Shown: one piece after another, positions 1-40,016 of the stretch
How the letters are laid out: each line of letters starts with the position of its first letter
How positions within the stretch are numbered: the first letter of the stretch is position 1
Assembly: GCF_021869535.1 (NCBI RefSeq)
Contig: NW_026262734.1
Coordinates: forward strand, 40,152,487-40,192,502
Direction: 5' to 3'
Length of the DNA stretch: 40,016 nucleotides
Source of the DNA: Mytilus californianus
Lineage: Eukaryota
Translations under genes and position numbers: made by a program
Notes under the pieces: model-generated
Database searches by the model: none
Told to the model about the DNA's origin: nothing
What the model saw: the letters and a program-made list of their open reading frames with translations, nothing else

Positions 1-30
1 GAAAATACTGTATCTCCTGTTTAACCATTT

Positions 31-51
31 ATGTGTGTTTGTGTGTGTGTG
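31..51. repeat. (GT)n-like dinucleotide microsatellite
   Basis: Direct reading: gtgtgtttgtgtgtgtgtg. Confidence 0.8.
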
Positions 52-447
52 AAAAAAACGAAAGACACTTAATTGTTAATGTTTTGTGTAATCACCTTTG
101 ATTTAAAATTAATACCTTAAAGGCTCGAACAACAGGCTAAAAAACGAAACATTATGTACCATTCATCAATTACATAATATTTAATTTGCATATATAATTA
201 ATATTTGTATGTGTATTTTGTAATTTGTTCTTATTTGTGCTTTTATCGTACATTACGAAGTCAGTTTGAATTATAGAAAAGAAAAACAATAGTCATTCTT
301 GTGTTGTTCCACAAATACCAAGGACAACTGATGAAAAGATATGGTGTGGTTCCCAACCACTTTCCCAACCACTGTAGCCACAATAGCGTCTTGCCATGCG
401 GCGTATTAATTATTTGAGGAAAATTATTAAAAAAAAAAAAAAAAACA

Positions 448-525
448 AACGTTGATTTACTTAAGTCAACTGTGCCACGATGTACTTTTTTTTCGCATAA
501 ATTTCATGTTATCGTGCCATCTTAC
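448..525 (+). repeat. Left copy of a ~75-bp direct repeat flanking the satellite-bearing block. It contains a near-palindrome gttgatttacttaagtcaac.
   Basis: aaacgttgatttacttaagtcaactgtgccacgatgtacttttttttcgcataaatttcatgtt aligns at about 80% with 1447-1522. Confidence 0.6.
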
Positions 526-649
526 TAAGTATTTGAGGAAATACTATAAATAATTCGTAAGGATTCCCAGTGTCTCGCCTACTTTTGCTGTTAATCGCAG
601 GCTCAACAAAAATGAGGAAAAAAATAAATAAAAATATTCCTCTCTATAC

Positions 650-1322
650 TATCTTTTGATTGTAAGTAGCTTCTTTCCAAGTTTGGTAAAAATCCAGGAT
701 AGTTTATGAATCTAATAAATGTTTTAAAAACTTAAACTGCAGACTGTATGTAATGTTAACTGGAAGAAAAACTAAGTCCATTTATAAGTAAAATACGGAA
801 AAAATGGAACAAAATTTTAACAAAATTTCCTTCTAGATACTAGCTTTTAATCATAAATAAGCTTCTGTCCAAGTTTGGTAGAAATCCAAGATAGTTTAAG
901 AAAGTTGTTAAAAATTTAAAAACTTTAACCACAGAGTGAATGTAATGTTAACTGGCAGAAAAACTAAGTCCATTTACAAGTAAAATACTGAAAAAATGAT
1001 TTTTTTTTACAAAATTTACTTCTGGATACTATCTTATGATCATAAACAAGCTTCTTTCCAAGTTTGGTAGAAATCCAGGATAGTTTAAGAAAGTTATTAA
1101 AATTTTAAAAAACTTTAACCACAGAGTGAATGTAATGTTTCCCGGCAGAAAAACTAAGTCCATTTATGAGTAAAATACGGAAAAAAATGGATTTTTTTTT
1201 ACAAAATTTACTTTTGAATATTATCTTATGATCATAAACAAGCTTCTGTCCAAGTTTGGTAGAAATCCAGGATAGTTTAAGAAAGTTATTAAAATTTCAA
1301 AAAAACTTTAACCACAGAGTGA
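650..1322. repeat. Tandem satellite array, unit about 183 bp, about 3.7 copies
   Basis: Blocks such as ...cttctttccaagtttggtaaaaatccaggatagttta...aactaagtccatttataagtaaaatacgg... recur head-to-tail. Copies start near 650, 833, 1016 and 1201, with the last truncated. Copies differ by a few substitutions. Confidence 0.85.
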
Positions 1323-1324
1323 AT

Positions 1325-1382
1325 ATTTGTGGACGCCGCCGCCGACGACAACGACGACGACGACAACGACGCCGACGACGGA
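1325..1382. repeat. GC-rich imperfect trinucleotide microsatellite (GAC/GCC)n
   Basis: gacgccgccgccgacgacaacgacgacgacgacaacgacgccgacgacgg. This explains the poly-Arg and poly-Thr artefact ORFs 1256-1465 and 1327-1530. Confidence 0.85.
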
Positions 1383-1446
1383 ATGTAGGATCGCTATGTC
1401 TCGCTTTTTCGACAAAAGTCGAAGGCTCGACAAAAAGATCACGTAT

Positions 1447-1522
1447 CGATGGGATAAAACGTTGACTTACTCATGTCAACTTTACAAGAATGTACTTTTT
1501 TCCCTCATAAATCACATGTTCA
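1447..1522 (+). repeat. Right copy of the ~75-bp direct repeat (partner of 448-525)
   Basis: aaacgttgacttactcatgtcaactttacaagaatgtacttttttccctcataaatcacatgtt. Confidence 0.6.
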
Positions 1523-2339
1523 AACTGTAAGTTATTTATATTCAAACGATCAGTGTAAATCTAGAGACAAAAACTTTCATTCAAAGATTTATTTGATAGA
1601 ATAAAGAGAAACACCTGTGTGATTGTCTTGATTCATCATCCTAAAACAAAACCACACCTCTGGCAATGACCTCCGTCTATATCAGTACGCTATTAATTAT
1701 TAGGTCAATACACACCATTGCGAGGCATTTTTTTATTTCATGCTATATTTAAACCGGTAGTTCGCAGTCACCATACCTAAACATGACATTATTAATAGTT
1801 CTACTGGTCACTAAGATGGTCAGCACAAAGACATTTTTGGGGTAAAATGACGTCCTTAAAATAAAAGCTTTTGTATATAAAGGTCTTTGCTGGAAGAAGA
1901 AATAAATTAAAAAAAAAATACCCAGATAACAATTATATGTGCTGACGAATTTAATATATCTTACAGATATTATTTAACGAAACTGTCTTAAGCATTAAAT
2001 GTGTACATTTTTTAATTTCAGAAGTATGCAGGGACTATTTTTATCTGTTTGTATTGTCATATCATCGTATCTACACACATGTATATCACTAAGAATGAGT
2101 AAGTATTTCTTTTATAAATTCCTTTCATAAAACATTCTATCTGCATAATATGACGGTGAGCAAGACCTTCGTGAATAATAAATAGTAAAAACATTTTTTT
2201 TTTAAATCGGCACAATAAATCTGAAAAAAACATCATTTATGATTTTGGTCATACTAATATGCTTGCCGTTTTGTTCATTAATGTATTTGATGTAGATTAA
2301 TGAATTTGGGTGGTTCCTGTTAAATTTATTCACTTCACA

Positions 2340-3335
2340 AAACTCTTGTCGATTCAGAGTTCGACATATGATATTGATCGGTGGTTTGCTTTTGCGTCAA
2401 TTGGCAATTCAATTGCGCCACAAACTATGATATTTTATTTGCGCCATAATAAACATTTCATTTGCGCCAAAAATACAGGTAAAAAGTATAAATAAATAAT
2501 AGATATAATTTATATTGAACAGAGACTCATAATAATAATGCAGTTACAGCATAGCTCTGTTAGCATAATACTATTTCTTTATTATCATATAGCAGTTTAA
2601 GTAAGCATAAAACTTGTGACAAATACAAATGAAAAAAAAACCTGATTTGGAAGCATACGTATAATACCGGTATACGAGGGTCTTGATGGGGGTCCTTTTT
2701 TCTGTATTCTTTAATTTTTTAGGTAATTTTTTTGCCCATTATTTTCTATTCTTTATATTTTAGCACCCAGTGTATTCTCTATTCTTTATTTTTTTGCCCT
2801 ATTTTTCTCTATTCTTTACTTTTTTGGCCATTTATTCTGCACATTTTGCCAATTATTCACTATTCTGTAAACCCCATCCAGACCCTCATCAACTTTTGAG
2901 GTTTGCTGTCCGCATCTGTTGTAATTTTAGCTATGCAACTTTTTAGCGTACATCTATACGACTTGCCCCCGGTTTTCAATACATTAGATATCCTATATGT
3001 GTGGTCACTACACAAAACATAACTGTGTCACCTCTTTGGCTCCGAATGAATTACTAATATGTCCATCTTAAAATAAGCTCACTAGCGTACCTGATACTCT
3101 ACAAAATTTCTTATTCCGGATACAGCATTTTAAAACGTTGCTGTTATATTTTATCGGTAAATTGGCACATACGTAGCATTTATTTATGGCGCAAATGAAG
3201 TATAACTTCGTGGCGCAAATGAAATGTAACATCTTGGCGCAAATGAAATACTGCATTTTCAAACTTGGCACAAATGCAATGCACCCGATATTAACACTTG
3301 TCAAATATTGTAGATCGTATGTCGACCTGTAAAAT
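2340..3335. mobile_element. Non-autonomous element of about 1 kb. It has long sub-terminal inverted repeats built from tcatttgcgcca subrepeats, and an outer inverted pair gttcgacatatgat / atcgtatgtcgac.
   Basis: Left arm 2355-2500 carries ttgcgccacaaac...tttgcgccataat...tcatttgcgccaaaa. Right arm 3176-3330 is its reverse complement: ggcgcaaatgaag...ggcgcaaatgaaatg...ggcgcaaatgaaat. No ORF lies inside. Confidence 0.6.
2672..2900. mobile_element. MITE-like element nested inside the 2340-3335 element. TIR gagggtcttgatggggg / ccccatccagaccctc, with internal (tattcttta)n-like microsatellite.
   Basis: The inverted termini are read directly. A second copy at 4512-4797 sits in the opposite internal orientation. 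Confidence 0.65.
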
Positions 3336-3399
3336 ACTTTGCAAAATCGATATCAACCAACATGCAAGTGTTAACGTAAGATACTTATAGGTGTCAGGG

Positions 3400-3520
3400 C
3401 TGATATGTATTAAACTACTTAAGTTAAGATTTATTCTGAACGGACGGATTTTTCTGCATGTCCTAAGATAAATTAGTACTTCGATTGGATATCTTAACTT
3501 TAGTGGGTTTATGCATATCA
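3400..3520. repeat. Partial copy related to the 3727-4237 MITE (gtcctaagat / tagtgggtttat motifs)
   Basis: Shared motifs gtcctaagataaatt and ttagtgggtttatgcat match 3771-3812. Confidence 0.35.
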
Positions 3521-3726
3521 GCACTGAACATCAATTCAACAACTTCAAAAGTAGTCCTTCCCTGACAAAAATAGTGATTTTGATGTCATTGTTTACTTTA
3601 ATAAACTAAAAAACAAATTTGCAGAAATGAAACTTTTGGTAAAAGAGAAATATATAATTGTCCACGAGTTTGCATTTAAATTGAAGATTAATGCGCTCCG
3701 TAGTATACTTATTTCAGATTTCCAGA

Positions 3727-4237
3727 AAACCAGGGGCCTGTTTATCGAAGCGCTCTTAGAACTAGGACATGTCCTAAGATCATCTTAGGACGGACGTATC
3801 TTATAGTGGGTTTATCAAACATGTCGTAACATAGGAATCGTCCTAACTTTAGGACACCTATTTAAGTGTCTTAGGATGGTCTTAGGATGGTCTTAGGATG
3901 GTCCTAACTTCCTTAAGTTTGAATGTTCAACTATAAGATAAATGTTATCTTTTAATTTTATAAGAATGATAATACTAATGGTAGTATATTTCTAATTTTG
4001 GATCTTATAGTTATTTACTTCTGGTGAAATTCGATGCATTCTTAAACATTTTAAATTTTTTAAATCCTATTTTTCTTTAAGCTTACTCTTAGGAGAGCGG
4101 TTAGGACATCCTAGCTAAGATTGTCCTAAGATGGCTTCGATGTGCATGCTGAGACATGTCGTAAGTCGTCCTGACATATTCCTAAGATAGGTCTTAGGAC
4201 AGATCATAGAACAGCTTCTATAAACAGGCCCATGGTT
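3727..4237. mobile_element. MITE of about 510 bp. TIR aaaccaggggcctgtttatcgaag / cttctataaacaggcccatggttt, with internal (gtcttaggatg)3 and many cctaagat motifs.
   Basis: Terminal inverted repeats of about 24 bp were read on both ends. The element has no coding capacity. Confidence 0.7.
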
Positions 4238-4511
4238 TCTATGAGGTTAAACTTATGGTAGAATATTTAGAAAGCTGTGAAAATTGCAAAATTTGGTTGA
4301 ATAGATAGGGAATTTGAATTGGTGGTCTGACACCGCACATTTGTGGATATATTCTGCGACGCGTTACTGTTTACGCATGGCAAGTTTTGACATCAAACAT
4401 TTTATCTATTGATCATATTTTGAGTTTCCTTATCATTAGTACTTAAAATAACGTATGATGTTTTCCATTTGTGTAAATTTACTTTATTATTACAACTGTA
4501 GAAGGGTTGTC

Positions 4512-4797
4512 TTCATATGAAGGTCTGGATGGGGTTAACGGAATAGAGAATAATGGACAAAACGTACAGAACATAGGGCAAGAAAATAAGGAATAGAGAA
4601 AAAAGGGGAAAAAATAGAAAAATAGAAGAAAAAAATTAAGAAACAGAAAAATAGGGGAATATAAAGAATAGAAAAATCAGGGAAAACAAGAATAGAGAAC
4701 AATGGGGCGCTTAAATATAATATAAAGAATAGAAAATAAAAGGCAAAATAAACAAAGAATAGAGAAGTGATGGACCCCATCCAGATCCTCTCATATG
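4512..4797. mobile_element. Second copy of the MITE family seen at 2672-2900. TIR catatgaaggtctggatgggg / ccccatccagatcctctcatatg, with internal (aatagagaa)n.
   Basis: The same termini flank a purine-rich microsatellite. This explains the low-complexity ORF 4535-4822. Confidence 0.7.
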
Positions 4798-5311
4798 ATA
4801 CAGCAGCATGACGGTTTGTCATTTTGTTACTGCTTTACTTAACCTCTTATGGCAACATGAAAAACGGTGATACCATTCGAATTAAAATGTTCAAATTATT
4901 CAATCTTATGCTTAGTTTGTATGTAGTATACATTTGCTTGTAGACACTGCAAATACTATCAATGTCTAACTTATAACGTTGTACAGCAATTAAATACACT
5001 TGGTTTTAAGATATACAGCAATACTGACATACAGTGCTTAGACTGGATATTTAACAATGCATTTTATAGCCAAGTAAATACAGCACAAATTCCTGAATTT
5101 ATGTCACATATTATATAACAGTCTATCATATATCTGAAATATGGGCTCTGTCAATTTTAGTTTATAAAACATGTTCTGAATTTTCTGAATTTTCTGATTG
5201 TTATTTTTCGAAGGGCATATAAGTAAACCATCCGTCAACTATATTTATTTAAAGTCAGTAAGTCAGTAACACATTTTACTGGTAAAATATTTAACTACCT
5301 TTAAACACATA

Positions 5312-5596
5312 TTAAGGTGGTACATAACACTACAGGGAGATAACTCTGTAAAAATTCAGCTGCACGTTTTAATTACGTTCTATTGTTTAGGAAATATTAA
5401 GCTTCTCAATAATCAAAATCAATGTTTTTCAAACTGCTATATATCCAATGAAATTTTCCCGATAAAGTGTGTGTGGTGCAAGTTTTTTGAAATTTCTATA
5501 TTTTTTTCAAAGGGTCAAAGTAAGTATTTTGTCAAAATTTTATGAAAATTAAACGAGCCAAATTGATTTTAGTCAAGGTGTTTGGTACCACCTTAA
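5312..5596 (+). mobile_element. MITE of about 285 bp flanked by TTAA. TIR ttaaGGTGGTAC...GTACCACCttaa. Possibly piggyBac-type because of TTAA target-site usage.
   Basis: Near-identical second copy at 8057-8334, with about 90% identity across the full length. Confidence 0.75.
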
Positions 5597-7150
5597 AAGT
5601 GCTAAGTAATTTGGGAAATAGCAACGTCTAATAAACAATAGCAATGTATTTCAAAATTACAGATTAAGTGAACAAATCAGCAAGAACAGGAATACATAGA
5701 AATGTTTGGAAAACAGATAAAAAGTTGTGAAGACAACTAAACTGATTGATCGGATCAAAGATCTACTTTTAATACCCCCCTAAACAAACCAACAAAACAT
5801 AATAAAAAAAATTAAGATATGGCATACGATAATAACGGACAAGATTTTGATTTCTAAACATTTTGTTTTTTTCTGAGACAATTTTTTATTTTTATTTGTG
5901 GAAAAGTGAAAAAAAAAAAAACCACACCGTGAAATTTCTCTTGAATTTATATCACAGAAGTTCCATTTTCCACATTTTCCACAAGTCTTCCAGATTTCCA
6001 AAAAAAAATAAAGTATCATAACTTATATGTGGATTTTCTGATTCTGTTAATATAATGGAGTATTTCTAAACATGTAACCCTAAAACCTTTCATATAGAAT
6101 TTTGTCAATTTAGAGTCATTATTAAAAAAAAATGTGAATAAAAAGGAACTTTCCTAACCAAAACGAAAACCTTTTCGGAAGCAAAGCTATATGTATTTTT
6201 TTTCAGATACATATCAATTTATGCATTTTACAAAAACATGTAATATTTACGACATTGTATAAAAACTGTATTCAGCAGAGATGTATTGCCCTAAATAACC
6301 ATTTTATTCAATGGATATATGCAAAAATGGTCATTGAAAATCTGTTATTTATTATAATACTAATGGACTCTCTAATATTCGAATTACAGTAGGTTTTGAA
6401 AACTTTCTGATTTTCATCCCTCGAGTGAAACAAATATAGGAGAAATTCGACTTACAAATGTAACTATTCCGAGAGTTATTATGGTCCAGTTATTCAGGAA
6501 CTTGTTACACAGTAGATATAGTTAATGCGCATGTCACGTGAAAGAGATTGTTTTTGATATATACATGTATTAGCCAATACAGAAGTACTCCTAATGTTTG
6601 AAAAACGTCATTGTTTTATGGTATTGTTGTACCTGAAAGGAGTTGCTACTGACATATGTATGCAATAACATTAGCGTATATACAACTTGATTATTTGGCT
6701 TATTCTCTTTAGTTCTAACTGTCTATCCTTTTTTGTCTTCATTTGCGCCGGAGACTGTTTGCACACCAGTAACACGCCCAAGTGCAAGCTTAACTTTAAT
6801 TGCTTAGATGCTTTCTAGTTTTTGTTGCATTATACTCGACAAACGCTCCTATGTAAAACGTTCATGTAACGCTTCCAGAACTAATTCGCCTAATGCTTAT
6901 TTGTAAATAATGGCAATTGCTTGCAAAGATTGTAAATTCAGAAATGATTACGCGCATTCATAATCGCGATTCTGGCTTAACAGACAAGGATCGGTATTAA
7001 GCAATCATAGAAACTCGATCGCAAAAAATTCTGAATTTGCAGTAGAAAAATGATGGCAACAGCTTTGCTTGATTCGCAGCTTCTTAACACAACTAAATAA
7101 AAAAAATCGAAGTCACTTCCAGCACAAAACAAAATGTGTACTTTTTACAG

Positions 7151-7303
7151 GAAGTTGTGTATTACGGCCTGTACAAGGGGATACAACAAAATACAAAGTT
7201 TATTTAACCTCATCACGTGCTTCCGGTGAATTTAGATGCGCTGATGGAACACATTTTAATCAGAAAAAATGTTTATGTGTGTGGCCACCAAGAAATAAAA
7301 CAG
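7151..7303 (+). CDS. Plus-gene exon E0 (phase 1-1), a cysteine-rich peritrophin-A-like half domain: SCVLRPVQGDTTKYKVYLTSSRASGEFRCADGTHFNQKKCLCVWPPRNKT
   Basis: Acceptor ctttttacag|ga and donor acag|gtgatat. The frame is open. The exon aligns with minus-gene exon 32959-33198 (PCVINKWTNGTTYPV...KCLHTTDG...QACQC). Confidence 0.55.
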
Positions 7304-7844
7304 GTGATATATTATATTAAGTAATAAAGAAAAAGAGCGAAAAAAGGCAAAAAACTTTGACATACGTGAATTTTATGTTTTACCTCCAACGTGATCGGAT
7401 ATGTACAGATTTGAACACATACAAATAAAACAGCTGATATTATTTAAAGTCATAAAAATGAGAGCGAAAAAATCTCAAAAACTCACCATACATTAATTGA
7501 AAGTTTTACCACTATCTGACGTGATCGGAATTACAGATTCGTATAAGATTGTCTCTTCGAAACCTCCTTCAATCTTTCTACTCTGTCTACTCAATTGCTT
7601 TTTGTCCTTCTCTTTAATACTGATCTCTCCTGCTTTGAGCTTATTTCCCCAACTTAAAAAAATGAGAAAAAAGAAACGATGGACTGGAAAGGGAACGTGC
7701 TTAACACAATATGTTGATTTATGTGATTGTTAGGCATCCTGCTTTGGAAATGTTCAACTGCAAAAAAGACAAAATGTGTTTAACAACAATTCAAAATTAG
7801 GTTTGCCAGATATTTTATGTGATCTGTCTTATTTATCTTTTGAG

Positions 7845-8024
7845 CTACAGCCACTTTTCCAACAAGACCTAGACCAACCACCGAACCTATCAATAGACCA
7901 ATTAATACAAGACCGTTGGACCCAATCAGACCAATTAATACAAAACCGTTGGACCCAATCAGACCATTACTTCCTGGAGAACAGAAACCTGGATATCGAC
8001 CATTTGAATCTACAACAATAGGGC
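7845..8024 (+). CDS. Plus-gene exon E1 (phase 1-1), a Pro/Thr-rich linker with an internal 33-bp tandem repeat: ...TRPRPTTEPINRPINTRPLDPIRPINTKPLDPIRPLLPGEQKPGYRPFESTTIG
   Basis: Acceptor ttttgag|ct, or alternatively ctacag. Strong donor gggc|gtaagt. The frame is open and joins E0 and E2 in phase. Confidence 0.6.
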
Positions 8025-8056
8025 GTAAGTTGCTGTTTCATAGATATTTTCGCTGC

Positions 8057-8334
8057 TTAAGGTGGTACATAACATTACATGGAGATAACTCTGTAAAAAT
8101 CAGCTGAACGTTTTAATCACGTTCTATTGAGCTTCTCAATGATCAACATTAATGTTGGTCAAACTGCTATATATCCAATGAAATTTTTCCGAAAAAGTGT
8201 GTGGTTCAAGTTTTTTGAAATTTTAATATTTTTGTCAAAGGGTCAAAGTGAATATTTTTTCATAATTTTACGAAAATTAAACGAGCCAAATTAATTTTAG
8301 TCAAGGTGTTTGGTACCACCTTAATTCAACTAAA
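8057..8334 (+). mobile_element. Second copy of the TTAA-flanked MITE. It is inserted about 33 bp downstream of the E1 donor.
   Basis: cgctgcTTAAggtggtacataacattacat...ggtaccaccTTAAttcaac. Confidence 0.75.
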
Positions 8335-9965
8335 AGTTACAGTAGAATCACGTTTATTGTAATTGAGTAAAAGTTGAACCTTTGTAGGTTATACTGTGTA
8401 GTTGTTCGTACTGTTTCCTTACTTTTCATCATTTATACGCATTGGGTAAAAATGAACAAAAACTTATATTAAGTTTAAATGTCAAGAGCTTTTAACTAAC
8501 TTCGTGTAGTTTTGATACTTGTAACCACAATTTTAGATTTCTCTTAAACCATAACAAACAAGAACACTATCTTTATTTATCCATTTTGACGCCAAAGAGA
8601 TTCTGAAGATCAATTGCAGTTATAATAACTGTGTACAAAGATGACGATGCTTTTGTTGATTGGTGTATATAGTAAACCAAAACTATACAAAAAGGGAAGA
8701 TAACTCAACCAGTGTATTCCAAAAAGAAAATGAGCGAAACGTTCAAATACATTATCAAATTATGTTTGATTGCGTTTTTTTTTAAGTTTACCACCCACCG
8801 TTTCATTCATAGGAAAAAAACCACAGAGTTAACAATTGTATTTCATGCATAAACGAAAAAGTATACGATAAAAGTACATAAACTAGATAAATATTGGAAA
8901 TTATTTTTTTTGCAGATAGAAACGTGCATGTACAATAATAAATGTCAGGAAAATGAGTATATTCATCTAATAGCAGAATATTAGTCTTATGATCAGTATT
9001 TGGTTTCCTTGGAAAATGTGCATTTTCCAAAAAAGAAATGGTATTACGTCTTAGCTTGCTAATTATAGTCATTGCTAAGAAATATGCAGGCTAACAAATA
9101 ATACATTAAACAACCTGTGTCGCTCACATGGATCTATGTGGGTTTTTAACTTTGAAGATTAAAATATTATTTTGACTAAGGTCTCTTTTTGTCGTTCTTG
9201 CATTGCCGATAACTTTTCTGTTTTTAGTTTCTCTCTATCTTTAATAGTTTTTGCTATAAAGCACCTCCCAAAAATGGGTAAAATTGTCATAAAAGGGCAA
9301 TAAGACCTAAACGTAATCAACTGTGTGCAGTGTTGATTAATTTGTAGATCTCGTCTGATGAAGAACAAATATGGTAAAATAGTTTTTTTTTAGCTAAAAT
9401 AACTTATATAAGAAGTCGACCACCTACATCAAAGTTGACGTAGATTTTTTCCTGCTGTCAGATTTTATTTGGAGTTTCTTTTTATTTATTATAGTTTTCA
9501 ACATGAACGCAAAAACGGATTGTATGTAGATGATATCAACATTTGACCAATCGCCCCTGTCATATTTCCCTATCTAAGGCGGTTTTCAAGATAATAGACA
9601 CAATTGTTTCACCACTTTGTTTTATCTTTAGCTATGTTGGTTGACAAGGGGGATCACCGGACACATTTTAAAAATTATATACTAGTACTAAAATGATGAT
9701 TTTGGCCAAGTTGGTTCCATTTGGCCCTGTAGTTTCAGAGGAAAAGATTTTTGTAAAAGTGAACGAATGACGACTGGCAATGCAAGAAATAAATAACGAC
9801 ACGTTATGAAATAGTTAATTTGACCCTTTGGGCATGCATATAAATAATGTGGCCGGATTAAACATGTTTGTGAGCGCTCGCCAAACCTCTTTCCCCTTAC
9901 CTTGAACATTGTTGAAACGAAAAAAGAGATAGCTTTAGATTTATGTAGCATATTTATTTTTTCAG

Positions 9966-10112
9966 CTTGTTTTACGTCACCAGACGCCGACAGAAACTAT
10001 TTCTCACAATATATCCATGGTTACGGTACAGTAAGACGACGTTGTCCAATTGGTACCCTTTACAATGACCGAGAATGTGGCTGTATTGATTTAGCACCTG
10101 TAACAAGTATTT
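9966..10112 (+). CDS. Plus-gene exon E2 (phase 1-1), a cysteine module: CFTSPDADRNYFSQYIHGYGTVRRRCPIGTLYNDRECGCIDLAPVTSI
   Basis: Acceptor ttttttcag|ct and donor atttg|gtaagtaa... precisely ...att t|gtaagt. The exon is homologous to minus-gene exon 32474-32650, which carries CPMGQIFKPEICNCGWG. Confidence 0.65.
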
Positions 10113-10485
10113 GTAAGTAATTAGGAGTTGTAATACACATACATGTAGTGTGTACAACCAAAGAGATTATGTAATTGATATTTTTTGACTGAGTAAATTA
10201 GCATGGCGGGTGATACATGCATAGCAGGAGACGCTAACCTTTTCGACGCACCCAGTCTTACTTCTTTAGGAATTACTGTGGATTCATTTATAATCGTGGG
10301 TACCAATTTTGGTAGACAGAGGAAAACTTATGTTTTCGTGGATATTTATTTTTCGTGGTTTTGCCAAAGTCTACACACAAACCTTTAGAAAATGGAAAAA
10401 CACTTCTTTGAATACTAAATTCGTGATTTACCTGTAACCACGAAATCCATGGAAATTGGTATCCCACGAATGATAATAAATCCAC

Positions 10486-10705
10486 AGTACTGTAAACCAA
10501 CTAATTTTTGCGAGCGATTTATTTTCGCGACTTTCGCGAGTAGAAAATTAACGCGAATATAAATCATCGCGAAGATGTAAAACTTTATCATTTAATTACA
10601 TCAAATGAATTTGAAAATCGCGAAATCAAATCGCCGCAAAGTGGGCTAGAAAGGGCTTTACGCGAAATAAAGTATCCGCGAAAATAAGTTGGTTTACAGT
10701 ATATG
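10486..10705. mobile_element. MITE of about 220 bp with TIR tactgtaaaccaact. Its CpG-rich interior is full of cgcgaaa repeats.
   Basis: Left end ...agtactgtaaaccaactaattttt. Right end aagttggtttacagtat. Confidence 0.55.
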
Positions 10706-10794
10706 GGATTCCCTCAGGTTTTGTTTGTTACCTTAATTTGTCTCTTCTTAATCGATTTACGAGATATGATCATCGGTAGACTACTGACGCTTCA

Positions 10795-11400
10795 ATCTAT
10801 CCAGATTGTTATTTAAGGTACACCAATGCTCCTTGTATTGATGCCATTCGCTTTAATCCATCCAGATAGTTATTTAAGGTACACCAATGCTCCTTGTATT
10901 TATGCCATTCGCTTTAATCTATCCAGATTGTTATTTAAGGTACACCAATGCTCCTTGTATTGATACCATTCGCTTTAATCTATCCAGATTGTTATTTAAG
11001 GTACACCAATGCTCCTTGTATTGATGCCATTCGCTTTAATATATCCAGATTGTTATTTAAGGTACACCAATGCTCCTTGTATTGATGCCATTCGCTTTAA
11101 TCTATCCAGATTGTTATTTAAGGTACACCAATGCTCCTTGTATTGATACCATTCGCTTTAATCTATCCAGATTGTTATTTAAGGTACACCAATGCTCCTT
11201 GTAGTGATGCCATTCGCTTTAATCCATCCAGATAGTTATTTAAGTTACACCAATGCTCCTTGTATTGATGCCATTCGCTTTAATCTATCCATATTGTTAT
11301 TTAAGGTACACCAATGCTCCTTGTATTGGTGCCATTCGCTTTAATCTATCCAGAATGTTATTCAAGGTACACTAATGCTCCTTGTATTGATGCCATTCGT
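10795..11400. repeat. Minisatellite with a 61-bp unit and about 10 copies
   Basis: atccagattgttatttaaggtacaccaatgctccttgtattgatgccattcgctttaatct repeats head-to-tail with sparse point variants. Confidence 0.9.
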
Positions 11401-11865
11401 ATGTATGACAGTTCTTAGTATTGAACATTAATCAGAGTCTCTATTTGTTATTGCTATAATACCAAAATTGTCACAGCAGTGTTCCTTATATTTTTAAAAA
11501 GATAATGATGACATTCAGATGCATGACGGGTGCTAGTACAGAGCAGAACTCAGCTCTAGGAATGACAAATTGCAAACTTTTGATATTGTCATGTTGAAAT
11601 ATGATATTGATATAAATAAAAGGTGGTCTGTAATACTTGAATGAGACAGCAACGAACAAAACTAAAACATAAACGACATCTAGAGTTCAAAGTACAGTGC
11701 TCAACAATAAAGAGGTGTATATAATAGTTTATGGACTGTTATAGAACTTAACCTTTTGTATAGACAAATGTCATTTGACGAAGACTGTATGTTACCCTCT
11801 AGATATCGTCTGCTTATTTTGCCATCGGGTTGTTGTCTTATTGAAAAAAGTAAAACAACGAAAAT

Positions 11866-12310
11866 ACCGACACCCGTGCACACCTGTTTCAAGGAATTCA
11901 TTCACAGAAAATTTCATTAGAGTAGTTTTCTTCGGATTGACATTTATATTGTATTTTTTTATGTGTGTTCTGACATTACCCCCAAAAAGTATTAAACCCT
12001 GTTTTTAGTTTTATTATTTGTACTTAAGTCGTTGGCTTTCTCAATTTACAAGTCGTCGCATTCAAAACATTAATCTTATGACAATTACTAACATTTTAAT
12101 GTCAAATGTTTTCACTTGTGAAACCTTTTATTTTAGAAAAGAATCTAGTATTTCCTTAACCGACAGATGAATCGGTTGTTTGATGTTTTTTTGTTGTTGT
12201 TTATGCGAAATATAAACTGGTATTGTTAATATAAAATTTTAATTTGAAATTTCTAGAAAAATTACAGACCCTTATGTTCGAAGTTTTGTTGTTTTTACAC
12301 GGTAAATAAT
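11866..12310 (+). repeat. Copy 1 of a ~450-bp intronic segmental duplication (partner at 13652-14125)
   Basis: cacccgtgcacacctgtttcaaggaattcattcacagaaaatttcattagagtag...aaccgacagatgaatcggttgtttgatg... is about 93% identical to copy 2. Confidence 0.85.
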
Positions 12311-12790
12311 TTCGTTTACATGTTTTTAAAAATGGTGGATTAAACCTAGTTTTACAACTAGCTAAACCTTTCACTTGTATGACAGTCGCATATAATTCCA
12401 TTATATTAACAACAATATCTGAACAAAACAAAGAGACATAATAGGAAAAAATGTAAAAAAAATAGGGGTGCATTATTTAACATTGTGTTATAATATTAAT
12501 CACTATACAAACAGATGAATATGTCAACAAAGAAAATCAAAATGGCATAAAGACAAAGCACATAAGCAAAAATGAATGCAGGAGTACAGAAAATGACTAT
12601 AGCACAATAACACAATGGCGGGATGTATCGAGCCACGCCAAAAGGATATTACCAAATATGGACTAAAAATAAAGGTTAATAATTTACAAACACATATAAA
12701 AGAACACTATAACACGTAATTAAGATGATAAACAACGTCAGTACCTAGAACTTATACTTCAAGACCAAAACTTGACGTTTACTCACGTGT
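12300..12790 (+). repeat. Interspersed repeat family A (5'-truncated copy). It carries the aaaatggtggattaaacc...ctagctaaacc...tgtatgacagtcgc core and the distal aacacaatggcgggatg motif.
   Basis: It is collinear with the 22393-23100 copy. The core also occurs at 18985-19130 and, in minus orientation, at 20450-20565. Confidence 0.65.
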
Positions 12791-12847
12791 CTATTTATCA
12801 ATCTATACTTTATTTTGAAATATATTAGTCTGTTACTTCAATTTCAG

Positions 12848-13206
12848 ATTGCAGACCAGAAATCAATTTAGACTATGATAGTAAACCAATTAAAGACAAT
12901 GGTGGCACACACATTCCCATTGGTAATAATGGTCACGTGGATTCTGTTGCTAAAGCTGGTAGATTTAACGGCATCGGACAATTAACGATATGGTTGTATT
13001 CAAATATTGACTTTGGACAAAAATTGACAATAAGTTTTCGTTTCTACGATTTCCCAGGAGGCCCGGATGAACAAGTTTTAGTTTCTAATTGTAAGGATCA
13101 TCATTTAGGTGCTGTTGAAATTGCATTAGCGCCAAGAAATAAAGAAGTTATTTTTAGAGCAGATACCGTTTCTAGTGGACCTGCCGAAATCCGATTACCA
13201 TATAAG
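12848..13206 (+). CDS. Plus-gene exon E3 (phase 1-0), the N-terminal part of a LamG/concanavalin-like domain: CRPEINLDYDSKPIKDNGG...ISFRFYDFPGGPDEQVLVSNCKDHHLGAVEIALAPRNKEVIFRADTVSSGPAEIRLPYK
   Basis: Acceptor atttcag|at and donor tataag|gtaagc. The 119-codon frame is open. The exon is homologous to minus exons 30152-30510 and 28534-28648. Confidence 0.7.
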
Positions 13207-13369
13207 GTAAGCATACAAATCAAGAGTTATTTCATTTGCAGTTGGCAATATTTTAGTATATACGCTCAATGAAAGATGCTGTTTATTGGAATACTGGTTA
13301 AAAGAAGGACTCTGTTTTGTTTTTAGAATAACCTGAAGAAATTACAGATTTACAACTAGAATTAGGTAA

Positions 13370-13445
13370 ATAAACTCATCATAGATACCAGGATTGGAAT
13401 TTTGTATTTGCGCCAGACGCGCGTGTCGTCTATAAAAGTAAATCG
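13370..13445 (-). repeat. Short interspersed family C unit of about 65-85 bp: ttgtagacNNNcgcgcgtctggcg...cctggtatctatgatgagttt, with a conserved agacg/cgtct stem
   Basis: The reverse complement matches copies at 35850-35935 and 39215-39300 on the plus strand, and 19455-19530 on the minus strand. Confidence 0.55.
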
Positions 13446-13651
13446 CATTCGACACATTTTAAGGTCTGGTTATGTAAATACCTCTATTAAAATTTTAATT
13501 TTGAAAAATATAGATATACCTTTATGCAAAACAATAATAATACAAATCTATAACAGTAATACGAATGATTTCATAGGCGTAGGTTTTGTGACCTTGAATG
13601 TGCAAGCACGCAGTCCTTCTTCACAATATATTAGATACAGTGCGATATTGA

Positions 13652-14125
13652 ACACCCGTGCACACCTGTTTCAAGGAATTCATTCACAGAAAATTTCATT
13701 AGAGTAGTTTTCTTCGGATTGACATTTATATTGCATTTTTGATTTGAGCGTTTGTTCTCATGTTCTGACATTACCCCCAAAAAGTATTAAACCCTGTTTT
13801 TAGTTTTATTATTTGTACTTAAGTCGTTGGCTTTCTCAATTTACAAGTCGTCGCATTCAAAACATTAATCTTAAGACAATTACTAACATTTTAATGTCAA
13901 ATGTTTTCATTTGTGAAGCCTTTTATTTTAGAAAAAAATCTAGTATTTCCTTAACCGACAGATGAATCGGTTGTTTGATGTTTTTTTTTGGTTGTTTATG
14001 CGAATTATAAACTGGTATTGTTAAATAATATAAGATTTTAAATTGAAATTTCTAGAAAAATTACAGACCTTTATGTTCGATGTTTTGTTGTTTTTATGTA
14101 AATAATTTCTTGTTTACATGTTTAC
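13652..14125 (+). repeat. Copy 2 of the ~450-bp intronic segmental duplication
   Basis: Collinear with 11866-12310 and in the same orientation. It lies on the other side of exon E3. Confidence 0.85.
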
Positions 14126-14625
14126 AATGCATTTCGTCGTACATTGTAAGTCGTAAACAATGTACGATAACTTTTGCTTTAGTCATGTTAGTATCAATCA
14201 TTTGTGTGGTTTTGAAAGAAATGTTCAGAGGAATCGTTAAAGATCCGGCTTTCGTAGTTTTATGAATTTTACCATCAAAACCTCTTTAAAGTATTAAAAT
14301 GAACACAAAAAAGGAGTACCTCATCACAAAATAACGAATTCCTCACACGAGAAGATTATTCGTATCAGTTGTACATAAATCCTCTGTTTATACATTGTGT
14401 TATTTTATGAATCACGAACCTTATGTTGCAAATCCTAAAGTAAATTTTATTAATACATTGCTTCTATTTTATTGAGAAGTCTCGTATCTTATAAAACATT
14501 TGGCTTTGACTTTTCCCTCTGAATGAAAACACCATATTATTAATTTCGTTCGTTTGAAGCGCTTTTCTGGATTTACCTTCACAAGGATCGTTCAAACACA
14601 AACATCGAAATCCAGGGATGTATAA

Positions 14626-15125
14626 TACCGTATAGCGGGTTATTTTCAATGGGTGTTTATTTTCGCTTATTTTGGCGGATAAGGGAAAATCGCTAAATTA
14701 ATTTCCGCGAAAATTTATGCATACGTTCTGTACTTTCTAATAGCTAAAGCGTTTTGAAAACTCGATTTTTCCTGTTCGTCGGATCAATAATGGTTTATTA
14801 ATTTAACCAACATAAATGCGAAAGGCTATTGTTCCCTGGCTGTCAGGTGTGTATTAGTGAATTGGTTACATAATAAAATAATTAATAATTTAAGAGTGTA
14901 AGGTACTCTATCAGGTATTTAATCCAAATTAATTAGTGTCAATTTATAGTCAATTTTAGTTGCAAGTCACTCATGATAATATTTAACTGCACCCATTTCA
15001 GTATCCGCCAAAAATTAAATTGTAATTAAAGAATCCGCCAAAATAAAAACCGCCAAAATTTTCGTATACTTTGTTGCCCCTAAATCGCGAAATTTACACC
15101 CGCGAAAATAACCCGCTATACGGTA
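14626..15125. mobile_element. MITE of about 500 bp with a 22-bp TIR taccgtatagcgggttattttc, and cgcgaaa- and ccgccaaaa-rich sub-termini
   Basis: Left end taccgtatagcgggttattttcaatgg. Right end cgcgaaaataacccgctatacggtac. No ORF. Confidence 0.7.
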
Positions 15126-15588
15126 CATAGAATCGTTAGGAACTAAAGATGATTATTAAAAGCAGCTCGAACGTTAGTGAATTCGTAATGTTAAAAAAAG
15201 GAAAGAAGATATCAACATGATGAAGCAGATATGTCAAAGAACAAAGACTATGTCGTGGCTAAATGAAAAAGACAGACAGACAACACTCCACTTAACACTA
15301 CAGATAAGATTAAAGTTTAGTATCACTAACTCAACCAAAAACAGTGATTAACTCATCTGTTCCTGAAGTGTAAGTAGTTCCTGCTCAACTAGTGGCACTG
15401 TAACTCATAATCAGTTCTTATTTAGTGAAAGGTCGCATTCGACATCAAATTATTCTTAGTTACATACATTGAATGGCCTCACATATGATCAGACCTCCAT
15501 GGATTAAACGGTATGTGAAAGTAATTATTTACGTAAAAAACCATTGAAACTAAAAACAATTTATCATTATTTACTTGTTTGTCAACAG

Positions 15589-15679
15589 GATAAAGCATGG
15601 AAAAATGTCACATACGTATATGATGGAACAGCATTAAGGGCAAAGGTTGATGATGAAGAACAGGCTGTTTCCATGAAAG
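15589..15679 (+). CDS. Plus-gene exon E4 (phase 0-1): DKAWKNVTYVYDGTALRAKVDDEEQAVSMK
   Basis: Acceptor ttgtttgtcaacag|ga and donor gaaag|gtaaaatc. The phase joins E3 and E5 exactly. Confidence 0.65.
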
Positions 15680-16754
15680 GTAAAATCATGATTCTTTTTT
15701 TGTGTATAGAAATGTGTTATAGTTATAATAAAATTAGTCGGATCACATACAAGGCTTAAGATGCAAAAAGTATGCTGTATACCTTGTATAACATATGATA
15801 CTGACTTATATTTATATCCTCAATACCAAGTCAAACTTATCGATCATCCACGGGATGTTTTGTATATTGATTTGATCTTAATGTGGTCTGATCATTACAA
15901 TAACTTTCTGTGTCATTTTTGTTACTTTACAGGAAATAAAACATTAAATGCTAATTTACGTTTGAATTTTCTTTGGGTACAAAACAGTGTAAAGGGTTCT
16001 TCATCATATGCACCATATTTTCTGTACACTCAATAATCGTCCAAACAGTTCTTCGTGTGGTGGCCGTAGTGATTCTGGTGACAGGTATATTAGATATCCT
16101 CTCTATTTAAAAAACCTATGAAATAATGTCAGTAAGAAAAAAAAAAGATTAAAGAATTGGCTGAAACAAAAACTGAACTTGGTTAACTTATTAACAGTTA
16201 ATTGCTGGCGTGACAAACGGTTAGATATTATGTACTGTTAAAAGGTCGTATTATGACATATATTTAAGTTTAGGTGAGCTGTTTGGCTGTCATGTAAAAG
16301 AAATAATTGAATTGTTATCTTTTGTTTCCATGTTGTTGCATTTATTCATTTTTATTCATTCTAATGCATTTCGTTTGTAACGATAATTTTCGTTGGACGT
16401 TTACAAATATTTTGAAGAGTTAGATTCCACGTTCTACCAGTCCGTAGCTAAGGAAAGCCACCATTCTAAATTCCGAATTTTTGTGGAATGTAATTTCTCA
16501 AAAAAAACAAAAAAAACTCAAAAAAGTCCCATTTCGTGCCTCAAAATCTTCCTTTTGTGAATATTTAAACCATTCAAAATCATACAAAATGTATAAATAC
16601 GTCTGCTGTTTGACATCAATAGTATACCTATGACGTCACATTGTTTAGATACCAAAGACAATAACAGTTTTTCGTACCTTTTCATGTATGACAATTTTAA
16701 GCCAAATATTTACTTAGAACTAATTTATTTAAACATGTAGCATTAGAATGGAGA

Positions 16755-16915
16755 TAACTGTATTGTACTTTAAGCTTGGTTTTCGTAAAACTTGATTTTT
16801 ACTGTCGCAAATATCCGTTTACCTATCTCCGCTACGCGTCGCCAGGTAAACTCAATTTGCGACAGTAATATCTACTTCTTACGAAGGCCAAATTTAAAAT
16901 ACAATACAGTTATCT
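16755..16915. mobile_element. Hairpin-forming MITE of about 160 bp. TIR agataactgtattgtactttaa / ttaaaatacaatacagttatct, plus an internal palindrome tactgtcgcaaat / atttgcgacagta.
   Basis: Nearly perfect inverted symmetry was read directly. Confidence 0.6.
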
Positions 16916-18894
16916 ACTAATTTTGACCATTCAGATTTATCGTATTTTCTTACAATATATTTGAGTGGCAACATGCAAGCTACTTGGTAGTACAGAGGCT
17001 TATACTTCTATGCAATGAGGCATGCTTCAGAAATCTGGTTAGTGATTTTTGCTGCGTCTGTAAACATTTGCGTTATCACAACTTAGGTAGACATTCGATG
17101 ATTTGGAGCTTGTAATACGGTGTTGTTGCTTATCTAATAGCTCGAGCCATTTACTGACCTCTCTCTACAAGAGTTGTGTTTAGTTGGAGATAATAATCCA
17201 TCAAACACCAAAATGACACGAGAGTGAACACTTGTACATATATATACAACCAAATAAGTTTTCAATAACAAGCAAAAAACTAATATCCTTAGAAAAGTCG
17301 TAAAAAGCCTTTGATAAAACACATTAAAAAAATTAAAAGATCGTTCAAGGGAAATTGCCTTAATTTATGAAACAAAAACATATGGCCAGAAGGTAACGGC
17401 ATCTACTTGATTAAGGTTATTTTACTGTGATTGGAATAATTGAACCATCCTCTAATATAGAACAGTGGTATAACAACTGAGCAATTGTATAAACTAAAAA
17501 TTATCAAAATAAACTCATACCTTGCCATTAATTTAAGTTTTTGGAATATTTTGAATTTTCAGACTATTCCGTGTCTTTTACACTACAAACTTGTGGCATT
17601 GCGTTTCGTTTGAAACTTTTGTTCACAACAAAACAAAATGGTTAAAATAAAACAAAGAAGAGAAAAATTCAAAAACTTTATTAAGTAAAGAATAAAATTC
17701 TCCATAACCATATCACAAACGAGATTGTGCAAAGTAAAAATTCATTCCAACTCTGAAGATATCAATCGAGACCCTCTTAATGTCACAACATACAAGAGAA
17801 AACATAAATACAAATTCCCATGGTATACGAACTTGTCCTACTATAAACCATCTCTAATGAAGCATAATGTGACAATCCATGTAAACTGTCGCTATAATCA
17901 TCCATCTTCATTTGACATTATAAGGTTTCAAGCTAAATAATGGAATGTAATTAAATAGTCTACTACTTCTTTGTTTTTTTACTATCGTATCATGTATTAC
18001 ATTAAAACATTAGTCAGAAATAATAGTTAGATGTTAACGGACTTTAACACGTATTACAAAAAAGGAATATAATAAGAAATAACAACTAGGAAAATAAGAT
18101 ACTATAATGAAAATAACAAAACCAAAATTTTCTTTCTTTTTACATTTACGTATCACGCAAAGTATAAATACAATCTTCAACATTTTCGTCCATTATTTCA
18201 GATAAATTTGGACGTACTTATTCATCATTAATTTTCACCATGGTTAAGTATTTCCGAGTATCTAAGATACTGGAACAATTGATTTATTATGGAAACTTAT
18301 TCGATTTCTTGTATCAAGTTTTTCAATGATCTTTTAAGAGTTAGATGTATGTACCATCTAGTATAAAAAGTGTATGACAGTACTTAATAAACACGGTTCA
18401 CTCATTTAAAAAAAAATTAACAGACTGACATAATGATATTTAAATGATGTCGTGATCTTAAACTTATTAATGATTATCTATTTGTTGTCATCATCCATCA
18501 AGTTGACTTTAAAAGATTAATTTCCGAACAGACATCATTTTCAATGGACTTTCAAATTGCAAATACATGTAAAAGAATAATAATACTAGTTTTTGGTGCT
18601 TTGAATTTTTTGTTGAAAGTTCTTACCATGCCAACATTTTATAGGTAAAGTTGAACGAGTCTAAACAAGAGATTATAACCGATTTAAGACTTAAGGGAGT
18701 ACACAAATGTAAGAAGATCCATGTCTGACCTGTTTTTTTCATGAAAATAAAAGTTTGCACAGCAGATGATATATACTTATCGGTCATATTTGCTTTTTTC
18801 TTTATTGTTTTGTCATCAAATTGGCTGTTTACTGTTTGAATTGTTTCGCATTCATGCATTTTTAGTTTTTTGCGTTTTGCTCATTGTTGAAGGG

Positions 18895-18985
18895 TGCGCA
18901 GTGACCTATAGTTGCTGACATAATGTATATCTACATCATTTGGACTCTTGTTAATAGTTGACTCATCGGGAATCATACCACATCT
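18895..18985 (+). repeat. Interspersed family B tail motif (...ataccacatctccttatttt), abutting a family A copy
   Basis: Related to 20806-20875 and 28985-29050. Confidence 0.4.
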
Positions 18986-19130
18986 CCTTATTTTCATATA
19001 ATTTAGGAAGTTGAACATTTGAGTCATATTCCTGACTTGGTACAGACATTTCCTGTGTAGAAAATGGTGGATTAAACATGGTTTTATAGCTAGCTAAACC
19101 TCTCGCTTGTATGACAGTCGATTTAGAACA
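18985..19130 (+). repeat. Interspersed family A core copy
   Basis: catattcctgacttggtacagacatttcctgtgtagaaaatggtggattaaacatggttttatagctagctaaacctctcgcttgtatgacagtcg. Confidence 0.7.
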
Positions 19131-19454
19131 ATAACAGTTTATTTTCTTTGAATATAAGAATCTTTTTAATAAAGGAGGGTTATCTTTATCATTTTTATTA
19201 AAGTCACATAATCCACTTCTCTGTATCTTCTAATTTTCTTACATTCTAGATCACTTGTTTATATAAAATGAATATCTTAAATACATATTTGTAGTTGTTA
19301 AACTTAATTACTGCATAGTCCAATTTTCTTTCGTATTTCAGAATTTAGTATCTTTAATGGATATGGCTACATTGCGCACATTAAATAATAATTTATTTTT
19401 AACAGCGATCAATTTTAGAAGCTGTTCACCGGTTTTATAGGTTAGGTGTGACAA

Positions 19455-19530
19455 TATTGAATAAACTCATCATTATACCAGGATAAAAAAATGTATGCTA
19501 GATGCGCGTTTTGTCTACAAAAGACTAATG
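19455..19530 (-). repeat. Family C short interspersed unit
   Basis: aaactcatcattataccagg...gctagatgcgcgttttgtctacaaaag is the reverse complement of the consensus. Confidence 0.5.
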
Positions 19531-19747
19531 AAAATATCCCTGTGATATTTTTCACCTCTTTTTGTCATCAGTCATGCAATACTAGTTGTTTAATCATTGT
19601 ACTCCTATTGCCAAATCTCTTAAAAAAATACGATTGATACATCTCAAATCCATTAAAATGGTTTTGATTTATTATTCCCCCATGCAACTAAGTTGCGTAG
19701 GGTTTAATGTTTTTGACCCGTCCATCTGTCCGTCCGTCAGTCCTGTT

Positions 19748-20050
19748 TTTTGTCATCGCAACTCTTCTGACACCACATACAGAATTTCATGAAACTTTGA
19801 AGATAATAATGACATACTTTGTAGATGTCAATATCACCAGAAAATCAGGGATTTAATGTTTTTCTTGGAGTTTATGCCCCTTCAAACTTAGAATTTTGGC
19901 CATAATTTACTGCTGCAACAGTTTATCATCGCAACTCCTCAGAAACCACACAACAGAATTTCATGAACAATGTAGTTAATAAGGATATATTTTATAGATG
20001 TGCATATCGACAGAAAATTATGATTCAATGGTTTTTATTGCTTTTGAAAA
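19748..20050 (+). repeat. Local tandem duplication, two units of about 150 bp
   Basis: tcatcgcaactcttctgacaccacatacagaatttcatgaa...cagaaaatcagggatttaatgtttttcttg versus tcatcgcaactcctcagaaaccacacaacagaatttcatgaa...cagaaaattatgattcaatggtttttattg. Confidence 0.6.
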
Positions 20051-20449
20051 AAATGAACACATGAACTTGGAATTTTAAGCCCAGTAACAATGAAGGGCTT
20101 GGGCTATAGAGCGTGCTCATAAAGGTTCTTCAATTTTGGTGTGTATGTGCTCTGGTATGTCTGTTGAAAGCATACTTGTGAAAGTATTGCAAGGCGTGAG
20201 TGCAAGACATATCCCAAAAGGAACATTTGTCAGTCATCTGTATATAGGTCTTTGCTCTGTCTGCAATTGCAGGTGAAAAGTATCTCTTTCGATATTTGGT
20301 GATTTTTAGCGATCACGACCGTTTTGTCAATAAATAAAACTTAGGCTTTTATTGTTTCACTGCTTGTCTCATTGACAATAACCCTTCTACATTATTCATA
20401 ATGATATTTCTGCTGTACCCCAATTTTTGACAATATAATGTAATTCTAT

Positions 20450-20565
20450 GCGACTGTCATACAAGTAAGAGGTTTAGCTAGCTATAAAACCAGGTTTAAT
20501 CCACCATTTTCTACATAAGGAAATGCCTGTACCAACTCAAGAATATGACAGGTGTTTTCCATTCG
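20450..20565 (-). repeat. Interspersed family A core copy, inverted relative to 18985-19130
   Basis: gcgactgtcatacaagtaagaggtttagctagctataaaaccaggtttaatccaccattttctacataagg... Confidence 0.7.
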
Positions 20566-20805
20566 TTAGATGTGTTTGAGCTATAGATTTTGCCATTTAA
20601 TAAAGGACTTTCCGTTTAGAATTTCTCTTCGAGTTCAGTATTTCTGTCATTTTACTTTGTTCTTTCCAGGTCAAAACAGAGATATTAAGATATCTTTGTT
20701 GTTTTTTTTAATATGCTTTGATCCATTTGATTCAACACAATAAAGCAAGAATATAATTCGTCTCTTTGTAAACCAGCTGTTACATAATATGTATAATTGT
20801 TAACT

Positions 20806-20875
20806 TTTTACACATTGTGACTTGGATGGAGTGTTGTCTCATGGGCACTCTTACCACATCTTATTTCTATTGAAT
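20806..20875 (+). repeat. Interspersed family B copy
   Basis: acacattgtgacttggatggagtgttgtctcatgggcactcttaccacatctt is about 85% identical to 28985-29050. Confidence 0.55.
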
Positions 20876-20969
20876 GTCATTGTTGGTGTTTTTTTGGTCT
20901 ATTTCATACTATAATTTCTCAAATATTCAGTGGTACATATATTTAATTTTAATTTTCTTTGTCTTGCAG

Positions 20970-21046
20970 GGCATTTAGATACACGATCAGGTGGATTTGA
21001 GATAGGGATGTGCAACAGACGTGGATATGTTGGATATATTGATGAT
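20970..21046 (+). CDS. Plus-gene exon E5 (phase 1-0): HLDTRSGGFEIGMCNRRGYVGYIDD. It ends at a GC donor (gat|GCAAGT).
   Basis: Acceptor ttctttgtcttgcag|gg. Only the GC-AG intron keeps E6 in the protein-like frame, and the donor matches the GC-AG consensus GCAAGT. Confidence 0.55.
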
Positions 21047-22392
21047 GCAAGTTTTTTTTTCTCAAAACCGTTTAAAGTTTACTTTATTTCTGCTATCTTG
21101 TAAACTTTTGTCATCGTCTTACTTTTCACATTTATAAAACTCGAACCTTTCTTTATGTGAGCATCACATAGAAAATGCATCAAATAGCTAGTTCTTACTA
21201 CAATCAAAACAAGTGGATTCCTGTCTTTCATGACAGTAAATATACTTAGCACATACTTACAACTTATCGTCCAATCAAATTGCTTATATTTGCCTTCTAA
21301 GTTTATCGTACATTCTTTTTTCATTGTACTAAGTAACTATGCATGAATGACCACAAGGGTAAGATTTCATTGTATCGTAATCAAGATATTAAAAACAAAA
21401 TTTGACACTGGCTATTTTAGAATAAAATGCTATGTCCCAAATTAGTTTTCACATTGATTTTTATATATCCTGCTATTAAAACCTTTGATTTTAAAACATA
21501 TTTTTGACAACTGCAAGTTTCTATCATTTAAATAAAGAATAACTAATATGGTCTTTAATACCTTGATTATAGTACCAACCTATCATATAAGTGTGGTAAT
21601 TTATCATCCATGCAATTAGTTTGTACACAAAAAAGTATGTACTATGAAACCTTGTGAAGGGAAATTAAGGCAACTCGATGATCTTGTTAAAACATGATCT
21701 ATTTCATCATGAATTGAAAAACCTTGATAATGTCTGAAGGGAATGTGCCACCTATATCTATATTCTGATAAAGCTTTAGGTTTTTACTTTGAAATGAAAA
21801 GAAAACCAATAATTTTTCAAATTGATCTATTGCTACATATAATTGCTTTTTAATGCCTAACCGCAAAATTTTCTATGGCACACCTATCTATATTTAAAAA
21901 AAATATTATAGCACTGTTTTACTGTGAAATTGATTTTTGTTTTCAAAACATGTAACGCTCCTACTGCAATTTAAATATGTATGCCTGTTTTGGTCAATTA
22001 ATTATTTCATCTCAGCATTTAAATAAGGACATGTAGAAAGACACCGCTATATATAGATATGCAAACTTACACCAGCAGCTACCATCTTTTCATTCTGAAT
22101 ACCCATGATACTAGTGAATGAATTTACAAAACATAAAACTTAGTTAATGAACTTTGTTTTACAAACACCTGTGATACAATAGTCAGCCAAAATAAACTAT
22201 CAACAGACCAATTAAAAGATAACTCGAGTTGTAAATATGTGCTAAATTGGATAGTCTATGAAAAGGTATATACTATGAAATTAAGAGCTCGGGGCAAGCC
22301 CCTCTCTCTAAAAAGTTAAATCACAAAAATACTGAACTCCGAGGAAAATTCAAAGTCCCTAATCAAATGGCAAAATCAAAAGCACAAACATA

Positions 22393-23100
22393 TCAAACGA
22401 ATGGACAACAACTGTCATATTCCTGACTTGGTACAGGCATTTTCTTATGTAGAAAATGGTGGATTAAACCTGGTTTTATAGCGCTTAACCTCTCACTTGT
22501 ATAACAGTCACATCAAATTCCATTATATTGACAACGATGCGTGAATAAAACAAACAGACATAAAAGGTAAAAATGTCAAAATAGGGGTACAGCAGTCAAC
22601 ACCGTGTCCCAATCTTAATCACAACAAAACAAACAAATATTTAACAAAGAAGCACAAAAAAGCATATATCACATTTAACAACCTCGTTCATTGCTTACTT
22701 ATTTTTCTATTTTATTTATGTATGCCAAATCAACCCATAAAGGATCGAAGGATTTTAAGCACTGGTTTAACATTAACTCTGGCGTAGAATCGCGTGTTTG
22801 ACGTCAGAATGTAAACGTCACACAGGTAGAGATATAAAATAATTTTGTCGTTCAAAGTATGCAAAAATTATAATAGAACAATAACACAATGGCGGGATGA
22901 TTAAAGTACAGAGACACGTCATATGTATCAAAGAAACATATAAAGTCACACGGACAAAGCACATACGTAAAAATGAAAAATGATACAAACAACACAATGA
23001 CGGGATGCATAAGTACAGAGTCACGTTAAATTTCATAGTATATACCTTTCATAGACTCACCGATACGTTGACATTTCTTTGTTAAAAGGAGATAACGTAC
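22393..23100 (+). repeat. Longest copy of interspersed family A, about 700 bp with no ORF
   Basis: The head is aacgaatggacaacaactgtcatattcctgacttggtacaggc. The core and the distal (caa)caatggcgggatg..agtacagag motifs occur twice. Confidence 0.65.
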
Positions 23101-23361
23101 ATGACGCAGAGTTATTGTGAAAGGAATTGGTTTAATCTAGCCGAATCATGTGCATTAGATGACTGTAGATTTATTGTTTTGAAAATTCACACATTTACGC
23201 TTTCTTAATGGCAAATTCCATAACACTACGATCGAAATGTTTCCTAACCTGTTTTTTTATTCTTTTTTTTAATTGCCTGTTTTTTTTTTCTTTTACTTTC
23301 CCGCATTTACACATATTATTGTTCTTGGACTTTGCGTAATATATATTTTTCTTTTTTGCAG

Positions 23362-23469
23362 TTGAAGATCCATCGCTGTGTAAATATAGACTATGTTATT
23401 GGAAATGGAAAAGGACCACTGAGACCATATGATGCTAGAGACTCTTACCTAGATATTCGTGGACCTTGA
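23362..23469 (+). CDS. Plus-gene terminal exon E6: LKIHRCVNIDYVIGNGKGPLRPYDARDSYLDIRGP followed by a stop
   Basis: Acceptor ttttcttttttgcag|tt and stop TGA at 23467-23469. AATAAA motifs lie at 23667 and 23685. Confidence 0.55.
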   Translation: MKIHRCVNIDYVIGNGKGPLRPYDARDSYLDIRGP

Positions 23470-25241
23470 AAGTTACTTGACAACTAAATAACTTTGACAC
23501 TTTTTTCTGTAAATCTTTTTTGAAAATAACATATACGTTCCGCTGCTAGGTCGTTCCGAGAAAAAATAGCTAATCTTGATGAATTTTGAAATTCTATTTC
23601 ACAAGAACTGAATATGTTCCCCTTTTTAGACAAGACCATTTACCGCGTTGAACATCAGCCATATTAAATAAAAAAAGGATAGAGAATAAACGGGGAAATC
23701 TTCGAACTTGTTCGGTTTCTTTTTCACATTGGTATTGGTATATTCTATAATTACGAAAATTTCTTATACAGCAACAGCAGTCATTTGTCTCTTTGTTACG
23801 ATGTCGTCAGAATTTTTAACCATGCTCAATTACCGACCCAACTGACCAATTACAAGGGCAATGTAGGTGACCAATGAAAACATTGAAATAGACATACATA
23901 AAAAGGACGATGAGCACTAACCATCGGAGTATTGTAGGGTTCAATCACTCCTTTTATATTATTTTCGATTTCAGCTTTACTTTATGGTATGGTACCGAAC
24001 TTATTTTTAAATTAACGAATGAAAAATACATAATAAAACAACTGTGTGGAAGAAAATACAAAACAAAGAGTTAGATGTCATAATTAGTTTTATAACAATG
24101 TTTCGTGTGATTTCATGTATGAAAAGAATAAAATCCGTTTACATATAAATATATATCATTATGATCAAAATAATGTTTTGAACATATAATACTCAGTGCA
24201 TATCAATTGTGTTTTTGTAGAAAATAATAGTACAGCTTTGCATTGTTTATCATAATAACCAGTCAATAATTCATAGTTTCTGTTTTGAGAAGTTTAAACA
24301 TTTATTTCAATGTAATGAGTATCGTAAATTGAAAACAATAATACAATATCAATGCAATTATTTATATTTATCTGTAGCTGTTTATAATCGGGCTTTTAAT
24401 TCCGAATATATTCACTAGTGGTGAATACAGTGTAAATGAACTATTTACATTTATCAAAATAAAAAAAAAAAACATTTCACGACATATGAAAATAAATATT
24501 TTGAGTTAAAGGAAAAAAAAACCCAGTAATCTCAAACATGGTCACAATAAATTTGAAATTTATATTTATATCATATTATGCAAGTCTTTGACAAAAGACA
24601 TATATATTGTAAGTACATGTGTCCTACGAACTTAACAACAAACTTGTATTTACAAACAAAAAATATAGACAATATAAAGACAATATATATAATTATATTA
24701 CATGCTTTTGTTTTTGATCATCGAGAGTAAAAACAAACCGGACGCTTTCAGCATTATTTACTTGCAGATAAATGAAATCATCAATGCCAGTCTCCATATG
24801 ATTGAAGGAAAGTTGATCGGTAAGATCAGAAATGCGCTTTAAAATACGCTACCGGACCTTAAGCAAAATGGATGAGACATATATAGTTTCAGTCAGATTT
24901 TGGTGAATATAAAGTATTGCATCTTCAAATATTTCATCAACAATCTATTTAATAACATATCAAAAATGTACAGCACTTGGCCTTTATACAATATTTGTTA
25001 AGACGTTACACACGATTAAGTATTATTTGCATACAGATTATCTCTTGTTATTTTTAACATCACCAATAAAATTGTGTGATAAGTAAAATATTCTATACAA
25101 ACATATCATTTTATAGAGAAGTATAAAGGTTATTGCAACTAAGATATTTCTTTTTAACTTTTCATATATTCTCAATTGGAATCGATTATTTGCTTAAGGA
25201 GCGATAAAACCTTGTGAATAAAATGGTTGATTGACAGCTTT

Positions 25242-25301
25242 TTAAGTGAATAAGTAGTTCATACTGGCTGGAATGTTGTTGCATCCGTTGTAGACTGTCC
25301 A
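25242..25301 (-). CDS. Tentative terminal exon of the minus gene: WTVYNGCNNIPASMNYLFT followed by a stop
   Basis: Strong acceptor ttatttttcag|tgg in the required phase 0. It shows only weak similarity to plus-gene E6 (CVNID versus GCNNI). Confidence 0.25.
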   Translation of the reverse strand, partial: WTVYNGCNNIPASMNYLFT

Positions 25302-26457
25302 CTGAAAAATAAACAGAAGTAATTATTGAACATGTAGTAATGAATTAAACAATTTCTAGATATCTTCCAAAATATCAAAAAATAGGATTGACAAAAATAC
25401 TACTTGAATGACTTAAGACGAAAAAAATGGAGTTTGATACAGTAACATGAAAAGTTTTGTGAGGGTTTTTTTTATAGAGAAAATCGCAAAGATACCCATC
25501 CCAACGTGAAACTTTTGTTCTTCATGATATTAGATTAAAATCAAGGACAAACACGAAAAATACCTCACAAAGAAGTTTTGTCATTTAATTGTGAAATTTA
25601 AATTCCACGGAAATAAACCACTTAAAACGACGGTTGTCATATTTGTACCAGAATCTGCCTACCCTTTTACAGTAGCTAAGATCACCCCGGTTGTTTGGGT
25701 GCGTGTTGCGCATTCCTCAGTTTTCTTAGTAAAGGCTTATGGTCAATAGACTGTTGATTTGACCGATTTGAATGCCCATTATCCCACCGACTGATTTTTG
25801 CAATCAACAACGGGTTTATGTTAGTTTAAGTTGTATAATGAAAGTATATAAACCTTCAAGCTAATGGTAATAGAAAGAACAGCAATTAACTGCCTCAATG
25901 GAAACATTTAAGTAAATTTATAATGAATACCCTATTGTTTACACAAGACGCATTAGTGTTTCAAAATAGTCAAACGGCCAAATCAGGTAAGAGTTGAAAA
26001 GCATTCACGGCCAAACAGTCTTTTGAAAGTTAGGTTGATTTTCTAGGCACTTTATACATATTCTAACGCCTGGTATTTCTTAATCATAAGAAATCCGATG
26101 GACAAGGTTTAATTTGCAGTTGTCACTACACATAGGCAGACATATACATATATTAATTTACAGTGATTGTATGCTTCTAAAAATAGATAAGCATCCTGTA
26201 ATTATACTGAAGAGATGAGTAGATGATCATTTCTGTATACTAGAAGAATACTTCGTGTATTGTATCAGATATCCTTGTTTAATTCCTACGAGAAATTAAC
26301 ACCTCCCGAAACGAAAGCTGATTTTTATCAGCTATAGTTAGAGGAGGGGATAAGGTGTCTGCGCAATGCTAGGTGGTGTTGTCGTAGAAGTTAGAAATAA
26401 TAAGTATAGGTCCAGCCCCGCTCGGGGAGGAAGTAAAGAAACAGATCTACTCTAACA

Positions 26458-26486
26458 TCGTTAGGTTGATTTTCTAGGCACTTTAC

Positions 26487-26517
<31 letters not shown>

Positions 26518-26665
26518 AGTGTAAATTGAAAACAACGTTCAAACCTATGATTGCGTTGGTTAAAAACCGCATTTTTTATACGTGTGCATGTAAAACAAAT
26601 TTCTTGGTAGAGGGGTCTGAATACAGCATAAACAACATTTTCCAAAAGACCAAAAGAGTGAAAAA
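26458..26665 (+). repeat. Duplicated ~200-bp segment (partner at 27040-27195) containing an (AT)13 microsatellite at 26487-26512
   Basis: gtaaattgaaaacaacgttcaaacctatgattgcgttgg...catgtaaaacaaatttcttggtagaggggtct... repeats. gttaggttgattttctaggcacttta also recurs at 26020. Confidence 0.7.
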
Positions 26666-27039
26666 GTATATTTTAACAAAACGCATTTGACTAACAGGTC
26701 GAACAACGGATGTTTCCTGCTGACTACCATTGGCGATTGCCAAATAAATTGATCAGCAGATTTAACAAAATGGATCGTAATATTAATTTAATACCAAATA
26801 GAAAACAATTAACTTGCAGAAAGATGGTATTCCACAAACTTGAGGTGCAAAAATTTGTACACCATATTCGGATTTCGACAATTAATGTCTCTTCAGTGAT
26901 GTTAGGGATCGAAACGGTATTTGGAAGGCCATATAATTTACCTCAATTTAGGATAGACTCTTGAATTTTAAAGAGTCGAAATAGGATGAACGGATCATAT
27001 AAACCATAAGGAAATTTTAATACAAGCCCAAACGAAAAA

Positions 27040-27195
27040 ATATAAACAAGTCTAAATTGAAAACCACGTTCAAACCTATGATTGCGTTGGATAAAAACCG
27101 CAATTTTTATACGTGTGCATGTAAAACAAATTTCTTGGTAGAGGGGTCTAAATACAGCACAAAACATTTTCCAAAAGACCAAAAGAGTGAAAAAT
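27040..27195 (+). repeat. Second copy of the 26458-26665 duplicated segment
   Basis: About 92% identical over 150 bp. Confidence 0.7.
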
Positions 27196-27596
27196 ATATA
27201 CATATATGCATGCCCAACATTAGGAATGAATGGTTTTCCTGGTTTCAGTCACTCGTATTTGTTCTTCGTTTAATCGGTAATTTTTCTGTAAATTTATTGA
27301 TTATAAAACCATTCGAAACACAACCCGTAGAATGTATTGACACAACAAAATGTGGCATAACTTTTAGAAATTGTTTACTTATCAAAGCACTTCAACATCG
27401 TTATTGATTTGACCTACGATTCGAGTACCGCTAGTGAGTATTATTTAGAAACATGCAACGGGGAATAATTTATATACCTGGTATCTTTGATGAGTTTATA
27501 CCATGTTATCTATCAAGAAAGGTTGTTTCTCTTCTGTATATACCAATCCATTATAACATTCACATAATAGATGTATACAAAAATAAATTTACTTAC

Positions 27597-27685
27597 GTCA
27601 TAAATATCGCCTACAAATGGTCCATTTCCATCAAAGGGTTGTCCAACATTTAATGCCCCATTACATGCAAGGAAATCTTTTGGCG
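27597..27685 (-). CDS. Minus-gene LamG exon (phase 1-0): (A)PKDFLACNGALNVGQPFDGNGPFVGDIYD
   Basis: Acceptor ttttctaatag|cg and donor tatgac|gtaagtaaa. It is homologous to plus E5, which carries GGFEIGMCNRRGYVGYIDD. Confidence 0.6.
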
Positions 27686-28533
27686 CTATTAGAAAATTAA
27701 TCATGCATTAGTTAGTGTATTGTTTAGATAAAAATTATTAAAACGTTACCGTAGACGTATCTAAATGCTATATTTAGGTCCAGTTGTCTTTTTTTTACCT
27801 TTTCAATATCACTTGTTTAAAGTCATTCAATTAAATAAGCTTTATTAAATTAAGGCCGTGTATGTTAGTATCACCACAGTTTCGCTTTGCAAATATGTCA
27901 TTAACTTATATAAAAGACAAGAATAAACCACGAGTAAATAAAGTTTGACACGAATGCGATATACAAGCCAATTACAACCCAATACGCACAAAACAAAAAT
28001 AACCTTCCAAAATGCTTGACATTGTTTTGTTATATTTATTATTTTTACATTGAATTGTATACAAGTCTTAATAGTCTATTGGTCTTCGTCGGTCTATTTT
28101 AAAATTGTATTCTGGAATTCATTTTTTTTAATTTTTCAGTTATGTTCTTTGTTGTTTCCTTTTCGGATATATCAGTTCTTCAAAGTTTGTATAAGCTTTC
28201 GGTATAAGCTTTTGGATTTTCAAAATATTTTGGTTTCACGCATCACTGAAGTGACTTAATTATGGAAAAGCTTATATGATGCAGTCATTTGGTAGCATTA
28301 ATCTTATTTGAGTATGACATGTTTATATACAGTTGCTACAATATCCATATAAACTCGTTTATCCAAAGAAGCGCTTCGGACGCATGAAATTATTAAACGT
28401 GTTGTTTTCATTTTTTACACGTCTGAAGCAGCCATCACGTAAGACTAACACTTAAATAATTTGTCTTATTTATAGGAAACATTGTGAAAATTCTTGACTT
28501 AGTTATAAAGGTATAAATGTCATTCAATCTTAC

Positions 28534-28648
28534 CATTATCGAAAGCTACTTGTTGAAGATCGGTTTCTCCTGCACTTAATGCCACTTCAACCACCACTTT
28601 ATTTTTGTTGAAACCAATTGTTATAGTTACAACTTTGTTGTCATAAAG
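28534..28648 (-). CDS. Minus-gene LamG exon (phase 0-1): LYDNKVVTITIGFNKNKVVVEVALSAGETDLQQVAFDN
   Basis: Acceptor tttcatttacag|ct and donor gataatg|gtaagattg. It is homologous to the C-terminal part of plus E3 (HLGAVEIALAPRNKEVIFRADT). Confidence 0.65.
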
Positions 28649-28984
28649 CTGTAAATGAAACACAAGGAACATGTATAAGGTAGTTAAAATGAAATATTTT
28701 GTATAGAATGATAAGTAATTAAGTAATAGTAGTATCAAAAAGGCATTTCATGTTAACTTCAAGTAAAAAGGGACACATGTGAGACTGAACAAATTGTAAA
28801 CTTTACAGACATAATAAATCAAAATAGGTTATTAACATTTTGTATATAAGAAGAGATAAAAAAAGACTAAAAAATAATTTTTCACAACGCATTCCTGTTA
28901 AGTCATTTTGGGGCCCTTTATAGCTTGCTGTTCGGTGTGAGCCAAGGCTCCGTGTTGAAGGCCGTACTTTGTCCTATAATTGAT

Positions 28985-29050
28985 AACTTTTAACACATTG
29001 TGACTTGGATGGTGTGTTGTCTCATTGGCCCTCATACCACATCTTCTTAT
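28985..29050 (+). repeat. Interspersed family B copy
   Basis: acacattgtgacttggatggtgtgttgtctcattggccctcataccacatcttcttatttt. Confidence 0.55.
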
Positions 29051-30151
29051 TTTGCAACTGCACATTAAAATCAAATAAAACATTGTGTCATAGAAATAAG
29101 ATTAAAAGAAATGTAATGTACATGTAAACGTCACTGAAATGGCAAACAAATATTATCCAGAGACAATATACTATTTTTCAGGAAAACAAAATAGAATAGA
29201 TTAACCAGTAAAAATCACTTTGGTGAAATTTTAACTATAAATATGAATCAAAATAACCGTAAACAGAATTTGTAACGAACGAAATACTAAGCTTTACCAG
29301 CATATATAATAATTTGAAGGTTTTTCAAATAGTACGTTTTGATTTTCAAAGCTTTTGATGATTGCATAACTAACAAGGTATGCAAGATAGCCCTATCCAT
29401 TAAAAAAAATAAAATAAGCAAATATTTCTTAAGGAATACTTCGAACATAGTATGATATATAAACGTTTAAAAAGTTATAGATTTTGTGTAGTTTGATCTA
29501 TCTGAGAGGAAGGTGATAGAATTAAGCTGTTACATGACTGATTTAGAACACAGATCGTGCAATGAGAAAACACTAAATTAATACCAAATCAAATCCAAAT
29601 ATCAAGATTCACATTTAAATGAATCTTGCAAGATTTAATTCACATATCACTCTACCGGACGCCATTATTGGTCATTCTATCTGGTTTCTTCTATTCATAG
29701 AAAATGAAGAAAAAAATGCCACAATCCAGAAAATTATATCAGGATTGGCATAAGCTCAAAACTAGAATTGTAGAGAGGTGAATTATATCCTGCTTTGCAA
29801 GGACCACCCTTGATGTGACAAATGTAACATTTATGTAAACGGGTTTTAAAAGACGATGACAGTATTTAACTCAATTCACCTTCTGTCTTTTTACTAACAC
29901 ATTTCTAATCCCTGTTTTCCATCTACACAAAAAGCAATATTTTATTGTTGATGACAATATTGATAACCGTTCCATTAAAAAAACATGCTAAAATATTCAT
30001 ATTGACAACAACTTTTATCAACATTGTTAGTGTTGATTATTGTTTCCAAATTTCATCTTAATTCGCTATTTATAACATTAACATAAACAATAATATTTAT
30101 AAGTTTTGTTCTAATTCTTAGTAACTATTTGAAAGATAAAATCATACTTAC

Positions 30152-30510
30152 ATCATACTTATCATTGCTGACTGTTATTTCCCTGAAATCACTTATCATC
30201 ACTTTTGTTATCAGTTTATTGTTGGTGTTATATCTTTCTGCGTACATTTCAATAGATGATCTTGGGTTTCCTGAACAACTTTTCAATAAAGAAATGCGCC
30301 CAAAACCTGCTGTTCCTGTAGGATCCATTCGCAGTTTTAGTTTGGCAATAAAAGTTGGCAATATATTGTTGTTTAGTTGTGGATTTGCAATAAATGAGAG
30401 TCCACCGAAGAAACCTTTACCGTTCTCCAATATGACATTGTCTTGTCCTTGAAGTTGTGTGTTGTTGCTTAATATTTTTGAGAAGTCTAGATGAATGCTT
30501 GGAGGACATT
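30152..30510 (-). CDS. Minus-gene exon (phase 1-0), the start of the LamG-like domain: CPPSIHLDFSKILSNNTQLQGQDNVILENGKGFFGGLSFIANPQLNNNILPTFIAKLKLRMDPTGTAGFGRISLLKSCSGNPRSSIEMYAERYNTNNKLITKVMISDFREITVSNDKYD
   Basis: Acceptor tttttaag|aa and donor tatgat|gtaagtatg. The 119-codon frame is open and aligns with the N-terminal part of plus E3 (CRPEINLDYDSK...DNGG...). Confidence 0.65.
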
Positions 30511-31199
30511 CTTAAAAATAAATACAGATTATGTAAGAATTGACAAAATTTTAATCCTGGTATCTATGATGGGTTTATTTGAAGACATTGTATCATTCGA
30601 AAAGTTTTAAGAAATATTATATAAAATGAAGGAACGCTACATACCATTTTTTTCTTATTTCGTTTTTTCAAAATTTAAATCACTGAAATGTGACAATATT
30701 CTAATAACAAATTAATAGATATAGTTAACGTCGAATAAGAAAAAAAGATCTCTGCAAAGTTCTGACTTTATCATGCGGTTCACACCTACACCATTGAATT
30801 TAAATGGTATAACTATTGCGAATGACACGATCATTGTATTATGGGTATTTCGAAAAAAAAAATATGAAATAAACCCTTTAAGCACAACAAGTTGAACTGT
30901 GATCTATGACTAACACATTTTACCCCGCTGTAAGTATTCGATAAACAGAAAAACGACGGAATGCATCACACAGTATAAAATTGAGAATGGAAATGGGGAA
31001 ATATGTCAAAGAGACAACAACCCGGCCAAAGAGCAGATAACAGCCGAAGGCCACCAATGGGCCTTCAACGCAGCGAGAAAATCACGCACCTGGAGGTGGT
31101 CCTCAGCTGGCCCCTAAATAAAAATGTGTACTAGTTCAGTGAAAATGGACATCATACTGAACTCCAAAACATATAAATGATCTAAAATTAAAAAAAAAC

Positions 31200-31300
31200 A
31201 TACAAGACTAACAAAGGACAGATGCTCCTGACTTGGGACAGGCGCAAAAATGCGGAGGGGTTAAACATGTTTTGTGAGATCTCAACACTCCCCCTATACA
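31200..31300 (+). repeat. Degenerate family A-like fragment (gctcctgacttgggacaggcgcaaaaatgcggaggggttaaacatg)
   Basis: Motif-level resemblance to the family A head and core. Confidence 0.3.
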
Positions 31301-31620
31301 TCTAGCCAATGTAGAATAAAGAAACACACAGCGATACATACAGTAAAATTCAGTTCAAAAGAAGTCCGAGTCCGATGTCAGAATAGGTAACAAAAGAAAC
31401 AAAGCAAAATGACAATGATACATACATTAACAAAGGACTACTAGCAGTTACCGACATGCCAGCTCCAGACCTCAATTAAACTGATTGAAAGATAATGTCT
31501 TCATCATATGAAAATCAAGTACAATCCCTCTCGCTAGGGGTTTAGTATCATACCATCATAAATTATATGAGAAGAACATAACCCGTATCATGCCAACAAC
31601 TGGTTTTAGAATAAATATGT

Positions 31621-32329
31621 TTATTTCCGATGCAAAGACCCTATGAGTGAATCATCATTAATACCAAAATATGCAATTCTTAATGACTTGACAACAGTAT
31701 CGTAACTATATCCCTTCCGAATAAGTCTGTTTAAAGGTTTGGTTAGCTTTTGAGGTGAATACCGACAATTTTGTGCTTTGTAAAGAATATTACCATAAAA
31801 GATTGGATGTGAAATACCTGAACGTATAAGACGTCTGCATGTTAATTTATATTTAGGAATGATGTCCTTGTACCGATGATAAAATTTAGTAAATGTTTTG
31901 ACTAGTTTGTGATATCGAAAACCCTGGTGTAATAATTTTTCAGTAATACAGAGATTTCTTTCGTTAAAAATCAAATATGTTGTTACATACACAAGCATAT
32001 CGAACAAGTTGCGATATATAAACACCATAAGATGGTGACAAGGGAACGTCACCATCTAAAAAAGGATAATTAACAATAGGAAATGAAAAATCATCTCTTT
32101 TGTCATACATTTTGGTATTAAGCTTCCCATTAAAGATATAGATATCAAGATCCAGGAAAGAGCAGTGTTCATTGTTAGTATTAGCTTTATTTAAGGTCAG
32201 TTCGGCAGGATAAATCTCTTTAGCATGCTGACATGAAAGTTGATTCAAAATTTCAGAAATCCTTGATTTGTGGTTTTTAAATGTGCGACGAAATTTATCT
32301 TGACTATTCACAATAAAACGTGATACCAA
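31621..32329 (-). mobile_element. Frameshifted remnant of a TE-type ORF. It lies in the minus-gene intron between the 32474-32650 and 30152-30510 exons, in the sense orientation.
   Basis: Two overlapping frames encode ...CSFLDLDIYIFNGKLNTKMYDKRDDFSFPIVNYPFLDGDVPLSPSYGVYISQLVRYA... and ...NERNLCITEKLLHQGFRYHKLVKTFTKFYHRYKDIIPKYK...IFYGNILYKAQN... I recognise this conserved block as a multi-copy ORF family from marine-invertebrate genomes. It has no splice-consistent link to flanking exons. The exact superfamily was not assigned. Confidence 0.45.
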
Positions 32330-32473
32330 CTTTCAGGGAGCTCTCATTTTTAACCATAATATATCATAACACTGAAAGATGAAAGAAAAATAAAATAACG
32401 GAGCTAGGTTTCAAAGTTTGCTAATAAGTGTTATATTGTAATTGCGTAGCCTTTGCCATAGGGTGATATTTAC

Positions 32474-32650
32474 CTCCATTACTTGTTGGTTGAACTGTGG
32501 ATGTGACAGTAGGAGCTGTTGGGAACGCTCCCCAACCACAGTTGCATATCTCCGGTTTGAATATTTGGCCCATTGGACATATTTGTTCTTTTCCGTCCTC
32601 CATATATGTATTAATCGCAATAGTCTTAAATTTGCGACATCTTACTAGTT
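32474..32650 (-). CDS. Minus-gene exon (phase 1-1), a cysteine module: LVRCRKFKTIAINTYMEDGKEQICPMGQIFKPEICNCGWGAFPTAPTVTSTVQPTSNG
   Basis: Acceptor tcttatattccag|aa and donor aatggag|gtaaatat. It is homologous to plus E2. Confidence 0.65.
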
Positions 32651-32958
32651 CTGGAATATAAGATTACCATGTTAAAAATATCTAAAATTGATTAGAATAA
32701 ATGTCATTAAATTCAAAATTTGTCGATTTATCACGCTGCAATAAGATACGATAGATTTCTTAAAAACTTTCCGAAAAAGAGTTGAACTTTGACATTCGTA
32801 GTACGAATTTATGCATTGTTGTGAAATGCAGCATTTTTAAAAGTTGTTCAAAGTAATCCGATTTATGATGACGATAATTTAATACAAAAAGATGTATGCT
32901 TATTGTCTCGTAGTATATTTTTGGTTTATACCACATTTACATATATATGTGTTCTTAC

Positions 32959-33198
32959 TTGGTGTAGTCCTACTTGTGTCGACGATACTACATTCATTAG
33001 ATGTATCTAGGATACAGTGATCATGATTAGTAGTTCCACTAATGGCCGTGTCATACTTCATCTTGTGTTCACACTGACATGCTTGTCTAGTGTGAATCAT
33101 CATTCCATCTGTAGTGTGTAGGCACTTATAATACAAATTACAACTGTTTGGTACTGGATACGTTGTACCATTTGTCCATTTGTTTATGACACAAGGAT
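32959..33198 (-). CDS. Minus-gene exon (phase 1-1), the second peritrophin-A-like chitin-binding module: PCVINKWTNGTTYPVPNSCNLYYKCLHTTDGMMIHTRQACQCEHKMKYDTAISGTTNHDHCILDTSNECSIVDTSRTTP
   Basis: Acceptor ctttgtactccag|at and donor ccaa|gtaagaac. The first Cys is supplied by the preceding exon (ICKQ-D-PC). Confidence 0.6.
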
Positions 33199-33505
33199 CT
33201 GGAGTACAAAGCGTGAAGTGGCATTTAGAAAATATATATTTTGGTTTTATTCACACATACCATATTTTTCAATTAAAACTTATTCAGTGATTGGAAATAA
33301 ACAATGATACATACAAGGGATACTGGTTAAGCAGTTCATACATAGAACAAGTGTCAGGCAGCATAGTGCATGCCTGGTCACGCTTAGTAGGAGAGAAATG
33401 ATTTGGTTAAATACTCAGTTCAACATGTTCGATACATAATTTTGTCTATTTTCCTAAGAGAGAACTAATAATGACTGATCTTTGTAATTGAGGCGTATTT
33501 CCTAC

Positions 33506-33727
33506 CTTGTTTGCAAATGAATTCGTCAAGATGATCACATTTGGATGTTTCTGGATTGAAAAAGTAATGTAGCCCACATTCTCGAATACTGTACTGCACG
33601 AACTGGGTAGCACCAGCATTTCTGATACAGTCCAAATAAAACTTGCAATCTGTTGGGTGTGGAATGTAGCACCGCAAAGCATTTGGGTCGCATCTGGTAA
33701 TGCATTCAGTAGCAAATTCAGGTGTAG
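33506..33727 (-). CDS. Minus-gene exon (phase 1-1), a chitin-binding type-2 (peritrophin-A, CBM14) domain: TPEFATECITRCDPNALRCYIPHPTDCKFYLDCIRNAGATQFVQYSIRECGLHYFFNPETSKCDHLDEFICKQ
   Basis: Acceptor tttatactaacag|ct and donor aacaag|gtaggaaa. The classic six-Cys spacing is present, with aromatic residues Y, F and GLHYF. Confidence 0.75.
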
Positions 33728-34962
33728 CTGTTAGTATAAAATATTTTATCATATTCATTAAGTTTCAATATCACTTCTCCTCATATCTAACCTATCTAAT
33801 GAATCGTTACCGACAAAAAATGTACGATATTTAAGCACAATATAATCTAACTATTTTTCAAATGTGTGGCATTTATAAAGTACACGATACTATGTTTGCC
33901 TGTATTGTTCATGACTTCTGTATCATTTCAAAGTTCATAGGGATAGGCACATGCATTTGTGGTGGGCTTAAAAAACTTTGTTTATATCAATATTCGTCAC
34001 CTTTAAATCTCGCTCCGTGGACTAATAAAAGATAAATGAAAGAAAGAACTTGCAATAAGCATAAGCACAGGGAAAGCTAATAACTCTAAAATAACGATGT
34101 CAGACATGATATAAACACCAATTACAAACACCACAAAAATTAAACAAAAAATGACATCCTTTCAAGAGAAAGCTCAAAGCACATTTTCTTCTAATCTGCA
34201 TTCATGCAATTCTTCAGTTTTGGATCACTGGATGTAATTCATATGACATTTCATACCGCAACAAAATAAACTTTACAGAAGACATGATATCATGCAATGA
34301 TCATAATTCCTGCAATTGGAATCTTATTTTCACTATGAAAATGTATATTAATGATTATTTTCCTCATTGAAAAAAGTATTTAGAAGTGAAAACGGTTGTT
34401 GGATCATTTATTCATATTTTTACACAGACGTGAAATCTGTAGTCGGAACGCAACTTAAATAAATCCGTATCTGAATGAATAAGGAATATAAAGCTGTTAC
34501 AATTTTAACGGATTCCTCTTGTTGAAATATCTGCAAATAAACGTGGAATAAACCAGCGAAAGAAGAAGTGTTGGTCACTGAGTTTATTGCAAATGCCCAA
34601 TGATACTCCTAAGTAAGAGGAATTACTCTTACTAATTTCCGTTTTAAAAACGAACAACGCCTGATATATTGACACAACAGATGTTTAACGGTCAGCTGCA
34701 CGAATGTATAAGATTTGAATATCGGTAACTTACTGTCATCTTAATTTAAGACTTATTTAAAAAACCTAACTACACAGTTCTGTTCTCTCTGATCTCTTCA
34801 AGGTAAAAAAAGTATTCGAAATGTTTTATACATACTGTAACATCAAGTATTTGCCAAAAACTCTTTATGTTACTTCCTCTATAAAAACTAAATAAATAAA
34901 TCTCAGTCTTAGTAACAGATCATAAGTGTGCGTTGATAAGACAACAAATGAATGGTACTTAC

Positions 34963-35007
34963 TGGTAGGAACGGTTGTTGTGGTAGAAGTTGTTGTCGTC
35001 GTGGCAA
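34963..35007 (-). CDS. Minus-gene 45-bp mini-exon (phase 1-1), a Thr-rich linker: ATTTTTSTTTTVPT
   Basis: Acceptor aatttcag|tt and donor ctacca|gtaagtacc. The phase links the VWA exon to the ChtBD2 exon. Confidence 0.55.
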
Positions 35008-35849
35008 CTGAAATTATAATTAATATTATAAAATATGAAAATTTCTCAATGATTTAGAATTTTTTGAATATTGTAAAAGGCAAGATTGTAATGAGTTAAA
35101 AGGAAAACTTGTAATGTGTTAAAGGATAACTGGTAATAGGTTAAAGGAAAAATTGTAATGTGTTTATGGAAAAAGTGATTTCCTTTATCGTTTGTTTTAA
35201 AAATAATGAATGGTAGAACATAAATGGTGTGACTGTTTGATCCTGTTAAATTTATAAAGTACAGTTACCTAATAGAAATGCACGTGTTTGAGCTTTTGAT
35301 TTTGCCATTTGATGAGGGACTGTCTGATTTGGTTTTCCATGGAGTTCGGTATTTTTGTTATTTTATTTTTTCGACACACTACAGACGTATTGAAACAATG
35401 ATTTCAGATTGTGTTCTATTTGGTTACTAAATAAGAGAAAAATTAACCGACGACAGAAGGATCATAGTTAGTCAGTAATAAACAGTAAACCAATATAATT
35501 TCAACGATCGAAATCGAAATTAAAATCATTGTACTAATATCCAAACGAACATGAGGTTGTAACATATCATCTGCCATGACTAAACTTTCAATTATTTTCC
35601 AGATGAGCTCCAAAAGTGCTACAGTCGCCTTCTGCATATACTAGAGTCATGTCATAGACCAAACATACTTACTGTATTCGTTTTATCATTAATATTGGCC
35701 TTTGTTAGTGCCTGATATTGACACTTGTCATTGGATGTGATTTGAAAATCGTGTGTCTAAATGCTGATACACCAGTATCTATTTAGAAATGTAATCCTTA
35801 TAAAGGTAATCTACCATATAATTTAGTTGGTCTTTTAAATTTTTTGGAT

Positions 35850-35935
35850 ACTATCGTCACTGCTGAGAGTTTTGTAGACGAAAAGCTCGTCTGGCGTACA
35901 CAATTTAATCCTTGTATCTATTATGAGTTTATATT
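35850..35935 (+). repeat. Family C short interspersed unit
   Basis: tatcgtcactgctgagagttttgtagacgaaaagctcgtctggcgtacacaatttaatccttgtatctattatgagttta. Confidence 0.55.
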
Positions 35936-36101
35936 CATACATGAGATATACTTATATAAAAGAATTTTTTGTAGATGTACAAAGAAAAAATACAAAGAAA
36001 AAAATAATTCTTTTTTCATCCTCACGTTACTTTATTTTTCATGCGCGCTAAAGATTTGAATGAATATGTATCTAATTTATCTGATAATTGTATGTACTTA
36101 C

Positions 36102-36679
36102 GATTGCAAATCAAACTATTCAATATTGGCAGAGCAGTCAGCATTTCTTCGAAATCTTTTACAACGATAACATTGGTAATAACATTATGCGCTATTCTAT
36201 ATAATTCGTCTATCATTGTCTGTCGTTCGTTAATCGAATATTTGGGACTGACAATTCCAACAACGAAAATAGTAATGCCTTGGGCAAATGCTAAATCAGC
36301 CTCATCTTTCGTTAGAGCTGGATATGCCGATTTACCATCCGTGATAATAATACCGAATTGTGGATTGGTAATTATTTGTGGAGCCCTCTTCAATCTAAGT
36401 CTAATTTCTTTAATAGCCAAATGTGTATTGGTACCTATTTTAAGCATAGTTGCTGCTTGCAATTTTGCTTTTATAATCATTTTGTCAAAGGTATCATCAA
36501 CTATATCCTTTATGGTTGTGCTGAAGGTAAACACAGATCTAATTCGAATATTAGCTTGTCCTATGCGCATGTTGTCCACTAATATATTGACAAAATCCTT
36601 GGAGTCTTGAAAATCTGGTTTTGTTAGACTGTCTGAGGAATCTAGTGCAATTGCAATATCGGCAGGACCAAGGCATTCT
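36102..36679 (-). CDS. Minus-gene exon (phase 1-1), a complete VWA domain with MIDAS motif DxSxS: (E)CLGPADIAIALDSSDSLTKPDFQDSKDFVNILVDNMRIGQANIRIRSVFTFST...GIIITDGKSAYPALTKDEADLAFAQGITIFVVGIV...VVKDFEEMLTALPILNSLICN
   Basis: Acceptor ccatttcgtatttcag|aa and donor aatc|gtaagtac. The frame is open. VWA hallmarks are DSSDS, ITDG and IFVVGI. The plus-strand ORF 36041-36610 is the antisense artefact of this exon. Confidence 0.8.
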
Positions 36680-37851
36680 GAAATACGAAATGGGTCATCA
36701 TATTGCAGTTACAAATACCAAATATTAACTTAGAATATGTATTCTAAGAACAGAAAAAAAAAACCAATTAAAATTAACGTCAGTTGGGCATTTATAAAGA
36801 CCTCAATTTAAAGTTGCCAACAGTTAGTGAACAGCTTCTACCCCTGTAGTTAAAACATACATTCAACAATGAAGTTTTCAAAAACCGTATTGTCAGGACA
36901 ATTACATATTTCTTATGAACTTGAATGGTCTATCATCAGAAATACGCTTAGAACGGAAACAAAAACTAGGACTAATCACTTCGACATACATTTTACCTAT
37001 TTAATGGTTGTCAAGGTAAGAATATTTATCCGTTTTATGAACTGGAAAAAGTCATTGCTGAGTCAACGATACACAATTGTATGTGTTTTTGAACACTTAC
37101 CGACCAATTTTTTCTCTTTTTAAAATTTAATGTCCTTGCATAATTCGGTTAAATTATTTATAAGTTAAGCAGGTTAAAAGGTTGAATATTTTTAACTTGA
37201 GTTTTTGGACCCTTCCTACGATATTGTGTTCAAAATATTAGCCTTTTATGTTGTATTCAAAATTTAAGTGTAAAACTTCATTTGTACCAATGATCTACAC
37301 AATATATAACTATGAAGAAAAAATGAAAATGTATGCTTAACAAAACAACACTTAAACAGGTTTTTTTTTACGAGAATCGACTTAATTATATTTGTAAGGG
37401 GACCATTCACATGTTGGTTGATATTTCACATATCATTTCAGAATCAAATCGTTATAGATACTACGTGTTTATAACTCTTCGCCTGAATTTATTCCTTAAT
37501 ATGTCCTATTTCTGATTTAAAAGTTTCTAAAGGACATGAGATAGAATTGACAGTCCAGGTAAACGTTAAGAAAGACTACCAGTATTTGTAACACTGACTA
37601 AAAAGTTAATTATAGTATCAAAGTTAAAGGATTATTTCAAAAACTGTTGGTATTGGATTAAAACAAGAAAAGAACGAAGCTTTTATAAATTAGAAATGGT
37701 ACATTCAACTCAACTCCTGTGACATATTTCTACTACTACAGAGAACAATATCAAAATAGGTTTTTAATAGCAACATTGAGTTCACGTGTACAGGATTACA
37801 CCGTGGATGTATTTATGACGTTATGATCACGTGTCCAGTGTTGACATACCT

Positions 37852-38011
37852 GTTAGATTTGTTGTATAGTCGGGCCTGGTTACTGTCACTATGGTGGTGG
37901 TAGTTGTTGTTGCTGGGGTTGTGGTTGTTGTAGTTGTTGTGGTTGTGGTGGTTGTCGCTAAGGAAGTTGTTGCAGCAACAGTTGTTGTTAAAACTGGAAC
38001 CAGTGGTATTA
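37852..38011 (-). CDS. Minus-gene exon (phase 1-1), a Thr-rich mucin-like linker: IPLVPVLTTTVAATTSLATTTTTTTTTTTPATTTTTTIVTVTRPDYTTNLT
   Basis: Acceptor aatttgcag|ta and donor ctaacag|gtatgtc. The frame is open. Confidence 0.6.
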
Positions 38012-38291
38012 CTGCAAATTAAATCCAAAATATTACTGCTAATTGAACTGCACATTTTTTACGCAAGTTATAATTGCAGTTAATCTTATGCAAATAACAT
38101 GTTTCTAGCAGAAGTATAATAGATATAGCATGTTGATGAGGCTCAAGACTTCCCCTAGGATAGTTAGCTCTAAGAAAAGAAAATTTTTAAACTTAAATCT
38201 TCGAAATGAAAATCACATATGATTTACAATACCATAACGTCACATTTTGCTAACAAAATTGACGTTAGTTATGTTTACGTTAATAACTTAC

Positions 38292-38861
38292 ATGAATTTA
38301 GCATGTTAATTAGCCACACCTTGCCATCTGTGTTTAAGCTTGCTATATTGTTAACTGTAAACGTATTTGCTGAAAAACCGTTTGCCATGTTTACCAAGTC
38401 TTGTTGTGTAAGAGCCGATCCTGCCTGTGAAACCCTCATAGGTAATATATATATCCCATTTGCATATGCCTGGTACGCAAGTTGAGATGTGATGTATTTT
38501 GAATATCCTTCATCATCAACTAGGAGAACGCCAGCTTTTACCATATTTGATTGTTGATTTTGAGTAAGTGAATCAATAATATACTGTAAAGAAGCTGATG
38601 TCCTTGGGTAAGTGGTTCGAATGTCACTTTGTGTCTGGAATGCATTCTGCAGGCTGGCATAGTCACTGTGTAAGCCAAAATTTATCAACGGAGCATATGT
38701 CTGCTGGTCGAATTCGAACACTCCAATTTTCATTCTACCTTTACATTCTGGTTCTGACGATCCAATGAAAGCTCCTATAATTTTACGAACTTCCTTCATT
38801 GCACTTGGTTCCAGATCTCCCATTTGTCCCATGGAGACATCAACATTACAACCGTAATTTC
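38292..38861 (-). CDS. Minus-gene exon (phase 1-1), a VWA-like domain with a degenerate MIDAS: NYGCNVDVSMGQMGDLEPSAMKEVRKIIGAFIG...RMKIGVFEFDQQTYAPLINFG...KAGVLLVDDEGYSKY...ANGIYILPMRV...TFTVNNIASLNTDGKVWLINMLNS
   Basis: Acceptor tttatctatag|ga and donor aattcat|gtaagtta. The 190-codon frame is open and retains the VWA beta-strand pattern. Confidence 0.7.
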
Positions 38862-39214
38862 CTATAGATAAATTGAAACATCTATATATATAGAAACCGA
38901 TAATGATATAATGTAATAAATACGGGTTGACTAACATTGAGAGAATTAAAAAACTTTCTGTAAGTTACAAGAGTATCTTGCAAACATAAATTAATGAAAA
39001 GCATTTCCGATATTTGTTTTTACCATATTGAGGCGACAGTAGTATACCGATGGTGAAATGTCATAAATCGATTATGAAGGGACAAATGAAGGCAACATGA
39101 ACTCCAAGAGGAGAGAGATCGGTTGTGTCGACAGGGTTAGTGCCTCCTGTTATGCATGGGTCATCAGTCATGAAAATTACACTAGGTCAAAATGTAATAA
39201 TCCAGTAACACAAG

Positions 39215-39300
39215 TTTATCGTCACCGTTGAGTCTTTTGTAGACAAATCACGCGTCTGGCGTACACGATGTTAATCCGGGTATCTTTGATGAGTTCATTA
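39215..39300 (+). repeat. Family C short interspersed unit
   Basis: tatcgtcaccgttgagtcttttgtagacaaatcacgcgtctggcgtacacgatgttaatccgggtatctttgatgagttcatta. Confidence 0.55.
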
Positions 39301-39663
39301 TCGAATTGATGGTACAGCATAGTATCTTAATTGTATTGAGTATAAAAACCGTCAGTTTTGCAGGATATGCTATGAAAGTATGAAGATACAAAGTATTCAA
39401 TAAAACTTTTAGTTTTACTCTTTACTTGGAATGAGAAAATACTTGGATATGTTATCGGTTTTAAAAGGTTTTTCATTTTGAAGGAATTATCTTTATATAA
39501 ATGCTTTGTAAGGTATTTAGACTTATTACATACATTGGATAATGTATGTAGTTTCTTTTAATTTTCACTTTTAAGAATGAAACTAATCGTTTATTATTTT
39601 CATTAAGATTTCGAAAATTCAGATTTGTATACATAAACAAATTCCCTGTAATAAGGTACTTAC

Positions 39664-40016
39664 CAACTTTCATTATCACGTTTGCAAGATATTTGCTCAA
39701 TTCAATTGGGTTTTTTGTTCCGTTATTTCTGATATAGTTTCTGGAGAGCCACATAGTATTATTCGCGTTACCACCAGCCATGAGAACTGCATCTTGATAA
39801 TCAACCGAATTTTCATAATCAATTCCGTCCACATTGTATGGAATAACTGTTATACCATTTTCCCTCATCATCTGTGCAATCTTCAACACCCTATCTTTAT
39901 TGCCTAGTCCCCCGGAATAGAATACTACTGCGTATTGTGGTCTGCCAGCTACCTTCTGCCGAGACAATGTAAAGTACATATTCATCATGGACTGCGCTAG
40001 AGGTTCATTTTCCAAA
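39664..40016 (-). CDS. Minus-gene exon, the 3' part of a further VWA domain; the exon continues beyond the window end: ...LAQSMMNMYFTLSRQKVAGRPQYAVVFYSGGLGNKDRVLKIAQMMRENGITVIPYNVDGIDYENSVDYQDAVLMAGGNANNTMWLSRNYIRNNGTKNPIELSKYLANVIMKVG
   Basis: The frame is open to the window edge. Donor aaagttg|gtaagtacc. The VWA C-terminal pattern is present (VVFYSGG corresponding to ITDG, and GITVIPYNVDG). Confidence 0.65.

Follow-up and report, generated by a model that had tools for sequence, protein, structure and literature searches.

LamG3 proteins, which combine CB and LG modules and carry no VWA domain, have been described as Pif homologs that arose through VWA loss in gene clusters made by reverse tandem duplication (PMC10543319), and a 'Laminin G3/Pif-like' class has been recognised as the third group of the Pif family (bioRxiv 10.1101/2021.07.10.451900). 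A Laminin_G_3 protein of M. galloprovincialis, 'Shell matrix protein-1', has been detected in three shell layers, the nacre, the myostracum and the fibrous prism (PMC4517812). The window analyzed here, a 40,016-nt stretch of Mytilus californianus DNA, contains a real and complete plus-strand gene at 2026-23469, which is not new, having been annotated in RefSeq as 'shell matrix protein-like'. With a probability that we put at about 0.88, this gene encodes a complete secreted protein of 393 aa belonging to the Pif/BMSP superfamily, in its VWA-less LamG3/Pif-like branch. It fits the published gene-family picture and is in that sense ordinary and already known.

Structure of the plus-strand gene

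Eight coding exons on the plus strand assemble into a 1182-nt open reading frame; of the seven introns between them, six are GT-AG and one is GC-AG. A first-pass annotation of this DNA had recognised the last seven of these exons (7151-23469), and they do form a single open frame that closes with the stop codon 23467-23469, the internal intron phases being 1,1,1,0,1,0; every peptide that it quoted was found where, and on the strand on which, it had been placed. The exon that it overlooked, exon 1 (2026-2098), carries the ATG and signal peptide MQGLFLSVCIVISSYLHTCISLRM and ends at a phase 1 donor, GTAAGT. Its product is the N-terminus of RefSeq isoforms X3/X5 and is 96% identical to the M. coruscus ortholog by tblastn. 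An acceptor, ttaatttcag, lies just 5' of this exon at 2012-2021, implying one more exon, either 5' UTR or alternative.

Exon 2 (7151-7303, E0 in the first-pass annotation) is a phase 1-1 cassette exon, left out of isoforms X4/X5, and encodes the first four-cysteine ChtBD2-like module, C-x26-C-x10-C-x-C, whose CBM_14 match is partial and, at 21.6 bits (E=2.4e-4), falls short of the 22.1-bit cut-off. Exon 3 (7851-8024) encodes a Pro/Thr/Arg-rich linker in which a 33-nt unit (11 aa) is tandemly repeated at 7891-7966 (2.3 copies, 95% match by TRF). Isoforms X1/X3 splice instead to an acceptor at 7845, 6 nt further upstream, and indels in the ortholog alignment reveal that the length of the linker differs across species. 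This separate linker exon, correctly singled out earlier as an extra exon of the plus gene, is the real difference in exon structure from the minus-strand neighbor. Exon 4 (9966-10112), again phase 1-1, encodes the second module, C-x24-C-x10-C-x-C ('RCPIGTLYNDRECGC'), and is an internal repeat of exon 2, with 44% identity in a cross-match. The remaining exons encode the LamG/ConA-like domain: exon 5 (12848-13206, 359 nt) its N-terminal 119 codons, with a cassette HMM E-value of 1e-46; exon 6 (15589-15679) its second part, with a phase 0 intron before it and a phase 1 intron after; exon 7 (20970-21046) its third part ('GHLDTRSGGFEIGMCNRRGYVGYIDD'); and exon 8 (23362-23469) the end of the domain and a short tail. 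The donor of exon 7 is the non-canonical GCAAGT, with GC in place of GT, which corrects the earlier exon list; the resulting DD|LK junction is borne out by all orthologs.

The coding sequence corresponds to RefSeq XP_052073503.1 (isoform X3) except for the 6-nt alternative acceptor. Five RefSeq isoforms are recorded for the locus (XP_052073501-505), and X1/X2/X4 have 10 extra N-terminal residues, MFSYKNGIRS, that are encoded nowhere in the window, so that at least one alternative 5' exon must lie upstream of position 1. The earlier suggestion of 5' exons to the left of position 1 holds for this alternative exon only, the start exon itself being in the window. Apart from that exon, no difference of substance separates the gene from the RefSeq 'shell matrix protein-like'/'asparagine-rich protein-like' orthogroup (e.g. 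XP_052073501-505 and, in Pecten maximus, XP_033747646), and we regard them as the same gene. RefSeq named the gene for its likeness to 'Shell matrix protein' and 'Asparagine-rich protein', two shell proteins known from proteomics. In SwissProt, the 'Shell matrix protein' entry P86860 falls outside the 90%-identity cluster, and both it and M. galloprovincialis 'Shell matrix protein-1' may belong to this orthogroup or be paralogs.

Protein architecture and described relatives

The encoded protein consists, in order, of a signal peptide, a four-cysteine ChtBD2-like module, the Pro-rich repeat linker, a second four-cysteine module and a ConA/LamG-like domain, with no VWA domain. Both Pfam matches, to CBM_14 and to Laminin_G_3 (E=9.6e-5), fall just short of the curated cut-offs, and several orthologs carry a precomputed PF13385 match. 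Foldseek returned LG/LNS/TSPN/ConA-like domains as top matches of the AlphaFold model, a fold match that rests on ~120 well-modelled residues because the model is poor (mean pLDDT 53, and below 50 in the N-terminal third of the LG domain). The C-terminal region is a ConA-like/Laminin-G (Laminin_G_3) beta-sandwich, and the Cys modules are of a degenerate chitin-binding (peritrophin-A/ChtBD2-like) type.

Orthologs, annotated or transcript-derived in ~10 species, were found in Mytilus, Pecten and other scallops, the oyster Saccostrea, Sinanodonta and Dreissena. They measure 345-405 aa, begin with hydrophobic N-termini and lack VWA; the shorter LamG-only paralog, which the first-pass annotation had offered as an alternative, is thus the right reading. 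Full-length orthologous coding sequences occur on Logan contigs of 1.2-2.4 kb; as the genes themselves span 5-21 kb, these contigs can only derive from spliced transcripts. The exon boundaries are unchanged in Pecten, Sinanodonta, M. edulis, M. coruscus and Saccostrea, and in Dreissena the equivalent of the 359-nt exon is broken in two. Compared with M. coruscus, exons are 94-99% identical and introns 82-93%, and dN/dS is 0.44, a sign of no more than moderate constraint.

A plus-family profile matched 550 representative proteins, many of them long and aligned at their extreme C-terminus. The VWA(+CBM_14) proteins P0061, P0065 and P0066 matched this profile with E-values of 1e-36 to 1e-40, and direct BLASTP of the plus protein against P0061 gave 31% identity over 240 aa (E=1e-30). 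The likeness to LamG3/Pif-like proteins is drawn at the level of the class and not of specific clades in the publications cited above: both have a signal peptide, then chitin-binding-type Cys modules, then a Laminin_G_3/ConA-like domain and no VWA, share homology with the CB-LG portion of Pif, and adjoin Pif-type genes. However, the Cys modules of the plus gene are degenerate four-cysteine half-ChtBD2 units and are separated by the Pro-rich repeat linker, whereas the class has one to three full ChtBD2 domains. With Pif (Pinctada fucata Pif97/Pif80) and the VWA-CB-LG proteins the plus protein shares a homologous C-terminal cassette of Cys modules and LG domain in equal order. In contrast to Pif, it lacks VWA, has no long low-complexity acidic/basic insert within its LG region, is ~390 rather than ~1000 aa long, and presents no evidence of processing into two proteins. 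M. galloprovincialis BMSP belongs to the same superfamily; here it is the minus-strand neighbor that has the layout of tandem VWA, then CB, then LG, with seven VWA stretches in its orthologs compared with four in BMSP, whereas the plus gene has none.

The minus-strand neighbor

The C-terminal cassette of a Pif/BMSP-type gene occupies 25242-33727 on the minus strand. Its exons, at 33727-33506 (ChtBD2), 33198-32959 (Cys module and linker), 32650-32474 (CP.G..C.C module), 30510-30152 (359 nt), 28648-28534, 27685-27597 and 25301-25242 (stop), are likewise separated by introns of phases 1,1,1,0,1,0. The LamG region, said earlier to have diverged in exon structure (3+1 exons versus 4), in fact comprises four exons in each gene, and their phases are identical. 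Upstream in this gene, the last three VWA-domain exons (36025-40015, minus strand) correspond to residues ~1213-1758 of orthologs of ~2190 aa, and the gene runs past the right edge of the window. Those orthologs are annotated just as 'uncharacterized protein' and have no Pfam LG match; one of them, P0034, contains 7 VWA stretches and CBM_14. The minus stop codon lies at 25242-25244 and the plus stop ends at 23469, leaving an interval of 1772 nt (23470-25241), close to the ~1.8 kb first estimated; it contains polyA-signal hexamers on both strands and should hold both 3' UTRs.

M. coruscus and M. edulis also have the convergent pair. Beside the Saccostrea ortholog, a gene encoding a 2348-aa VWA+CBM_14 protein is convergent at a distance of 1.66 kb; it resembles the minus gene in layout and in multi-VWA/CBM_14 content and may be its ortholog, and LG exons were not detected in it statistically. 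No VWA gene lies within 10 kb of the ortholog in Dreissena or Sinanodonta. In Pecten no VWA gene is called within that distance of the ortholog, and a 1027-aa gene upstream has a faint CBM_14 match.

Alternative readings, origin and role

The first-pass annotation took exons 7151-23469 as the 3' half of a large Pif-like gene, with VWA and first ChtBD2 exons to the left of the window. The upstream 5' exon that MFSYKNGIRS demands would suit this reading, but it deserves almost no credence: the ATG and signal peptide in the window form the N-terminus of every ortholog, the ortholog set is uniformly short and VWA-free, the 10 kb preceding the M. coruscus ortholog contain no called gene, and VWA-like coding sequence, already reported absent upstream of 7151, was found nowhere on the plus strand of the whole window. 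That the plus and minus genes are unrelated neighbors, alike through chance or convergence of Cys-rich modules, agrees with their direct comparison. BLASTP of the two translations gives E=0.024 (26% identity over 53 aa), near chance; the minus protein scores no better than shuffles with the plus-family HMM; and the two 119-aa exons share 15/119 ungapped identities (shuffle p ~0.006-0.02). By-eye homology, as first claimed, is not significant on such grounds alone. However, a one-step expanded profile matches the minus C-terminus with 62.3 bits (E=5e-18, 299 profile positions), compared with 8.4 bits for the best of 2000 shuffles, and intermediates match both proteins over the same region, as P0106 does (E=1.5e-21 with plus, 3e-16 with minus). 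Five introns coincide within 3 alignment columns and have identical phases, and the first LamG exon is 359 nt in both genes (12848-13206, plus; 30510-30152, minus). The similarity is significant only through the expanded profile and intron positions, and the homology of the plus cassette to the C-terminus of its neighbor, asserted from the start, is real and distant; coincidence is very improbable.

A recent inverted duplication of a single shell-matrix gene, confined to this lineage, would account for the tail-to-tail arrangement, 1.77 kb apart, and the common module order, intron phases and 359-nt exon. We nevertheless hold it to be very unlikely: the two cassettes are about 13-26% identical, near noise level; each gene has far closer relatives elsewhere (P0061, a VWA-CB-LG protein, for plus, E=1e-30; P0106 for minus, E=3e-16); plus orthologs in scallops, unionids and Dreissena are 40-52% identical; and the pairing recurs in other Mytilus, with a similar one in an oyster. 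The family may be as described and yet serve another extracellular chitin- or glycan-binding role, in immunity, the gut or mucus lining, or the byssus. According to published analyses, mantle expression is not high for many Pif and LamG3 genes, and the ancestral function may have nothing to do with biomineralisation (PMC10543319); LamG3 genes are also retained in shell-less octopods. Such a role is unlikely rather than far-fetched, since the RefSeq name derives from likeness to shell proteins found by proteomics, Laminin_G_3 'Shell matrix protein-1' occurs in three M. galloprovincialis shell layers, and the conserved neighbor is a Pif/BMSP-type gene.

Any duplication must be ancient, because each gene has closer kin elsewhere and the pairing recurs in M. 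coruscus and M. edulis. Of the inverted duplication first proposed, the recent, local form fails and an ancient one agrees with the published model of reverse tandem duplication plus VWA loss for Pif/LamG3 clusters (PMC10543319). An inverted (reverse tandem) duplication in the distant past may thus have given rise to the pair, the plus copy later losing its VWA region. We infer, rather than observe, that adjacency is a trace of this event, because no VWA gene is called within 10 kb of the ortholog in Dreissena, Sinanodonta or Pecten. As a LamG3/Pif-like shell matrix protein, our preferred reading, the plus protein would be released from the mantle into the space where the shell forms; there its Cys modules would attach to the chitin framework, and its LG domain might bind mineral or other components of the matrix, a role also proposed for Pif.

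Structure and transcripts of the plus-strand gene

The window has the composition of AT-rich metazoan DNA (~31% GC). The first-pass annotation, made from the sequence alone, described seven plus-strand exons as the 3' half of a Pif-like gene, and all of the peptides that it quoted were found at the claimed coordinates and on the claimed strands. Open frames and splice sites place these exons at 7151-7303, 7851-8024, 9966-10112, 12848-13206, 15589-15679, 20970-21046 and 23362-23469 (+); they join in frame with intron phases of 1,1,1,0,1,0 and end in a stop codon. Two of the boundaries were settled by orthologs: exon 9966-10112 uses a GTAAGT donor at 10113 (junction '...VTSIY|CRPE'), and exon 20970-21046 uses a GC donor (GCAAGT; junction '...YIDD|LKIH'). 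A GT donor at 21051 was rejected for the latter exon because it breaks the frame and the ortholog junction points to the GC donor at 21047. By tblastn with the M. coruscus protein, we located a first coding exon at 2026-2098 (+), which codes for MQGLFLSVCIVISSYLHTCISLRM and is followed by a GTAAGT donor in phase 1. Joined, the eight exons form an ORF of 1182 nt encoding 393 aa.

The RefSeq protein XP_052073503.1 (isoform X3) equals this ORF except that it splices to 7845, 6 nt further upstream. The tandem acceptors at 7845/7851, 6 nt apart (CTACAG|), lead to gain or loss of the residues 'TA'. Exon 7151-7303, a phase 1-1 cassette exon encoding the first Cys module, is left out of isoforms X4 and X5, so that the predicted proteins carry either one or two such modules. 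Ten additional N-terminal residues are present in isoforms X1, X2 and X4; the exon for this extra N-terminus (MFSYKNGI) was looked for and is absent from the window.

A protein search with the translation identified full-length relatives of 366-398 aa, all of which have a hydrophobic leader and none of which has a VWA domain. Identity is 92% to Mytilus coruscus, 88% to M. edulis, 52% to the Pecten maximus 'shell matrix protein-like' protein and 46% to Sinanodonta. Three findings indicate expression and constraint. Full-length ortholog coding sequences occur on Logan contigs of 1.2-2.4 kb, which can only be spliced transcripts. Compared with M. coruscus, the exons are 94-99% and the introns 82-93% identical, and dN/dS of the gene is 0.44. 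VWA-like coding sequence was found nowhere on the plus strand of the window, and Pfam returned no VWA match in the 393-aa protein. With its ATG exon at 2026-2098, orthologs of 345-405 aa overall and no plus-strand VWA, the locus is a complete gene and not a 3' half; the alternative offered in the first-pass annotation, a shorter LamG-only paralog, was the correct one.

From N- to C-terminus, the protein consists of a putative signal peptide, a four-Cys module, a Pro/Thr/Arg-rich linker, a second four-Cys module and a Laminin-G/ConA-like (LG) domain. The hydrophobic N-terminus, MQGLFLSVCIVISSYLHTCIS, comes from exon 2026-2098, is kept in orthologs, and is a helix at residues 2-23 in the structure model. 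The first Cys module follows the pattern C-x26-C-x10-C-x-C and the second, an internal repeat of the first, C-x24-C-x10-C-x-C; both contain four cysteines, not six. In the first module, Pfam detected a partial CBM_14 match (E=2.4e-4); its 21.6 bits fall short of the 22.1-bit cut-off, and it spans no more than positions 25-48 of the 53-position profile. Among PDB sequences, a profile search retrieved just one weak match, a chitinase CBM14 (E=0.18). The linker holds a 33-nt tandem repeat and differs in length among species. On inspection, no long Asp/Lys/Arg-rich insert was found in the protein.

In the C-terminal domain, the Laminin_G_3 match (E=9.6e-5, 23 bits) falls under the cut-off of 27.6 bits, and the Laminin_G_2 match is likewise sub-threshold. 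Several orthologs carry PF13385, and relatives matched with the family profile (database proteins P0106, P0114 and P0063) pass the Laminin_G_3 cut-off. The AlphaFold model, based on a nine-sequence alignment, is poor overall (pLDDT 53) and was used for coarse fold assignment only. When the better-modelled C-terminal sandwich of this low-confidence model was submitted to Foldseek, the top matches were LG/LNS/TSPN/ConA-like domains with a TM-score to target of 0.5-0.57, including those of neurexin, agrin, perlecan LG3, collagen IX NC4 and NEL.

Homology to the C-terminus of the convergent neighbour

The convergent gene on the minus strand (25242-40016) is of Pif/BMSP type and extends beyond the right edge of the window, which contains the part from residue ~1213 to the C-terminal end. 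Its C-terminal exons, delimited with the M. galloprovincialis fragment P0011, lie at 33727-33506, 33198-32959, 32650-32474, 30510-30152, 28648-28534, 27685-27597 and 25301-25242 (-). Full-length orthologs of 2190-2199 aa contain seven VWA stretches and one CBM_14, and are named in RefSeq only as 'uncharacterized protein'. In the minus-strand gene LG has diverged beyond detection by Pfam, and a word-indexed protein search with its C-terminus returned one cluster only.

Homology between the two genes had been described as visible by eye. In pairwise tests the signal is close to noise: BLASTP of the plus-strand protein against the minus-strand C-terminus gave E=0.024, the score of the plus-family HMM on the minus-strand protein was not distinguishable from 2000 shuffles, and the two 119-aa LG exons share 15 ungapped identities (shuffle p ~0.006-0.02). 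The resemblance seen by eye is thus not demonstrable pairwise. Rejection of homology, as the pairwise evidence alone would give, was overturned by one profile expansion. A profile of the plus-strand family, searched against 1.84 billion representatives, matched 550 proteins; in many of these, which are long, the second Cys module and the LG domain align at the very C-terminal end. Among these are VWA+CBM_14 proteins of canonical Pif architecture (P0061, P0065 and P0066; E 1e-36 to 1e-40), and BLASTP of the plus-strand protein against P0061 gave 31% identity with E=1e-30. The minus-strand C-terminus aligns with the same relatives over the entire cassette of Cys modules and LG domain, with E down to 3e-16. 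With a profile rebuilt from the first-round matches, it scored 62.3 bits (E=5e-18), and none of 2000 shuffles exceeded 8.4 bits.

In the profile-guided alignment, five of the six minus-strand introns are placed within three columns of plus-strand introns and have the same phases (1,1,0,1,0), and the large LG exon measures 359 nt in both genes. The exon boundaries recur in the Pecten, Sinanodonta, M. edulis, M. coruscus and Saccostrea orthologs; in the Dreissena ortholog the large LG exon is divided in two. The two genes differ in structure in that the linker of the plus-strand gene occupies an exon of its own. Taken together, the family profile, the expanded profile, and the intron positions and phases establish homology of the two cassettes. 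The gene structure provides concrete evidence that one ancestral cassette underlies both the small gene and the C-terminal part of the giant gene beside it, although the proteins have diverged almost beyond recognition.

Class, putative function and arrangement of the pair

Pif and BMSP are VWA-CB-LG proteins, CB being a chitin-binding domain (PMC11291548, PMC7747718). A third group, 'LamG3' or 'Laminin G3/Pif-like', combines CB and LG without VWA, and the bivalve Pif_LamG3 clusters are described as built up by one reverse tandem duplication after another, accompanied by loss of VWA (PMC10543319). Because VWA is absent, the plus-strand gene fails the definitions of both Pif and BMSP. Pif sensu stricto is a VWA-CB-LG precursor cleaved into Pif97 and Pif80; its N-terminal VWA is missing from the plus-strand gene, while the LG region is homologous to that of VWA-CB-LG proteins. 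In BMSP, CB and LG are preceded by four tandem VWA domains, whereas the plus-strand gene has no VWA and the minus-strand ortholog has seven VWA stretches. The plus-strand gene fits the LamG3 class in its lack of VWA and its possession of LG; its CB match is sub-threshold and its signal peptide is putative.

The gene is already in RefSeq, and both its class (Pif-related, CB+LG without VWA) and the idea that such genes originate beside Pif genes, through reverse tandem duplication with loss of VWA, are published, so our result has little importance beyond correct annotation. The modest additions are the intron evidence for a shared cassette, the occurrence of the pair in three Mytilus species together with a similar oyster pair, and the alternatively spliced first Cys module. 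Indirect evidence for a place in the shell matrix comes from M. galloprovincialis, where a Laminin_G_3 'Shell matrix protein-1', a candidate member of this orthogroup, was detected in three shell layers: nacre, myostracum and fibrous prism (PMC4517812). M. californianus has a known chitin-binding 'SMP', P86860 (PMC3896809), which is likewise a candidate only. Judging from family membership, the plus-strand gene most likely encodes a secreted mantle protein that would act as a linker, with the Cys modules attached to the chitin framework and the LG domain contacting mineral or matrix partners. The data may be of use in reconstructing Pif-family evolution and in picking mussel biomineralisation targets.

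In the window, 1772 nt separate the stop codons of the convergent pair. M. coruscus and M. edulis have the same pair with ~1.8 kb between the gene ends; the convergent pairing is conserved across Mytilus. In the oyster Saccostrea cucullata (L006 16674-25010), a convergent 2348-aa multi-VWA+CBM_14 gene lies 1.66 kb from the ortholog. The LG exons of this neighbour gave no match with the cassette HMM or tblastn; its penultimate exon has an LG motif recognised by eye only ('CNSPLYLGRGVGNELSPFEGTVDYV'). If the Saccostrea neighbour is orthologous to the minus-strand gene, the pairing is at least as old as the mussel-oyster split. In Dreissena, the gene downstream is unrelated (ataxin-2-like), and in Sinanodonta no gene is called within 10 kb of the ortholog. 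Pecten maximus has a 1027-aa CBM_14 gene 9.5 kb upstream on the same strand (L002 1-490), which ends in a cassette-like exon (HMM E=5e-5).

The first-pass annotation had suggested an inverted duplication as the origin of the pair. Its view of two paralogs arranged tail to tail holds, as distant paralogs; a recent or recognisable inverted duplication does not, since either gene has much closer relatives elsewhere in the family than its partner. A tail-to-tail pairing of a VWA-less LamG3 gene with a giant multi-VWA Pif/BMSP-type gene, with stop codons less than 2 kb apart and kept since before the mussel/oyster split, could in principle reflect functional coupling rather than simple inheritance, which we consider improbable. 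Such coupling might involve regulatory sequence common to the two 3' ends, antisense overlap of the 3' UTRs or joint expression in the same mantle cells. Were it true, the pair would represent a preserved snapshot of the VWA-loss step behind the LamG3 genes.

Repeats and other elements

A tandem repeat with a 192-bp unit (3.6 copies) is located at 646-1324, upstream of the first coding exon. Segments 5312-5597 and 8057-8324, in two different introns of the plus-strand gene, reciprocally match each other's M. coruscus counterparts (86-90% identity) and are thus copies of a dispersed repeat. The intron between exons 9966-10112 and 12848-13206 holds a minisatellite at 10788-11399, with ten copies of a 61-bp unit (94% match) and artefactual ORFs recurring in all three frames. 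Each copy maps to one ~64-bp unit of M. coruscus (L001 18474-18537), so the array looks like an expansion in the M. californianus lineage. A direct repeat of ~430 bp, 94-99% identical, flanks the 359-nt LG exon at 11870-12297 and 13652-14096 (spacing ~1.79 kb). M. coruscus apparently has the downstream copy only, so the upstream copy would have arisen recently, by insertion or by local duplication within the intron. An intron of the minus-strand gene contains two long overlapping ORFs of 122 and 144 aa at 31624-32332 (-), e.g. '...DKRDDFSFPIVNYPFLDGDVPLSPSYGVYISQLVRYACVC...'. Pfam found no match in these ORFs, and they look like a decayed transposable-element coding region.

What the first reader, a model, noticed from the sequence alone, without database searches (positions are those of the whole stretch)
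25242..40016. Pif/BMSP-type shell-matrix-protein gene on the minus strand (VWA x3+, Thr-rich linkers, ChtBD2 x2, Cys module, LamG-like)
Twelve minus-strand exons join with fully consistent intron phases. Their products are:
- three VWA domains (one with an intact DSSDS MIDAS and ITDG);
- two Thr-rich mucin-like linkers;
- two six-Cys peritrophin-A chitin-binding modules;
- a CP.G…C.C module;
- a LamG/concanavalin-like C-terminus split over 3-4 exons.

From memory of the family, VWA + chitin-binding + laminin-G is the domain order of molluscan Pif and of the blue-mussel BMSP, which has multiple VWA domains. Those proteins act in the nacre and shell matrix. The 5' end, with signal peptide and further VWA repeats, lies beyond 40016.
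Basis: partly seen in the sequence, partly recalled or inferred. Interest (0 to 1): 0.7.

Follow-up and report, generated by a model that had tools for sequence, protein, structure and literature searches.

The report
Mussel VWA–chitin-binding–laminin-G matrix gene
The region holds the last 12 exons of a real mussel gene for a large secreted matrix protein built like the shell proteins Pif and BMSP, but it is an uncharacterised relative of them, and nothing here shows that it works in the shell.

Summary
Window 25242-40016 (minus strand) carries 12 exons with 11 GT-AG introns, nine of them in phase 1, and a TAA stop at 25244-25242.

The 988-aa product reads: partial VWA, VWA, Thr-rich linker, VWA with DSSDS MIDAS, Thr-rich linker, CBM_14, CB-like module, 4-Cys module, four-exon ConA/LamG-like domain. 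It aligns in one piece (81% identity) with residues 1213-2189 of "uncharacterized" RefSeq proteins of M. galloprovincialis, M. edulis and M. trossulus (about 2190 aa). Those have a hydrophobic N-terminus and nine tandem VWA domains.

dN/dS against M. galloprovincialis is 0.32, so the gene is under constraint.

The Pif/BMSP-type architecture is supported, but this is neither Pif nor BMSP:
- nine VWA domains rather than BMSP's four;
- an uninterrupted LG domain with no low-complexity mineral-binding insert;
- none of MgaBMSP's published low-complexity strings;
- no significant direct match to the published Pif/BMSP LG consensus, only a link through Lottia Lgi_236718.

A shell role is inferred, not shown.

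Best reading: a secreted chitin-anchored cross-linker. It is a new member of a known kind and of modest interest.

The parts
39664..40016 (-). Exon 1 of the window (5' end cut by the window edge). It encodes the C-terminal part of the seventh VWA domain of the full protein. The donor is TTG|GTAAGT, phase 1.
   Evidence: VWA match: Pfam 0.028 and custom VWA HMM 1.8e-10. Aligns from residue 1213 of P0042.
38292..38861 (-). Exon 2: one whole VWA domain (the eighth of the full protein) with a degenerate MIDAS (DVSMG).
   Evidence: Pfam VWA E 6.1e-8. Splice sites. The junction reads ...IMKVGNYGCNVDVS, as in the orthologues.
37850..38011 (-). Exon 3: Thr-rich linker (54% Thr) between VWA domains.
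   Evidence: TRF finds a 24-nt repeat at 37893-37955. An equivalent poly-Thr stretch is present in the orthologues.
36102..36677 (-). Exon 4: one whole VWA domain (the ninth) with a complete MIDAS (DSSDS ... T ... ITDG).
   Evidence: Pfam VWA E 4e-19 and VWA_2 6.7e-6..
34963..35007 (-). Exon 5: 15-residue Thr-rich linker (67% Thr) between the last VWA domain and the chitin-binding module.
   Evidence: 90% nucleotide identity to L001 4711-4800.
33506..33727 (-). Exon 6: peritrophin-A type chitin-binding module (CBM_14), 8 Cys.
   Evidence: Pfam CBM_14 E 2.2e-5, 24.9 bits against a cut-off of 22.1 when scanned alone; 20.8 bits within the full product. Homologues P0015, P0018 and P0020 score 52-67 bits on the aligned region.
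32959..33198 (-). Exon 7: CB-like module, 7 Cys, with CBM_14-like Cys spacing.
   Evidence: Pfam CBM_14 E 0.21 only. That value equals 'CBM_14L1' by the criterion of PMC11291548. 83% identical to the orthologue.
32474..32650 (-). Exon 8: 4-Cys module (C...CPxG...CxC) followed by a short Thr/Pro-rich tail.
   Evidence: The pattern CxxGxxxxxxxCxC is conserved in the alignment of homologues. No Pfam hit.
30152..30510 (-). Exon 9: N-terminal half of the ConA/LamG-like domain.
   Evidence: Aligned with domains that hit Laminin_G_3. Fold evidence.
28534..28648 (-). Exon 10: middle strands of the LG domain.
27597..27685 (-). Exon 11: LG domain (...NVGQPFDGNGPFVGDIYD).
   Evidence: (97% identical to the orthologue).
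25242..25301 (-). Exon 12: the last LG strand and C-terminus (WTVYNGCNNIPASMNYLFT), with the TAA stop at 25244-25242.
   Evidence: tblastn with P0002..

Best explanation
This is the 3' 15 kb of an intact, constrained mussel (Mytilus-type) gene. It encodes a secreted modular extracellular-matrix protein of about 2200 aa with the Pif/BMSP-type architecture.

Full protein, as seen in the orthologues: hydrophobic N-terminus, nine tandem VWA domains, a chitin-binding CBM_14 module, a CB-like module, a small 4-Cys module, and an uninterrupted ConA/laminin-G-like domain. The VWA domains seen as exons (three in the window, the first in orthologue fragments) each occupy one exon; the window's are bounded by phase-1 introns. 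Short Thr-rich, presumably O-glycosylated, spacers flank the last VWA domain.

Proposed mechanism (inferred from the domain families):
- The CB modules anchor the protein to chitin fibres.
- The long VWA array, of which at least two domains keep a full metal-binding MIDAS, acts as a multivalent docking platform for other matrix proteins. The Pif97 VWA domain has been shown to do this.
- The C-terminal lectin-fold LG domain adds a further carbohydrate or protein contact.

The protein lacks the acidic or G/S-rich low-complexity insert that gives Pif80 and BMSP100 their CaCO3 binding. It therefore most likely works as an organic-framework cross-linker, not as a crystal binder. The shell-forming matrix is the most probable site of action, but that step is not shown.
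For: Shown here:
- 12 exons with 11 GT-AG introns and a continuous ORF.
- Colinear 81% match to the 2190-2199 aa orthologues of three Mytilus species.
- dN/dS 0.32.
- VWA and CBM_14 HMM hits, and nine VWA domains in the orthologue.
- Single-exon ORF fragments show the first and ninth VWA domains each on one exon.
- The same CB, CB-like, Cys, LG cassette occurs in proteins recovered from Mytilus shell: the M. californianus 'Shell matrix protein' P86860 and a 'BMSP-like' EST. These are 26-29% identical to this product, E 4e-5 and 2e-8.
- The closest Lottia homologue, Lgi_236718, has a protein id between those of two listed Pif/BMSP family members, 236717 and 236719. It matches the published Pif/BMSP LG consensus strongly, z 23.5 and 17.8.

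From the literature:
- VWA + CB + LG defines the Pif/BMSP family.
- The Pif97 VWA domain pulls down Pif80, nacrein and protease inhibitors.
- Pif97 binds chitin (PMC11291548).
Against: - No expression or proteome evidence for this gene. The Logan/ENA cluster members are genomic single-exon ORFs, not transcripts. The M. galloprovincialis shell-proteome supplements did not contain four test strings, and their VWA ESTs are other proteins by reading.
- The window's LG domain does not match the Pif/BMSP LG consensus directly (z below 0) and has no Pfam hit of its own.
- The CBM_14 score is borderline in the full-length context.
- The best VWA relatives found were non-shell cephalopod matrilin-like proteins, though that search depends on a word index.
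- The signal peptide is seen only by eye in the orthologues and lies outside the window.
Confidence: 0.72

Rival explanations
1. The protein is a chitin-associated extracellular matrix or mucus protein that acts outside the shell, for example in gut lining, periostracum, byssus-associated matrix or haemocyte-derived clotting or immune matrix. In that case it shares domain types with Pif/BMSP but not their role.
For: - It has no mineral-binding low-complexity or acidic region.
- It has mucin-like Thr linkers.
- The best VWA hits are matrilin-like 'cartilage matrix proteins'.
- CB-domain hits include insect 'chondroitin proteoglycan 2-like' and 'hemocytin-like' proteins.
- It was not found among the M. 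galloprovincialis shell-proteome sequences I checked.
- Shimizu et al. note that several Pif/BMSP subfamilies (PifG, most of PifX) were never detected in shells.
Against: - According to PMC11291548, proteins combining VWA and CB domains are restricted to molluscs and other lophotrochozoans, and many of them are shell matrix proteins.
- The homologous Cys-LG cassette of M. californianus P86860 was recovered from nacre, myostracum and prism layers.
Confidence: 0.22
2. It is the orthologue of BMSP itself, or of Pif, in this species.
For: - The domain order is the same.
- The total length is similar (about 2190 aa against 2111 aa).
- MgaBMSP also has a poly-Thr stretch between VWA domains.
Against: - MgaBMSP has four VWA domains and CB modules at residues 854-1015. 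Here the CB module starts at about residue 1794 of the orthologue, after nine VWA domains.
- None of MgaBMSP's six published low-complexity strings occurs in the window product or in the M. galloprovincialis orthologues.
- An exhaustive phmmer search with the C-terminal 427 aa returned only 21 proteins at E ≤ 0.001; the named ones include no BMSP, and the unnamed ones are short fragments or a bacterial-type protein.
- The LG domain is uninterrupted.
Confidence: 0.02
3. It is a decaying pseudogene, or a chance chain of ORFs.
For: - The gene sits in repeat-rich, AT-rich DNA with TE-like ORF remnants in its introns.
- The CBM_14 and LG signals are weak.
Against: - 988 codons stay open across 12 exons, with all splice sites canonical.
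- dN/dS is 0.32.
- Intact orthologues exist in three other species.
- Sequence conservation against L001 is centred on the exons.
Confidence: 0.03

Closest known systems
BMSP, blue mussel shell protein (M. galloprovincialis BAK86420; Suzuki et al. 2011, as described in PMC11291548)
   Same: - Same genus-level lineage.
- Tandem VWA domains followed by CB, CB-like and LG modules.
- A poly-Thr stretch between VWA domains.
- CBM_14 scores as weak as here: i-E 1.9e-5 and 0.0079 for BMSP, against 2.2e-5 and 0.21 here.
   Different: - BMSP has four VWA domains, not nine.
- Its LG domain is split by a long G/S-rich low-complexity insert, the CaCO3-binding BMSP100 part, which is absent here.
- BMSP is cleaved into 120- and 100-kDa parts.
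- No sequence strings are shared, and the named hits of the exhaustive search with the C-terminal half include no BMSP.
Pif (Pinctada fucata Pif97/Pif80)
   Same: - The order VWA, CB, CB-like, LG.
- The Pif97 part (VWA + CB) is the functional analogue proposed here: chitin anchoring plus protein docking.
   Different: - Pif has one VWA domain.
- It is cleaved at RMKR.
- Its LG domain is interrupted by a D/K/R-rich aragonite-binding region.
- At the comparable position, just after the CB-like module, the window product has RCRK. The M. galloprovincialis orthologue has RCKR there.
PifN subfamily (PfuPifN, McoPifN_1582, ApePifN, VliPifN; PMC11291548)
   Same: - Poly-Thr between the VWA and CB modules.
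- PfuPifN has a complete, uninterrupted LG domain, as here.
   Different: - The PifN poly-Thr inserts are long; here the insert is 15 residues.
- The McoPifN low-complexity strings are not present.
- The number of VWA domains differs: nine here.
- Clade membership was not tested.
M. californianus 'Shell matrix protein' (P86860) and the 'BMSP-like protein' EST gi|212814599 (Gao et al. 2015, PMC4517812)
   Same: - Together they cover the same cassette, CB + CB-like (the EST) and Cys module + Laminin_G_3 (P86860).
- Both were recovered from mussel shell layers.
- Both match this product: E 4e-5 at 26.5% identity and E 2e-8 at 29% identity.
   Different: - They are much closer to Argopecten P0018 (41% identity) than to this gene.
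- No VWA domains are known for them.
- They are paralogues, not orthologues.
Uncharacterized proteins XP_076107298.1 (M. galloprovincialis LOC143075666), XP_071180019.1 (M. edulis), XP_063396196.1 (M. trossulus LOC134680858) and VDI55088.1
   Same: They are orthologues. They are colinear with the window product at 81% identity, with identical exon junctions.
   Different: They come from other species (dS 0.34 to M. galloprovincialis) and carry no functional annotation.

Membership tests
Pif/BMSP family (VWA-CB-LG proteins; Shimizu et al. 2024, PMC11291548) | One or more VWA domains N-terminal to the chitin-binding region | tested here: met
   Pfam VWA E 4e-19 (exon 4) and 6e-8 (exon 2), plus a partial third domain. 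The orthologue has nine.
Pif/BMSP family (VWA-CB-LG proteins; Shimizu et al. 2024, PMC11291548) | A CBM_14 chitin-binding module downstream of the VWA domains, usually followed by CB-like modules | tested here: met
   Exon 6 scores 24.9 bits (cut-off 22.1) when scanned alone and 20.8 bits in the full product. Exon 7 gives E 0.21, which is CBM_14L1 by the paper's own criterion. These values are comparable with MgaBMSP's.
Pif/BMSP family (VWA-CB-LG proteins; Shimizu et al. 2024, PMC11291548) | A laminin-G (ConA-like) domain, complete or split, downstream of the CB modules | tested here: met
Pif/BMSP family (VWA-CB-LG proteins; Shimizu et al. 2024, PMC11291548) | Similarity to the conserved Pif/BMSP LG N- and C-terminal sequences (Suzuki 2013, quoted in PMC11291548 Methods) | tested here: not met
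   Smith-Waterman scores of the window LG domain against both consensus peptides are no better than shuffles (z -1.3 and -0.9). The link is only transitive. Lgi_236718 (P0015) matches the consensus at z 23.5 and 17.8, and matches the window LG domain at E 4.8e-8 in a small local database.
Pif/BMSP family (VWA-CB-LG proteins; Shimizu et al. 2024, PMC11291548) | VWA domains fall inside the Pif/BMSP clade of the VWA phylogeny (the paper's operational definition) | not testable with these tools
   No reference Pif/BMSP VWA sequences could be obtained; the supplements give identifiers only. The best hits of a word-indexed search were cephalopod matrilin-like proteins at 27-29% identity.
Pif/BMSP family (VWA-CB-LG proteins; Shimizu et al. 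2024, PMC11291548) | Secreted (signal peptide) | tested here: inconclusive
   The N-terminus lies outside the window. The orthologues begin MIMRWLVTLAVCIATLSTLGYCQ, which is hydrophobic and signal-like by eye. No predictor was run.
Pif/BMSP family (VWA-CB-LG proteins; Shimizu et al. 2024, PMC11291548) | Found in the shell matrix or expressed in mantle epithelium | not testable with these tools
   No transcript or peptide data are available. Four test strings were absent from the M. galloprovincialis shell-proteome supplements, and the VWA ESTs there are other proteins by reading. The Logan/ENA fragments are genomic.
BMSP subfamily (bivalves) | Four tandem VWA domains at the N-terminus | tested here: not met
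   There are nine VWA domains in the orthologue P0042. The window alone holds the seventh (in part), eighth and ninth.
BMSP subfamily (bivalves) | An LG domain split by a long low-complexity CaCO3-binding insert (BMSP100), with the precursor cleaved | tested here: not met
   The LG domain is contiguous over exons 9-12, 207 aa. No MgaBMSP low-complexity string is present. The LG domain has pI 5.15 with 9.7% D+E. The window product has no RxKR between the CB and LG modules; it reads RCRK.
PifN subfamily | A poly-Thr-containing insert between VWA and CB, and a complete LG domain (PfuPifN) | tested here: inconclusive
   Both features are present in form: a 15-residue Thr-rich exon 5 and an uninterrupted LG domain. 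But the insert is short, the McoPifN strings are absent, and clade membership could not be tested.
Matrilin / collagen VI-type VWA proteins | VWA domains combined with EGF, coiled-coil or collagen triple-helix modules | tested here: not met
   Pfam finds only VWA-type families and CBM_14, apart from a weak sub-threshold Calmodulin_bind match, in the window product and in P0042.

The most novel reading that the evidence does not exclude
The gene represents a Pif/BMSP-type lineage that has not yet been classified. It would be a 'giant' form with nine single-exon VWA domains and an ancestral-type uninterrupted LG domain, and with no mineral-binding insert. Such a protein would be a pure organic-framework cross-linker. 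It sits tail-to-tail with a second gene that carries Cys-module and LG exons, which hints at a local cluster of such genes in mussels.
Probability: 0.4. Interest if true: 0.4.

Novelty: new member of a known kind. Interest (0 to 1): 0.3.

Why it matters
Pif/BMSP-type proteins are central to current models of how molluscs build nacre on a chitin scaffold. A Mytilus paralogue with nine VWA domains and an intact laminin-G domain, but no crystal-binding insert, would extend the known range of the family, where the bivalve BMSPs have four VWA domains. It would also separate the scaffold-linking half of Pif/BMSP function from the mineral-binding half. Finally, it gives a name and a testable role to proteins that are labelled 'uncharacterized' in three annotated mussel genomes. 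It is not a new kind of system.

Tried and rejected
1. The first homology search used the whole draft product and was swamped by the poly-Thr linkers; it returned only a manatee collagen VI. That search was wasted.
2. The search with the VWA part alone found only cephalopod matrilin-like proteins. The word index missed the Mytilus orthologues, which surfaced only through the members of P0002's cluster.
4. AF2 on a single sequence failed, with pLDDT 30. The 12-sequence alignment gave a usable model.
5. The afdb50 fold library was unavailable.
6. I looked for VWA exons upstream of the M. galloprovincialis fragment locus L001 and found none. The expected position falls in an N gap at 2703-4451, which also explains the truncated 427-aa annotation.
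7. I looked for transcript evidence among the Logan/ENA cluster members. They are genomic single-exon ORFs that read into introns.
8. I looked for this protein in the M. galloprovincialis shell-proteome supplements and did not find it.
9. I looked for reference Pif/BMSP sequences in paper supplements and found only identifiers.
10. A profile of the LG alignment against PDB sequences gave only weak hits (0.03-1) to LamG-type domains. I treat these as suggestive only.
11. Rfam gave no hits.
12. Readings considered and rejected: BMSP orthologue, pseudogene, matrilin or collagen VI.

Full report
**1. What is in the sequence**

The window is AT-rich (about 31% GC) and looks like eukaryotic DNA. Stop-free segments on the minus strand between 25.2 and 40.0 kb carry recognisable protein modules.

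I listed all AG and GT sites around each segment and obtained one phase-consistent chain of 12 exons:
- 40015(cut)-39664
- 38861-38292
- 38011-37850
- 36677-36102
- 35007-34963
- 33727-33506
- 33198-32959
- 32650-32474
- 30510-30152
- 28648-28534
- 27685-27597
- 25301-25242

Every intron is GT...AG, and the phases are 1,1,1,1,1,1,1,1,0,1,0. I first read the last exon in the wrong frame. A tblastn with the orthologue fragment P0002 placed it correctly. The product is 988 aa and its 5' end is cut by the window edge.

**2. Is it real?**

Yes, on four grounds.
- A search with the C-terminal 400 aa found one cluster, represented by a 427-aa M. galloprovincialis 'hypothetical protein' (P0002, 81% identity, 100% coverage). 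The members of that cluster include full-length proteins of 2190-2199 aa from M. galloprovincialis (XP_076107298.1, VDI55088.1), M. edulis (XP_071180019.1) and M. trossulus (XP_063396196.1). All are labelled 'uncharacterized'.
- My spliced product aligns to residues 1213-2189 of P0042 in a single HSP of 990 columns with 81.2% identity and 16 gaps. Every exon junction reads as in those models.
- In the M. galloprovincialis locus L001, the intron positions of exons 6-12 are the same. Nucleotide conservation is centred on the exons, and the downstream neighbour is syntenic.
- Over 415 aligned codons, dS is 0.34, dN is 0.11 and dN/dS is 0.32. The gene is under purifying selection, and the window comes from a mussel outside the M. 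edulis species complex.

The 427-aa annotation is a truncation artefact. The Thr-linker exon lies at L001 4711-4800, right next to an N gap at 2703-4451 where the last VWA exon should be.

**3. Domains**

*VWA domains*
- Exon 4 is a full VWA domain (E 4e-19) with DSSDS, a Thr, and ITDG, which together make a complete MIDAS.
- Exon 2 is a VWA domain (6e-8) with a degenerate MIDAS, DVSMG.
- Exon 1 is the C-terminal part of a VWA domain: Pfam gives 0.028, and an HMM built from VWA domains gives 1.8e-10.

*Linkers and Cys-rich modules*
- Exons 3 and 5 are 54% and 67% Thr.
- Exon 6 is a CBM_14 module. It scores 24.9 bits against a cut-off of 22.1 when scanned alone, and 20.8 bits in the full product.
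- Exon 7 is CB-like only (E 0.21, 7 Cys).
- Exon 8 carries a 4-Cys CPxG...CxC module that is conserved in all homologues.

*LG domain*

Exons 9-12 (207 aa) have no Pfam hit of their own. The case for an LG domain rests on three results.
- They align along their whole length with the C-terminal domains of Argopecten, Lottia, Potamilus and M. californianus proteins. Three of the seven aligned sequences hit Laminin_G_3, with a best E of 2.4e-8.
- An AF2 model of P0002 built with a 12-sequence alignment has mean pLDDT 66.6, and 72-88 over residues 221-290, the N-terminal part of the LG domain; pLDDT is lower further on.

*Full-length architecture*

The full-length orthologue has nine tandem VWA domains and a hydrophobic N-terminus. 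Only two of its VWA domains keep DxSxS. Single-exon ORF fragments from genomic contigs show the first and ninth VWA domains each on one exon. This fits growth by exon duplication with phase-1 boundaries.

**4. Relation to Pif/BMSP**

The review-type analysis of Shimizu et al. 2024 (PMC11291548) defines the Pif/BMSP family as shell-related VWA proteins, usually with CBM_14 or CB-like modules and an LG domain that is often split. It divides the family into eight subfamilies. The architecture found here fits that description.

It is nevertheless not BMSP.
- MgaBMSP (2111 aa) has four VWA domains, CB modules at 854-1015, and G/S-rich low-complexity regions inside the LG domain.
- None of those low-complexity strings, nor those of McoPifN, occurs in the window product or in its orthologues.
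- The exhaustive phmmer search with P0002 returned only 21 proteins; the named ones include no BMSP, and the unnamed ones are short fragments or a bacterial-type protein.

The paper quotes the conserved Pif/BMSP LG N- and C-terminal sequences. The window's LG domain does not match them better than shuffled sequence. Its Lottia homologue Lgi_236718 does match them (z 23.5 and 17.8), and so does M. californianus LOC127710824 (z 11.3 and 7.2). The family link is therefore transitive.

Lgi_236718 has a protein id between those of Lgi_236717 and Lgi_236719, both of which are listed Pif/BMSP members.

The shell-proteome paper of Gao et al. 2015 (PMC4517812) gives the sequences of the M. californianus 'Shell matrix protein' P86860 (Cys module + Laminin_G_3) and of a 'BMSP-like' CB EST. 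Both are homologous to the window product (26.5% identity at E 4e-5, and 29% at E 2e-8). Both are much closer to Argopecten P0018, at 41% identity. The CB, CB-like, Cys, LG cassette is therefore found in real shell proteins, but this gene is a distant paralogue of them.

Membership of the VWA clade, which is the family's operational definition, could not be tested because no reference sequences were obtainable.

**5. Mechanism**

What is shown: this is an intact, constrained gene for a modular protein with a VWA array, Thr linkers, CB modules and an LG fold. Secretion is suggested only by the orthologues' hydrophobic N-terminus.

What is inferred from the domain families and from the Pif97 experiments (chitin binding; VWA pull-down of Pif80, nacrein and protease inhibitors):
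- The CB modules tether the protein to chitin.
- The nine VWA domains provide multivalent, partly metal-dependent docking for other matrix proteins.
- The LG lectin fold adds a further contact.

The protein has no low-complexity or strongly acidic segment; the LG domain has pI 5.15 with 9.7% D+E. There is also no RxKR between the CB and LG modules in the window product. It reads RCRK, whereas the M. galloprovincialis orthologue reads RCKR at that spot. I therefore expect a framework cross-linker, not a crystal binder that is processed into two halves.

The site of action, shell matrix or another chitinous or mucous matrix, is not shown.

**6. Verdict**

The gene is a new, uncharacterised member of a known kind. 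Orthologous gene models already exist in public annotation. Interest is modest.

Noticed in passing
window 7054-21110, + strand (pieces at 7054-7317, 9848-10117, 12829-13206, 15508-15756, 21026-21110): A second gene lies on the opposite strand, tail-to-tail with the one studied.
- It has two CPxG...CxC-type Cys modules and LG-domain exons.
- Its LG N-terminal exon is 31% identical to M. californianus LOC127710824 (E 7e-13).
- Unlike the studied gene, it matches the published Pif/BMSP LG N-terminal consensus (z 5.0).
- No VWA exon was found on the + strand of the window (tblastn, E < 1e-3).
- The exon ending at about 21110 appears to be followed by GCAAGT, a possible GC-AG intron.
- The region downstream of it, facing the studied gene, aligns with L001 next to a neighbouring gene called there.
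   Followed up: partly
window 11870-12229 and 13652-14024: Two direct repeats of about 360 nt, 97-99% identical and about 1.79 kb apart, flank the LG exon of the + strand gene (12829-13206). They could be a recent local duplication or paired element ends around an exon.
   Followed up: no
window 10788-11399: A 61-bp satellite of 10 copies with 94% matches lies in an intron of the + strand gene.
   Followed up: no
window 646-1324: A 192-bp tandem repeat of 3.6 copies with 87% matches ends next to a + strand poly-Thr coding stretch at about 1312-1380. That stretch could be a linker exon of the neighbouring gene.
   Followed up: no
window 31624-32332, minus strand (intron 8 of the studied gene): Two adjoining ORFs of 122 and 144 aa look like the remnant of a mobile-element protein (...DDFSFPIVNYPFLDGDVP...). 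They have no significant Pfam hit.
   Followed up: partly
window 26509-26632 and 27040-27163 (intron 11): A direct repeat, 94% identical with 531-bp spacing, forms part of a duplicated element of about 350-500 bp that carries similar short ORFs.
   Followed up: no
L001 2703-4451 (M. galloprovincialis UYJE01001268.1): An assembly gap sits where the last VWA exon should be. This explains why VDI00741.1 (P0002) is annotated as a 427-aa protein that starts with an intron-derived Met (MTVITFFIK...).
   Followed up: yes
window product residues about 725-732 (exon 8, 32650-32627); P0042 residue 1931: Just after the CB-like module, where Pif is cleaved at RMKR, the M. galloprovincialis orthologue has a furin/Kex2-type RCKR. 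The window product has RCRK. The Cys in the motif is a conserved Cys of the module, so cleavage is doubtful.
   Followed up: partly
window product residues 456-459 (exon 4, VWA domain): The only RxKR motif in the window product is RLKR, inside the last VWA domain. The M. galloprovincialis orthologue reads RLQR there, so it is probably not a processing site.
   Followed up: no
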